Source of the DNA: Minisyncoccota bacterium
GTDB lineage: Bacteria > Patescibacteriota > Minisyncoccia > Phycocordibacterales > Phycocordibacteraceae
Reading direction: 5' to 3'
Assembly (NCBI GenBank): GCA_023653145.1
Contig: JAMNXM010000001.1
Location: 1-43,463, forward strand
DNA: 43,463 bases
Each line of letters opens with the position of its first letter. Position 1 is the first letter of the stretch. This document shows, one piece after another, positions 1 to 43,463 of this stretch. The notes below the pieces were generated by a model. That model was not told where the DNA came from and did no database searches. It saw only the letters and a program-made list of their open reading frames with translations. Made by a program: the position numbers and the translations under genes.

Positions 1-614
1 CCGACATTTTAATGGTCGCAATTCACAAGCAGACCTTGACGCGCCTCGAGACCATCGCCAAGGGTGCGGGTATTACCCCAAAGTTCTTTGAGATCGAGCC
101 GTTCTCGTTCTCTCGTGCGTCGTACGAGCATGGCACGGCGCCGACCATGATGATAGACCTCGGCGCATCAGCAACACGCGTCTATATTATAGAGTTTGGC
201 GTCGTGTCGGTGTCGCACACCATTAACCGCGGCGGTCAGGACGTGACGCTTGCCTTAGCCAAGTCAAAGAGTATTCCGTTTAACGAGGCAGAGGCGCTCA
301 AGCGTACGCAAGGCATCTCGGCAGAGGAGAGCGGACGCAATGCACTCGAGTTCGTGTTTTCAGAAGCGCGTCGCATCCTCATGACGTATCAGCGTAAAGT
401 CGGCAAAGCAGTGTCTCGTGTCGTCCTCGTAGGTGGTGGTGCACAAATGAAGGGCGTCACTGACATCGCGCACACGTACTTTGATGCTCCGCTCGTTATT
501 GGTGCACCGTTCGAGCGTATTCAAGCACCTGCGTTTATTGCTGACGTGTTGGCGAAGGCAGGTCCCACCTTTGCATCTGCGGTTGGGCTCGCACTGCGCG
601 CACTTGAGCGCTAA
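1..614 (+). CDS. pilM: Type IV pilus assembly protein PilM, C-terminal ~200 aa (5' end lies outside the window)
   Basis: The frame is open from the window edge. The sequence fits an actin-like ATPase fold (MMIDLGASATRVYII, INRGGQDVT, VVLVGGGAQMKG). It sits directly upstream of pilN/O-like genes and pilB. Confidence 0.8.
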   Translation, partial: DILMVAIHKQTLTRLETIAKGAGITPKFFEIEPFSFSRASYEHGTAPTMMIDLGASATRVYIIEFGVVSVSHTINRGGQDVTLALAKSKSIPFNEAEALKRTQGISAEESGRNALEFVFSEARRILMTYQRKVGKAVSRVVLVGGGAQMKGVTDIAHTYFDAPLVIGAPFERIQAPAFIADVLAKAGPTFASAVGLALRALER

Positions 615-662
615 TTTGTGCACAGACAGACGCGTGCGCGCTAAAGTGCTGATACGTTTCAG

Positions 663-671
663 TGGTACACT
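663..671 (+). promoter_or_regulatory. Extended -10 box TGGTACACT, 6 nt upstream of ATG 678 (leaderless-type promoter)
   Basis: The TGnTAnnnT motif is read directly from the sequence. The same geometry recurs at about 18 other gene starts in this window. Confidence 0.5.
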
Positions 672-677
672 TTTTGT

Positions 678-1304
678 ATGCCAGATAGGGTGACCACCTC
701 TTTCATTCCAAAAGAGTCACTAATGAGTGACCGCTCGCCGCGGTCTCCGCGACGTAACCCGCTTGTATTTCTTAACATCATCGCCATCGGCATCATTGTG
801 GTTGCAGTACTCGGTGCCGCCGGAGTCTTTTTACTAAAGACCTATACCGAGCAGAGCATCGCGTCTAAGAAAGAGTCACTCGATCGCCAGCGCTCAGCGT
901 TTGAGCCCGCAACGATCGAGGAACTCCTACGACTCGATAAACGCATCAATGCGTCGCACGGGTTGTTGAAGTCGCACACCGCAGTGTCGCTCATGTTTGC
1001 AGACCTCGAGGCACGCACGGTTGAAAACGTGCGTTTCCGCGACTTTAAGTATGAGGCGGCAGGGCAGGGACGTTTTGTGCTCTCCATGAGTGGTGAGGCA
1101 CGAAGCTTTAACTCGGTGGCTATACAGTCCGACTCGTTTGGCAAGTCGACCATTCTTAAAGACCCGATATTTGCTAACCTCAACCTCGACCAAAACGGCG
1201 ACGTCATCTTTGACTTCAGTGCGGTTGTTGATCCGGTACGCATCAGTTATGCTGCTGCGGTTCTCGATGCAGTTACTCCTAGTAACGAGGAGCCACTTCC
1301 ATGA
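678..1304 (+). CDS. PilN-like bitopic membrane protein (pilus alignment subcomplex)
   Basis: It has a short basic N-terminus and a single TM helix (LVFLNIIAIGIIVVAVLGAAGVFLL) followed by a soluble domain. It lies between pilM and a pilO-like gene, and its stop overlaps the next start (ATGA at 1301-1304). Confidence 0.6.
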   Translation: MPDRVTTSFIPKESLMSDRSPRSPRRNPLVFLNIIAIGIIVVAVLGAAGVFLLKTYTEQSIASKKESLDRQRSAFEPATIEELLRLDKRINASHGLLKSHTAVSLMFADLEARTVENVRFRDFKYEAAGQGRFVLSMSGEARSFNSVAIQSDSFGKSTILKDPIFANLNLDQNGDVIFDFSAVVDPVRISYAAAVLDAVTPSNEEPLP

Positions 1305-1858
1305 AAGGCATTCTTCCAGTCCTAGCGGTAGTGATAGCGGGGGTACTGTTTTACCTCTACATCGACCCGACGTACGAACAAGTTAAACTCCTTCGTGCTG
1401 AAGAGGCAACACTCAACACTGCACTCACGCGCGCACTTGAACTCCAACAAACACGCGACCAACTCTTGTCGCGGTACAACACCTTTTCTCCTGAAGACTT
1501 GTCGCGGCTCGAAAAGATGTTGCCTGACCACGTCGACAATGTCCGCCTTGCCTTAGACATGGACAGTATGGCGTCAGCCTACGGCATGCGCGTCAAGAAT
1601 CTTTCAATCCAAAAGCCCGAGGAAGACAACAAAAAGAAGCCGCGCCAAGTACAAACCGTCGGGCCCGACGAGCGTCTCTACGAGTCGATGGTGTTGTCGT
1701 TCTCAGTCACCGGAGAGTACGACACATTCCAACAGTTTATTCGAGATCTTGAAAAGTCGCTTCGCCTTGTCGATATTGAAAGTGTCTCGTTTTCCTCTAC
1801 TGACGTCGACCTCTACGAGTTTACGGTCTCATTACGAACCTATTGGCTGAAACCATAA
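1301..1858 (+). CDS. PilO-like membrane protein (N-terminal TM helix plus coiled coil)
   Basis: It has an N-terminal TM helix (ILPVLAVVIAGVLFYLYI) followed by a coiled-coil segment (EQVKLLRAEEATLNTALTRALELQQTRDQLL). Its position in the pilMNO order fits the call. Confidence 0.6.
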   Translation: MKGILPVLAVVIAGVLFYLYIDPTYEQVKLLRAEEATLNTALTRALELQQTRDQLLSRYNTFSPEDLSRLEKMLPDHVDNVRLALDMDSMASAYGMRVKNLSIQKPEEDNKKKPRQVQTVGPDERLYESMVLSFSVTGEYDTFQQFIRDLEKSLRLVDIESVSFSSTDVDLYEFTVSLRTYWLKP

Positions 1859-2196
1859 TGGACTTCCTCAAACAATACCAAACAGCGATTTTGTTCCTTG
1901 CAATAGTGCTTGCGCTTTTTGGTGCGTATCAGTTTTTTATCGCGACACCAGACGTACCTGCACTTACCGTGACCGAGACTCCAGGTGGCGGCATCGATCA
2001 AGACTTGGTTGCACTTCTGTTTGAACTGAAGAGCATCAGACTCGACAATGCACTGTTTGATGACCCACTGTTCGACTCGCTCCAGGATTTTGGCCAAGAA
2101 CTTGTGTCTGAGCCTGTCGGTAGGAATAACCCATTTGCACCACTCCCTGGTTCTGAACCACTACCACCGAAACCCGTCTCACCAAGAGCCCCATAG
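1858..2196 (+). CDS. Small membrane-anchored protein with a Pro-rich tail; possible pilus accessory (PilP-position) protein
   Basis: ATG 1858 overlaps the upstream TAA by 1 nt (TAATG). It has one TM helix (AILFLAIVLALFGAYQFFI) and a C-terminal PLPGSEPLPPKPVSPRAP tail. I recognise no homology. Confidence 0.45.
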   Translation: MDFLKQYQTAILFLAIVLALFGAYQFFIATPDVPALTVTETPGGGIDQDLVALLFELKSIRLDNALFDDPLFDSLQDFGQELVSEPVGRNNPFAPLPGSEPLPPKPVSPRAP

Positions 2197-2199
2197 CCT

Positions 2200-3972
2200 A
2201 TGGACGTACTCTCCATACTTACTGAAAAGGGACTTATCCCTAAGGGCGCTTTGGCGACGATCAAAGAAGAGGTTGGCTCTGGCGCCAAGACTCTAGAAAA
2301 GGCGCTCCTCGACCGCGGACTTTCAGCAAGCGACATTCTTGAGGCGCGCGGCGAGTACTATGAAGTCCCTACGCGCATTATTGAAAACGGCTCAGTCGCA
2401 TTTGAAAACCTGAAGTTCATTCCCGAGGAGTCGGCACGCCACTACCGCGTCGTTCCTATCGGGATTGAGGACGGAGCACTTGAGGTTGGCACCACTGACC
2501 CAGACAATCTTGAGGCAGTCGACGCACTCAACTTTATATCGAATAAGGAAGGGATACCGTTTAAACTCTTTTTAATTTCCGACGAGGACTTTGAGAAGGT
2601 TATAAAAATGTACAAGGGTATCACCTCGGAGGTGGGGAAGGCCCTGAACGAACTCGAAACAACGATTGACCCAGGCGACGTCACCACCGAGGCAGCAGAG
2701 ACGACGACTGAACTTGAAGAAAAGTTGGCACAAGGAAGTGCGCTCAAAGAGGATGCGCCAGTGACAAAGATTGTTGCAACGGTATTGCGCTACGCAGTAG
2801 ACGGTAAGGCGTCAGACATCCACATCGAGCCTACCGACGGGGAAGTAAAGGTTCGGTTTCGTGTGGACGGCGTGCTTCACACATCGCTCAGGCTCCCCAA
2901 GAACGTCGAGCGAGCGGTTGCTGCGCGTATTAAGGTGCTGTCGTCTTTGAAACTCGACGAGCGACGTAAACCTCAAGACGGGCGCTTTTCTGCAACTATC
3001 GACAAGCGTCGTATCGACTTCCGTGTCTCTACGTTTCCTTCGTACCATGGCGAGAAGGTCGTGATGCGTATTTTGGATAAAAGTCACGAAGCACTCAAAC
3101 TGTCTGACCTAGGACTCACTGACTACAACATCGAGACTATACGCTCAGCGCTGAGGCGTCCGTACGGCATGATCGTTATTTCAGGTCCTACCGGGTCCGG
3201 TAAGTCGACCACGCTCTACGCCATGCTTCAAGAACTTGATCGCGAAGGCCTCAACGTCGTGTCTCTTGAAGACCCGGTCGAGTACGACGTGCAAGGGGTG
3301 TCGCAGTCGCAAGTACGACCAGAGATCGGCTACACCTTTGCGTCGGGTCTTCGCTCTATTCTCCGCCAAGACCCAGACATCATCATGGTGGGAGAGATCC
3401 GCGACAAAGAAACGGCGCAACTTGCAGTCCAAGCGGCGCTTACCGGTCACTTGGTGCTCACCACACTCCACACCAACAACGCCATTGGTATTGTGCCGCG
3501 CCTCGTCGACATGGGTGTCGACCCGTACCTTATTGCGCCGACACTCATCCTCTCTATCGCGCAACGCTTGGTACGCAAGCGCTGCCCAGACGCGGGCGCT
3601 CCAATGAAGGTTGAGGGTGCTATTAAGGCGATGATAGACCGCACCTTTGCCGATATGCCACCGCAGTTTGCGTCGCGCGTGCCGCACGCTGATGTGATTT
3701 ACGGTATTCAACCCTCAGCGACGTGTCCGTCAGGGACCCGAGGACGTGTGGGTGTGTTCGAATTCCTCCCAACGACAAAAGACCTTGAAAGCGCAATTTT
3801 GACACACCCGATTGAAGAAGAATTATTCAAGGTTGCTCGTCAGCAAGGCATGTTTAGGATGCGTGAGGATGCTATCATTAAGATGTTGCGCGGCGAGATT
3901 CCGTTTGAAGAGGTGAACACGCTTGGCGGCGCAAATGACGACGACATCATTGATACACCACCAACCCCATGA
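2200..3972 (+). CDS. pilB: Type IV pilus extension ATPase PilB (GspE family)
   Basis: It has a T2SSE N-terminal domain, a Walker A motif (SGPTGSGKSTT), the Asp box / Walker B (IIMVGEIRD) and a His box (TGHLVLTTLHTN). Confidence 0.92.
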   Translation: MDVLSILTEKGLIPKGALATIKEEVGSGAKTLEKALLDRGLSASDILEARGEYYEVPTRIIENGSVAFENLKFIPEESARHYRVVPIGIEDGALEVGTTDPDNLEAVDALNFISNKEGIPFKLFLISDEDFEKVIKMYKGITSEVGKALNELETTIDPGDVTTEAAETTTELEEKLAQGSALKEDAPVTKIVATVLRYAVDGKASDIHIEPTDGEVKVRFRVDGVLHTSLRLPKNVERAVAARIKVLSSLKLDERRKPQDGRFSATIDKRRIDFRVSTFPSYHGEKVVMRILDKSHEALKLSDLGLTDYNIETIRSALRRPYGMIVISGPTGSGKSTTLYAMLQELDREGLNVVSLEDPVEYDVQGVSQSQVRPEIGYTFASGLRSILRQDPDIIMVGEIRDKETAQLAVQAALTGHLVLTTLHTNNAIGIVPRLVDMGVDPYLIAPTLILSIAQRLVRKRCPDAGAPMKVEGAIKAMIDRTFADMPPQFASRVPHADVIYGIQPSATCPSGTRGRVGVFEFLPTTKDLESAILTHPIEEELFKVARQQGMFRMREDAIIKMLRGEIPFEEVNTLGGANDDDIIDTPPTP

Positions 3973-4361
3973 CCGAACTTAAACCAGTACAGTTAGTTTA
4001 TTTGATAGATGACGATACATTTCTTTTGGACATGTACGCGCTCAAGTTCAAAGAGTGCGGCTTGCCTGTAGAGGCGATCAACGACCCTGCACTTGCACTC
4101 GAGAAGATCCGCCAAGGTGCAAAGCCCGATATTATTTTGGTGGACGTGATCATGCCTGGCATGACGGGGTTTGACTTCCTCGAGGCGCTCCAGAAGGAAA
4201 ACTTGGTACCTGATGCGCGCCGCGTTGTGCTGTCTAACCAGGGTCAGCAAGAGGATATCGACACGGCAATGAAGTTTGGCGCAATGGGGTATATCATTAA
4301 AGCAAGCGCTATTCCGTCTGAGGTCTGCGACAAGGTTATTGCAATAACGAAAACTGCGTAA
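3969..4361 (+). CDS. Stand-alone response-regulator receiver domain (CheY/PilH-like)
   Basis: It has the acidic pocket LIDDD, a phospho-acceptor context (IILVDVIMPGMTGFD), a conserved Ser (VVLSNQG) and a conserved Lys (GYIIKA). There is no output domain. It overlaps pilB by ATGA. Confidence 0.85.
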   Translation: MTELKPVQLVYLIDDDTFLLDMYALKFKECGLPVEAINDPALALEKIRQGAKPDIILVDVIMPGMTGFDFLEALQKENLVPDARRVVLSNQGQQEDIDTAMKFGAMGYIIKASAIPSEVCDKVIAITKTA

Positions 4362-4362
4362 C

Positions 4363-5430
4363 ATGGCACTCGACTACGCACGCGAACTTGAAGAGCTCAT
4401 CCAAACAGTCATTGCGGAAGGCGGCTCGGATATTCACTTTTCCGTGAAGACGAAGCCGACACTCCGCGTGTCAGGCAACCTGATCCCGCTCGTCAAAAAG
4501 ACGATGTATACCGCAGAGGATACGCGAGGTATTTTGAATGAACTCGTTGGCAAAGAAAAACTTACTGAGTTTGATTCGGTACAAGAAATAGATTTTTCAT
4601 ACGCATACAAAGACAAGGCGCGCTTCCGTGGTAATGCCTTTTATCAGCAGGGTAGTATCTCGATCGCACTTCGTTTGATCCCTAAAGAGATCAAAACGTT
4701 GACTGAACTGAGTCTTCCACCCGTTCTCGAGACCTTTTGCCAGATGCAGCAAGGCTTCTTCCTGGTAGTGGGTCCCGTGGGGCAGGGCAAGTCGACCACG
4801 CTCGCCGCGATGATTGAAAAGATAAACCAAGACCGCACCGAGCACATTGTGACGATTGAAGACCCGATTGAGTACACATTCGAGAGCAAGAACTCGATCA
4901 TCAATCAGCGCGAGGTAAAAATAGACACGCACACCTTCCACGACGCACTCAAGTCCGCGTTTCGCCAAGATGTCGACGTCATTATGGTCGGCGAGATGCG
5001 TGGTCCCGAGACGATGTCTGCTGCGGTCACTGCGGCAGAGACGGGGCACTTGGTTTTTTCTACGCTCCACACCAACAATGCGGCGCAGACGATTGACCGT
5101 ATTATCGACACCTTCCCTGCAAATCAGCAGGACCAAATCCGCATTCAACTCGGTTCGTCTTTGGCCGGCATCTTTTCACAGCGCCTGGTGCCACGTGTTT
5201 CAGGTGGACTCATTCCGGCGTATGAACTGTTGATCAATACTGAGGCAGTGTCGAACCTCATCCGCGAAAAGCGCACACACGAGATTAATGCCATGATCGA
5301 GACTGGCTCTGAGTCAGGGATGATTGACATGAACCGCTCACTCGCAGACCTCGTGCGTCGTGGCGAGATTACTCCAGAGAACGCAATCGCACGCTCCCTT
5401 AACCCTAAGACGTTTATGCGTCTGATCTAA
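4363..5430 (+). CDS. pilT: Type IV pilus retraction ATPase PilT
   Basis: It has a Walker A motif (GPVGQGKSTT), a Walker B motif (VIMVGEMRG), a His box (TGHLVFSTLHTN) and a PilT-type length of 355 aa. Confidence 0.9.
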   Translation: MALDYARELEELIQTVIAEGGSDIHFSVKTKPTLRVSGNLIPLVKKTMYTAEDTRGILNELVGKEKLTEFDSVQEIDFSYAYKDKARFRGNAFYQQGSISIALRLIPKEIKTLTELSLPPVLETFCQMQQGFFLVVGPVGQGKSTTLAAMIEKINQDRTEHIVTIEDPIEYTFESKNSIINQREVKIDTHTFHDALKSAFRQDVDVIMVGEMRGPETMSAAVTAAETGHLVFSTLHTNNAAQTIDRIIDTFPANQQDQIRIQLGSSLAGIFSQRLVPRVSGGLIPAYELLINTEAVSNLIREKRTHEINAMIETGSESGMIDMNRSLADLVRRGEITPENAIARSLNPKTFMRLI

Positions 5431-5431
5431 C

Positions 5432-6643
5432 ATGCTCTTTGAGTACGAAGCACTTGACCAGTCAGGGCAGCGCCAAACCGGCTCGATAGAGGCTATTTCG
5501 CGCGACGTCGCTATTGCGTCTTTGCAGCGTCGTGGCTTGTCGATATCGAAAGTCGAAGAGGCACCAGAGGACGCGACGTCGGGTCTCAACATGAAGTTCA
5601 CTCTCTTTGAGAGTGTTTCAACGAGTGATGTGGTTTTGCTCTCTCGAGAAATCGCAACACTCTTTGAGGCGCAGGTGTCGGCGCTCCGCATCTTCCGTCT
5701 GCTTGCGGGAGAGTCTGAAAAGCCGATGTTGCGGAAGACTCTGACCGAGGTGGCTGACGACATTCAAGCAGGTGCGCCTATTTCTAAGGCAATGAGTAAG
5801 CACCCAAAGGTCTTCTCGGCCTTTTACACCAACATGGTGCGTGCGGGCGAGGAAGCAGGAAAACTCGATGAGACCTTTATTTACCTCGCAGATTACCTTG
5901 ATCGGTCCTATGAGGTCGTGTCTAAAGCCCGAAACGCACTTATCTACCCAGCCTTCGTGATCCTCACGTTTATGGTCGTGATGATCCTCATGATGACGTT
6001 CGTCATTCCAAACATTTCTCAGATTCTTCTTGATTCGGGGCAGGAGATACCTATTTATACGCAGGTCGTCATTGCAATCAGCAACTTTTTCGTAGACTAC
6101 GGCGTGTTCCTGCTCATTCTTCTTGTGGTGGGAGGATTTTTCCTCTGGCGCTACACACTTACCGCAGGGGGGAGGGGTGCCTTTGACCGATTCGTGTTGT
6201 CTATACCGTATGTTGGAGATTTGTTTAAGAAACTCTACCTCGCACGTATCGCAGACAACATGGCAACCATGCTTACCTCAGGCATCTCGGTGGTCCAGGC
6301 AACCGAGATAACTGCAAGTGTCGTGGGGAGTAGTGTGTACGAAGAAATACTCGGCGACGTGGCCGCAAGCGTTAAGGGCGGTGGTTCAGTTTCAACAGCG
6401 CTCAGTACGCACCCGGAGGTTCCGGGCATCATGACCGCCATGATCAAGGTGGGTGAGGAGACGGGAGAGCTTGGCTCGATACTCAAAACCTTGGCGCGGT
6501 TCTATAACCGTGAGGTTTCAAACGCTGTTGACACGCTCGTTGACCTCATCGAACCGTTCATGATCGTACTCCTCGGTCTTGGGGTTGGACTTCTCCTTGC
6601 TTCTATTTTGATCCCAATTTACAACGTCTCTTCGGCGATTTAA
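5432..6643 (+). CDS. pilC: Type IV pilus platform protein PilC (GspF family)
   Basis: It has two T2SSF repeats (LSREIATLFEAQVS..., ...MATMLTSGISVVQA...) and three TM segments, with a typical length of 403 aa. Confidence 0.9.
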   Translation: MLFEYEALDQSGQRQTGSIEAISRDVAIASLQRRGLSISKVEEAPEDATSGLNMKFTLFESVSTSDVVLLSREIATLFEAQVSALRIFRLLAGESEKPMLRKTLTEVADDIQAGAPISKAMSKHPKVFSAFYTNMVRAGEEAGKLDETFIYLADYLDRSYEVVSKARNALIYPAFVILTFMVVMILMMTFVIPNISQILLDSGQEIPIYTQVVIAISNFFVDYGVFLLILLVVGGFFLWRYTLTAGGRGAFDRFVLSIPYVGDLFKKLYLARIADNMATMLTSGISVVQATEITASVVGSSVYEEILGDVAASVKGGGSVSTALSTHPEVPGIMTAMIKVGEETGELGSILKTLARFYNREVSNAVDTLVDLIEPFMIVLLGLGVGLLLASILIPIYNVSSAI

Positions 6644-6754
6644 GGTTTTCCACATTGGGTAAACTGCTCCATACGACGGGGGATACAATGGTAGAGACCT
6701 TGAAATAGGTATTTATTAATTACTACGCAGTAATCTTTACTCAGTATTCATAGT

Positions 6755-7216
6755 ATGCAATTTATTTCTCTCGTGAAATTTGATTCAAAGCGCGGCTTCA
6801 CCCTGATCGAACTCTTGGTGGTGATCGCGATCATCGGTATCCTCTCGTCGATCGTGTTGGCTTCTCTCAACACGGCTCGTCAGAAGAGCCGCGACGCACG
6901 TCGTGTTGCTGACATCAAGCAGATCCAGCTTGCTATGCAGCTCTACTACGACGCATCGTCGACGTACCCAACAGCACTTTCGGAACTTGCGCCAACGTAC
7001 ATCGCTACCATCCCAACCGATCCAGTTGGACAGGCAGCGTATCCATACGACCGCTTGAACTCTGGTGCAAGCTACCACGTTGGTGCAAACCTCGAGGATA
7101 GCGCAAACCAGGCACTTCAGTCAGACCTCGACTCTGATACCACAAACGTGGACGGAGCAGACGCTGACGGTTGTAATGACGAAGCAAACCGCTACTGCTA
7201 CGACGTCGGTCCGTAA
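6755..7216 (+). CDS. Type IVa prepilin, paralog 1
   Basis: The leader ends in KRG|FTLIELLVVIAIIGILSSIVLASL (Gly-1, Phe+1, Glu+5). The C-terminal region contains a Cys pair (DGCNDEANRYCYDVGP). Confidence 0.88.
   Translation: MQFISLVKFDSKRGFTLIELLVVIAIIGILSSIVLASLNTARQKSRDARRVADIKQIQLAMQLYYDASSTYPTALSELAPTYIATIPTDPVGQAAYPYDRLNSGASYHVGANLEDSANQALQSDLDSDTTNVDGADADGCNDEANRYCYDVGP
6787..6954 (+). repeat. 168-nt near-identical 5' pilin segment (copy 1; partner at 7298-7465)
   Basis: A direct alignment at an offset of 511 nt shows 2 mismatches in 168 nt. Downstream of this block, identity falls sharply even at synonymous sites. Confidence 0.9.
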
Positions 7217-7232
7217 GTCTTGACTGCATTAT

Positions 7233-7266
7233 CCCCACCCTCTATACAAGGGTGGGGATTTTGTTT
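7233..7266 (+). terminator. Rho-independent terminator after pilin 1
   Basis: The stem is CCCCACCC / GGGTGGGG with a 9-nt loop, followed by ATTTTGTTTT. Confidence 0.75.
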
Positions 7267-7280
7267 TATAGTAAGTGCAT

Positions 7281-7745
7281 ATGTATACGCAAAAGCAAAA
7301 GCGCGGCTTCACCCTCATCGAACTCTTGGTGGTGATCGCGATCATCGGTATCCTCTCGTCGATCGTGTTGGCTTCTCTCAACACGGCTCGTCAGAAGAGC
7401 CGCGACGCACGTCGTATTGCTGACATCAAGCAGATCCAGCTTGCTATGCAGCTCTACTACGACGCGTCATCGACGTATCCAACAGCGCTTTCTAACTTGG
7501 CACCGCTCTACCTCCCGAAAGTTCCTACAGATCCGATAGGGCAGGCGGCATACCCGTATGACCAACTTGCCTCGGGCGCAAGTTATCACTTAGGTGCAAA
7601 CCTTGAGGATGGTAGTAACCAGGCATTGAACTCTGATCTTGATACCGCATCTGATACGGGGAACATAGACTCTGGCTCTGATACTGATGGTAACGGATGC
7701 CAAGCGTCAGTCGCGTCACGTTTTTGTTACGACGTTGGTCCATAA
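7281..7745 (+). CDS. Type IVa prepilin, paralog 2
   Basis: The leader is MYTQKQKRG|FTLIELLVVIAIIGIL.... A TATAGT box at 7267-7272 lies 8 nt upstream of ATG 7281. The ORF-track start at 7275 is a GTG. Confidence 0.88.
   Translation: MYTQKQKRGFTLIELLVVIAIIGILSSIVLASLNTARQKSRDARRIADIKQIQLAMQLYYDASSTYPTALSNLAPLYLPKVPTDPIGQAAYPYDQLASGASYHLGANLEDGSNQALNSDLDTASDTGNIDSGSDTDGNGCQASVASRFCYDVGP
7298..7465 (+). repeat. 168-nt near-identical 5' pilin segment (copy 2)
   Basis: See the partner feature at 6787-6954. Confidence 0.9.
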
Positions 7746-7761
7746 GTAGCACGCTACTAAT

Positions 7762-7790
7762 CCCCACACCGGAGTACCGGTGTGGGGATT
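7762..7790 (+). terminator. Hairpin after pilin 2 (probable terminator with a weak T tract)
   Basis: The stem is CCCCACACCGG / CCGGTGTGGGG with loop AGTA, followed by ATTGTGCTGT. Confidence 0.5.
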
Positions 7791-7809
7791 GTGCTGTACG
7801 CTGAAGTGT

Positions 7810-8262
7810 ATGAAACCGCTCAAACATCCCCGAGGATTCACACTCATTGAACTGATGGTCGTTATTGCGGTCATTGGACTCCTTTCATCAATTATTGTAG
7901 TGATACTCACATCTGCTCGCACCGATAGTAGAGACACTAAACGTGTTGCAGACCTTAAAGAAGTAACCACGGCACTTCAACTCTATTACGATACCTACAA
8001 CACGTACCCGAGCGCTCTCTCAGAGTTGGTGCCCACATACATTGTTATTGAGCCGACTGATCCCGTGGGGCAGGCACCATACTACTACGATCTGCTCAGT
8101 GGCGGGGCAGGGTATCACCTCGGTGCAAACCTTGAAGATCCGCAGCATCGGGCATTGAGTTCGGACAACGATACGGTGTCAGATACTATCAATGGATCAG
8201 ATGCGTCAGACTGCGGTGGTGGTTCAATAAGTGGTCGTCGTTGTTACGATATTGGCCCGTAG
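7810..8262 (+). CDS. Type IVa prepilin, paralog 3 (more divergent)
   Basis: The leader is MKPLKHPRG|FTLIELMVVIAVIGLL.... I chose ATG 7810 because the 7780 start would lie inside the upstream hairpin. The C-terminal Cys pair is conserved (DCGGGSISGRRCYDIGP). Confidence 0.85.
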   Translation: MKPLKHPRGFTLIELMVVIAVIGLLSSIIVVILTSARTDSRDTKRVADLKEVTTALQLYYDTYNTYPSALSELVPTYIVIEPTDPVGQAPYYYDLLSGGAGYHLGANLEDPQHRALSSDNDTVSDTINGSDASDCGGGSISGRRCYDIGP

Positions 8263-8265
8263 CGC

Positions 8266-9093
8266 ATGGATGCTCTGATTGTTGTCTTTTTGTGTATCCT
8301 CGGCGCCTGTGTCGGTAGTTTTTTGAATGTGCTGGTGCTCCGCTTCGGATTCCGCGAGCGGCCGAGTCCGCGCTCGAGGTGTGCATCATGTACCACTACA
8401 CTTAGCCCGCGCGACCTTATTCCGGTTGTGTCATACATCATGCTTCGTGCACGCTGCCGTACCTGCGGGAGTAGACTGAGTGCTCAGTACCCGATCGTAG
8501 AACTGCTCACTGCGGGAATATTTCTACTGACGTATGCAGTACTGCGTCCTGAAACTCCTTTTGACTACCTTTCGTTCGTTGCGTACCTCGGCTTTTGGTC
8601 CGCCCTTGTGGCACTCATTGCTTATGACGTGCGTCACACGCTTATCCCGCTTCCGTTTGTCTATGCACTGTGGGTGTTTGCCGTAGTTCACACAGCCGTG
8701 AGTGCGCTCGAGTTGCAAAGTACAGGACCTCTAGTCGATGCCGCTTTCGGTATGGTGTGTGTCGGCGGTTTTTTTGCGGCGCTCTCCATTTTGACGCGAG
8801 GGCGGGGAATGGGTATTGGGGATGCGTATGTCGGGGGAGCGATGGGACTCATGCTTGGAAGCGCTTCAGGGATCGTTGCTGCAATTCTTGCGGTCTGGAT
8901 TGGCGCTGTATGGGGACTTGTGCTCATCGTTGTTGCGCACAGTCTCAGAGTGTTTCACCGTACCTATGGGTTACGGCGCGTTACACTAAAGACGGAGATC
9001 CCGTTCGCGCCGTTTTTAGCGCTGGGTGCCGTGATTGCATTTGCAACTGGGCTCATGCCGCTCGATCTTGCGTTCTGGGTGTATCCGTTTTAA
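8266..9093 (+). CDS. pilD: Prepilin peptidase / N-methyltransferase PilD (A24 family)
   Basis: The N-terminus has a CxxC...CxxC motif (CASCTTT...CRTCGS). It is polytopic, with catalytic Asp contexts (IAYDVRHTLIP and GMGIGDAYVGG). Confidence 0.85.
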   Translation: MDALIVVFLCILGACVGSFLNVLVLRFGFRERPSPRSRCASCTTTLSPRDLIPVVSYIMLRARCRTCGSRLSAQYPIVELLTAGIFLLTYAVLRPETPFDYLSFVAYLGFWSALVALIAYDVRHTLIPLPFVYALWVFAVVHTAVSALELQSTGPLVDAAFGMVCVGGFFAALSILTRGRGMGIGDAYVGGAMGLMLGSASGIVAAILAVWIGAVWGLVLIVVAHSLRVFHRTYGLRRVTLKTEIPFAPFLALGAVIAFATGLMPLDLAFWVYPF

Positions 9094-9657
9094 ATGGTAC
9101 GAGGATTCTCGCTTATTGAACTTCTGGTGGTCACAGGCATTTTTGTCGTGATTACTGGCGTCGTACTTGCAAACAATGCACAGTTCAATAGTTCAGTACT
9201 CTTGGGGAACGCTGCCTACGACATTGCACTTTCGGTTCGCCAGGCGCAAGTATACGGACTTTCAACCCAGGCGTTTTCAGGACAGTTCCAGGTGGGGTAT
9301 GGACTTCACTTTGCAAGCCCAACTGAATATCTCTTATTTGCTGATCTCGATGAGGACAATAACAAACGCTATGACGCTGGTGTAGACCAAGTGGTAGCAA
9401 CCTATGCGCTGGGACGCGGGCACACAATCAAGCGTTTCTGTGGTATCCGTGCCGACCTCACCGAGGAGTGCTCAGATAATGCATCTGCGCTCACGCACAT
9501 CGATGTTGGTTTTTTGCGTCCAAACCCTGATGCAACGATAACCGGGGACAACCCGTCAGCGTATTCGATTGCACGCATTACCATTCAATCAACAGGCGGG
9601 CAAACACGCACTGTATCTATTCAGTCCACTGGCCAGATTTCCGTAACCAACCCATGA
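9094..9657 (+). CDS. Minor pilin / pseudopilin with a prepilin-type N-terminal methylation motif
   Basis: The N-terminus reads MVRG|FSLIELLVVTGIFVVITGV. It lies directly after pilD, and its stop overlaps the next start (ATGA). Confidence 0.75.
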   Translation: MVRGFSLIELLVVTGIFVVITGVVLANNAQFNSSVLLGNAAYDIALSVRQAQVYGLSTQAFSGQFQVGYGLHFASPTEYLLFADLDEDNNKRYDAGVDQVVATYALGRGHTIKRFCGIRADLTEECSDNASALTHIDVGFLRPNPDATITGDNPSAYSIARITIQSTGGQTRTVSIQSTGQISVTNP

Positions 9658-10235
9658 TCAGAGGATTCACGTTAATTGAACTGATGGTCGCGGTGTCGAT
9701 CTTCGCTATCGTGATGATGGTCGGCGTCGGAGCACTCCTCACTATGGTTGAAGCAAACAAGCGCGCACAAGGTATCAACCAGGTGAGCAATAACCTCAAT
9801 GCTGCTGTCGAGCAGATGTCGCGCTCGATACGTGTTGGCTCGACGTATTACTGCGGGGATACCGCGGTTCCACCGTCTCCACTCGTACTCACACAGCCGA
9901 GGGATTGCCCAAACAATGGAGGACTATTGTTCGCGTTCGAGGCAACGGGTGGTGACCCAGACGACATAGGGGACCAGGTAGTGTTTCGTCTCAATGGTAC
10001 ACAACTCGAGCGCTCCCTTGAGTCTGGTGCAAACGGCACTTGGGTTGCACTCACTGCGCCCGAAGTGCAAATAAGTAACTTCCGTTTCTACGTAACTGGC
10101 TCTACGCCGCTTGCAGGAGGCGACACCGAGCAGCCTCGCGTTCTTATGATTATTCGCGGTGTCGCAGAACTGCAAGGTGTACAAACTGACTTTACCGTCC
10201 AGTCCTCAGTAACTCAGCGCCTTATTGATATATGA
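9654..10235 (+). CDS. Minor pilin / pseudopilin
   Basis: The N-terminus reads MIRG|FTLIELMVAVSIFAIVMMV. It overlaps both neighbours by ATGA. Confidence 0.75.
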   Translation: MIRGFTLIELMVAVSIFAIVMMVGVGALLTMVEANKRAQGINQVSNNLNAAVEQMSRSIRVGSTYYCGDTAVPPSPLVLTQPRDCPNNGGLLFAFEATGGDPDDIGDQVVFRLNGTQLERSLESGANGTWVALTAPEVQISNFRFYVTGSTPLAGGDTEQPRVLMIIRGVAELQGVQTDFTVQSSVTQRLIDI

Positions 10236-10735
10236 ACCACACACGCACCGGATTCACACTACTTGAGACGCTTGTTGCTGTAGCAATCTTGCTGATGTCC
10301 CTTTTGGGGCCGTTTGCTATTGCGCAGCAGTCGTTAAAGAGTTCGTACTACGCACGCGATCAGGTGACCGCGTACTACTTGGCGCAAGAGGGAATAGAGT
10401 TTGTCCGTGCTGTCCGAGACCAAAATTATCTCTCTGCCGCTCCTTGGCTTGATGGTATTGGAGCCGTCTGCACTGACGTACCATGCGAAGTCGATTATCC
10501 AAACTTTACTTACAGTGCCTGCCAGAATGGCGTGTGTACGCCACTCAGAATTTCTGCTGCGGGAGGATTGTTTAATCACGCTACAGGCGAGCCGTCAAAG
10601 TTTACACGCACCGTCACACTCACACCCGTCGTCGGAAACCCCGAGAGTATGATCGTATCAGTAACCATTTCATGGCGCTCAGCCGGAGTGTCTCGCGTCT
10701 TTACCTTACAAGAGCGTTTATTTGATTGGCTATGA
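10232..10735 (+). CDS. Minor pilin / pseudopilin
   Basis: The N-terminus reads MNHTRTG|FTLLETLVAVAILLMSL, with Glu+5 present. Confidence 0.72.
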   Translation: MNHTRTGFTLLETLVAVAILLMSLLGPFAIAQQSLKSSYYARDQVTAYYLAQEGIEFVRAVRDQNYLSAAPWLDGIGAVCTDVPCEVDYPNFTYSACQNGVCTPLRISAAGGLFNHATGEPSKFTRTVTLTPVVGNPESMIVSVTISWRSAGVSRVFTLQERLFDWL

Positions 10736-11262
10736 AGTCCCCACGCGCATTCACTTCGACAAGCGACAGAGCATATGAAAGTCTGCTTTCATATGTATGG
10801 CGCGCCGTCGGAGCAAAACCACAAAGAGGTTTTACATTGCTCATGTCGGTTTTGATTTCGAGTGTGCTTCTTGCGCTCGGGTTTGAGATATACAACCTTG
10901 CATCTAAAGAGGTGATACTTTCATCCGCTGGTCGTGAGTCGCAGTTTGCGTTTTTTGCAGCAGACACTGGAGTAGAGTGTGCGCTCTGGGCGGACACAAC
11001 GCTCGACGCCTTTGCGACATCGTCACCTCTTACTGAAATCACGTGTGGCACAGCGCCGTCACTACTTACGCGAGTACAAAACGGCACCGACTACGTGAGC
11101 ACTTTTACCTTTACGTCGGGTGCGGGGAACAGTGCACAGTGTGTTGATGTACGTGTGACGCGTGGCGACCCCAAGCGTACCGTCATCGAGTCATTTGGTC
11201 ACAATACCTGCAACATTGCGGACCCGCGCCGCCTTGAGCGTGCCATCCGCGTGACGTATTAA
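10732..11262 (+). CDS. Atypical pilin-like protein (PilX-position) with a long N-terminal extension and no Glu+5
   Basis: The cleavage-site region reads ...AKPQRG|FTLLMSVLISSVLLALGF. I chose ATG 10732 because it overlaps the upstream TGA (ATGA); the track start at 10726 is TTG. Confidence 0.6.
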   Translation: MKSPRAFTSTSDRAYESLLSYVWRAVGAKPQRGFTLLMSVLISSVLLALGFEIYNLASKEVILSSAGRESQFAFFAADTGVECALWADTTLDAFATSSPLTEITCGTAPSLLTRVQNGTDYVSTFTFTSGAGNSAQCVDVRVTRGDPKRTVIESFGHNTCNIADPRRLERAIRVTY

Positions 11263-11265
11263 TAG

Positions 11266-13380
<2,115 letters not shown>

Positions 13381-13383
<3 letters not shown>

Positions 13384-13389
13384 TAGTAT
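13381..13389 (+). promoter_or_regulatory. Extended -10 box TGATAGTAT, 6 nt upstream of the gatC ATG (overlaps the ligA stop)
   Basis: Read directly from the sequence. Confidence 0.45.
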
Positions 13390-13395
13390 TTCGAC

Positions 13396-13689
13396 ATGGC
13401 AGTCACGACTGATGATGTAAAAAAACTGGCAGAGTTGAGTCGTCTCGCCCTCTCAGAAGGGGAGATAGAGAAGCTCCGCACAGAGATTGACTCTATAGTC
13501 TCTTATATTGATGCTGTGCAGAAAATCCCGCTTCCGGAAGGAGTGGCCCCGTCTCCACACCTCGATATAACTAACGTGATGCGCGACGATGTAGTCGCAC
13601 ACGAAGGGCAGGCGCACAGCGATGCGCTCACAGCACAGTTTCCTGATCGAGATGGCGATTACTTACGGGTGAAGAAAATTCTTGGCTAG
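13396..13689 (+). CDS. gatC: Asp/Glu-tRNA amidotransferase subunit C
   Basis: It is 97 aa, has the typical DVKKLAELSRLALSEGE start, and lies immediately upstream of gatA. Confidence 0.85.
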   Translation: MAVTTDDVKKLAELSRLALSEGEIEKLRTEIDSIVSYIDAVQKIPLPEGVAPSPHLDITNVMRDDVVAHEGQAHSDALTAQFPDRDGDYLRVKKILG

Positions 13690-13690
13690 T

Positions 13691-15097
13691 ATGGAACTTA
13701 CTGACCTTACGGCGCGCGCGCTTGCTGATGGATATAAGGCAAAGCAATTTTCAGTGCCTGATGTTATAAGTGCGTACCTACAGCGCATCGAAGCAGAGAA
13801 TCCAAAGTTGAATGCATACCTTGAGGTGTTTGATGACGCACGCGCCGCAGCTACAGTTGCACAAGAGCGCATCGTGCGCGGTACGGCGCACCCACTGACT
13901 GGTGTCCCGATAGCAGTCAAAGACAATATCTTGATTAACGGGAAGCGGGTGAGTGCGGCGTCAAAAATGCTTGAGAATTACACCGCAACCTATGATGCGA
14001 CGGCCATCAAGAAACTAAAGGACGCTGGCGCGGTGTTTCTTGGTCGCACCAATATGGACGAGTTCGCCATGGGCTCATCTACTGAGCATTCGGCATTTGG
14101 TCCGACACGAAACCCACACGATACTGCCCGCGTTCCTGGCGGCTCGTCTGGTGGTTCTGCCGCTGCAGTTGCGGCGCACCTCGCACCTATTGCGCTTGGG
14201 TCTGAGACGTGCGGCTCAATACGCCAACCGGCATCGCTGTGCGGACTTGTTGGATTTAAGCCGACGTATGGCGCGGTTTCGCGCTCGGGACTTATTGCGA
14301 TGGGGTCGTCGCTTGACCAGATAGGCCCATTTGCACGCACCGTAGCGGACGCCGAACTCGTGTTTAACACGATCCGTGGGTGTGACCCACTTGATGGTAC
14401 GACACTCGAAGACTACTCAGAGGGTGTAGCAAAAAACAAAAAAATTGGTGTACCACGTTCGTTCGTCAACGACGCACAACCTGAAACCAAAGTAGTGTTT
14501 GAAAAGAAACTGACCGAGCTAGCAGGGAAGGGGTACGACATTGTGGACATTGAACTACCGTCAGCACCCTATGCACTGCCTGCGTACTACATCGTAATGC
14601 CAGCAGAGGTATCGACGAACCTCGCACGCCTCGATGGCATGCGCTACGGACATCACGTGGATGGCATGAATCTTTTGGACGAGTATAAAAAGTCGCGCGC
14701 TGAAGGGTTTGGTCCCGAGACGCGACGCCGCATTATTTTAGGCACCTACATACTTTCGTCTGGATACTATGACGCATACTATCGACGTGCGACTGCGCTT
14801 CGCAGTATTATTGCTGCTGATTTGGCGCGCGCCTACGAGACCGTGTCATACATTGCAACACCAACAGCACCAGGTCCTGCGTTTAAAATTGGTGAAAAGG
14901 CTGACCCAGTATCGATGTACCTTGAAGATATTTTCTCAGCGCCAGCGAACCTCGCGGGACTCCCTTCGATTTCTGTACCGATGGGTACCGTGGCACGGGA
15001 CGGGAAGGACTTGCCAGTTGGGATACAGTTCATGACCCCAAAGCGCACCGACGCAACACTCTTTAGCGTTGCGCGCGATACACTGGGTGAGGCATGA
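13691..15097 (+). CDS. gatA: Asp/Glu-tRNA amidotransferase subunit A (amidase signature family)
   Basis: It has the amidase signature GGSSGGSAAAVAA and a catalytic Lys context (IAVKDNI). I chose ATG 13691, just after the gatC TAG; the track start at 13682 is TTG. Confidence 0.93.
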   Translation: MELTDLTARALADGYKAKQFSVPDVISAYLQRIEAENPKLNAYLEVFDDARAAATVAQERIVRGTAHPLTGVPIAVKDNILINGKRVSAASKMLENYTATYDATAIKKLKDAGAVFLGRTNMDEFAMGSSTEHSAFGPTRNPHDTARVPGGSSGGSAAAVAAHLAPIALGSETCGSIRQPASLCGLVGFKPTYGAVSRSGLIAMGSSLDQIGPFARTVADAELVFNTIRGCDPLDGTTLEDYSEGVAKNKKIGVPRSFVNDAQPETKVVFEKKLTELAGKGYDIVDIELPSAPYALPAYYIVMPAEVSTNLARLDGMRYGHHVDGMNLLDEYKKSRAEGFGPETRRRIILGTYILSSGYYDAYYRRATALRSIIAADLARAYETVSYIATPTAPGPAFKIGEKADPVSMYLEDIFSAPANLAGLPSISVPMGTVARDGKDLPVGIQFMTPKRTDATLFSVARDTLGEA

Positions 15098-15978
15098 GTC
15101 TAAACGTAGCAAACGTTGCGCAAACAGTCACTGACACCGTGCCGGCGGTGCCGTTTATTAACTGGCAGTATGTGTACTGCTTTTTTGTCACGCTCTTCGG
15201 TGGTACCTGTGCAGAAGATACACTCACCGTCCCAAGCATTGATGTCCCCGCGGTACCGTCTGTAGATACGGTCGTTGACGCTGCGGTCACTGGTGGGCAA
15301 GGTGCTCTCGACTCAGCACACGCAGCCGGTGGTGGGTTTTGGTCATGGCTTTGGCCGTTTGGTAACGCCGGTCCAACTAGTGGATCTGGGACAGGTGGGG
15401 TAGTGGATGCAGTTCAGCCTGTGACGGATGTTGGTTTTTGGGCTTCAGTAGCGTCCAGCATACCAGAGCCAATTATGGTTGTACTCTCAACCATCGGGGC
15501 TGTGTTTTCATTCTTATGGAACCTCTTTAGCATTCTTTCGCATACACTCTCGGGCATACTGTTCCTTGCGATTCTGGTTGCGGTGGGTGGGATTATTATG
15601 ATTCGACTCAAAGAGTGGTCTGCGCTTGGAGCGCTTCCACCGCGGCCGTCAGGGAAGTCGTATGGATGGAGTCGTTGGCAGGATCTACTTGATGCTGCAA
15701 TGACTGCGGAACCTAAGCGTTGGCGTGAGGCAGTGTTGGCTGCGGACACCATGCTCGGAGAGTTGTTGACACGCATCGGTTACCACGGCGAGTCGACCGT
15801 CGTGCAGATGCGATCAATCCCTGAGGGCGCGTTTGTCACCTTGCCGCAGGCGTGGGAGGCACACCGCATCCGTAACTTTATCGCACATAAAAATTCAAAC
15901 TTTATTTTGACGCAACGCGAAGCATTTCGCGTTATGAAACTGTACGAACAAGTGTTTGAAGAGTTTGATTTTATCTAG
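15094..15978 (+). CDS. Hypothetical membrane protein with a conserved C-terminal helical domain
   Basis: It overlaps gatA by ATGA. It has central TM helices (IMVVLSTIGAVFSFLW, ILFLAILVAVGGIIMI) and a soluble C-terminal domain (...AWEAHRIRNFIAHK...). I cannot assign a function. Confidence 0.55.
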   Translation: MSLNVANVAQTVTDTVPAVPFINWQYVYCFFVTLFGGTCAEDTLTVPSIDVPAVPSVDTVVDAAVTGGQGALDSAHAAGGGFWSWLWPFGNAGPTSGSGTGGVVDAVQPVTDVGFWASVASSIPEPIMVVLSTIGAVFSFLWNLFSILSHTLSGILFLAILVAVGGIIMIRLKEWSALGALPPRPSGKSYGWSRWQDLLDAAMTAEPKRWREAVLAADTMLGELLTRIGYHGESTVVQMRSIPEGAFVTLPQAWEAHRIRNFIAHKNSNFILTQREAFRVMKLYEQVFEEFDFI

Positions 15979-16339
15979 CGTTTTTAAATCGCTTATATGT
16001 ACGGATTCGATGACAATTTGCGCACACTAGATCACACTTACTCATCTCCGCCTTTATTTTTTCGATACTCAGTACTGATCTAGCCCAGTCTCCAATCGCG
16101 AACTTCTTGTCTGCCAGCCCGTTCCTATGATCGAAGTCTAGGACAAACGGCGCTCTCCTACCTTCGAATCCACAGTCGAGGCATTTGCCTTCCAGTTTGC
16201 GCTGCATGATAAATGCCGCGACCTTCGTCTTAAGTTTCGCAACATAACTTATATGTTTCTTCCTATTCTTTGGGTACCACACCTCTTTCATGTATTGAGC
16301 GTGGTATCGTTTTCTTTTTTTAGGGTCCTTGAGGGGCAT
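15971..16339 (-). CDS. HNH endonuclease (free-standing, 122 aa)
   Basis: It has the CLDCG...DFDHRNG...CANCHRIRT HNH/Zn-ribbon motif. Its 3' end overlaps the convergent upstream gene by 8 nt. Confidence 0.8.
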   Translation of the reverse strand: MPLKDPKKRKRYHAQYMKEVWYPKNRKKHISYVAKLKTKVAAFIMQRKLEGKCLDCGFEGRRAPFVLDFDHRNGLADKKFAIGDWARSVLSIEKIKAEMSKCDLVCANCHRIRTYKRFKNAR

Positions 16340-16345
16340 ATGTAT

Positions 16346-16354
16346 AGTATAGCA
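16346..16354 (-). promoter_or_regulatory. Extended -10 box TGCTATACT (minus strand), 6 nt upstream of the HNH ATG 16339
   Basis: This is the reverse complement of AGTATAGCA, read directly from the sequence. Confidence 0.5.
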
Positions 16355-16420
16355 TCATAAACTAGATATCATGCATGAAACCTAACTAATGAATGGCTTG
16401 TGCTCCAGATTTTTCTCTTG

Positions 16421-16426
16421 TATAGT
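16421..16426 (+). promoter_or_regulatory. -10 box TATAGT, 6 nt upstream of the mature 5' end of tRNA-Met
   Basis: Read directly from the sequence. The spacing matches that at the leaderless mRNA starts. Confidence 0.45.
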
Positions 16427-16432
16427 ACTAGC

Positions 16433-16503
16433 AGCGGGATGGAGGAGTGGTACCTCACAAGGCTCATAACCTTGGGACGCACGTTCGAATCGTGCTCCCG
16501 CAA
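16433..16503 (+). tRNA. tRNA-Met (anticodon CAT) with initiator-like features; CCA not encoded
   Basis: Hand-folded cloverleaf. Acceptor stem AGCGGGA/TCCCGCA with an A1xA72 mismatch. D stem GAGG/CCTC (A11:U24). Anticodon stem CAAGG/CCTTG with loop CTCATAA. 4-nt variable loop. T arm GCACG-TTCGAAT-CGTGC. Confidence 0.8.
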
Positions 16504-16513
16504 CAAGTTATAA

Positions 16514-16536
16514 ACCCACCGAATGGTGGGTTTTTT
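16514..16536 (+). terminator. Rho-independent terminator after tRNA-Met
   Basis: The stem is ACCCACC / GGTGGGT with loop GAAT, followed by a T tract. Confidence 0.8.
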
Positions 16537-16539
16537 CGT

Positions 16540-16548
16540 TGCTATACT
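16540..16548 (+). promoter_or_regulatory. Extended -10 box TGCTATACT, 6 nt upstream of the gap ATG 16555
   Basis: Read directly from the sequence. Confidence 0.5.
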
Positions 16549-16554
16549 TTACCT

Positions 16555-17571
16555 ATGGCTATCAAAGTTGGGATAAACGGATTTGGCCGCATTGGCCGCA
16601 CATTATTTAGATACGCATACGGTAAGGGAGAGATTGAGGTAGTTGCAATTAACGACCTTACTGACGCAAAGGCTCTAGCGTACCTCCTGCAGTACGACAC
16701 CACGTACGGCAAGGCGCCGTTTGAAGTGCATGCAGACAATGGTCAGCTCATTGTCGATGGCCGCGCCATTAAAGTTACAACCGAGAAGGAGCCTGCAAAG
16801 ATTCCATGGGCCGAGATGGGTGTTGATGTAGTCGTCGAGTCAACCGGTTTCTTTGACTCGTTTGAAAAGGCTAAGGCGCACCTTACTGGTGGCGCTAAGC
16901 ACGTCGTGCTTACTGCACCTGCAAAGGATGCGGACTCGAACGGGGAAGGAGCAACGGTCTTAGTTGGTATTAATGAGGACAAACTCGCAACGTGTTCTGT
17001 TTCATCAAACGCGTCCTGCACCACAAATGCCGGCTCTCCCTTGATGGCAATACTCGACGAAGCGCTCGGTATCGAGCATGCGCTCCTTACGACGACGCAC
17101 GCATACACGGCGTCACAGTCTCTCGTCGACGGACTCACGAAGGGTCACAACTTCCGCGAGTACCGCGCAGGCGCTATGAACCTGGTCCCAACCTCAACGG
17201 GCGCCGCTATTGCGGTCACGAAAGTACTTACGCAACTTGATAAAAAGTTTGATGGCGTCTCTATTCGTGCTCCGATTGTTTCCGGTTCTATCGTCGACGT
17301 AACGTTTGTAGCAAAGCGCGAAACATCAGCCGAAGAGGTAAATGCAATATTGCGCCGTGCTGCTGCCGAGCACCGCTGGGAGGGAATTTTTTCAGCAACT
17401 GATGAACAGTTGGTTTCATCTGACATTGTCGGTATGCCGTACGGGTCTATAGCAGACTTGGGGCTCACTCGCGTTGTTGGAGGTACTTTGGTTAAAGTCT
17501 GTGCTTGGTACGATAACGAGATGGGGTACGTCTCAACCTTACACCGTCATGTCGTCCGCGCTGCAAAGTAA
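16555..17571 (+). CDS. gap: Glyceraldehyde-3-phosphate dehydrogenase
   Basis: It has the MAIKVGINGFGRIGR Rossmann start and the catalytic motif SNASCTTN. The track start at 16447 runs through the tRNA and its terminator, so I rejected it. Confidence 0.93.
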   Translation: MAIKVGINGFGRIGRTLFRYAYGKGEIEVVAINDLTDAKALAYLLQYDTTYGKAPFEVHADNGQLIVDGRAIKVTTEKEPAKIPWAEMGVDVVVESTGFFDSFEKAKAHLTGGAKHVVLTAPAKDADSNGEGATVLVGINEDKLATCSVSSNASCTTNAGSPLMAILDEALGIEHALLTTTHAYTASQSLVDGLTKGHNFREYRAGAMNLVPTSTGAAIAVTKVLTQLDKKFDGVSIRAPIVSGSIVDVTFVAKRETSAEEVNAILRRAAAEHRWEGIFSATDEQLVSSDIVGMPYGSIADLGLTRVVGGTLVKVCAWYDNEMGYVSTLHRHVVRAAK

Positions 17572-18070
17572 CTTTGCGAACACCGTGTTCGTGGCGGCTG
17601 ACCACGCCGGTTTTGTGATGAAAGAAAACATCAAGACGAAACTCATCGAGCACGGGTTGCATGTTGTTGACCTTGGAGCACATACGCTTGATCCGCTCGA
17701 CGACTACACCGATGCAGTGCGACCTGTGGGAGACCAGTTGATTGCAGACCCTGCTGCTCGGGCGGTGGTGTTTTGTGGTTCCGGGCAAGGAGAGGGAATA
17801 GTGCTGAATCGTCGACGCGGTGTACGCGCCGCGGTCTTTTATGGTCCGCGAGCAGCGATACAACCTATTGAGTTAGAGCACACCTCTCCATCAGTAGACG
17901 GATACGATCCAGTGCGTTTAGCGCGCATGCACAATGATGCAAATGCACTGTGTATTGGTGCGCGATTCACGACTGAGGAAGAAGCCTATCATGCAGCACT
18001 TTTGTTTGTTGGAACCCCGTTTAGTGGGACCGAGCGTCACGTACGTCGCATACACAACATCGATGAATGA
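17549..18070 (+). CDS. rpiB: Ribose-5-phosphate isomerase B (RpiB/LacAB family)
   Basis: It has VFVAADHAGF, the catalytic Cys context FCGSGQGEGIVLNRRRGVRAA, and a C-terminal ERHVRRI. The start is uncertain: ATG 17549 overlaps gap, and GTG 17585 is an in-frame alternative. Confidence 0.8.
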   Translation: MSSALQSNFANTVFVAADHAGFVMKENIKTKLIEHGLHVVDLGAHTLDPLDDYTDAVRPVGDQLIADPAARAVVFCGSGQGEGIVLNRRRGVRAAVFYGPRAAIQPIELEHTSPSVDGYDPVRLARMHNDANALCIGARFTTEEEAYHAALLFVGTPFSGTERHVRRIHNIDE

Positions 18071-18731
18071 CATCGTCCCTGCAATCCCAGCAGCATCTTG
18101 GGATGAGTTGGTGAGGACACTTGAGTCGGTACGAGGTGTGGCGCCATGGTTTCAGATAGATGTCTGTGACGGAGTGTTTGTGCCTACACGCTCATGGCCG
18201 ATGCAGCCAATGGATCGCGCACAGTTTACTAAGTTAGTGCGTGGTGACGAAGGTCTCCCGTTTTGGCAAGATTTCACGTTCGAGGTGGACCTCATGGTCC
18301 ACCATCCGGAGCGCCACCTGAGTGCGTGGATTGCTGCTGGTGTGTCACGAGCGGTTATACACCTCGAATCAAATCACGATTGGTCGCTCGTCAAAGAGGC
18401 CGCGGGTGACACACTCGAACTCGGGCTTGCTATTGACCTCGACCCACCACTCGAAAAACTTGCCGCCTATGTGCCTCGTGTTGAATATCTCCAAATTATG
18501 GGTATCGCAAGACTCGGAAAGCAGGGGACTCCGCCAGATGAGCGCGTGTATGAACTGCTCAGCACAGTCCGCGAGAATTTCCCTGATGTTACAATTCAGA
18601 TTGATGGTGGTGTTACACTCGAGAATGCGAAAGCACTACTTGCAGGCGGCGCAGATCGTTTAGTGGTTGGATCAAAAATTGTTAAAGCAGACGTTCCTGC
18701 AGAAGCGTTTCGGGCGTTCGCACATCTCTAA
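18063..18731 (+). CDS. rpe: Ribulose-phosphate 3-epimerase family protein (divergent)
   Basis: It has QIDVCDGVFVP, DLMVHHP, HLE and IQIDGGV...AGGADRLVVGSKI, arranged as in a TIM-barrel Rpe. ATG 18063 overlaps the end of rpiB. Confidence 0.7.
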   Translation: MNDIVPAIPAASWDELVRTLESVRGVAPWFQIDVCDGVFVPTRSWPMQPMDRAQFTKLVRGDEGLPFWQDFTFEVDLMVHHPERHLSAWIAAGVSRAVIHLESNHDWSLVKEAAGDTLELGLAIDLDPPLEKLAAYVPRVEYLQIMGIARLGKQGTPPDERVYELLSTVRENFPDVTIQIDGGVTLENAKALLAGGADRLVVGSKIVKADVPAEAFRAFAHL

Positions 18732-18732
18732 C

Positions 18733-19596
18733 ATGTCATACCTCACTGAAGACTCAGAAACACGACTCATCGCTCAGGCGCGCGCAGTCCGCGAGACGAT
18801 TATCCAAATGCTTGTTGCGGCAGGCTCGGGACACACCGCAGGTCCCTTGGGCATGGCTGATATATTTACTGCATTCTATTTTCATATTCTTAACCACAAC
18901 CCCAAGGATCCGCACTGGGTAGAGCGCGACCGTCTGATCCTCTCGAATGGGCACATCGTTCCGGTGCGATACGCCGCGATGGCGCACGCAGGGTACTTTC
19001 CTATAGAAGAGTGTCTTACGCTCCGCAGGTTTAAGTCACGTCTGCAAGGTCACCCCGAGCGCGAGGTGTTGCCGGGTGTCGAGACGACCTCGGGCCCCTT
19101 GGGCTCAGGACTTTCACAAGCTGCGGGTATTGCGTACGCCGCTCGCATGGACGGAAAAAAGTTCCATACCTATTGCCTGATGTCAGACGGCGAACAGCAG
19201 TGCGGCAACATTTGGGAAGCGGCGATGTTTGCGGGGCGCAATCGTCTTGCCAATCTTACTGCGGTGATTGACCGCAACAATATTCAGATTAATGGTATGA
19301 CAGAAGATGTGATGCCGCTCGAACCCTTGCGAGACAAGTATGAGTCGTTTGGGTGGCATACGCTCGAGATCAATGGGCACAATATGGAAGAGATAGTTGA
19401 CGCAGTTGAGACCGCAAAAGCGGTAACTGAAAAACCGACCGTTATTATTGCGCGCACCATTCCTGGAAAGGGGGTGCCAGAGATAGAGTATGACTTCCGT
19501 TGGCATGGAAAGCCACCAACTAAGGCGGAGGCAGAACAGTTTTTAATCGCACTCCGCTCTCTTGGCGGACAAGTACACCCAAGCGACCATGCTTAA
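18733..19596 (+). CDS. Transketolase, N-terminal (TPP-binding) subunit of a split enzyme
   Basis: It has GSGHTAGPLGMADI, SNGH, GPLGSGLSQAAG and CLMSDGEQQCGNIWEA (the TPP-binding GDG-like motif). It is about 288 aa and is followed by the C-terminal subunit. Confidence 0.88.
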   Translation: MSYLTEDSETRLIAQARAVRETIIQMLVAAGSGHTAGPLGMADIFTAFYFHILNHNPKDPHWVERDRLILSNGHIVPVRYAAMAHAGYFPIEECLTLRRFKSRLQGHPEREVLPGVETTSGPLGSGLSQAAGIAYAARMDGKKFHTYCLMSDGEQQCGNIWEAAMFAGRNRLANLTAVIDRNNIQINGMTEDVMPLEPLRDKYESFGWHTLEINGHNMEEIVDAVETAKAVTEKPTVIIARTIPGKGVPEIEYDFRWHGKPPTKAEAEQFLIALRSLGGQVHPSDHA

Positions 19597-20575
19597 CACG
19601 AACGCGCAATTGCATAGCAACCTCTTCGACGCTGATGCGCTTTTGGCGCCGACCAGAGACGGCTTTGGGAAGGGGGTTGTTGAAGCGGGACAGAAAGACG
19701 AGCGCGTGGTTGTCTTGTGTGCGGACCTTGCCGAGTCGACACGTGCAGAGTGGTTTCAGAAAGAGTTTCCAAAGAGGTATGTCGAGATAGGTGTTGCCGA
19801 GCAAAACCTTGCTGCTGTTGCGAGTGGCTTTGCAAACTATGGCAAGATTCCGTTCATAACCTCCTACGCGGCATTTAATCCGGGACGCAATAACGAGCAA
19901 ATTCGCACCACCGCATCATTAGCAAACTTGCCAGTCAAAGTCTGCGGCATGCATGCAGGTGTGTCTGTAGGGCCTGACGGCGCTACGCACCAAGCGCTCG
20001 AAGACATCGGGCTCATGCGCATGCAGCCCAATATGGTGGTCATAGTACCGATGGATGCAGAAGAAGCACGAAAAGCCACCTACGCCGCCGCGTTTAATGG
20101 AAAGCCGACGTACCTTAGGTTTGGTCGTGAGAAATCACCCGTCCTCACCACTGCGGCAACACCGTTTGAAATCGGAAAAGGGTACACGCTCTGGGAGTCT
20201 GAGTCCCCACACGTTGCCATCATTGGCTGCGGTACACTTCTTTTCGAGGCGCTCAAAGCGGCGCGCGCACTTGAAGCGCAGGGGGTGCGTACTACAGTCA
20301 TTAATATGCACACGGTCAAACCTCTCGATACAGACTTGTTATACAGAACGGCGTCGGCAGTGCATGGCATCGTAACGGTTGAAGAGCACCAAGCCGCAGG
20401 CGGACTCGGGAGTGCGGTTGCAGAATTTCTGGCAGAGCATCGTCCGGTGCCGATGGAGATGGTTGCGGTTCGTGACCGCTTTGGTCAATCAGGCACAACG
20501 GTGGAGTTGTATCGAGAGTATGGGCTCGACCAGCAGGCAATAGAAGCCGCTGTACTGCGTGTAGCAAAGCGGTAA
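19589..20575 (+). CDS. Transketolase, C-terminal (pyrimidine-binding) subunit
   Basis: It has IGVAEQNLAAVASG, GPDGATHQALEDIG and VTVEEH..GGLGS. ATG 19589 overlaps the upstream stop by 8 nt. Confidence 0.88.
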   Translation: MLNTNAQLHSNLFDADALLAPTRDGFGKGVVEAGQKDERVVVLCADLAESTRAEWFQKEFPKRYVEIGVAEQNLAAVASGFANYGKIPFITSYAAFNPGRNNEQIRTTASLANLPVKVCGMHAGVSVGPDGATHQALEDIGLMRMQPNMVVIVPMDAEEARKATYAAAFNGKPTYLRFGREKSPVLTTAATPFEIGKGYTLWESESPHVAIIGCGTLLFEALKAARALEAQGVRTTVINMHTVKPLDTDLLYRTASAVHGIVTVEEHQAAGGLGSAVAEFLAEHRPVPMEMVAVRDRFGQSGTTVELYREYGLDQQAIEAAVLRVAKR

Positions 20576-20578
20576 CGT

Positions 20579-21247
20579 ATGCGAATCTATATTGTGCGCC
20601 ACGGTGTTACTGCCTTAAACCAAGGTAATGTACGTCAGTCTCGAGAAGGGTTTCTCTCGCCCGACGGGATTGAGCAAGCGCGCGCACTTGCAGAGAAACT
20701 CTCGGAACTTACCATCGACTCAATTTTTACCTCCCCGTATCCGCGCGCGCGACAAACGGCAGATATCATTTCCGCCAAGGTGAAGCAACTCTTGGTCCAA
20801 GAGTCCGAGTATCTGACTGAGGTGCGGTATCCCTCAGAAGTAGTGGGGAAGCCAAAGGATGATCCACGCTCGGTTCGTATTTTAGAGGAGGTGCATGCGC
20901 ACTTCGGAGAGCCAGGGTGGCGTTACTCAGACGAAGAAACATTTGAAGAGTTTGTTGAGCGTGCACGCGTGGTACTCGACTATATTGCAAAGACTGGGTT
21001 TCAAAATGTGGTTGTGGTGTCACACGAGCGTTTTATCCGCGTGTTGGTTGGATACATTCTCCTCGGTAAAGAGTTTACGCCGGACGTATTTAGAGTGGTG
21101 CGCAAAAATTTGTATGTTTCGAACACCGGTGTTTCTATCTGTGAGCAGTGGGGAGGTGAGCGGGGGCCCTGGCGTGTTATTACACTCAACGATCATTCGC
21201 ACATTACGGGGCTCTCTCACAAGGCGGTACTTCCTGACGCAGTATGA
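20579..21247 (+). CDS. Histidine phosphatase family protein (phosphoglycerate-mutase-like)
   Basis: It has an RHG motif at the N-terminus (IYIVRHGVTALN) and a second His context (VVVSHERFIRV). Confidence 0.75.
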   Translation: MRIYIVRHGVTALNQGNVRQSREGFLSPDGIEQARALAEKLSELTIDSIFTSPYPRARQTADIISAKVKQLLVQESEYLTEVRYPSEVVGKPKDDPRSVRILEEVHAHFGEPGWRYSDEETFEEFVERARVVLDYIAKTGFQNVVVVSHERFIRVLVGYILLGKEFTPDVFRVVRKNLYVSNTGVSICEQWGGERGPWRVITLNDHSHITGLSHKAVLPDAV

Positions 21248-21432
21248 AAGGCTCAAAAATAAACAGCTCTATCGCACTCATTCTGATAGTGCTCGTGTCA
21301 GCCGGGCTTTTTGCATGGATCGCCTATACGGAGGACGGTGCCGTTGCGGAGACCGTTGACGTAGGTACCGATGGTATACAAAAAGCTCGCGAGATCAAAG
21401 ACTTGCTCGAAGAGCGGCAGCCGTTTGAGTAA
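21244..21432 (+). CDS. Small single-pass membrane protein (62 aa), hypothetical
   Basis: It overlaps the upstream gene by ATGA and has a TM helix (SIALILIVLVSAGLFAWIAY). I recognise no homology. Confidence 0.4.
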   Translation: MKGSKINSSIALILIVLVSAGLFAWIAYTEDGAVAETVDVGTDGIQKAREIKDLLEERQPFE

Positions 21433-22407
21433 CTATGCTGGGTTCGTAGCTTGCGCGTCGAGTGCGGCGCGGGTCTGAAGACCGCGTTGTGCCCCGATGT
21501 CTTGGACGACGTGTGCTGCGTTAATCATGCCGCGGAGCATCGCATCTTTGAGAGGAGTGCCTGTTGCATAGTACACCGCAGTGGTTGAGGTAAATGCGTC
21601 ACCTGCGCCCGTTTTCTCAATAGGTGGTTTCTTGTCTTTGTACATGTCGAGGTGGATCACCGCACCGTTTTCGAGTGCGTATGCACCACGTACGTCGTCT
21701 GAAATGATGACCACTTTAGACCCAAGTGCTGAGAGTCCAGCAAGAAGTGTCGGCACATCGTCCTGAGTATTTGGAACACCAAGTATGCGCTGCGCTTCTT
21801 CTTTGTTCACTACAAGGAGGTTTGCGCGCACGTACAGGCGTCCAAGGCGCTCCGCGCCGAGTTTGATCTGGAACGTACCTGGCTGGAAGCAGAAAAAGAC
21901 ATTCGGGTGTTGCTCAAGGTAGGTAGCGACATCGTCGTGGTACGCCTCAGTCCCCCCTGCAATAGACGAGAAATAGATAATCTTGGGCTCGGGCAAGTCC
22001 ATAGGGAAGCGGTACTGGTAGACAAAGTGATTGATGAGGATGGTGCGGTCGTCATCGTACCAGAGAACATAGTGATAGTTAGTTGGCGCACCGTCATGTT
22101 GGGTGATATGAGACGTGTCTACATGCTCGGTTTTAAAATACTCAACTATCTTGTCGCCATTGAGGTCCTTACCAACGTTCGTCACAAACCCCGCGGAGAG
22201 CCCAAGGCGTGCAGCCGCAACTGCAGCGTTTGCTGCGTTCCCGACGCCGTAGAGAATCGTCGATGAGTCGAATGGCACCTTATCGCCAAAGCGGACGCAG
22301 AGTTCGCAATCCTCTTTCTCGCCCTTACAGACGACGCGTGCGTCTGAGAGTCTTATAAAGTCGTCAACAACCGTGTCTCCGATAGCAACAAAGTCTTGAT
22401 TAGTCAT
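21433..22407 (-). CDS. PfkB-family carbohydrate/nucleoside kinase
   Basis: It starts MTNQDFVAIGDTVVDDF and has the GAGDAF motif (TGAGDAFTSTTAV). I chose ATG 22407 because of the TATACT box 6 nt upstream. The track's longer 22632 start would overlap the divergent gene. Confidence 0.78.
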   Translation of the reverse strand: MTNQDFVAIGDTVVDDFIRLSDARVVCKGEKEDCELCVRFGDKVPFDSSTILYGVGNAANAAVAAARLGLSAGFVTNVGKDLNGDKIVEYFKTEHVDTSHITQHDGAPTNYHYVLWYDDDRTILINHFVYQYRFPMDLPEPKIIYFSSIAGGTEAYHDDVATYLEQHPNVFFCFQPGTFQIKLGAERLGRLYVRANLLVVNKEEAQRILGVPNTQDDVPTLLAGLSALGSKVVIISDDVRGAYALENGAVIHLDMYKDKKPPIEKTGAGDAFTSTTAVYYATGTPLKDAMLRGMINAAHVVQDIGAQRGLQTRAALDAQATNPA

Positions 22408-22439
22408 ACGGCTAGTATACCGTACGGTATGATACAGGT
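22408..22439. promoter_or_regulatory. 32-bp divergent control region: back-to-back -10 boxes flanking a perfect 14-bp palindrome (ATACCGTACGGTAT, 22417-22430)
   Basis: TATACT (minus strand, 22414-22419) lies 6 nt from ATG 22407. TATGAT (plus strand, 22428-22433) lies 6 nt from ATG 22440. I verified the palindrome by reverse complement. Confidence 0.55.
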
Positions 22440-24086
22440 ATGTCTCTACCAGAAGAACTAAAAAAAGTGGTGCGTGGTGAAGTTGATGACTCGCCAGAGG
22501 CGCGAGAGGCGGCAAGTCGTGACACGTCGCTCTACCGCGTGGTGCCAGAAGTGGTGGTGCGTCCCCTCGATACTCCCGATGTGCAAGCAGTGGTCCGCTA
22601 CGCGACTGAAGCAAAGAAAAAAGGAACCGCAATTTCTATAGTGGTGCGCTCGGCAGGTACCGATATGTCTGGAGGCCCCCTAGGCTCTTCCATCATCCTC
22701 GACATGACACGGCACTTTACCCGTATTATCGGCGTGGGAGATGGATACGCTGTTGTGGAGCCAGGGGTGTACTTCCGTGATTTTGATAAAGAAACTAAAA
22801 AGAAGAATCTTGAACTCCCCAGCTACACTGCAAGTCGTGAGATCTGTACGGTGGGAGGCATGGTCGCAAATAATAGCGGAGGCGAGAAGAATTTAAAGTT
22901 TGGGAAAACCGCGCGCTATGTAGAAGAACTTGATGTTGTTGGGTCAGACGGTCAGGTTCATACGTTTAAGAACCTCGAAGGCGATGCACTCGCCGCAAAG
23001 CTCAAGGAACCTGGGTTCGAGGGAGACCTGTATCGCGGCGTCTCAGAGATTTTGCAGAAACATAAAGCAGTGATTGCCGAGCATGCACCCAGTGTGGGCA
23101 AAAACTCTTCAGGCTATGCGCTCTGGGCGATAGGAGACGGGGTCACAAAACTCAATCTCGCTCGTCTTATGGTAGGGGCACAAGGAACGCTCGGAATTCA
23201 TACGCGTATCCGTTTCAAACTGGTACAACCAAAGCCGTATGCGGCGATGACGGTGGTGTTTCTCAAAGATCTTACCCAACTTGCCTCTGTTATTCAGCGC
23301 ACATTAATCCGCGAGCCAGATTCGTTTGAGTCATACGACGACAATACCTTTACGCTCGCGACCAAGTATTTCCCAGAACTTGCCCTTCAGATGAAACTTG
23401 GGCTCATAAAGCTTGGCATCTCGTTCCTGCCTGAAGTGTGGATGCTCCTTACCGGCGGTATTCCTAAGTTGGTGTTGATGGCAGAGTTTCGTGCCGATAC
23501 GCAAGAGGCAGCACTGCAGAAGGCGACACAGTTAGCGGCTGAGATTTCTGCGGAGCATCCAGCCATGAAGGTGCGTGTTGCACCGAGCGAGGCTGCTGCG
23601 CGCAAGTATTGGGTGATCCGCCGCGAAAGCTTTAATCTCTTGCGCAAGAAGGTACGCGGTAAGCGCACTGCGCCATTTATTGACGACTTCGTAGTACCTC
23701 CAACCAAACTCCCTGAGTTTCTCCCTAGGCTTGAGACTATCCTTGGGAAGTACGACCTCATGCACACCATTGCGGGGCACGTCGGCGACGGCAATTTCCA
23801 TATCATTCCGCTCATGGATCCAAACCGTCCTGATGGTCGCGAGATTATAGAGAAGATGGGTAAGGAGGTGTATGACTTAGTCCTCGAGTACCATGGGTCA
23901 ATCTCTGGGGAGCATAACGACGGGTATGTGCGCACCCCCTACGTCGAACAGATGTTTGGCTCGGAGATGTATGCGCTATTTAATCAGATCAAGAAGCTCT
24001 TCGACCCCTTGAACATCTTTAACCCCGGCAAGAAGGTAGGTAGTACCTACGCCGAGTCCGCTACGCACCTCGACCTTGGCAACTGA
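22440..24086 (+). CDS. FAD-binding oxidoreductase (GlcD / D-lactate dehydrogenase-like, PCMH-type FAD domain)
   Basis: It has an N-terminal FAD-binding domain (VVRSAGTDMSGGPLG, CTVGGMVANNSGGEKNLKFG) and a C-terminal FAD-oxidase_C-like region (GHVGDGNFH, SGEHNDG). Confidence 0.8.
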   Translation: MSLPEELKKVVRGEVDDSPEAREAASRDTSLYRVVPEVVVRPLDTPDVQAVVRYATEAKKKGTAISIVVRSAGTDMSGGPLGSSIILDMTRHFTRIIGVGDGYAVVEPGVYFRDFDKETKKKNLELPSYTASREICTVGGMVANNSGGEKNLKFGKTARYVEELDVVGSDGQVHTFKNLEGDALAAKLKEPGFEGDLYRGVSEILQKHKAVIAEHAPSVGKNSSGYALWAIGDGVTKLNLARLMVGAQGTLGIHTRIRFKLVQPKPYAAMTVVFLKDLTQLASVIQRTLIREPDSFESYDDNTFTLATKYFPELALQMKLGLIKLGISFLPEVWMLLTGGIPKLVLMAEFRADTQEAALQKATQLAAEISAEHPAMKVRVAPSEAAARKYWVIRRESFNLLRKKVRGKRTAPFIDDFVVPPTKLPEFLPRLETILGKYDLMHTIAGHVGDGNFHIIPLMDPNRPDGREIIEKMGKEVYDLVLEYHGSISGEHNDGYVRTPYVEQMFGSEMYALFNQIKKLFDPLNIFNPGKKVGSTYAESATHLDLGN

Positions 24087-24098
24087 GTGTAGTTCGGG

Positions 24099-24104
24099 TA
24101 TAGT
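24099..24104 (+). promoter_or_regulatory. -10 box TATAGT, 6 nt upstream of the L25 ATG 24111
   Basis: Read directly from the sequence. Confidence 0.45.
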
Positions 24105-24110
24105 AGGGCG

Positions 24111-24761
24111 ATGACTATGGATATCACCGCTACTAAGCGCTCTGTCTCGGGCAAAGGCCTCGAGGCCCTCCGCACGTCTGGCAAGATCCCAGCGGTGGTG
24201 TACGGCCCTAAGCAGGAGCCAGTTTCTATTACTCTTGACCGACGCGACTTCGAGAAGGTCTTTAAGGCAGCAGGCGAGTCGACGGTGGTGACCATTGCGC
24301 TCGATGGCACTCAGATCCCAGCCCTCATCCACGACGTAGACCATGACCCTGTCACCAACGTCGTCCGCCACGCAGACTTTTATGCGATCGTGAAGGGTCA
24401 AAAGGTTAAGGTACAAATCCCGCTTGAGTTCGTCGGTGATGCACCCGCAGCAAAGGCAGGGGCGAATATTGTTAAGACCATGTACGAAATAGAGGTTGAG
24501 GCTGACCCTATGAACTTGCCACACAACCTCGAGGTAGACTTGACCGTGCTTACTGAGGTTGGTGCACAAGTACTTGCAAGCGACATCAAACTTCCAGCAG
24601 GTGTGACACTTGAGACCGATGGTGAGGAAGTGGTTGCGCTTGCAACTCAGGCTAATGAGGAAGTCTTGGACGAGCCAGTAGCCGCAGTCGACATGACTCA
24701 GATCGGCACCTCAGTTGAGCGCGGTAAGAAGGAAGAGGAGGAGGGGGAGGCAGCTGCCTAA
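24111..24761 (+). CDS. rplY: 50S ribosomal protein L25 / general stress protein Ctc (long form)
   Basis: It has RTSGKIPAVVYG and DHDPVTNVVRHADF, two beta-barrel domains and an acidic tail. Confidence 0.85.
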   Translation: MTMDITATKRSVSGKGLEALRTSGKIPAVVYGPKQEPVSITLDRRDFEKVFKAAGESTVVTIALDGTQIPALIHDVDHDPVTNVVRHADFYAIVKGQKVKVQIPLEFVGDAPAAKAGANIVKTMYEIEVEADPMNLPHNLEVDLTVLTEVGAQVLASDIKLPAGVTLETDGEEVVALATQANEEVLDEPVAAVDMTQIGTSVERGKKEEEEGEAAA

Positions 24762-24775
24762 CCTCGCATTACGCT

Positions 24776-24784
24776 TGCTACAAT
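24776..24784 (+). promoter_or_regulatory. Extended -10 box TGCTACAAT, 6 nt upstream of ATG 24791
   Basis: Read directly from the sequence. Confidence 0.5.
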
Positions 24785-24790
24785 GGGACC

Positions 24791-26158
24791 ATGCGGTCCC
24801 TTTTTGTGTTCCTCGCTTTTTCTGTTGTCCTAAGTGCGAGTGCGCTGTTGACCCCGATTCATGCTGAGGCATTTTTGACTGACCAAGACCGGACACGACT
24901 TGAGGAAGAGTATCAGAAGATCCAGACAGAGATAGCCGAGTGGCAGAAAGTCTTGGATGAGACGCGGGCAAAAAAGAATACCCTCCAAGGTGACGTCACG
25001 TCTCTGAACGCCCTAATAAAGAAGGCTGAGGCAGAAATACGCCAGCGCGGCGTATCGATTTCAAAACTCTCCGATGAGATTAAACGGAAGACGGAACTCA
25101 TATCCTCCTACGAGGAGCGACTCGAGCGCGGGCGGGAGTCCTTGGCTGAGATGCTCCGTAAACAGCAAGAGGCAGATGAACGCTCGCTGGCTGAACTGGT
25201 ACTCTCTGCCGATACGTTCTCGACCCTTTATGGAGACATCGAACTCATTGCGGTGGTGCGGAGAGACTTACAACTTTTGTTCCATGAGGTACGTGAAATA
25301 AAAGAGTTGACCGAGGAGGAGAAGAAAAACCTTGCCGCGCGACGCGACCAGGAACTTGATGCAAAATACGACGTTGAGCAGAGTAGAAAACAGATTGCTC
25401 AAAACGAGGCAGAGAAAAAGAAACTTTTAAACATCACGAGAGACCAAGAGAAAACCTACTCGACGGTGCTTGCAGAGCGCCAGCGGAGAGCAGAGCAGAT
25501 ACGGAGCGCACTCTTTCCACTCCGCGACACTGAAGGTATATCGTTTAGTGTTGCGCTCGACGCCGCAAGTCGCGCAAGTCAGGCAACCGGGGTGCGTGCG
25601 TCTCTTATCCTCGCGATCCTCTCGCAAGAATCCGATTTGGGTAAAAATGTGGGTTCTTGCTATGTGACCGATCTCGAGTCGGGAGATGGGGCAGGGAAGA
25701 ACACAGGCACGGTATTCCAGCGTGTGATGAAATCGCCCCGAGACACGCAGCCGTTTGAGCGCATCACGAACGCCCTCGGACTTCCGTGGGCAGTGACTCC
25801 AGTGTCGTGCCCGTTGGGGAGGATCTATACGGCAAACCGTGGGTTCGGTGGAGCGATGGGCCCGTCCCAATTTATTCCTTCGACCTGGCAGTTGTATGAG
25901 GCTCGGCTTTCCGATAAGTTGGGCGTCCAGACAGCAAACCCATGGGACGCGCAGCACGCCATTATGGCGACGGCTCTCTACCTCGAGGACCTTGGTGCAG
26001 ATGGGGCAACGTACACAGCAGAGCGGAATGCCGCCTGCCGCTACTACTCGGGCCGCTCCTGCGACAATCGACGCCCGTCAAACTCGTTTTATGGAGATTC
26101 TGTGATAAAAAAAGCGGAATCGTTCCAAGAGAACATAGACTTTCTTAAGAACATTTAG
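24791..26158 (+). CDS. Secreted coiled-coil protein with a C-terminal lytic murein transglycosylase (MltB/SLT_2-like) domain
   Basis: It has a signal peptide (MRSLFVFLAFSVVLSASALLTPIHAEA) and about 230 aa of heptad-rich coiled coil. The C-terminal part contains LAILSQESDLG (catalytic Glu context) and GGAMGPSQFIPSTW...DAQHAIMATALYL. Confidence 0.75.
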   Translation: MRSLFVFLAFSVVLSASALLTPIHAEAFLTDQDRTRLEEEYQKIQTEIAEWQKVLDETRAKKNTLQGDVTSLNALIKKAEAEIRQRGVSISKLSDEIKRKTELISSYEERLERGRESLAEMLRKQQEADERSLAELVLSADTFSTLYGDIELIAVVRRDLQLLFHEVREIKELTEEEKKNLAARRDQELDAKYDVEQSRKQIAQNEAEKKKLLNITRDQEKTYSTVLAERQRRAEQIRSALFPLRDTEGISFSVALDAASRASQATGVRASLILAILSQESDLGKNVGSCYVTDLESGDGAGKNTGTVFQRVMKSPRDTQPFERITNALGLPWAVTPVSCPLGRIYTANRGFGGAMGPSQFIPSTWQLYEARLSDKLGVQTANPWDAQHAIMATALYLEDLGADGATYTAERNAACRYYSGRSCDNRRPSNSFYGDSVIKKAESFQENIDFLKNI

Positions 26159-26199
26159 ATACAGGAAGTGGGGAAAACGAAAGTCAGTCAATAGTACGG

Positions 26200-26208
26200 T
26201 GGTACTAT
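26200..26208 (+). promoter_or_regulatory. Extended -10 box TGGTACTAT, 9 nt upstream of ATG 26218 (candidate promoter of the giant-protein operon)
   Basis: Read directly from the sequence. Confidence 0.4.
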
Positions 26209-26217
26209 TCGCGTAGT

Positions 26218-26901
26218 ATGCCACCCACCACTGGTGCTCCTATTACTCCTACGTTAGGGCGCATGCCAAAACTCGGACCATCCGGAATGGATCGTCGGGG
26301 TCAGGCACTCCTCACGTTTATTACCCTCACCTTTACTGTAAGCGCGGTGTATGTTGCGTTCATTGCCGCATCCTTTGGAGATGCTCGAATTCTCGTTATG
26401 ACGGAAGACGGAGTTCGTACGATTGAAACCATTTCACTCGGGACAGGGGAGCGAACAGTTACCGCACGGGACACCGAGATCAACGCAAGCGTCTTCAATA
26501 CGTTCTACATGCAAGACGGTACTGCAATTACTGTCGATAGCCCTGGTATTGTTCGTAAAAATGGTACCGATGTAGAAAGCACCGTGGTGCTCGTTGCCTC
26601 TCCGGTCCCCGCAACAGACCAAACGCCGCTTGCAGTGTGGAACGACGCCGCGCGCATTGCGTGGGTCAGTCCATCCGACGGCTCACTCCAGGTGTTTGAG
26701 CGGAATGCACGTGGCGCATACGCCCCTCTGTTTATAGATCAGAATTTGTCAGTAGAGTCACTCCAGTTTGCTAAGGACGGGCAGTCGCTCGTTGTTTCAA
26801 TCGCGTACGGTGCCCAAAGCGAAGTTGCAGTTCTTTCTCTTGCAACCGGTGAACTTGAGCCGGTCGCTGCCATCCCAGGGTTTGTATCCGTTCTTCCATA
26901 A
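26218..26901 (+). CDS. Membrane-anchored PD40/TolB-like repeat protein, cassette copy 1
   Basis: It has an N-terminal TM helix (ALLTFITLTFTVSAVYVAFIAASF). Its C-terminal half aligns with ORF 29794-30714 (PLAVWNDAARIAWVSPSDGSLQVFE vs PFAVSLDGMRVAWAAPADKSLQVFE). The start is uncertain (26218, 26263 or 26287). Confidence 0.6.
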   Translation: MPPTTGAPITPTLGRMPKLGPSGMDRRGQALLTFITLTFTVSAVYVAFIAASFGDARILVMTEDGVRTIETISLGTGERTVTARDTEINASVFNTFYMQDGTAITVDSPGIVRKNGTDVESTVVLVASPVPATDQTPLAVWNDAARIAWVSPSDGSLQVFERNARGAYAPLFIDQNLSVESLQFAKDGQSLVVSIAYGAQSEVAVLSLATGELEPVAAIPGFVSVLP

Positions 26902-26903
26902 CT

Positions 26904-29792
26904 ATGAAATACTTCTTTGCACTCACACTTTTTGTACTCGCAAGTACAGGGACCGCGCACGCATTCGCTGTTGTTGAAAACGCACAATGCGTCGGCGGGA
27001 CATTAGTCGCCTCGCACACTGATGTGATTGATGGAGGGGGGCTCGCGCCATACACGAACGCAAAAATTTTGGTTGCATCGGACTGTTCTATGCTCACTCC
27101 TGCGGGCGGGTGCTGTTCAGCAAAGGTTTCAACAAATGGCGGCGGAAAAGGCGGCGCTGTTATCCCCTATACATGGTTCCATTACGACATTTTCACTAAT
27201 GCAACAGTTCAGACCGGGTTTGCCGCCGGTCAGACGGGTCCGCTTGCAAATGAAGCCCCCTTTGAGAGGGCTGTCGGTAGACAGTTTAAGTATTTTGCTG
27301 GTCCGGGAGGTGGTGCTGCGGTGCCAGTGACGGCATCCTTGGTAGCCAACCCAACTGCAATTGGTTCAGGAGAGCAGGCGCTCTTGTCGTGGTCCTCAAC
27401 TGGTGCGGCCACCTGTGTCGGAACGAATTTTTCAACGAACGGCGCAACATCCGGGTCTGTAGTTACCACACCATCTGCAACGACACGCTACTCAATCACC
27501 TGCTCAGCAGCGTCAGCAACACCGCGACCAACTATCATTGACATGAACGCTGATGGCGGGTCATATCAGTCAAACGCAGCATTGATTACTGATATGCAAC
27601 AGAATGGAGGGGTTGCGTTCAGTTCGAGGTACGGGATCTATTCCGACAGTGCAACGACAGACCGTATCTGCAAGATGGTCCACGGCCCAAATGCAACGCA
27701 AGCTGGCTTTGACGTGACAAAGTACAAATCGCCTAAGAACAATGCCATCGTGAAGTGGGACGGTACCAAGTGGATAGCGTTCGGTGCGCGCTCTGATAAT
27801 CGCAAGATCCGCTATGTATTTAAGTGTAGTGTCCCAGGAACGGTGAGCACCACGTCTGGTGAAAGTGCAACCGCGCATGCCACCGTACAAGTTTCTGCTG
27901 TAAATACGCTGAACGTTTCGTGTCGTGCTCACCCAGGACGCGCAGGGTTTAATGAGGACGTACTCTGGTCTTCGACTGTATCTGGTCCCGCAGGTACCTA
28001 CGCCTACTCCTGGACTGGGACAGACTCGTTGTCAGGCACAGGCAACCAGGTCTTTACGCGCTACACCACGCCAGGGGAGAAGAAGGCATGGCTTACAGTA
28101 ACGTACACTCCAGGTACAACACCGCCACCAGCGCAGGCGCAACAAAGTATTGGTGGGTATGAATGGAAGTCCACAGAGAGTTCGCTCGAGGAAACGTGTA
28201 CTGGTGGCGGAGCAAACTTTTTGCCACGATGCCCATCACCACTACCCGCATGTACTGCTGAGAATGTGAATACTACATGCTGGAACGTTCAAGGCAGCGG
28301 AAGCGGAGAGTGTAATCCTAAACTTGCTGCAGAGTTTGGCCTCGTAACTCAAGTTTCCTGCACAGCACCTTCTGCGGGCGTTTTACCCCCTCCACCACCA
28401 ACCAATCCGCCTTCTGGCGCAGTACTGCCAAAGCCAAGTGCATGTCCTGCAATTGCGTGGGCTGTACCCATCACACCTTGTGGCGGCACCTGGGCGCCAT
28501 CATACGACGCAGCTGGGTGCCAAAGTGGTTGGCAGTGCGTTGCCTCTGAGGCACGCCGTACTGAGTTCTACTCGCAAAGTACTGTGTTGCAAAAAATACA
28601 GCACGTAGCTCGTATTGCAGAAAAAGCAATTACAAACGCCACTATTTTGCCTGCCGTATATGCACAGGAGGCGTGCATTCCACCAGGAGAGTACGTTGTG
28701 GATTCGCCAAATGTCACTGCACAAGTTGCGCTTACGCTACTAGATGAGCCGCGGTGCTGCTCTCAGACTGCCCTAACAGGGGGTGAATACTTTAATGATA
28801 TTGTCTGCAGCGGTACCGGTGGCGTTGCAGGTCAGTGTTCGGCAGGGCAAACGGCAGTAGCTGTGTTTAATCCTCAGGGCGCAAGTTGTGCCGGAGGTTC
28901 TGTGGTTGGTAGAACAAGTGAAGTCCTTGATGGTGTTCAGATTGGTATGTGGCCAGATGGTTGGCTTGCGGGTCAGTGTGCTGAACTTGGCGCACAAGCA
29001 GGGGATTGCTGTGAGTATTCGCAGCGCGCAAGTAACAATACGGGTGGCGGGTTCCCACCAAACTCGTACTACCAGATTCGCGTCATTCGTGGAGGATCAT
29101 TTTCAGCGAGCGAATCATCATATATTCAGACTCCACAATGTTCAGGTCTCAATCAGAATTACTCGTGCAGTTCTGTCGCAGGTAGTGTAAGCACGCAGTG
29201 CTCAGGTGGGCCAGGAGACCCACCACCGCCACCTCCACCACCACTCGGTGCCCAGCGCGTAACGGTGCAATGCGACAACTCAGTTACTGTCGGTACTGGA
29301 GAGGGTGAGGACACGAACCAATGTACTGATGGCATAGACAATGACCGCGACGGCCGCACCGATGCAGATGACACAAACTGTGCTAATGGTGGCAGAAGTG
29401 AAAGTGGTGTCACGACACAATGTTCTGACGGCATCGACAACAACGGAGACGGTACCATCGACTTCCCGGAAGACCCATGGTGCGCCTCAGGAAACGACAA
29501 TCGAGAGGCTCCAGACCCAATCGACATGACGCTCACCGGGCCTGCGCTTATCAAGAAGAATCAATCCTGCACCATCTCACTTTCAGCACGGAACGTCACT
29601 TCGTGCACCTTGAGTGGCCCAGGACTCTCGCAAGGATTCACTGCGATTAATGGGTTTGTAAGCGCGTCATCTGTGGTGACTCCTGCTCTTGCACAGACGT
29701 CAACCTATACGCTCAGTTGTCGCGGACTAGACGGTAAGACTGCTGCAAAGTCGGTCGACTGCAAAGTTGCACCAACCTTCGAAGAGTTCTAG
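26904..29792 (+). CDS. Giant secreted Cys-rich multidomain surface protein 1 (962 aa)
   Basis: It has a signal peptide (…STGTAHA|FA). The domains are: two copies of a C-x-GG...CC[SE] module, an Ig-like repeat (LSWSS..C.GTNFST), a TDRICK domain, a PKD-like domain (YAYSWTGTDS), a P8 tract, two QC-x-DGIDN-x-x-DG Asp-rich motifs, a final Ig-like domain, and an APTFEEF tail. Confidence 0.85.
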   Translation: MKYFFALTLFVLASTGTAHAFAVVENAQCVGGTLVASHTDVIDGGGLAPYTNAKILVASDCSMLTPAGGCCSAKVSTNGGGKGGAVIPYTWFHYDIFTNATVQTGFAAGQTGPLANEAPFERAVGRQFKYFAGPGGGAAVPVTASLVANPTAIGSGEQALLSWSSTGAATCVGTNFSTNGATSGSVVTTPSATTRYSITCSAASATPRPTIIDMNADGGSYQSNAALITDMQQNGGVAFSSRYGIYSDSATTDRICKMVHGPNATQAGFDVTKYKSPKNNAIVKWDGTKWIAFGARSDNRKIRYVFKCSVPGTVSTTSGESATAHATVQVSAVNTLNVSCRAHPGRAGFNEDVLWSSTVSGPAGTYAYSWTGTDSLSGTGNQVFTRYTTPGEKKAWLTVTYTPGTTPPPAQAQQSIGGYEWKSTESSLEETCTGGGANFLPRCPSPLPACTAENVNTTCWNVQGSGSGECNPKLAAEFGLVTQVSCTAPSAGVLPPPPPTNPPSGAVLPKPSACPAIAWAVPITPCGGTWAPSYDAAGCQSGWQCVASEARRTEFYSQSTVLQKIQHVARIAEKAITNATILPAVYAQEACIPPGEYVVDSPNVTAQVALTLLDEPRCCSQTALTGGEYFNDIVCSGTGGVAGQCSAGQTAVAVFNPQGASCAGGSVVGRTSEVLDGVQIGMWPDGWLAGQCAELGAQAGDCCEYSQRASNNTGGGFPPNSYYQIRVIRGGSFSASESSYIQTPQCSGLNQNYSCSSVAGSVSTQCSGGPGDPPPPPPPPLGAQRVTVQCDNSVTVGTGEGEDTNQCTDGIDNDRDGRTDADDTNCANGGRSESGVTTQCSDGIDNNGDGTIDFPEDPWCASGNDNREAPDPIDMTLTGPALIKKNQSCTISLSARNVTSCTLSGPGLSQGFTAINGFVSASSVVTPALAQTSTYTLSCRGLDGKTAAKSVDCKVAPTFEEF

Positions 29793-29793
29793 C

Positions 29794-30714
29794 ATGGTAG
29801 ATGTGCGCGCACTCCTTACCAGTCACGAAGCACGGCTCACACTTTTTGGTGTTGTGTGTGCTGTCGTTCTTGGGTCAGTAGTACTTTGGCTCTACTTCGT
29901 TATTCCCGTCAAAGGAACTGCCTCTGCGACTCTGGTGCAGCCGGATCGCTCACAACGGGCAGTTTCTATCACGCTTTCTACAATGGCATGGGAGGGGTAT
30001 CGATTTCGCTCTGCTGAACGGTCATTCATTGTTGCCGCAGTACCAAGTCCAACTAATGATCGAGTAGCATACGTCACACGAACTAAGGACAAAGTAATGC
30101 GCGTGTCTGTTGCGGACGGTGATGGCGACGGTGGAGTAGAGGTCACGTCTGGTGAAACAGGTATTCCAAGTTGGTCACCTGATGGTGGAAGTATTGCGGT
30201 ATCACGTGTGCCAGACGGCGTCACTGAGACCGGAGTCCCAGAGAATTGGTCAGTCGTCCGAGCACTGCCACGTGGTGACTCACTCGAAGTGGGTCGAGGT
30301 TACCGCCCGTTTCCATCACCAAATCAGAGGACGTTTGCACTCACATCAGACGGCATCGCCCTTTTATCGTACAGCGATACTGAGCCGCTCCTTGTCATAG
30401 CAAGTCCAGTTCCGGTGCCACTTACCACCCCATTTGCAGTGTCATTAGATGGTATGCGCGTTGCGTGGGCTGCACCAGCCGATAAGTCACTCCAAGTGTT
30501 TGAAAATGTAAATGGCTACTTTATCCCGCTTCTTCTCAAGACTGATGTGCATCCAGACTCGCTCGCGTTTTCGCCCGATGGGGACTATCTATTAGTTTCG
30601 AAGAATACCGAAGCGACATCGACACTGAGTATTGTGCGCATATCTGACGGACGGACGCGCTTGGTGGGGGAGATAGGTGGCTTGGTCAAACTTCATGCAT
30701 GGCTCTATGAATAG
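29794..30714 (+). CDS. Membrane-anchored PD40/TolB-like repeat protein, cassette copy 2
   Basis: It has a TM helix (LTLFGVVCAVVLGSVVLWLYFVI) and PD40 signatures (IPSWSPDGGSIAVS, LAFSPDGDYLLVS). ATG 29794 lies 1 nt after the upstream TAG. Confidence 0.7.
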   Translation: MVDVRALLTSHEARLTLFGVVCAVVLGSVVLWLYFVIPVKGTASATLVQPDRSQRAVSITLSTMAWEGYRFRSAERSFIVAAVPSPTNDRVAYVTRTKDKVMRVSVADGDGDGGVEVTSGETGIPSWSPDGGSIAVSRVPDGVTETGVPENWSVVRALPRGDSLEVGRGYRPFPSPNQRTFALTSDGIALLSYSDTEPLLVIASPVPVPLTTPFAVSLDGMRVAWAAPADKSLQVFENVNGYFIPLLLKTDVHPDSLAFSPDGDYLLVSKNTEATSTLSIVRISDGRTRLVGEIGGLVKLHAWLYE

Positions 30715-33700
30715 GAATTATATTAAACAGGTACTTGTCGTTGGGATTATCGGTGCTTGGTTCGCGTTAGTACCTAGTGTACTTGCGTTAGACTCAAAGT
30801 TTGTAGCGCTTATCGATAGGGTAGATGGAGGAGGAATTGATGGCGGTGGAGATTTTGGATGGGAGTATCCAGAAATTTATTTCTTCACCGCTTCGCCTGC
30901 ATCAGTAACTTCAGGGGGCAGCGTCACACTTTCGTGGAGTGCAAGTCTTGGCTCATGCGTCGGAACAAATTTTACTGCGGGGTCACTTGACGGTACGCGC
31001 ACAGTAAATCCGACCGTTACGACTACCTATACACTGACTTGTTCAAACGTGTACGGGAGTGATACATCTTCAGCCACAGTATCTGTTGCATCCGCTACGA
31101 GTGATTTGACCGCAGGAGGCGTTACCCCAAGTAGTGGGGTAGTTGGAACTCCGGTGTCATTGTCAGCGACCGTGTCAAACATTGGTGGTGCTTCGACAGG
31201 TGCTGGGTTTACGAATCTCTTCCAGCGTGCGACAGATGCGTCTGGCTCAAACCCTACGGACATTGGCACACACTCGGGCTCAGCACTTGCGGCAAGCGGG
31301 TCAGCGGCCGCAACAGTTTCATATACATTTCCGTCTGCGCAAACGTGGTACGTGCGGGTCTGTGCTGACAAAAATTCAGCGTCTTCTGCAGGAACAATCA
31401 CCGAATCAAACGAAGGGAACAATTGCGGTGCGTGGTCTCTAGTGTCGGTGTCGGCAGTTCCGGGCGCACCAACCATAACGATCGCGGCCAATCCGTCGAA
31501 TATAACGAGTGGTCAGTCAGCAACGCTCACCTGGTCATCGTCAAACGCAACCACATGCACGGGCACCGGGTTTAGTACGGGTAACCAAACCTCTGGTTCA
31601 GTATCAGTTTCGCCAACTGCAACACAAATTTATTCAATTTCTTGTAGTGGTGTTGGTGGGACAGGAACGGGGAGCGCAACAGTAACAGTTGCGACGGCGC
31701 CAACCGCAACAACGCAAAACGGCAAGCTCTGCTCTGGTGGAACGTATATTGGCGCAACGACTGGCACCACAAACAGTTGCGTCTCATACTGTACTTCGGT
31801 AAATGCAAGTTGTTGTAGTACGTATTACACCTACGGAGATTATGCGAACGACTACGCCTGCTACGCATTCTCAAATACCTCGTCTGTCATTAATGCCCCC
31901 ACAACTGGCGGATGCGATTTTGGAGATGGAGGTGGATTCAGTGTCGATGGAGGTGCTGGGGGAGACCCTATCTGTACGTGGACGGACTACTCCGCAACGT
32001 TGCTTAGTTATGGCCCAGCGGTAACTGCGAGTCTCGTAACTAATCCGACCAGTATTTCTGCGGGACAACCCGTTATTATTACGTGGTCGTCTGCCAACGC
32101 CACGTCGTGCACGGGTACTAACTTTTCGACTGGAGGCGCAACGAGCGGTTCAGTTTCGGTAAATCCGACACTTACTACGGTGTACACACTCTCCTGTACT
32201 GGGGCAGGTGGGACTGCTACTGACACAAAGACACTCACGGTAAACGTATTTACTGCAACCTGCTCTGCAACTCCGAATCCCGTCACGGTTAACCAGCCCG
32301 TTTCGTGGTCGTCTGCTGCTACCGGTGGTACAGGGTCATACACGTACTCATGGAGCGGGAGCGATAGTCTTACAGGGTCAACAGCATCTCTCACCAAAAC
32401 GTACGATACATTGGGAGAAAAGGTTGCAACACTGACCGTTACGTCTGGCTCCGAGACGATTACTACGGCATGTACGGGCACTCCATGCCAACAGGCTTCG
32501 TGTACCTGTTCAGGTGGTGGGTGTGGAGTCACAGTGAGGGAGGGCATTAGTACTGACGTGTCCGCAGGTGCACCAGTCATAAATTCAGGAACTCCAATCC
32601 CAGGAGGTACGCTTACGTTTAGTGCTCCCGTGTTAAACATCGGAAATAATTCTATCTCAAGCGTCTTTCAGAATCGCTTTCAGATAGATGTGGGGAACGA
32701 TGGGAGTTACAACGTCACTCTCGATACTGGAGGGTCTGCTGGGTCGCAGTTTGTCCTTGGCTATGGTCAAAAATGTACGGGTGGCAGTGTAGTTGCCACA
32801 GATTCTATCGATACGTACGGAACCGGAGATCTATCCGACACCATACAGTCGATGTGTGAGCAGAGTTCATCAAGTGGTCAATGCTGCAGTGCAACTATTA
32901 CCACGCAGGGTGGTGGAGGTGGTGGCGGAGGAGGTGGTGGCGGAGGAGGTGGTGGGATCCAAGATTGGGTGGGGCGATTTACTGAGCGCAATGTTGCTGC
33001 GGTGTATAAAAGCCTTGCACTCACTTCGTATACCATTGACCTTACGGTGCGCTCAGGTGCATGGACACAGCAGGTGTGCACAACCGAAGCCTGCTATTTC
33101 GGCACCTGGCAATCATTGACCGGAACACAGTTTGATATCCCGTTCGGACAAACTGGAGGTTCAGTAAGTCCGTCGTGGACCAATGTGCCTGCGGGTACGC
33201 ACAAGGTGCGTATGTGTACCGACAGCCCAACGTCGCAACTCAGTGAGACGGATGAGGGTAACAACTGTGGGGCAGACACGGTCTTTACAGTAAGTGGTTT
33301 TGACCTGAGTGCAGGTACTCCAGGAGTAAACTCGGGGACGCTCCTTGGTGGGCAGGCAGTAACCTTCTTTGGCTCTATCTCAAACAACCCTGCGTACTAT
33401 GTTGCGACAGGACAGTGCCAAGCTGCGGTCTATGTTACGCAGGGTGGGACGTGTGCACTCACACTGAGTAAAGATCAATTGGTGTGGTCAACATCAGGTG
33501 CAACTATTGTCAGTGAGATAGCGCCGTTGACTAATTCTCCGACCATTCCTGCAACGGGAGGTGGTGGGATTATTGAGCGCGATATGAATACCTACACGAC
33601 GCCGTATTACAACGCGGACTCGAGACTTATTGCAGACATGGCGGCCAATGGTGTGACCTATACAGATGATGGTATACACACAGGTGACAACAAATCGACA

Positions 33701-35188
33701 GACCGTATCTGTAAGGTTGTGTATGATGCTGCAGCGTGGGTCTCGGCGTTTGATGTTACTAAATACAATTCATGCGGCAACAATACGATAGTACGACACA
33801 ACGGGACTTCGTGGAGTAAAATTGGTGCCTGCTCGGATAACAGAAAAGTTCGATATACATTCAAGTGTGCGAAACTCGGGTCTCCGTATGCGTTCTCTGG
33901 CACGCACGTATTCCCGACGCCGCTCGCTCCGGGGACACACACCTATTCAATGACCACAAATGCGTGCTCTGGCTCTGCGCCAGCAACCACCATAACTCTT
34001 CAAAGTGGTGCGCAATGCACTGGCGGTACACAAGTCGCACAAGATAACGATCTAGTAGACGGTGCGGCATTTTCAAATGGACTTGATGCTATCCGAATGC
34101 AGTGTGAGTCTATGACTCCCGCGGGCGGTTGTTGTAGCGTTGTTGTAGAAGAGACCCTTGCGCATCCAAACCAACCAGTGGAGACTCGGTATACGTATCG
34201 CGCCTATACGGGAGCATCGACTGTACCGCAGACATCAACAACTGAGTATATTGCAGGAGATAGAACTATAAATACACACTATTTTGCGGGTACATATGCA
34301 GGAACATGTAGTACTTCGTGTATAGCCTCGATTACAGTTCCTGAGCCTGGAAGCACTATGTGTTCACTCACCACAACACCTTCAGTCATTTCTTCCGGAG
34401 GTAGCGCAACTCTGTCGTGGGAAACAAGTAACGCGTCGGCGTTCTCTATAGACAATGGGATTGGTGCGGTGACCCCAGTAGGAGCAGGGAGTCGCTCGGT
34501 GTCGCCAACACAGACAACAACGTATACTGGCACGGTAACCACGGACCCAGGCGTATTTGCGCTCACTGGTACTGTGCCTAACCAATTCCAAATCGATCTG
34601 GGTAATAACGGCACCTGGGACGTGACGCTTTCGGGCACCGAACTTGCTACGCTCGGGGTCAATCAGTCCGCACAAGTCACGTCAGTTTCATGGACTGCGG
34701 TAGCAGGCACACATGCAATACGCCTTTGTGCGAATACGCCAAGCGCTATCAGCGAAGGGGATACGACGAACAACTGTGGTAACTCGTTTACCTTTACCGT
34801 GACGCCACCGACGCAGTGTCAGGACGGTGTCGATAACAATGGCAACGGCCTCATAGACCTTGCAGATCCCGCATGTACAGGCACTGGAGACACCGCAGAG
34901 GAGACGTTCTCTGATGCGGCACTCTCACTCTCTGTAAACCAAACGACGGTGCGGAGCGGTGCGTCAGTGACCTTAACCTGGACTGCGGTGGATGTTGTTG
35001 ATGACTCATGCTCGATTGTAGGGTCTACTGGGGGCACGTGGGCAGTAAGTGGTTCGGGTGGAACGCAGGTAGTGGGGCCAGTCACGGCAGAGACCACCTT
35101 TGCGCTTCGCTGTCGCGATATGCAAAACAACGAGGTAGTAGAGGCTGAGACGACGGTCCGCCTTGCACCTAAGTTCGAGGAGATCTAG
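30707..35188 (+). CDS. Giant secreted Cys-rich multidomain surface protein 2 (~1493 aa)
   Basis: The signal-peptide start is MNRNYIKQVLVVGIIGAWFALVPSVLALD, and ATG 30707 overlaps the upstream stop. It has five Ig-like repeats and three CARDB-like domains (…ESNEGNNCG, ETDEGNNCG, EGDTTNNCG), two of which are interrupted by insertions. It also has three C-x-GG...CCS modules, a G16 tract, a PKD-like domain, a TDRICK domain, a QCQDGVDNNGNG motif and an APKFEEI tail. Confidence 0.85.
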   Translation: MNRNYIKQVLVVGIIGAWFALVPSVLALDSKFVALIDRVDGGGIDGGGDFGWEYPEIYFFTASPASVTSGGSVTLSWSASLGSCVGTNFTAGSLDGTRTVNPTVTTTYTLTCSNVYGSDTSSATVSVASATSDLTAGGVTPSSGVVGTPVSLSATVSNIGGASTGAGFTNLFQRATDASGSNPTDIGTHSGSALAASGSAAATVSYTFPSAQTWYVRVCADKNSASSAGTITESNEGNNCGAWSLVSVSAVPGAPTITIAANPSNITSGQSATLTWSSSNATTCTGTGFSTGNQTSGSVSVSPTATQIYSISCSGVGGTGTGSATVTVATAPTATTQNGKLCSGGTYIGATTGTTNSCVSYCTSVNASCCSTYYTYGDYANDYACYAFSNTSSVINAPTTGGCDFGDGGGFSVDGGAGGDPICTWTDYSATLLSYGPAVTASLVTNPTSISAGQPVIITWSSANATSCTGTNFSTGGATSGSVSVNPTLTTVYTLSCTGAGGTATDTKTLTVNVFTATCSATPNPVTVNQPVSWSSAATGGTGSYTYSWSGSDSLTGSTASLTKTYDTLGEKVATLTVTSGSETITTACTGTPCQQASCTCSGGGCGVTVREGISTDVSAGAPVINSGTPIPGGTLTFSAPVLNIGNNSISSVFQNRFQIDVGNDGSYNVTLDTGGSAGSQFVLGYGQKCTGGSVVATDSIDTYGTGDLSDTIQSMCEQSSSSGQCCSATITTQGGGGGGGGGGGGGGGGIQDWVGRFTERNVAAVYKSLALTSYTIDLTVRSGAWTQQVCTTEACYFGTWQSLTGTQFDIPFGQTGGSVSPSWTNVPAGTHKVRMCTDSPTSQLSETDEGNNCGADTVFTVSGFDLSAGTPGVNSGTLLGGQAVTFFGSISNNPAYYVATGQCQAAVYVTQGGTCALTLSKDQLVWSTSGATIVSEIAPLTNSPTIPATGGGGIIERDMNTYTTPYYNADSRLIADMAANGVTYTDDGIHTGDNKSTDRICKVVYDAAAWVSAFDVTKYNSCGNNTIVRHNGTSWSKIGACSDNRKVRYTFKCAKLGSPYAFSGTHVFPTPLAPGTHTYSMTTNACSGSAPATTITLQSGAQCTGGTQVAQDNDLVDGAAFSNGLDAIRMQCESMTPAGGCCSVVVEETLAHPNQPVETRYTYRAYTGASTVPQTSTTEYIAGDRTINTHYFAGTYAGTCSTSCIASITVPEPGSTMCSLTTTPSVISSGGSATLSWETSNASAFSIDNGIGAVTPVGAGSRSVSPTQTTTYTGTVTTDPGVFALTGTVPNQFQIDLGNNGTWDVTLSGTELATLGVNQSAQVTSVSWTAVAGTHAIRLCANTPSAISEGDTTNNCGNSFTFTVTPPTQCQDGVDNNGNGLIDLADPACTGTGDTAEETFSDAALSLSVNQTTVRSGASVTLTWTAVDVVDDSCSIVGSTGGTWAVSGSGGTQVVGPVTAETTFALRCRDMQNNEVVEAETTVRLAPKFEEI
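32909..32956 (+). repeat. In-frame GGN tract encoding 16 consecutive glycines (contains a 15-nt unit GGAGGTGGTGGCGGA repeated twice plus a partial copy)
   Basis: I read the codons directly: GGT GGT GGA GGT GGT GGC GGA GGA GGT GGT GGC GGA GGA GGT GGT GGG. Confidence 0.95.
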
Positions 35189-35208
35189 TTGCTAAATACG
35201 GCCTTTCT

Positions 35209-35217
35209 TGGTACTGT
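35209..35217 (+). promoter_or_regulatory. Extended -10 box TGGTACTGT, 7 nt upstream of the rpmE ATG 35225
   Basis: Read directly from the sequence. Confidence 0.4.
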
Positions 35218-35224
35218 AGTCCTC

Positions 35225-35479
35225 ATGAAGGCTGATATTCACCCACAAGGTTTCCGTCCCGTCATTTTTGATGATGTGGAGGCTGGCGTCCGTTTTCTTA
35301 TTGGCTCAACAGTCCGTACATCCGAGAAGGCAAAGTGGGACGACGGTAAAGAGTATGACGTCTTTACGGTAGAAATCTCATCAGCATCGCACCCGTTTTA
35401 CACTGGCAAGAAGGTCACCATTGACCGCGCTGGTCGCGTCGAGCGCTTTAAGGCTCGCGCCTCAAAGGCAAAGAAGTAA
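35225..35479 (+). CDS. rpmE: 50S ribosomal protein L31, type B (no CxxC zinc motif)
   Basis: It reads MKADIHPQ...[14 protein letters not shown]...GRVERFK and contains no Cys residues. The track start at 35189 is a non-ATG extension. Confidence 0.88.
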
Positions 35480-35489
35480 CTTTTAAACC

Positions 35490-35518
35490 GCGCTACACTT
35501 ACCTTGTAGCGCTTTTTT
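35490..35518 (+). terminator. Rho-independent terminator after rpmE, ending 2 nt before the prfA ATG
   Basis: The stem is GCGCTACA / TGTAGCGC with a 7-nt loop, followed by TTTTTT. Confidence 0.75.
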
Positions 35519-35520
35519 CT

Positions 35521-36480
35521 ATGGAGCTTGATGAGTATCGCAAAGACCATCGCACCACGTTCCTTGCGGGTGAGTATGAGCGTCTGGGGGGAGAGTTAGA
35601 GAAAGCACAAAGTCTCAAGGTAAGTGACCCGACTCTGGCAGAACTTGCTGATGAAGAAATAGCAACACTTGAGACACAACGCACTGACCTGTGGCGCCAG
35701 ATGGAAAAGATCGTCGCCGAAAGCGACGCTGCCGAGCGCGAGGCGGTCGCTGCAGTCATGGAGTTCCGTGCAGCAGCAGGTGGAGACGAGGCGGCTTTGT
35801 TTGCCGAAGAACTTGCACGCATGTATCAGCGCTATGCAGAGCGTCGCGGGTGGGAGGTAAAACTCCTCGACGGACTCAAAGCCTTTGAGATAAAGGGTAA
35901 GGCAGTGTACGAGGCGCTCCAGTACGAGACAGGGGTGCACCGTGTTCAGCGTATTCCTGCGACGGAGAAGAATGGCAGAATCCACACCTCAACAGCATCC
36001 GTCGCCATTTTGCCTATTAGAAAGTTTACCAAGACGGTACTGAACCCCGCGGACCTTGAGATGGAGTTTTCGCGCTCGGGTGGGGCAGGTGGGCAGAACG
36101 TAAACAAGGTTGAAACGGCAGTGCGTTTGGTGCACAAGCCAACCGGCCTTGAGGTGCGCTCGCAGTCAGAGCGCTCGCAGGCTGCAAACCGTGAAAAGGC
36201 AATGCAAATTCTTGCCGCAAAGCTTGAGAACTTGAACGAAGAAAAGGCAGCCAAAGAGCACTCTGAGGCCCGAAAGGCGCAAATTGGGACTGGAGACCGG
36301 TCAGAGAAAATCAGGACGTACAACTTCCCCCAAGATCGTTTGACTGATCACCGCATTAAGGAGTCATGGCACAACCTCCCAGGGATTATGGAGGGGGACT
36401 TGGACCCTATTATGGATACACTCCGCTCCAAAGTCGCTGAGGCTGGGGGTATTGGCGCCGCGTTGCCCGAGGATGAGTGA
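35521..36480 (+). CDS. prfA: Peptide chain release factor 1 (short N-terminus, 319 aa)
   Basis: It has the PAT tripeptide anticodon ([14 protein letters not shown]) and the GGQ motif ([16 protein letters not shown]). Confidence 0.9.
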
Positions 36481-36482
36481 TG

Positions 36483-36491
36483 TGTTAGAGT
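36483..36491 (+). promoter_or_regulatory. Extended -10 box TGTTAGAGT, 7 nt upstream of the rpsB ATG 36499
   Basis: Read directly from the sequence. Confidence 0.4.
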
Positions 36492-36498
36492 GAATCAC

Positions 36499-37200
36499 AT
36501 GTCTACTAGTCAAAACCCGCTGGTTGAGGCCCTGTTTAAGGTAGGGGCGCACTTTGGGTACGCACGCAGCCGCCGCCACGCAACCATGAAGTCATTGGTG
36601 TTTGGCGTAAAAAACAAGACCGATATCCTCGACCTTACGCAAACCGCGCCAATGCTCGAGTCAGTCCTTGAGTACGTTAAGGCACTCGCCGCTCAAGGCA
36701 AGACCTTGCTCTTTGTGTCAGGCAAGCCAGAGATGGCAACACTTATCCGCGAGTCAGCAGCGTCTATTGGTATGCCGTTTGTTGCAGGACGTTGGCTCGG
36801 CGGAACGCTCTCAAATTTCACCGAGATCAAGAAGCGCATGAACCGCATGAAGGAGCTCATCGACGAGCGCGACTCAGGTACCTCAGTGAGGAAGTACACC
36901 AAGAAGGAGCGCCTGATGATCGACCGCGAGATCGCACGCTTGGAGGAGAACTTCTCTGGTCTTGTATCGCTTGACCGAATTCCAGAGGCGCTTGTTGTTG
37001 TGGACACGCGTCGCGAAGACAATGCGGTCAAAGAGGCACGTGGCCTTGGCGTCCCGGTTATTGGTATCGCAAACTCTGACTGCGACTTGTCGCTCATTAC
37101 CCACCCAGTGGTAGGGAACGACGCGTCACGAGAGTCGGTACAGTTCTTCCTCTCAGAAATTACACGCGCGTACCAAGAGGGCCGTACCAAGGGCGCGTAG
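36499..37200 (+). CDS. rpsB: 30S ribosomal protein S2
   Basis: It has LFKVGAHFGY, ILFVSGK, RWLGGTLSNF and VVDTRRE..AVKEARGLGVPVIGI. Confidence 0.92.
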   Translation: MSTSQNPLVEALFKVGAHFGYARSRRHATMKSLVFGVKNKTDILDLTQTAPMLESVLEYVKALAAQGKTLLFVSGKPEMATLIRESAASIGMPFVAGRWLGGTLSNFTEIKKRMNRMKELIDERDSGTSVRKYTKKERLMIDREIARLEENFSGLVSLDRIPEALVVVDTRREDNAVKEARGLGVPVIGIANSDCDLSLITHPVVGNDASRESVQFFLSEITRAYQEGRTKGA

Positions 37201-37225
37201 TTATCAACTTAGTTTCATTCTCAAT

Positions 37226-37807
37226 ATGATTTCCTCTGACGTAGTCAAGGAGTTGCGCGATAAGACTGGTATTTCTGTTATGCAGTGTAAGGCTGCGCTT
37301 GAAGAGGCAGGTGGCGACATGGAGAAGGCGCTGATGCTCCTCCGCAAGAAAGGTTCGTCCATTGCAGACAAGAAGGGCGACCGCGTACTTGCAAGTGGTA
37401 TCTTTCAAACCTACACGCACGCAAACAAAAAGGTAGCGAGCGTCGTCGAGCTTTTGTCCGAGACTGATTTCGTATCGAAACACGAGGACTTTGCGAAACT
37501 TGCGTATGACATCGCGCTCCAGATTGCGGCAACAAACCCAGAGTACAAGTCACGTGCTGACGTGCCGGAAGAGATGATGACTAAGATTAAAGACATGTAC
37601 GTCGCCGAGGTTGCAGGTAAGCCAGAGAACCTCAAGGAGACCATTTTGTCAGGTAAGATCGATGCATACCTCAAGAACATCGTGCTTCTCGAGCAGCTGT
37701 ACATTAAAGACGACTCATTGACGGTCAAGCAACTTATCGATAACGCTGTCCAAAAGTTTGGCGAGCGCATCGAGATAGGGGACTACAAGCGTTTCAGTAC
37801 TAAGTAA
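37226..37807 (+). CDS. tsf: Elongation factor Ts (short form, 193 aa)
   Basis: It has an N-terminal UBA-like region (VKELRDKTGISVMQCKAALEEAGGDMEKA) and follows the conserved rpsB-tsf order. Confidence 0.9.
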   Translation: MISSDVVKELRDKTGISVMQCKAALEEAGGDMEKALMLLRKKGSSIADKKGDRVLASGIFQTYTHANKKVASVVELLSETDFVSKHEDFAKLAYDIALQIAATNPEYKSRADVPEEMMTKIKDMYVAEVAGKPENLKETILSGKIDAYLKNIVLLEQLYIKDDSLTVKQLIDNAVQKFGERIEIGDYKRFSTK

Positions 37808-37811
37808 CGGT

Positions 37812-38177
37812 ATGTTTGCGCCACTCACCCTCATACTTTCAGTATTGGTTGTGGCGCTCGCATTCATGTCGGTGCGCCGACTTGAGGCTGCACGTGGCAT
37901 CCGTTTTTTTGAACCTCAGCGCAGAGCGTTTGATGTATATGCAGAGTCTGTATGGGCAGCTCTTGTCCTCGGCGGGATCCCGGTCTCATGGCGCACGTAC
38001 GTACGTGCAGTGATACACGACATCACGCACATGTTGGTACGGCTCATGGTAGAGGTTATACGTGCCGTTGAGCGCCCCTTGGCCCGGCTTTCCTACAAGA
38101 TGCGCGTCTCGGCACCAAAGGGCACCGGTGCCCCTGTTTCTGAGTTTCTCAAAATTTTATCGCCAGAGAAAAAATAA
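37812..38177 (+). CDS. Hypothetical small membrane protein (121 aa)
   Basis: It has an N-terminal TM helix (LTLILSVLVVALAFMSV) and lies 4 nt after tsf. I recognise no homology. Confidence 0.45.
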   Translation: MFAPLTLILSVLVVALAFMSVRRLEAARGIRFFEPQRRAFDVYAESVWAALVLGGIPVSWRTYVRAVIHDITHMLVRLMVEVIRAVERPLARLSYKMRVSAPKGTGAPVSEFLKILSPEKK

Positions 38178-38181
38178 ATCT

Positions 38182-38257
38182 TGGAGCCGCCTCCCAGATT
38201 TGAACTGGGGACCTACTCATTACAAGTGAGTTGCTCTACCAACTGAGCTAAGGCGGC
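38182..38257 (-). tRNA. tRNA-Thr (anticodon TGT), CCA encoded
   Basis: The reverse complement folds canonically. Acceptor stem GCCGCCT/AGGCGGC. D arm GCTC-AGTTGGTA-GAGC. Anticodon arm ACTCA-CTTGTAA-TGAGT. T arm CCCAG-TTCAAAT-CTGGG. Discriminator T followed by CCA. Total 76 nt. Confidence 0.93.
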
Positions 38258-38266
38258 GACTTTTAT

Positions 38267-38272
38267 ACTATA
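38267..38272 (-). promoter_or_regulatory. -10 box TATAGT (minus strand), 9 nt upstream of the tRNA-Thr 5' end
   Basis: This is the reverse complement of ACTATA, read directly from the sequence. Confidence 0.4.
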
Positions 38273-38339
38273 GCGACTTTTGACTTGTTTTGCCACCTGT
38301 TTCTATACGTGATATGTAGAGCAACTCTGCGGCAAGGTA

Positions 38340-38348
38340 TGCTATAAT
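38340..38348 (+). promoter_or_regulatory. Consensus extended -10 box TGCTATAAT, 6 nt upstream of in-frame GTG 38355
   Basis: Read directly from the sequence. An identical 9-mer occurs at 43299-43307. Confidence 0.55.
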
Positions 38349-38747
38349 TTGCACGTGCAAACACTAAACTGTCTACAATGCAGTAGTGTCTTTTCAAGAC
38401 GTTGGCAGAAAAAGTACTGCTCTAACAAATGTCAGGCAGATGCACGATATATAAACTTTACAATTGAATGGTTGCAACGAGGGAAGAAAGTGGTGACTAA
38501 AAATATTTCGGGTCATATAAAAAGATACCTTATTGAGAAATTTGGGGAGAAGTGCTCTCACTGTGGGTGGAACGAAAAGCATCCATCCACGGGACGTGTG
38601 CCTATCGAAGTTGATCATGTGAACGGTAATGCTGCAGATAATAATCCTAAGAATGTGAGACTGCTGTGTCCCAATTGCCATGCTTTAACTGCATCATTCC
38701 GAAACCTTAATAAAGGGAACGGGAGGACTTGGAGAAAGACTCGCTAA
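38349..38747 (+). CDS. HNH endonuclease with an N-terminal Zn-ribbon (free-standing)
   Basis: It has CLQC...KYCSNKCQ followed by HCGW...EVDHVNGNAADNNPKNVRLLCPNCHALT. There is no in-frame ATG near the 5' end. The probable start is GTG 38355 (leaderless); TTG 38349 abuts the -10 box. Confidence 0.8.
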   Translation: MHVQTLNCLQCSSVFSRRWQKKYCSNKCQADARYINFTIEWLQRGKKVVTKNISGHIKRYLIEKFGEKCSHCGWNEKHPSTGRVPIEVDHVNGNAADNNPKNVRLLCPNCHALTASFRNLNKGNGRTWRKTR

Positions 38748-38773
38748 CGCAAATCTGGTACGCCGCTCAGTAA

Positions 38774-39457
38774 CTAATTCGTTTTCTTAGTACTTGTTGC
38801 GGTTGACGTCGCGAGCAACTCTAGTGGCAACTTGTCCTCGAGTTCAGTCAGCGACACTAAGCCGTTGTAGTTTTTGCCATTGATCACGTAGGCAGGGAGG
38901 GGCTCTTTAATATCGAGGACCGCTCGTAGCGTTTTAAGTGCCCCGAGGTCCAGGTTGTAGTCAAACGAGTATACGCGCAGTTTTGGGTACGTCTCTCTGA
39001 GGTATGAGAGCGCGTAACCCGCCTCCGCACACCCTGGGCAGTCGCCCTCGTTCGAGTAGAAGTAGAGGACAAAGACCGGTTTGAGGTCCACGCACTCTTT
39101 GGACAAGCGCTTCATCAGTAAGTAGTCCTTGATCTCAAGTAGAGTGTACTGGCGTTTGAGTTTAATAACTTCCTCATCATCGCTCCCGAGCCGATCTTCG
39201 GTGTATGACAGGCGTGCCGCAAGATCATTGAGTTCGCTCGACAAGACCGAACCTTCAGACACTTCTTTGCAAGGTGCTTCTGCTAAGAGATCAAACTGCG
39301 TTTCCAAGGAGAGTGTGTCGAGCGCTATTTTGTCCTCAATCCGTCCAATTTCCTCAATACGCGCATTGTTGAGATAGTCTACTGCCGCAAGCATGGTAAT
39401 AAAGAGACCGATGGTGATGGCGAGTGCGAGGAGTGCGTTTCTTTGTATGGGGTTCAT
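38774..39457 (-). CDS. Membrane-anchored thioredoxin-fold protein (CPGC active site) with a coiled-coil linker
   Basis: It has an N-terminal TM helix (ALLALAITIGLFITMLAAV). The thioredoxin-like context is VLYFYSNEGDCPGCAEAG...PAYVING. It lies 3 nt downstream of the GT2 gene. Confidence 0.65.
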   Translation of the reverse strand: MNPIQRNALLALAITIGLFITMLAAVDYLNNARIEEIGRIEDKIALDTLSLETQFDLLAEAPCKEVSEGSVLSSELNDLAARLSYTEDRLGSDDEEVIKLKRQYTLLEIKDYLLMKRLSKECVDLKPVFVLYFYSNEGDCPGCAEAGYALSYLRETYPKLRVYSFDYNLDLGALKTLRAVLDIKEPLPAYVINGKNYNGLVSLTELEDKLPLELLATSTATSTKKTN

Positions 39458-39460
39458 ATA

Positions 39461-40696
39461 CTAGCGCCAGGCGCGGTTGTAGCCAAGGATGACATCGCGT
39501 GTTGAGCGCAAGAGCCACAATGGCGCAATAAACGAGTAGAACGCGATGTACCACGCTAAGTCTAAAGCAATACTACGTTTCGTTCCAGAGATGTGTTTAC
39601 CGATATAGAGCGTCACCACAACTATTGCAACGCCGATAATCCCAAGAAGGAATAGTCCAGTTATTGGTAGGTAAAACCAGTCAAACTGGGGGAATGCGAG
39701 GGTGAGCGAGTGTGTCCATGGTACGTCGCCTTGGGTTGTAATGATGCGCGCCATAAACCGTGCAGTGTCGACAAGGAACAATACAAAGAGTGCAAGTCCT
39801 GAAGCGATCGCGAGTACGGCAAGTGGCATGACCATAAGTCCCAACACGCTGTATTTAGGATTCAGCATCAGGCCGCGGTAGTCGTAGGAGTTGCGCATAA
39901 AGCCACTGGTCCAGCGGGTGCGCTGTTTAACCAAAGCCCAGACTGTGCGCGGCGCTTGCGTAAAGACCTGTGCACGTGGAGCGTTCTCTATTTTGTAGCC
40001 ATGCTTTTGGAGTCGCATTGCCATCTCCATGTCCTCAGTCTGGTGCCCGTAGCGGAATCCGCCAACTTCCTGAAACACAGACTTCCGATAGAAGGAGAAT
40101 GGTCCTGGCGTCACATAGAGCCCGTTGACCGCAGCAAAGATGTGTCTGAGCGCTACGCCAGCAAGGTACTCGGCAAACTGCATGCGCTGGAGTATGTTTT
40201 TAGGTTCGTGGACGGTCATAGACGCAGTAACTGCAGCGACGCGCGGGTCGTCAAAGTGCGCCAAGACCTCCTTCAGTGCTCCGGGGTGCACAAACGAGTC
40301 GGCGTCGAGGCATCCCACAAATTCGGCCGCTGTGCGCTCGATACCGATGTTGAGACCTGTGTGCTTGCCGCCATTTTCTTTATGTATGACGGTGATTTGT
40401 GGGTGCGTAGTGTAGGTGTCCATCACTGCTGCAGTGCCGTCTTTTGATCCGTCATTGATCAAAAAGATGTCGAGTTTATCAGACGGATAGTCGAGTGTGA
40501 GCAGGGACTCAACGGTGCCACCAATGGTGGTTTCTTCGTTGTAGCAGGGGACAATAACTGCAACGTGTGGGAAGTTCGACTCGATGCGCTGCTTGTCGCG
40601 ACGCATCCGCGCGTCACGCGACAAAAACGTCAATAATGCAAAGATTTGGAAGAACAGCGCCAAGAATAGCGTGATGTAGAGGACCGCCTCTGTCAT
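39461..40696 (-). CDS. Processive family-2 glycosyltransferase (NodC/PgaC/cellulose-synthase-like membrane synthase)
   Basis: It has VAVIVPCYNEE, INDGSKDGT, LDADS, an ED motif (TEDMEMAMRL), QRTRWTSG (the QxxRW motif) and flanking TM helices. I chose ATG 40696 because of the TGCTATACT box 6 nt upstream. The track start at 40798 would overlap pheS. Confidence 0.85.
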   Translation of the reverse strand: MTEAVLYITLFLALFFQIFALLTFLSRDARMRRDKQRIESNFPHVAVIVPCYNEETTIGGTVESLLTLDYPSDKLDIFLINDGSKDGTAAVMDTYTTHPQITVIHKENGGKHTGLNIGIERTAAEFVGCLDADSFVHPGALKEVLAHFDDPRVAAVTASMTVHEPKNILQRMQFAEYLAGVALRHIFAAVNGLYVTPGPFSFYRKSVFQEVGGFRYGHQTEDMEMAMRLQKHGYKIENAPRAQVFTQAPRTVWALVKQRTRWTSGFMRNSYDYRGLMLNPKYSVLGLMVMPLAVLAIASGLALFVLFLVDTARFMARIITTQGDVPWTHSLTLAFPQFDWFYLPITGLFLLGIIGVAIVVVTLYIGKHISGTKRSIALDLAWYIAFYSFIAPLWLLRSTRDVILGYNRAWR

Positions 40697-40702
40697 GAGC
40701 GC

Positions 40703-40711
40703 AGTATAGCA
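40703..40711 (-). promoter_or_regulatory. Extended -10 box TGCTATACT (minus strand), 6 nt upstream of the GT2 ATG 40696
   Basis: This is the reverse complement of AGTATAGCA, read directly from the sequence. Confidence 0.5.
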
Positions 40712-40727
40712 AAAAAACGCTTTATTT

Positions 40728-41882
40728 CTAGCGAATTGTTGCGCCAAATTCTTCTCTCGTTGCTGCTTCGACACGAGTATGAAGTGCTTCGACTTCATCG
40801 CTGGTGAGCGTCCGCTCTATCGAACGGTACGTGATCCGATAGGCATAACTCATCTTGTCGGCACCAAATTTTTCATCGTTCTCATATTTATCTATGAGTT
40901 GAACCTCTTCCACCAAATCTCCTGCGATATCGCGTACGGTGTCAAAGTAATCGTTTGGAACGAAGGTTTTTGAGACTATGAATGAGATGTCACGAATAGA
41001 GGGCGGAAACTTTGATACATCTTTGTACACATGCCCGAGCATGAGTTGTTTTTTTATTCGCTCATCAGTCGACCAGAGTAGGCGAATGTCGGGAAGCGCC
41101 ATTGATGCGATGGCAGGGCGCTCAATACCAAAACCGAATGCCCACCCGTGGTAACCTTCAACTCCCATTTTCTTCAGAACACTCGCTTTTGGCATACCTG
41201 AACCGAGGAGTTCAAGCCACTCACCCTTAGCAGGGCCTTCTGCAGCGGTACCCTTAACATTGAGCTCTACTTCGAACGATGGATCTGTGTATGGGAAGGT
41301 GTCCGGATTAATGCGGTATTTCATTTCAGGACCAAAGATCGCGTGCACAATCTCGCCAAGTGCCGTGTGCAAGTCAGCAGGTATAACAGGTTGCGACAGA
41401 GGTGCTATATACCACCCTCCAAACTGATGGAAGACGTTCATGTGACGACTGTCTACTTCGTCCTTGCGGTACACCTTGCCATAGCAGAGCGCACCCATAG
41501 CCTCGCCACGGGCAATACGAGCCTTAACGGTAGGGTCGTTTAAGTAGTAGTACCAAAATACGGTGTCATGTGTACGTAAAATATTTTTCTCATCGACATA
41601 GTACGTGTCTGAGGTGCTGCGCGCAGGGTGTTCAGGAGGGAAGTCGAAGAGATCGAACGAGATATCAGTTGGGACGATTTCAGGAATGTTGATTATATCG
41701 AAGCCGGAAAATGCAGGCGCCTGCTTTACGCGCTCGGCAATATCATAGAGTGGAGAGCCTGGCGTACGCGACAAGTCGGGCATCGAAAGGTAGCGCTCCA
41801 TACGTCGCGCTTCTGCGTCAGTCCGACCCTTGAGGTGTGCAAGGAGTCTCTGTTCCTCGTCGCGGGGGATATTGATTTCCAT
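40728..41882 (-). CDS. pheS: Phenylalanine--tRNA ligase: alpha-type catalytic core fused to a C-terminal FDX-ACB anticodon-binding domain (mitochondrial/monomeric-type architecture)
   Basis: The class IIc motifs are HPARSTSDTYY, YRKDEVDSRHMNVFHQ, FPYTDPSFEV, WLELLGSGM and AFGFGIERPA. The C-terminal ~95 aa reads SKFPPSIRDISFIV...GDLVEEVQLIDKY...YRITYRSIERTLTSDEV, which is an FDX-ACB fold signature. Confidence 0.85.
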   Translation of the reverse strand: MEINIPRDEEQRLLAHLKGRTDAEARRMERYLSMPDLSRTPGSPLYDIAERVKQAPAFSGFDIINIPEIVPTDISFDLFDFPPEHPARSTSDTYYVDEKNILRTHDTVFWYYYLNDPTVKARIARGEAMGALCYGKVYRKDEVDSRHMNVFHQFGGWYIAPLSQPVIPADLHTALGEIVHAIFGPEMKYRINPDTFPYTDPSFEVELNVKGTAAEGPAKGEWLELLGSGMPKASVLKKMGVEGYHGWAFGFGIERPAIASMALPDIRLLWSTDERIKKQLMLGHVYKDVSKFPPSIRDISFIVSKTFVPNDYFDTVRDIAGDLVEEVQLIDKYENDEKFGADKMSYAYRITYRSIERTLTSDEVEALHTRVEAATREEFGATIR

Positions 41883-41890
41883 ACAGTACT

Positions 41891-41899
41891 ACTATAGCA
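41891..41899 (-). promoter_or_regulatory. Extended -10 box TGCTATAGT (minus strand), 8 nt upstream of the pheS ATG 41882
   Basis: This is the reverse complement of ACTATAGCA, read directly from the sequence. Confidence 0.5.
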
Positions 41900-41986
41900 A
41901 ATCGTCCACCTCTCGCATATGAACTACCATGAGGTTCCTCAATGCAGTCTTCACTGCATGTGCAACCAAAGTGTGGATTTCTAGTA

Positions 41987-42016
41987 TTGACGATGGCAAA
42001 GGCAATTTGCTAGAAT
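41987..42016 (+). promoter_or_regulatory. Sigma-70-like promoter: TTGACG, 18-nt spacer, TAGAAT; ATG 42023 lies 6 nt after the -10 box
   Basis: Read directly from the sequence. It would drive a transcript of about 145 nt ending at the 42128-42172 hairpin. Confidence 0.45.
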
Positions 42017-42127
42017 CTACGCATGTCGCGTAACTCGGCATCACAGGCTACGAAGTACTCTGTACTTCTCTCACTCGTCATTTGGACAGAGGGGGTTTGT
42101 GATTCACGGGCATAAGCGACAAAAAAG

Positions 42128-42172
42128 CCAAGAACTCACAAACCCTCCTCTGGAGGGATTTTTTGTTCTTGG
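42128..42172. terminator. Strong bidirectional terminator-like hairpin
   Basis: The outer stem is CCAAGAAC / GTTCTTGG and the inner stem is CCCTCC / GGAGGG. It is followed by a T tract on the plus strand (ATTTTTTG) and preceded by an A tract that reads CTTTTTTG on the minus strand. Confidence 0.7.
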
Positions 42173-42470
42173 GGGTCGATATTAGTAACCGTAATGCAAA
42201 AAATACGTATGGGAATGGAAGGGGGGACAGAGAGGTGCATGGTACATGCTGACCAAACAATGTCAGCGGATTGGGGCTGTATGAAGTGTCAATCGACTCC
42301 ATGTGAATGCGAGCCAGATGAAGGTGATTAATTAATTTTTTTAGATTATATGGGATTCAATGCGATGTTCGAGGTAGTACGTGGAGATGATGAAGTGGTT
42401 AGTGAGACGATGAGTTTGTGCACGTGTGGTCGCCCTGGTGGTGTCTGTGAGTGCTTCTAACAGTCTAATC

Positions 42471-42479
42471 TGCTAGTAT
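42471..42479 (+). promoter_or_regulatory. Extended -10 box TGCTAGTAT, 6 nt upstream of ATG 42486
   Basis: Read directly from the sequence. Confidence 0.5.
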
Positions 42480-42485
42480 GCAAGG

Positions 42486-43289
42486 ATGAGTAAACGGCCG
42501 TTCGTACGAGGTAAGCGCGGGACATACGTATCCGCACCCAAGGAAGAGCGGCGGACGTCGAAGACTGGTTGGGACGAGATGGCGCCATGGTATGCCGGTT
42601 GGGCAGGCGGTGGATCCACCTTTCACAAGCAGTTTGCTATCCCTGCAGTGGTAGAAGCACTGACCGCAGCGCGCCCCAAGGGAGGCGCGCTTGCTGTTAT
42701 TGATCTTGGGTGTGGCCTTGGGGTACTCCGCGAGGCAGTAGAGAAACTCGGCGGCACCTACACCGGTGTCGACAAGTCTCCAACCATGATCCGCGAAGCA
42801 AAGCGTAAGGGCGGTAAGGCGCAATTTTACATTTCCGATGTTGCGCGTCCCGGCGGCGTTGCGCTTCCAGTAACTGAGAAGTATGACCGCGCGGTATTTA
42901 TGTTTTCTATCCAAGATGTCGACGACCACCGTGCTGCGTTTAAAAACGCTGCAGCACTCCTCAAGTCCGGAGGCGAGTTGGTAGTATTTATGGTCCACCC
43001 AGCGTTTCGTATCCCACGTCAGTCTGGATGGGGGACTGATCCAAAGCGCAAACTCACCTATAGGCGCATTGACCGCTATAAGAGCGAGGTAACGATCCCG
43101 CTCCCACAGCGGACAGGAGACACGCAAACAACATCATTCTTTTATCACCGCTCACTCGAGTCATATATGGGCGCGCTCCGCGACGCAGGATTTGTGGTTG
43201 CTGACCTCCGCGAGATCTACTCAGGGACTAAGGACGCTGAGACCGAGTTCCCGCACTTTATGCTCATCCGAGCAAAAGTGGTGCGATAG
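42486..43289 (+). CDS. Class I SAM-dependent methyltransferase (substrate unknown)
   Basis: It has SAM-binding motif I ([11 protein letters not shown]) and post-I/II contexts ([19 protein letters not shown]). It is 267 aa. Confidence 0.75.
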
Positions 43290-43298
43290 TAATTTTTA

Positions 43299-43307
43299 TG
43301 CTATAAT
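43299..43307 (+). promoter_or_regulatory. Consensus extended -10 box TGCTATAAT, 28 nt upstream of the typA ATG (a leadered exception)
   Basis: Read directly from the sequence. A small GCC-TTCG-GGC hairpin lies in the predicted 5' UTR. Confidence 0.5.
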
Positions 43308-43335
43308 TATAAAAGCCTTCGGGCGGTTTTTTATT

Positions 43336-43463
43336 ATGGAAATCCGAAACATCGCAATCATCGCCCACGTGGACCACGGCAAGACTACGCTCACCGACGC
43401 TATTTTGCGCCAGACCGGTGCAGCAAAGGAGGGGGTCACCATGGACACCAACAAGCTTGAGCA
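43336..43463 (+). CDS. typA: Translational GTPase TypA/BipA, N-terminal 42 aa (3' end outside the window)
   Basis: It reads [28 protein letters not shown]...TMDTNKLE, giving the G1 motif AHVDHGKTT and the BipA-type MD(S/T)N.LE. Confidence 0.85.

Follow-up and report, generated by a model that had tools for sequence, protein, structure and literature searches.

The best structural match to A2, one of the two smaller proteins of the gene pairs described here, is TolB (TIGR02800; PDB 7mx5, 2w8b, 1crz and 2ivz), with which it shares a predicted extracytoplasmic six-bladed PD40 β-propeller. The TolB propeller fold binds partner proteins and short peptides, among them Pal and the disordered colicin TolB box peptides, which is the kind of interaction that we propose between the smaller protein (A) and the larger one (B) of each pair. 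In organizational logic the pair resembles SlaA and SlaB of the Sulfolobales, in which an anchorless large secreted protein is co-transcribed with a small single-pass membrane holder, SlaB having β-sandwich domains and a coiled coil and being anchored at its C-terminus. Sortase-anchored adhesins of the MSCRAMM type have, like B, a signal peptide, chains of Ig-like, PKD and CARDB-type domains and a conserved C-terminal signal, and in the type IX CTD substrates of Bacteroidota a conserved terminal Ig-like β-sandwich serves as a shared address label on diverse secreted proteins. Finally, the archaeal surface-layer protein 1l0q (rank 29 among the structural matches of A2) places a YVTN propeller and PKD domains on the cell surface, and the NF033662 proteins contain a repeat of which one or two copies, with scores below cutoff, lie just before the terminal Ig-like domain of B.

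Each of these comparisons has a clear limit. TolB has a soluble N-terminal α/β domain where A has a membrane helix, and the partner of A is a giant secreted mosaic protein; furthermore, Saccharibacteria are generally regarded as lacking the outer membrane of the Tol-Pal setting. A2 is set apart from a true TolB by the missing N-terminal domain, by a TIGR02800 score of 27.1 bits (E 1.9e-6; A1 15.4 bits) against a curated cutoff of 343, and by its surroundings, since neither the window nor the loci of relatives contain tolQ, tolR, tolA or pal. SlaA and SlaB are archaeal and have no sequence or fold relation to the pair, and B is instead Cys-rich and highly variable in length. Unlike the MSCRAMM-type adhesins, B has no LPXTG motif, hydrophobic segment or basic tail and ends in a free P-x-F-E-E-Φ; the type IX substrates belong to another phylum, with no type IX machinery seen in the window or the locus stretches examined and no sequence relation detected. 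In 1l0q a single chain carries both kinds of domain, whereas here they are split over two coupled genes with the propeller membrane-proximal, and the NF033662 repeat makes up little of B and is uninformative on the pairing. A literature search found no published description of the cassette, in keeping with the earlier note, whose author did not recognize it as a described system.

Layout and conservation of the A-B cassette

The window, a 43,463-nucleotide stretch of DNA, comes from Candidatus Saccharibacteria, an episymbiont-type lineage; an episymbiont-like organism had been supposed in the earlier note. Four closely packed genes, the two paralogous pairs A1-B1-A2-B2, occupy 26218-35188 of its + strand (Table 1). 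The four reading frames and junctions given by the earlier note are all present, with A1 and B1 joined by TAA-CT-ATG, B1 and A2 by TAG-C-ATG, and the B2 start overlapping the A2 stop by 8 nt (ATGAATAG). Its view that one two-gene unit occurs twice is borne out by paralogy of A1 with A2 and of B1 with B2 that is far above chance, and the upstream coiled-coil protein that it took for a lytic transglycosylase does contain an SLT_2 domain. The proposal of an uninterrupted operon stands in part: what favours it is the packing of the genes and the fact that the best promoter-like site (before L25) and the best terminator-like hairpin (after L31) both lie outside the cassette. Sites of either kind are no commoner here than in shuffled sequence.

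Table 1. Features of the A-B cassette and of the gene upstream of it, in window coordinates
Feature	Coordinates	Strand	Evidence
Secreted coiled-coil protein, C-terminal lytic transglycosylase domain	24791..26158	+	Pfam SLT_2 E 3e-9; MltB and SMC-type coiled-coil matches
A1, 227 aa, N-terminal membrane anchor and shortened PD40 propeller ectodomain	26218..26901	+	BLASTP vs A2 E 3e-20
A1 transmembrane helix ALLTFITLTFTVSAVYVAFIAAS, after basic cytoplasmic N-terminus	26305..26373	+	Sequence; hhalign alignment with A2 helix
B1, 962-aa secreted acidic mosaic, 40 Cys	26904..29792	+	13 orthologous clusters, all ending AP[TS]F[EQ]E[FI]
B1 signal peptide MKYFFALTLFVLASTGTAHA, no lipobox Cys	26904..26963	+	Sequence
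B1 CXGG module 1 (C-x-GG-T...D...C...G-x-CC...YFAG, ~110 aa)	26970..27308	+	jackhmmer E 3e-45
B1 internal Ig-like repeat	27312..27548	+	C-terminal Ig profile E 1e-4 (hmmsearch); 54% identity to B2 repeat
B1 TDRICK domain, ~100 aa	27540..27848	+	49% identity to B2 copy, E 9e-22
B1 PKD-like domain	27891..28121	+	PKD_4 E 0.022, below cutoff; alignment to B2 PKD region E 1e-12
B1 CXGG module 2	28872..29210	+	jackhmmer E 2e-28
B1 two acidic double-disulfide repeats (QC-x-DG-x-DN...C)	29313..29483	+	NF033662 E 5.3e-9, two stretches
B1 C-terminal Ig-like domain and tail	29478..29789	+	Profile E 2e-39 (internal repeat 1e-4)
B1 tail PTFEEF, free C-terminus	29772..29789	+	P, F, E invariant across 19 aligned proteins
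A2, 306 aa, N-terminal membrane anchor and six-bladed TolB-type (PD40) β-propeller	29794..30714	+	AlphaFold, Foldseek
A2 transmembrane helix	29824..29898	+	Model helix residues 11-35; sequence
A2 propeller ectodomain, 24 strands, six blades, no Cys	29917..30705	+	AlphaFold model
B2, 1493-aa (counted from ATG) secreted acidic mosaic, mature form 50 Cys	30707..35188	+	Sequence, B1/B2 comparison
B2 signal peptide	30707..30787	+	Sequence
B2 CARDB domain	31100..31426	+	PF07705 E 7.5e-13, 49 bits vs cutoff 22.7
B2 PKD-like domain	32273..32464	+	PKD_4 E 8e-4, below cutoff
B2 16-Gly run (5 Gly in sister genome)	32909..32956	+	Sequence
B2 TDRICK domain	33581..33886	+	B1/B2 alignment, instance search
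B2 CXGG module	33998..34297	+	jackhmmer E 2e-26
B2 acidic double-disulfide repeat	34808..34882	+	NF033662 E 1.8e-6
B2 C-terminal Ig-like domain and tail	34871..35185	+	Profile E 6e-32
B2 tail PKFEEI, free C-terminus	35168..35185	+	Sequence, alignment

The order L25, coiled-coil transglycosylase, A1, B1, A2, B2, L31, prfA, rpsB, tsf is kept in all relatives examined, with more distant relatives having one or two A-B pairs each, and in all of the L25...L31 loci examined (L001, L002, L004, L007, L008 and L010-L014) the transglycosylase gene is the direct upstream neighbour of the cassette. We defined the A-B unit as a small N-terminally anchored PD40-type protein encoded directly upstream of a signal-peptide protein with a terminal Ig-like domain and P-x-F-x-E-Φ-COOH. 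Synteny of this kind was seen in every related genome examined, so that the synteny check set by the earlier note is passed: the unit is present twice in the window, where, as in L001, L002, L004 and L006-L009, the stop and start codons overlap or nearly abut, and A is again followed by B in this manner in the distant relatives L010, L011 (twice), L012, L013 (A2/B2) and L015-L017. Over these lineages the identity of A2 falls from 98% to a level undetectable by BLAST, and because the distant small proteins are remote A2 homologues (hhalign probability 96.7%, E 4e-10), one A superfamily accompanies one tail-bearing class across lineages. The A-B order and the overlapping stop and start also survive altered surroundings, namely inserted genes in L011, a position beside ddl in L015 and one directly before rpsB in L017, and the unit has been duplicated at least twice independently (the window clade, a three-gene unit in L011 and a B-A-B arrangement in L015); we propose that the two cognate pairs of the window arose by an old tandem duplication. 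The fixed pairing and the tandem duplication claimed in the earlier note are thus real, with some exceptions to the pairing: L012 encodes a tail-bearing B protein (P0066) with no adjacent A gene, in L013 the gene before the B1-like one encodes another kind of membrane protein (signal peptide and C-terminal helix), and in L014 two small B-like genes separate an A-like gene from B. Because of these orphan and differently partnered B proteins, the pairing is a rule and not an absolute one.

Ribosomal protein genes lie on either side of the cassette, in a housekeeping neighbourhood that is inherited vertically and conserved over the whole 20 kb, and the cassette genes themselves evolve 4-10x faster than the flanks. 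Compared with the sister genome the four cassette genes are 65-80% identical and the flanks 95-100%, with dN of 0.13-0.30 against 0.00-0.03; dN/dS in the cassette is 0.05-0.16. The upstream transglycosylase, at 95% identity, evolves at the housekeeping rate. Such joint acceleration is the pattern that would be expected for exposed, interacting surface proteins still under constraint.

Fold of the A proteins and make-up of the B proteins

The AlphaFold model of A2 (pLDDT 90.4, pTM 0.83) has propeller strands that start at residue 42, directly after the membrane helix, and its top Foldseek matches in the PDB are TolB structures (7mx5_A, E 3.4e-11, TM 0.66; TolB range E 3e-11 to 5e-9, TM 0.65-0.68), including the TolB/Pal and TolB/colicin-peptide complexes. 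The match of A2 to Pfam PD40 (PF07676; E 5.8e-4, 20.2 bits) falls just under the gathering cutoff of 20.9, and several A2 homologues have precomputed PF07676 or PF26549 matches. A1 has no Pfam match, and its homology to A2 is seen in 39% identity across 118 aa (E 3e-20) and in the comparison of the family profiles (hhalign E 3e-32; 11 clusters for A1, 28 for A2). In this alignment A1 is A2 minus ~90 central residues (~two blades), the gap lying opposite about A2 residues 76-177, and its propeller fold follows, as read from the sequences, in shortened form. The two small proteins therefore align as the earlier note had said and pass its β-propeller check, A2 by model and A1 by homology, though the PD40 propeller whose signatures it saw in both is complete in A2 and not in A1. 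The A ectodomains contain no Cys and no thioredoxin-like motif. Conservation of the terminal Y-E of A2 may stem in part from the codons that contain the overlapping B2 start.

Both giants are signal-peptide proteins of the lengths noted before, acidic in pI and disulfide-rich, with 3.4-4.2% Cys and an abundance of Thr, Ser, Gly and Ala. They also have in common the unusual domain set attributed to them, with some modules collinear and others not: the TDRICK domain (49% identity, E 9e-22), the Ig-like repeat (54%, E 5e-16), the C-x-GG...CC (CXGG) module, a PKD-like region, and the acidic disulfide repeat with C-terminal Ig-like domain and tail (E 8e-11). The PKD assignment is to be read as PKD-like only, the PKD_4 (PF18911) scores of 15.2 bits in B1 and 19.8 in B2 being below the cutoff of 27. 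The QC-x-DG-x-DN motif corresponds to NF033662 acid_disulf_rpt, again at scores below cutoff (B1 35.7 bits, E 5e-9; B2 27.6 bits, E 2e-6; cutoff 41), and a CARDB match, in two stretches, is found in B2 and not in B1. The CXGG module is universal in B proteins, with 42 instances in which the C, GG, D, C, CC and G positions do not vary, and B1 module 1 gave a confident model (pLDDT 86.3, pTM 0.80) for which no structural relative was found in the PDB or BFVD; a partial copy lies at B2 residues 685-743. The TDRICK domain, of which there are 21 instances, some outside B proteins, had no Pfam or PDB sequence match. Module gain and loss give B lengths from 414 to about 1500 aa. The Cys counts of the mature proteins are even (40 and 50), which together with the acidic pI would fit an extracellular chain.

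The C-terminus of each B is formed by a distinctive Ig-like domain followed by an invariant P-x-F-x-E-Φ tail, and the tails of the two giants are indeed of one style. The terminal Ig domains score 1e-14 to 1e-41 against their own profile and the internal repeats 1e-3 to 1e-11, and the C-terminal pattern P-x-[FY]-x-[EQ]-x was found in 22/22 B-type ORFs and in none of the others among 481 ORFs scanned. Between P and F, B1 orthologues have T or S (K in one locus), whereas K, R, Y, F or I is found there in the B2 orthologues; a spacer specific to the paralogue would fit cognate recognition. The tail could also belong to the last Ig domain itself, as its cap.

None of the usual retention signals was found in B1 or B2. 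They contain no LP.[TSA]G motif, C-terminal hydrophobic helix or basic tail, and hence no sortase signal; no PEP-CTERM, PGF-CTERM, GlyGly-CTERM or MYXO-CTERM type signal and no match to an NCBIfam sorting domain; and no lipobox in the signal peptides, which end AHA|F in B1 and VLA|L in B2 with the first Cys at residues 29 and 84. No SLH, CWB2, LysM or similar wall-binding domain was detected (Pfam/NCBIfam, E up to 0.1), nor a lattice-forming domain (Pfam, NCBIfam).

Proposed retention of B at the cell surface and alternative roles

Because no sortase, lipid or wall-binding signal was found in B, and A combines a membrane helix with a propeller exposed outside the cell, we suggest, with a probability of about 45%, that A is a dedicated membrane anchor that would hold B by its C-terminal end in a non-covalent complex of anchor and fibre. 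Each A would have one N-terminal helix in the cytoplasmic membrane and its TolB-type PD40 propeller outside the cell, and each B would be exported by means of a Sec-type signal peptide and form a long chain of disulfide-stapled modules (Ig-like, CARDB, PKD-like, CXGG and TDRICK). The C-terminal end of B, comprising the acidic disulfide repeat, the Ig-like domain and the P-x-F-E-E-Φ tail, would bind the propeller encoded upstream, and it is because of this conserved end that B would be kept on the cell. Translational coupling may provide A and B in matched amounts, and the variable outer modules of B may face the environment as coat, adhesin or both. While the arrangement of the genes and their paralogy, the fold of A2, the conservation of pairing and tail, the joint fast evolution and the missing anchoring signals are observed, the A-B binding, the role of the tail and C-terminal domain as docking element and the ligands of the outer modules are what we infer from them.

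Several observations tell against an anchoring role of A. Besides the exceptions to the pairing in L012, L013 and L014, the tail is conserved far more strongly than the A proteins, which would be unexpected were A its sole receptor, and the conserved block that A1 and A2 have in common may be no more than the core needed to build a PD40 blade. The overlap with the B2 start as a partial reason for the conserved Y-E of A2, and a capping role of the tail, would also count against it.

The A-B pairs could instead be structural parts of the envelope, an S-layer-like coat or a wall-spanning scaffold with a membrane stalk, made constitutively for envelope integrity and not for host contact. Indeed, the housekeeping neighbourhood means that a constitutive envelope structure fits as well as an adhesin: the locus keeps its place between genes for ribosomal proteins and translation factors and has been inherited vertically throughout the clade, and the best promoter-like and terminator-like sites enclose it, though these do not exceed the shuffled expectation. 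A wall-cutting enzyme gene is always adjacent, the acidic, Thr/Ser/Gly/Ala-rich composition of B is compatible with a coat, and the division into a large outer protein and a small membrane partner recalls SlaA and SlaB. This role is nonetheless unlikely, since S-layer proteins are typically poor in Cys, whereas B has the Cys content given above, a length range that is hard to square with a lattice, and no detected lattice-forming or wall-binding domain.

Next in rank, and also unlikely, is that A serves as a transient assembly or quality-control factor whose membrane-tethered propeller takes up the freshly exported, disulfide-rich B chain, helps it to fold or to thread through the wall and then releases it, so that B would be kept by something else or shed. 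The evidence of pairing, coupling and co-evolution would serve this equally, the 40-50 Cys of B need correct pairing, and the orphan and differently partnered B proteins imply that A is not strictly needed beside every B. The lack of Cys and of a thioredoxin-like motif in A counts against it, as does the coupled one-to-one gene order, which suggests a stoichiometric and not a catalytic partner; PD40 propellers are not known to act as foldases.

An improbable alternative is that A is a TolB-like part of a reduced system of envelope maintenance or division that acts with the adjacent transglycosylase, B having a separate role. TolB being the best match to the A2 fold, the constant position of the SLT gene immediately upstream, and the coiled coil and hydrolase layout of its product, which resembles that of the division hydrolase activators EnvC, PcsB and RipC, all speak for it. 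Against it stand the features that separate A2 from TolB (no N-terminal domain, no tol or pal genes, a score far below the family cutoff), the 4-10x faster evolution of A than of the SLT gene, and the pairing of A with B even in the differing locus beside ddl. Finally, that A and B are merely fast-evolving envelope neighbours in a compact, rarely rearranged genome would agree with the small, syntenic genomes of Saccharibacteria and the conserved 20-kb neighbourhood, and is the least probable of these explanations given the persistence of A-B order and overlap in L011, L015 and L017 and the repeated duplication of the unit.

Implications for Saccharibacteria

Returning to A as the anchor of B, the pairing is probably an undescribed way to hold big proteins at the cell surface, and a role of B as a host adhesin is plausible. 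More tentatively, and we think it somewhat unlikely in so general a form, the free P-x-F-E-E-Φ C-terminus with its Ig-like domain may be a new surface-display signal in Saccharibacteria, perhaps in wider Patescibacteria, that docks on the membrane-anchored TolB-type propeller encoded upstream with no cleavage, transpeptidase or lipid. Duplication would then yield cognate pairs of anchor and cargo whose exposed parts diversify quickly in an arms race with host or phage.

Attachment to host bacteria is the way of life of Saccharibacteria and other Patescibacteria, and the make-up of their surface and the retention of proteins there are almost uncharted apart from type IV pili. In one clade the cassette is conserved, evolves fast and appears to be an obligatory component of the genome, and A-B is a concrete candidate for a sortase-independent pair of anchor and cargo. 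It also brings two family-specific Cys-rich modules, one of them with a confidently predicted fold that has no PDB or BFVD relative. The terminal Ig domain with its P-x-F-x-E-Φ tail offers a simple signature by which surface proteins could be catalogued in uncultured relatives, and the variable outer modules of B are natural candidates for determinants of host range or phage receptors. If the pairs prove to be a structural coat, they would be the first named envelope scaffold in this lineage.

The A-B cassette and its chromosomal setting

Between the gene for a secreted coiled-coil lytic transglycosylase (the SLT gene) and that for ribosomal protein L31, four open reading frames follow one another on the plus strand with nearly no gaps (26218-35188), and in this cassette two small N-terminally membrane-anchored propeller proteins (A1 and A2) alternate with two large secreted cysteine-rich mosaic proteins (B1 and B2). 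A1 and A2 are 39% identical over 118 residues (E 3e-20) and their family profiles match at E 3e-32, and B1 and B2 align likewise, which bears out the tandem duplication of a two-gene unit proposed in the earlier note. The near-abutting junctions that it described are seen in both the ORF coordinates and the junction sequences, which read TAA-CT-ATG between A1 and B1, TAG-C-ATG between B1 and A2, and an 8-nt overlap, ATGAATAG, of A2 with B2 at 30707-30714. The lytic transglycosylase gene does lie directly 5' of the cassette, as had been claimed, and L31, prfA, rpsB and tsf follow on its 3' side. Base composition is even throughout the window and so gives no hint of recent acquisition.

Genes of the cassette and its upstream neighbors
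Feature	Coordinates	Strand	Length	Remarks
Ribosomal protein L25 gene	24111-24761			Upstream of the cassette
SLT gene	24791-26158			Secreted protein; ~200-residue coiled coil, then SLT_2/MltB-type lytic transglycosylase domain
A1	26218-26901	+	227 aa	
B1	26904-29792	+	962 aa	
A2	29794-30714	+	306 aa	
B2	30707-35188	+	1493 aa	

Promoter-like and terminator-like sites were no more numerous in a scan of the region than shuffled expectation, and at that background level the best promoter-like site (24076-24104, 10/12 matches, before L25) and the strongest terminator-like hairpin of the region (35490-35512, 8 pairs and a T run, just 3' of the L31 gene) would frame a transcript L25-SLT-A1-B1-A2-B2-L31. 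A Shine-Dalgarno-like motif (GGAG, GAGG, AGGA or AAGG) was present in the 20 nt upstream of none of seven starts (24791, 26218, 26904, 29794, 30707, 35225 and 35521), so that, with site counts at the shuffled level, the operon structure is read from gene packing alone. The cassette may be translated through stop/start coupling or by leaderless-like initiation. The codons for the C-terminal Y-E (or N-E) of A2, TAT-GAA or AAT-GAA, contain the ATG of B2 (30700-30714; loci L001, L002 and L004), and protein conservation at the end of A2 may therefore partly reflect the overlapping start.

The A-B pair is conserved and probably translationally coupled. Genome contigs with matches are recorded as uncultured Candidatus Saccharibacteria or Patescibacteria group, those of the two nearest relatives measuring 758 and 766 kb, and among the loci fetched from related genomes (L001-L017, where L001 is the sister genome) the order L25, SLT, A1, B1, A2, B2, L31, prfA, rpsB, tsf is kept whole in L001, L002, L004, L007 and L008, and in part in L006 and L009, so the fixed pairing claimed from one genome withstands the synteny check. 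Over these seven loci A2 identity drops from 98% to 38%, and the B proteins vary in length across relatives (B1, 469-1101 aa; B2, 780-1487 aa) through gain and loss of modules, with the terminal domain constant. More distant genomes have the same locus with different gene contents: one A-B pair each (L010, L012), a duplicated three-gene unit (L011), a pair resembling A2 and B2 together with a B1-like gene that follows another kind of membrane protein (L013), an A-like gene and two small B-like genes ahead of a B gene (L014), B-A-B adjoining ddl (L015), or A-B with overlapping stop and start (L016, L017). BLAST gave no link between the small A-like proteins of the distant loci and A1 or A2, and single sequences matched the A1 and A2 profiles weakly or negatively (E 6.6e-4, 0.23 and 0.24); a profile of six distant A-like proteins matched the A2 family over blades 3-5 with a probability of 96.7% (E 4e-10).

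Compared with the sister genome, the flanking proteins are 95-100% identical, in contrast to the cassette proteins (A1, 65%; B1, 77%; A2, 80%; B2, 80%). The corresponding dN values are 0.13-0.30 for the cassette versus 0.00-0.03 for the flanks, and cassette dN/dS is 0.05-0.16, a rough ratio since dS is saturated (0.4-3.2). Together with the identity contrast, these values indicate that all four cassette genes are real, constrained and jointly accelerated, an acceleration in which the adjoining SLT gene has no part, its product being 95% identical and evolving at a housekeeping rate.

The A proteins as membrane-anchored propellers

The AlphaFold model of A2, built from a 28-sequence alignment (pLDDT 90.4, pTM 0.83), has one helix at residues 11-35 followed by 24 strands, and a Foldseek comparison with the PDB returns TolB first (7mx5_A, E 3.4e-11, TM 0.66), then further TolB entries and, lower down, LDL-receptor YWTD propellers and other six- or seven-bladed propellers. 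By the model and these matches, A2 is a PD40 propeller of six blades, tethered to the membrane at its N-terminus; basic residues precede the helix, and by the positive-inside rule the propeller would face outward from the cell. The PD40 propeller character that the earlier note gave to both small proteins thus holds for A2; A1 is a shortened homologue, which in the profile alignment equals A2 minus about 90 central residues, or roughly two blades. A2 is not TolB itself, as it is without the TolB N-terminal domain and its TIGR02800 score of 27 bits falls far short of the cutoff, 343.

The first 25 residues of A1 are identical in the sister genome, compared with 44-68% identity over the ectodomain, and residues 1-26 (26218-26295), the cytoplasmic N-terminus MPPTTGAPITPTLGRMPKLGPSGMD, are 100% identical to their counterpart there. 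An MPP...ITP start recurs in several members of the A1 family, and the invariance of this N-terminus could come from a contact made in the cytoplasm or from the demands of translation initiation.

The B proteins, their terminal domain and tail

B1 and B2 each start with a Sec-type signal peptide that lacks a lipobox. They are acidic proteins (pI 4.8 and 4.3) with abundant Thr, Ser, Gly and Ala, and contain an even number of cysteines in the mature form (40 and 50). The common domain set ascribed to the two giants was recovered. It comprises a TDRICK module (49% identical between B1 and B2, E 9e-22), Ig-like repeats (54% identical), a PKD-like domain whose regions score below the cutoff, a C-x-GG...CC module (CXGG), acidic double-disulfide repeats (NF033662, likewise short of its curated cutoff), and a terminal Ig domain with its tail; B2 additionally contains a CARDB domain (E 7.5e-13). 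The Ig-like repeat is extremely common and occurs in many kinds of protein (15,077 representative proteins in a public collection). CXGG, one of two family-specific modules, is about 110 aa long, its C, GG, D, C, CC and G being invariant. It was found in 42 instances, covering every B protein with the L25...L31 gene order of the window plus the nearest outgroup, L010, and was not detected in L011 and L012. Modelled alone (pLDDT 86.3, pTM 0.80), it consists of long beta-hairpins packed on a helix, for which Foldseek returned no structural relative (best E 1.3 in the PDB and 0.25 in BFVD). A run of 16 glycines from imperfect GGN repeats in B2 (32909-32956), with 5 at that place in the sister genome, is a length-variable linker within a partial CXGG module. 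TDRICK, the other family-specific module, spans about 100 aa; most copies have four cysteines and the B1 copy has two. Some of the B proteins carry it, as do a few other secreted proteins, and its presence, sometimes twice, in three large secreted proteins with a different C-terminus (P0049, P0059 and P0061; ...VKLALAQAFEILR) points to a mobile module that is not restricted to B proteins. Searches of the PDB by sequence gave zero matches for B1 and only low-complexity matches to Gly runs for B2.

Every B protein terminates in an Ig-like domain that its own profile recognizes at E 1e-14 to 1e-41, versus 1e-3 to 1e-11 for the internal repeats, and directly after it comes the tail P-x-F-x-E-Φ (PTFEEF in B1, PKFEEI in B2) and the stop codon. 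The P, F and E are invariant, and the residue that separates P from F depends on the paralogue: B1 orthologues have T or S (K in one locus), B2 orthologues K, R, Y, F or I. A six-frame scan of the window and L001-L012 covered 481 ORFs of 100 aa or more, of which the pattern P.[FY].[EQ].$ picked out 22, all of them B-type. A terminal-Ig profile gave 15,077 matches in 1.84 billion representatives, mostly the ubiquitous Ig-like repeat of diverse proteins, and a tail-like motif closes four of the best 150, a search that measures the common repeat and from whose counts the spread of the tail does not follow. Some of the matches end in a hydrophobic stretch with an Arg-rich tail, and others (P0075, P0151, P0152, P0173, P0176, P0190, P0227 and P0242) in a second C-terminal flavor, [FW]-x-E-[IV] plus two or three residues (REIAPR, WEEVAP, WIEVNP, WQEVGL, YREVGL), which may be a related terminal signal. 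The B proteins are thus secreted, modular proteins whose terminal domain and tail are conserved. Known retention signals are missing: sequence and curated-family searches of B1 and B2 found neither an LPXTG motif nor a C-terminal helix nor a wall-binding domain.

Each copy of the three-gene unit in L011 (6190-14702) encodes a hydrophobic protein (280 or 284 aa), an A-like protein (304 or 311 aa) and a tail-bearing B (692 or 464 aa); the hydrophobic proteins are 40% identical to each other with no Pfam match, and the two copies flank an apolipoprotein N-acyltransferase-like gene, an LNT-like gene being found inside the L014 locus as well. In L013 (4545-7969) what precedes the B1-like protein (657 aa, tail LPSFQEF) is not an A1-type propeller but a protein of 481 aa that has a signal peptide and, at its C-terminus, a membrane helix; the B2-like protein has a degenerate tail, GFEER. 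One further tail-bearing protein, P0066, lacks a neighboring A gene.

A possible role in surface display

With a probability that we put at roughly 45%, A would keep B at the cell as an anchor holds its cargo, the simplest means being a contact with the terminal domain or tail of B, whose variable outer modules would then be exposed to the surroundings. The likeness of A to TolB is in keeping with this, as such propellers bind both protein partners and short peptides, and the Foldseek matches of A2 include PDB entries of TolB in complex with Pal or with colicin peptides. That the tail itself is what docks is a more doubtful form of the proposal. An unlikely reading has B forming a structural coat with a stalk, which has the anchoring in common with the anchor-cargo model and gives B a different role; a transient part for A, as an assembly factor, is rather improbable too. 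We find very improbable a TolB-like envelope or division role exercised together with the SLT enzyme. In its favor, the SLT gene always stands immediately before the A/B genes at the L25...L31 locus, and the layout of its product is reminiscent of the coiled-coil wall hydrolase partners EnvC, PcsB and RipC; against it, no tol or pal genes lie near A2 in the window or the related loci. That A and B lack any functional link is the least credible reading.

A role as host adhesin would fit the rapid evolution and modular make-up, and the fixed site in a housekeeping gene block favors a constitutive envelope component at least as much. The window also contains a complete type IV pilus cluster (12-11262), with PilM, a PilO-like protein, the PilB and PilT ATPases, the PilC platform, three major-type pilins with N-methylation motifs, a prepilin peptidase and further minor pilins. 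Type IV pili are known host-attachment organelles of Saccharibacteria. A link between the cassette and this cluster was rejected, as they lie ~15 kb apart with unrelated genes between them; the cluster was not seen in the examined stretches of the related cassette loci.

The component folds, a PD40 propeller and chains of Ig, CARDB and PKD domains, are familiar, and SlaA/SlaB provide a precedent for the general logic, in which a small membrane protein partners a large one at the surface. The A-B pairing, the terminal Ig domain with its P-x-F-x-E-Φ signature and the two Cys-rich modules had no match in the curated families and the solved and predicted structures searched, and the papers searched or read on Saccharibacteria do not mention them; the 2023 Cell paper on Southlakia does not contain the terms propeller, TolB, S-layer, surface layer, Ig-like or lytic transglycosylase. 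There is a realistic chance that the cassette represents a new mechanism of surface display in these bacteria.

What the first reader, a model, noticed from the sequence alone, without database searches (positions are those of the whole stretch)
40728..41882. Mitochondrial-type single-chain PheRS architecture (PheS core + FDX-ACB domain) with no adjacent pheT
The 384-aa protein has the class IIc catalytic motifs of PheS. However, it lacks the long N-terminal coiled coil of bacterial alpha subunits.

It ends with a domain of about 95 aa: SKFPPSIRDISFIV...VRDIAGDLVEEVQLIDKY...YAYRITYRSIERTLTSDEVEALH. This matches the ferredoxin-fold anticodon-binding (FDX-ACB) domain. That domain is normally the C-terminal B8 domain of the bacterial beta subunit, and it is fused to the catalytic core in monomeric mitochondrial PheRS. 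The GDLVE.V.LIDK and YRITYR..ERTL strings closely resemble the mitochondrial enzyme as I recall it.

Canonical bacteria encode a pheS-pheT operon for an (alpha-beta)2 enzyme with an editing site in the beta subunit. Here the downstream gene is a glycosyltransferase with its own promoter. If pheT is absent from the genome, this organism would run a minimal, editing-free PheRS.
Basis: partly seen in the sequence, partly recalled or inferred. Interest (0 to 1): 0.7.

Follow-up and report, generated by a model that had tools for sequence, protein, structure and literature searches.

The report
Mitochondrial-type single-chain PheRS in Parcubacteria
This gene from a tiny candidate-phyla-radiation (CPR) bacterium encodes a one-chain phenylalanyl-tRNA synthetase of the kind thought to exist only in mitochondria and plastids, it is standard across a large bacterial lineage, and in this clade its active site has been rewired.

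Summary
ORF 40728-41882 (minus strand, 384 aa) is a PheS catalytic core fused to an FDX-ACB anticodon-binding domain, with no pheT in the 43-kb window.

Human mitochondrial PheRS is the closest solved relative by whole sequence, by each domain separately and by predicted fold.

It is not a one-off. Close relatives occur in at least 293 stretches of GTDB species genomes and in thousands of metagenomic proteins, all Parcubacteria/Paceibacteria. None of 81 loci (1.28 Mb) has a pheT or a second pheS nearby. The gene is more conserved than rpsB, tsf and prfA next to it. NCBI mostly calls it "hypothetical protein".

New here: in the window's clade the motif-2 glutamate (human Glu159) is Gly, and the Thr120-equivalent is Asp. 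The two changes co-occur in 190 of 201 sequences with no exceptions, and arose about 3 times. FPF has become FPY, and there is an invariant 9-residue loop insert. The Phe-pocket, ATP and G34-anticodon contacts are retained.

Best reading: this is the organism's housekeeping, editing-free, monomeric PheRS.

Genome-wide absence of pheT could not be tested. I found no paper describing a bacterial monomeric PheRS.

The parts
40728..41882 (-). Complete CDS of the single-chain PheRS: 384 aa, ATG at 41880-41882, TAG stop at 40728-40730.
   Evidence: ORF list. Exact gene call on Logan contig L001. Codons checked.
41757..41882 (-). Short N-terminal region, residues 1-42, with two predicted helices (8-19 and 23-33). 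It stands where bacterial PheS has a coiled coil of about 100 aa.
   Evidence: The Pfam core starts at residue 43 and there is no coiled-coil domain hit. AF2 secondary structure. The alignment to E. coli PheS starts at its residue 108.
41046..41756 (-). Class II catalytic core (tRNA-synt_2d), residues 43-279.
   Evidence: Pfam PF01409, E 7e-48. Foldseek matches to PheS alpha cores and to mtPheRS.
41562..41570 (-). H105-D106-T107, equivalent to human mt His119-Thr120-Ser121, the wall that anchors the substrate amino group. D106 is the relocated carboxylate.
   Evidence: Alignment. Column statistics: D in 190 of 201 sequences, always together with G155. Role of the residues: PMC5521548.
41466..41468 (-). 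Motif-2 arginine R139, equivalent to T. thermophilus Arg204, the ATP alpha-phosphate ligand.
   Evidence: Invariant in 201 of 201 sequences. Role: PMC8555319.
41418..41432 (-). Motif-2 strand F151-H-Q153-F-G155, equivalent to T. thermophilus F216..Q218..E220 and human Q157/E159. The universal acidic residue is Gly here.
   Evidence: Role of Glu159: PMC5521548 and PMC3275996.
41286..41297 (-). F196-P-Y198-T199, the aromatic pair that sandwiches the Phe ring (human Phe232/Phe234). The second Phe is Tyr throughout this clade.
   Evidence: Y in 201 of 201 close homologs, against F in 97 of 110 outside representatives. Role.
41223..41255 (-). Hairpin loop K210-G-T-A-A-E-G-P-A-K-G220. It carries a clade-specific insertion of about 9 residues (GTAAEGPAK) relative to the human mitochondrial enzyme and subclade 2. 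It is invariant at G211, T212, A214, E215, G216, P217, A218 and G220. Function unknown.
   Evidence: Invariant columns. A 9-residue gap opposite it in human mtPheRS and in the second Parcubacteria subclade. pLDDT about 71.
41118..41147 (-). Motif 3, G246-W-A248-F-G-F-G-I-E-R255. A248 is the equivalent of E. coli Ala294, a Phe-specificity determinant (the role of Ala294 is from my own knowledge, not checked here).
   Evidence: A in 200 of 201 sequences. The E. coli residue aligned to it is A.
41016..41045 (-). Inter-domain linker, residues 280-289. By analogy with human mtPheRS this is the hinge for rotation of the anticodon-binding domain.
   Evidence: Lies between the two Pfam domains. Hinge rotation of about 160 degrees is described for mtPheRS in PMC5521548. 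Inferred for this protein.
40731..41015 (-). FDX-ACB anticodon-binding domain, residues 290-384. It carries D298, S300, D331, Y333 and R384, the equivalents of M. tuberculosis beta Asp745, Ser747, Asp778, Phe780 and Arg830, which contact G34, A35 and A36.
   Evidence: Pfam PF03147, E 8e-23. 65.5 bits to the mt ABD against at most 34.5 bits to PheT B8. Contact residues from PMC8136816. All five invariant in A1. The mapping rests on alignment offsets and is inferred.
39461..40696 (-). Downstream GT2 glycosyltransferase (411 aa from the homolog-supported start), 31 nt after the PheRS stop. This is context, not part of the enzyme. It occupies the position where pheT sits in canonical operons.
   Evidence: A homolog lies within the fetched flank (up to 10 kb) in 35 of 80 related loci.
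41883..42485 (.). A 603-nt non-coding gap upstream of the PheRS gene (GC 45%). It has no Rfam hit and no tRNA_bind remnant, and it is not conserved in relatives.

Best explanation
The gene encodes the organism's housekeeping phenylalanyl-tRNA synthetase in the monomeric 'mitochondrial' (PheRS-M) architecture.

**Shown**
- One polypeptide carries the class II catalytic module, a short linker and the PheT-B8-type anticodon-binding domain.
- There is no coiled coil, B3/B4 editing domain, B5 domain or B6/7 domain in the gene or anywhere near it.

**Inferred by homology to human mtPheRS**
- The enzyme rests in a closed state.
- The ABD swings out on the linker to read G34 of tRNA-Phe(GAA) through D331, Y333 and R384.
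- The core makes Phe-AMP, using R139, F151 and Q153 for ATP, F196 and Y198 for the phenyl ring, and A248 at the pocket floor.
- Phe is then transferred to A76.
- No post-transfer editing is possible.

**Clade-specific change**
- The carboxylate that helps hold the water anchoring the substrate alpha-NH3+ has moved from the motif-2 position (human Glu159, here G155) to the neighbouring wall (human Thr120, here D106).
- This comes with FPF changed to FPY and a conserved inserted loop.
- I read this as a compensated remodelling that keeps amino-acid activation.

**Speculative**
- Glu159 hydrogen-bonds the meta-OH of m-Tyr in mtPheRS. Removing it may help an editing-free enzyme reject m-Tyr.

**Origin (inferred)**
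- An in-frame deletion within a pheS-pheT operon, running from the pheS stop codon to the start of B8, would give this fusion in one step.
- A sub-lineage keeps a stand-alone PheT-B2 domain gene directly upstream of the fused gene. That is consistent with piecemeal loss of pheT.
For: **Architecture and affinity**
- Pfam tRNA-synt_2d plus FDX-ACB.
- Best PDB relatives are human mtPheRS, for the whole protein and for the ABD alone.
- AF2 model with pLDDT 91 and pTM 0.88. It matches closed-state 3CMQ/5MGH at TM 0.78 and rmsd 2.8-3.0 A over about 395 columns. It matches the open state 3TUP at TM 0.57.

**Housekeeping status**
- More conserved than S2 in 35 of 35 genome pairs, EF-Ts in 38 of 38, RF in 28 of 30 and L31 in 22 of 27.
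- One copy per locus and no second pheS in 1.28 Mb.
- Sits among translation genes here (L31, prfA, rpsB, tsf, tRNA-Thr). In the sister subclade it sits directly upstream of gyrB-secE-nusG-rplK.

**No pheT nearby**
- No B3/B4, B5 or B6/7 match in the window or in 80 genome loci.

**Lineage-wide**
- 293 matching stretches in GTDB species genomes, including a complete 721-kb chromosome.
- At least 6931 database proteins.
- A second subclade at 40-50% identity in Wolfe-, Staskawicz-, Nealson- and Portnoybacteria.

**Functional residues retained**
- R139, F151, Q153, F196, T199 and A248 are invariant or nearly so.
- The G34/A35/A36 contacts D298, S300, D331, Y333 and R384 are invariant.

**Compensation**
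- (D106, G155) occurs in 190 sequences and (T/N106, D155) in 11. No sequence has both acids or neither.
- About 3 independent coupled switches; at least 3 in 94 of 100 bootstrap trees.
- Thr120, Gln157 and Glu159 hold the same water molecule in the human structure (PMC5521548).

**Precedent**
- Monomeric mtPheRS is fully active without a beta subunit (PMC3275996).
- Monomer-type PheRS has replaced plastid syfB (pheT) several times in algae (PMC4494062).
Against: - Genome-wide absence of canonical pheS/pheT was not tested.
- The window protein scores below the curated cutoffs of every NCBIfam PheRS model: pheS_mito 209.9 against 258, pheS 143 against 237. NCBI's own rules would not name it PheRS.
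- It scores almost equally on NF051887, 'PheS-related mystery ligase SrmL' (205.6 bits). That family has the same two-domain layout and NCBI curators consider its function unknown.
- The motif-2 Glu, universal in characterised PheRS, is missing. The compensation argument is inferential, because I could not inspect model coordinates.
- AF2 was trained on 3CMQ, so the 'closed' domain arrangement is weak evidence.
- There are no biochemical data for any member.
Confidence: 0.82

Rival explanations
1. It is a paralogous 'PheS-related ligase', SrmL-like, with a non-canonical job such as charging a different substrate or acceptor. The real PheRS would be a canonical pheS-pheT pair encoded elsewhere in the genome.
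For: - The SrmL model (NF051887) matches end to end (residues 61-376 to profile positions 33-347 of 349) at 205.6 bits, nearly tied with pheS_mito.
- The protein is below all curated PheRS cutoffs.
- The universal motif-2 Glu is lost and FPF is changed.
- NCBI annotates many members as 'hypothetical protein'.
- pheT absence was not tested genome-wide.
Against: - 205.6 bits is far below SrmL's cutoff of 300. None of the 20 sampled relatives reaches it either.
- The close sister P0121 passes the pheS_mito cutoff (264 against 258).
- The gene is more conserved than ribosomal protein S2 and EF-Ts, and sits in core translation or replication neighbourhoods.
- Every G34-anticodon contact and the Phe-pocket residues are invariant.
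- The Glu loss is compensated. It toggles with an Asp-bearing state inside one orthologous group.
- No second pheS or pheT was seen in 1.28 Mb around 81 copies.
- Genomes of 0.6-1.2 Mb are unlikely to keep two PheRS-type systems (inference).
Confidence: 0.08
2. It is a functional PheRS, but not a strict monomer or not acting alone. It would work with a trans-acting partner, such as the stand-alone PheT-B2-like tRNA-binding protein or a free editing factor, forming a reduced two-component enzyme.
For: - A conserved PF01588-only protein of about 140 aa has as its best curated match the B2 region of PheT (94-109 bits, above YtpR and TapR).
- It lies immediately upstream of, and co-directional with, the single-chain PheRS gene in 7 of 7 cases examined.
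- About 715 members exist.
Against: - It is absent from the window and from the flanks fetched around the gene (up to 10 kb on each side) in 77 of 81 loci.
- The family is much smaller than the PheRS family: 736 word-sharing candidates, against more than 8000. It cannot be a general requirement.
- Human mtPheRS needs no partner.
- No B3/B4-like editing module was found anywhere.
Confidence: 0.08
3. The gene is a recent horizontal acquisition from a eukaryote (a FARS2 copy) or a contaminating eukaryotic sequence. In that case it would not be an old bacterial trait.
For: The nearest characterised relatives are eukaryotic mitochondrial enzymes.
Against: - Identity to human FARS2 is only about 32%.
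- The gene has no presequence and no introns. It sits in a bacterial operon context on contigs of up to 1.2 Mb.
- Parcubacteria sequences plus a few other prokaryote-type sequences form a clade with 100% bootstrap, separate from the eukaryotic representatives.
- The family spans two deep Parcubacteria subclades at 40-50% identity.
Confidence: 0.02

Closest known systems
Mitochondrial/organellar monomeric PheRS (FARS2, yeast MSF1; 'PheRS-M' in AARS Online; TIGR00469; PDB 3CMQ, 3TUP)
   Same: - Same domain order: short N-terminus, class II core, linker, B8-type FDX-ACB.
- Best sequence match overall and for each domain.
- Full-length fold match at TM 0.78.
- No editing domain.
- Same ATP, Phe-pocket and anticodon-contact residues.
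   Different: - Found in bacteria, with no presequence.
- Lacks the roughly 40-residue insertion between motif 2 and the following helix (the two-stretch alignment).
- Glu159 is Gly, Thr120 is Asp, Ser121 is Thr and Phe234 is Tyr.
- Has an extra invariant loop of about 9 residues (GTAAEGPAK, within 210-220).
- Scores 209.9, below the TIGR00469 cutoff of 258.
- Forms a separate clade with 100% bootstrap.
Bacterial (alpha-beta)2 PheRS: PheS (TIGR00468) plus PheT (TIGR00472)
   Same: - The catalytic core is homologous to PheS, at 27-30% identity and with a superposable core.
- The C-terminal domain is homologous to PheT B8 and uses the same G34-binding residues.
   Different: - One chain instead of two.
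- No coiled coil, B1, B2, B3/B4 (editing), B5 or B6/7.
- No pheT next to the gene in 81 of 81 loci.
- Below the TIGR00468 cutoff, 143 against 237.
NF051887 'PheS-related mystery ligase SrmL' (an NCBIfam family; I found no publication)
   Same: The profile aligns across both domains (33-347 of 349) at 205.6 bits. SrmL therefore evidently shares the PheS-core plus FDX-ACB layout.
   Different: - The score is well below the cutoff of 300.
- pheS_mito is the better hit for the window protein and for its sister P0121.
- No relative retrieved here was named SrmL or reached the cutoff.
- What SrmL does and who carries it remain unknown to me.
Single-chain PheRS of the second Parcubacteria subclade (Wolfe-, Staskawicz-, Nealson-, Portnoybacteria; for example P0347, P0358, P0366)
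   Same: - Same architecture and about the same length (380 aa).
- Same phylum-level lineage and a housekeeping context.
- Belongs to the same clade with 100% bootstrap, through P0124.
   Different: - 40-50% identity to the window protein.
- Keeps the ancestral-type site ([H/Q]-T-T, FHQxD, FPF).
- Lacks the GTAAEGPAK loop insertion.

Membership tests
Monomeric mitochondrial-type PheRS (PheRS-M / TIGR00469) | A single polypeptide with the class II PheS-type catalytic module followed by a C-terminal FDX-ACB (B8-type) anticodon-binding domain. | tested here: met
   Pfam PF01409 at 43-279 and PF03147 at 290-384. Full-length Foldseek match to 3CMQ at TM 0.78.
Monomeric mitochondrial-type PheRS (PheRS-M / TIGR00469) | Absence of the PheS N-terminal coiled coil and of all other PheT domains (B1-B7, including the B3/B4 editing domain). 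| tested here: met
   No such Pfam hits. E. coli PheT matches only through its residues 698-794.
Monomeric mitochondrial-type PheRS (PheRS-M / TIGR00469) | Whole-protein score at or above the curated equivalog cutoff (258.35 bits). | tested here: not met
   209.9 bits. The sister P0121 (58% identical) does pass, at 264.3. The model was built on eukaryotic sequences, so this says 'not a typical FARS2 ortholog'. It does not say 'not this architecture'.
Monomeric mitochondrial-type PheRS (PheRS-M / TIGR00469) | Both domains closer to the organellar enzyme than to bacterial PheS/PheT, implying a common origin of the fusion. | tested here: met
   183 against at most 111 bits for the whole protein. 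65.5 against at most 34.5 bits for the ABD. In the NJ tree the single-chain forms are apart from canonical PheS, but the root position has only 60% support.
Monomeric mitochondrial-type PheRS (PheRS-M / TIGR00469) | Canonical substrate-binding set: His119, Thr120, Ser121, Gln157, Glu159, Phe232 and Phe234 (human numbering). | tested here: not met
   His, Gln and the first Phe are kept. Thr120 is Asp, Ser121 is Thr, Glu159 is Gly and Phe234 is Tyr. The Asp/Gly pair covaries perfectly, which suggests compensation.
Monomeric mitochondrial-type PheRS (PheRS-M / TIGR00469) | Active as a monomer in Phe-tRNA-Phe synthesis, with no editing. | not testable with these tools
   Needs biochemistry. This is inferred from the architecture and from residue conservation.
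Bacterial PheRS alpha subunit (PheS, TIGR00468) | N-terminal coiled coil plus core, a score at or above 237.45 bits, and a partner pheT gene (normally adjacent). | tested here: not met
   143 bits. No coiled coil. No pheT in the window or in 80 related loci.
PheS-related mystery ligase SrmL (NF051887) | Whole-protein score at or above the curated cutoff (300 bits). | tested here: not met
   205.6 bits. None of the 20 sampled relatives reaches 300; the maximum is 273.8.
PheS-related mystery ligase SrmL (NF051887) | Co-occurrence with a canonical PheST in the same genome. This is implied by the name 'mystery ligase'; it is my inference, not documented. | not testable with these tools
   No whole-genome access. 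No publication on SrmL in the searchable library.

The most novel reading that the evidence does not exclude
Three claims together:
1. The Parcubacteria radiation runs translation on a sole, monomeric, editing-free PheRS. That would overturn the statement that the (alpha-beta)2 heterotetramer is conserved in all prokaryotes.
2. The window's clade has re-engineered how the substrate amino group is anchored, by moving a carboxylate from motif 2 to the opposite wall, adding a Tyr in the aromatic clamp and inserting a new loop. This would be an active-site solution to the fidelity problem (rejecting m-Tyr and Tyr) that other bacteria solve with the PheT editing domain.
3. The bacterial single-chain clade represents the pre-eukaryotic source of the fusion later fixed as mitochondrial PheRS.
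Probability: 0.2. Interest if true: 0.85.

Novelty: new variant of a known kind. Interest (0 to 1): 0.62.

Why it matters
[quoted passage not shown] A whole bacterial radiation using the monomeric form would change that picture.

**Origin of mitochondrial PheRS.** This gives a prokaryotic relative of FARS2 with the same fusion, so the origin of mitochondrial PheRS becomes testable by phylogeny.

**Translation fidelity.** It raises the question of how ultra-small epibionts cope with Tyr and m-Tyr mischarging without a PheT editing site.

**A natural experiment in active-site design.** The coupled Thr-to-Asp and Glu-to-Gly exchange, repeated about 3 times, can be tested with a few point mutants.

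**Annotation and genome quality metrics.**
- These essential genes fall below all curated PheRS model cutoffs and are mostly labelled 'hypothetical protein'.
- In one sub-lineage, IMG labels a 140-aa B2 remnant 'PheRS beta chain'.
- From my own knowledge, marker sets that expect TIGR00468 and TIGR00472 would then under-score the completeness of these genomes.

Tried and rejected
- **Literature.** Ten full-text searches looked for a bacterial or CPR monomeric PheRS, for SrmL, for PheRS-M, and for pheT/TIGR00472 in Patescibacteria. None describes this. The phrase 'monomeric PheRS' occurs only for organelles.
- **Genome-wide pheT absence.** Not achievable. No tool reads beyond 10 kb on either side of a hit. 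No CPR PheT sequence could be obtained to seed a targeted search.
- **SrmL identity.** A search seeded with the most SrmL-like relative (P0124) returned no protein named SrmL. It returned more Parcubacteria PheRS-type proteins.
- **Regulatory RNA or leader upstream of the gene.** No Rfam match at E of 1 or better in 40500-42700. The 603-nt gap is not conserved.
- **Degraded tRNA_bind or pheT remnant in the window.** None found by tblastn.
- **'Own promoter' for the glycosyltransferase.** One consensus-like site, not enriched over shuffled sequence. Left as unproven.
- **Viral origin of the short pheS_mito-type group.** The IMG/VR scan found no close relative, so this rests on gene context only.
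- **Recent eukaryotic transfer or contamination.** Rejected on gene context and on the tree.
- **Root of the single-chain tree.** Bootstrap is only 60% with NJ, so the direction of any bacteria-eukaryote transfer is left open.
Full report
**1. Observation**

The ORF is real but lies on the minus strand: 40728-41882, 384 aa, ATG start, TAG stop.

- Pfam finds tRNA-synt_2d at residues 43-279 (E 7e-48) and FDX-ACB at 290-384 (E 8e-23).
- There is no PheS coiled-coil domain. The N-terminal 42 residues form two short predicted helices.
- The next gene on the same strand is a GT2 glycosyltransferase, 39461-40696, 31 nt downstream.
- tblastn with E. coli PheT (fetched) against the whole window hits only the FDX-ACB part of this gene.
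- Pfam scans of the window's long ORFs find no B3_4, B5 or tRNA_bind domain. They covered all but a few short ORFs of a greedy list of ORFs of at least 80 aa; the tblastn covers the rest.
- The rest of the window looks like a CPR/Patescibacteria genome: a type IV pilus cluster, LigA, GatA, GAPDH, split transketolase, L25, L31, a release factor, S2, EF-Ts, tRNA-Met and tRNA-Thr.

**2. Is it 'mitochondrial-type'?**

Yes, by four independent measures.

- **PDB sequence search.** The six best hits are human mitochondrial PheRS at 183 bits (E 6e-53). Bacterial PheS chains reach at most 111 bits.
- **ABD alone.** It scores 65.5 bits to the human mitochondrial ABD and at most 34.5 bits to any PheT B8 domain. 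Both halves therefore share the affinity, which argues for a single origin of the fusion.
- **Curated models.** NCBIfam pheS_mito gives 209.9 bits and pheS gives 143 bits.
- **Predicted fold.** An AlphaFold2 model from 55 sequences (pLDDT 91.1, pTM 0.88) matches closed-state human mtPheRS over its full length (3CMQ/5MGH, TM 0.78, rmsd 2.8-3.0 A, about 395 columns). The tRNA-bound open state 3TUP gives TM 0.57. Bacterial alpha subunits match only the core. Because 3CMQ was in the training data, the closed pose is weak evidence.

**3. How common is it?**

Very common, but in one lineage.

- The protein database returns at least 6931 homologs. The top 120 are 72-99% identical, almost all 384 aa, and all have both domains. 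The named ones are Parcubacteria or Patescibacteria.
- The GTDB species-genome scan found 293 confirmed stretches. The 80 loci fetched are labelled Kaiser-, Zambryski-, Colwell-, Nomura-, Adler-, Harrison- and Doudnabacteria, Paceibacterota and similar. They include a complete 721-kb chromosome and contigs of up to 1.2 Mb.
- A second subclade, 40-50% identical, occurs in Wolfe-, Staskawicz-, Nealson- and Portnoybacteria.
- NCBI labels most of these proteins 'hypothetical protein'. IMG labels them 'PheRS alpha chain'.
- In an exhaustive search of 1.84 billion cluster representatives, only 159 clusters match at E of 1e-30 or better. The rest of this small sequence space looks largely eukaryotic, to judge from the N-terminal presequences of many representatives. 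It also holds a group of 335-370-aa proteins without a presequence.

**4. Is it the housekeeping PheRS?**

Direct proof would be absence of pheT from a whole genome. I could not obtain that. The indirect evidence is consistent.

- phmmer with E. coli PheS and PheT against all six-frame ORFs of the window plus 80 genome loci (1.28 Mb) finds one PheS-like gene per locus. It finds no B3/B4, B5 or B6/7 anywhere.
- Between the window and each related genome, the gene is more conserved than the neighbouring core genes:

| Neighbouring gene | Genome pairs where the PheRS gene is more conserved |
|---|---|
| S2 | 35 of 35 |
| EF-Ts | 38 of 38 |
| RF | 28 of 30 |
| L31 | 22 of 27 |

- The context is core machinery: L31, RF, S2 and EF-Ts here, and gyrB-secE-nusG-rplK in the sister subclade.
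- The ATP and Phe-pocket residues R139, F151, Q153, F196, T199 and A248 are invariant or nearly so in 201 homologs.
- The residues that contact G34, A35 and A36 in M. tuberculosis PheRS are Asp745, Ser747, Asp778, Phe780 and Arg830 (PMC8136816). They map by alignment offsets and identical spacing to D298, S300, D331, Y333 and R384. All five are invariant.

**5.

The catalytic motifs are not fully canonical. Motif 2 reads F-H-Q-F-G, where every characterised PheRS has F-H-Q-x-E.

- In human mtPheRS, Glu159, Gln157 and Thr120 hold the ordered water that, together with Ser121, anchors the substrate alpha-NH3+ (PMC5521548).
- Glu159 also hydrogen-bonds the meta-OH of m-Tyr (PMC3275996).
- States at the two positions across 201 close homologs:

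| Residue at Thr120 position | Residue at Glu159 position | Sequences |
|---|---|---|
| Asp | Gly | 190 |
| Thr or Asn | Asp | 11 |
| both acidic, or neither | | 0 |

- Outside the clade the positions are Thr or Met with Glu or Asp.
- On trees built without these two columns, the coupled switch needs about 3 independent events, and at least 3 in 94 of 100 bootstraps.
- The whole clade also has FPY instead of FPF, the aromatic clamp on the Phe ring.
- The window's clade has an invariant inserted segment of about 9 residues (GTAAEGPAK) within loop K210-G220. Human mtPheRS and the second Parcubacteria subclade lack it.
- I read the Asp/Gly exchange as a compensated relocation of the carboxylate. 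That supports a working amino-acid-activating site.
- Whether it tunes specificity, for instance against m-Tyr in an enzyme that cannot edit, is speculation.

**6. Rival: a 'mystery ligase'**

NCBIfam has a model, NF051887 'PheS-related mystery ligase SrmL', that aligns across both domains at 205.6 bits.

- Its cutoff is 300 bits. Neither the window protein nor any of 20 sampled relatives reaches it.
- pheS_mito is the better hit for the window protein and its sister P0121, and P0121 passes that model's cutoff.
- No retrieved protein is named SrmL, and no paper mentions it.
- Given the housekeeping signals above, I give this rival about 8%.

**7. Phylogeny**

I built an NJ tree with 80 sequences, 346 columns and 200 bootstraps.

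- Parcubacteria plus P0121 get 100% support.
- A wider prokaryote-type single-chain clade also gets 100%. It adds P0126 and the 'Oligoflexia'-labelled P0124 with P0128.
- This clade is separate from the eukaryotic and phage-like representatives.
- The split that would place the root between this clade and the rest has only 60% support.
- A recent transfer from a eukaryote is therefore excluded. The direction of any ancient transfer stays open.

**8. A PheT remnant in one sub-lineage**

In L072, L073, L080 and L081 a 140-aa ORF ends just upstream of the fused gene and matches only PheT residues 40-134.

- It belongs to a family of about 715 PF01588-only proteins.
- Its best curated match is the B2 region of pheT_bact (94-109 bits), ahead of YtpR, TapR, CsaA and the MetRS C-terminal models.
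- In three further contigs it again sits directly upstream of the single-chain PheRS gene, followed by gyrB. That makes 7 of 7 cases.
- The window lacks it.
- It fits a picture of stepwise pheT decay and could act as a trans tRNA-binding helper in that sub-lineage.

**9. Known or new?**

- The architecture is known from organelles: PheRS-M, FARS2 and MSF1.
- Reviews say that prokaryotic PheRS is always heterotetrameric and that mtPheRS is the only monomeric class II-core synthetase.
- Ten full-text searches found no description of a bacterial one.
- Databases contain these sequences, and curators have clearly seen related proteins (SrmL). The existence of the fusion in bacteria is therefore implicit database knowledge. 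I do not claim to be the first to see it.
- The remodelled active site, the inserted loop and the B2 mini-gene pairing appear undescribed.
- I file it as a new variant of a known kind.

**10. Verdict**

- It is a lineage-wide trait, not a peculiarity of this window.
- Confidence that this is the organism's functional, editing-free, monomeric-type PheRS: about 0.8.
- Interest: 0.62.

Noticed in passing
L081 9522-9959, L080 9548-9973, L073 9321-9935, L072 9520-9987; L089-L091 4001-4423: A stand-alone protein of about 140 aa containing only a tRNA_bind domain. Its best curated match is the B2 domain of PheT. It lies immediately upstream of, and co-directional with, the single-chain PheRS gene in 7 of 7 cases, followed by gyrB. 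IMG annotates it 'PheRS beta chain'. It may be a pheT remnant or a trans tRNA-binding helper. It is absent from the window.
   Followed up: yes
L082 10001-11047 (ENA ERZ19027398 scaffold_19, 340,874 bp); also L083 and L084: A 348-aa single-chain PheRS without a presequence. Its cluster representative P0137 passes the pheS_mito cutoff (308 against 258). It sits on a 340-kb contig dense with small hypothetical ORFs plus PhageMetallopep, PcfJ and an SNF2 helicase, so it looks like a huge phage carrying a mitochondrial-type PheRS. The IMG/VR scan found no close relative, so this rests on gene context only.
   Followed up: partly
P0283-P0401; L087 and L088 10001-11146: A second Parcubacteria subclade (Wolfe-, Staskawicz-, Nealson- and Portnoybacteria) has the same single-chain PheRS with the ancestral-type active site. 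The gene sits directly upstream of gyrB-secE-nusG-rplK. NCBI calls nearly all of the named ones 'hypothetical protein', so an essential gene is systematically left unnamed.
   Followed up: partly
L086 10001-11245 (GCA_019694465.1, labelled Oligoflexia bacterium): A 414-aa single-chain homolog (P0124) in a MAG labelled Oligoflexia. Its neighbours are not translation genes (peptidase M20, GCS2, enolase-superfamily proteins, a beta-lactamase). Its best curated hit is SrmL, but below the cutoff. This could be a genuine non-CPR carrier (a possible paralog alongside PheST) or a mis-binned contig.
   Followed up: no
window 41883-42485: A 603-nt gap with no convincing ORF upstream of the PheRS gene, which is unusual in a compact genome. 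GC is 45% against about 52% elsewhere. There is no Rfam hit, and the only similarity is one weak 100-nt match in the closest genome (L002).
   Followed up: partly
window 38182-38747: A 132-aa HNH-endonuclease-like ORF (38349-38747, +) sits next to tRNA-Thr(TGT) (38182-38257, -), between the tsf block and the PheRS block. It may be a mobile or homing element at a synteny break.
   Followed up: no
window 26904-35188: Three consecutive large ORFs of 962, 315 and 1503 aa with almost no Pfam signal: only a CARDB domain in the 1503-aa protein and a sub-threshold PD40 repeat match in the 315-aa one. They are probably cell-surface proteins of this presumed episymbiont.
   Followed up: no
window 16433-17571: tRNA-Met(CAT) at 16433-16504 overlaps the 5' end of the longest GAPDH ORF (16447-17571). 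The Gp_dh_N domain starts at residue 39, so the true GAPDH start is probably downstream of the tRNA.
   Followed up: no
window 12-11262: A complete type IV pilus locus: PilM, PilO, a PilB-like ATPase with an MshEN domain, a receiver-domain protein, a PilT-like ATPase, PilC, at least five pilin-like ORFs with N_methyl motifs, and a prepilin peptidase. This is typical of CPR episymbionts.
   Followed up: no
window 18667-20575: Transketolase is encoded as two ORFs, an N-terminal half of 309 aa and a C-terminal half of 337 aa. The longest ORFs overlap by 35 nt (18667-19596 and 19562-20575).
   Followed up: no
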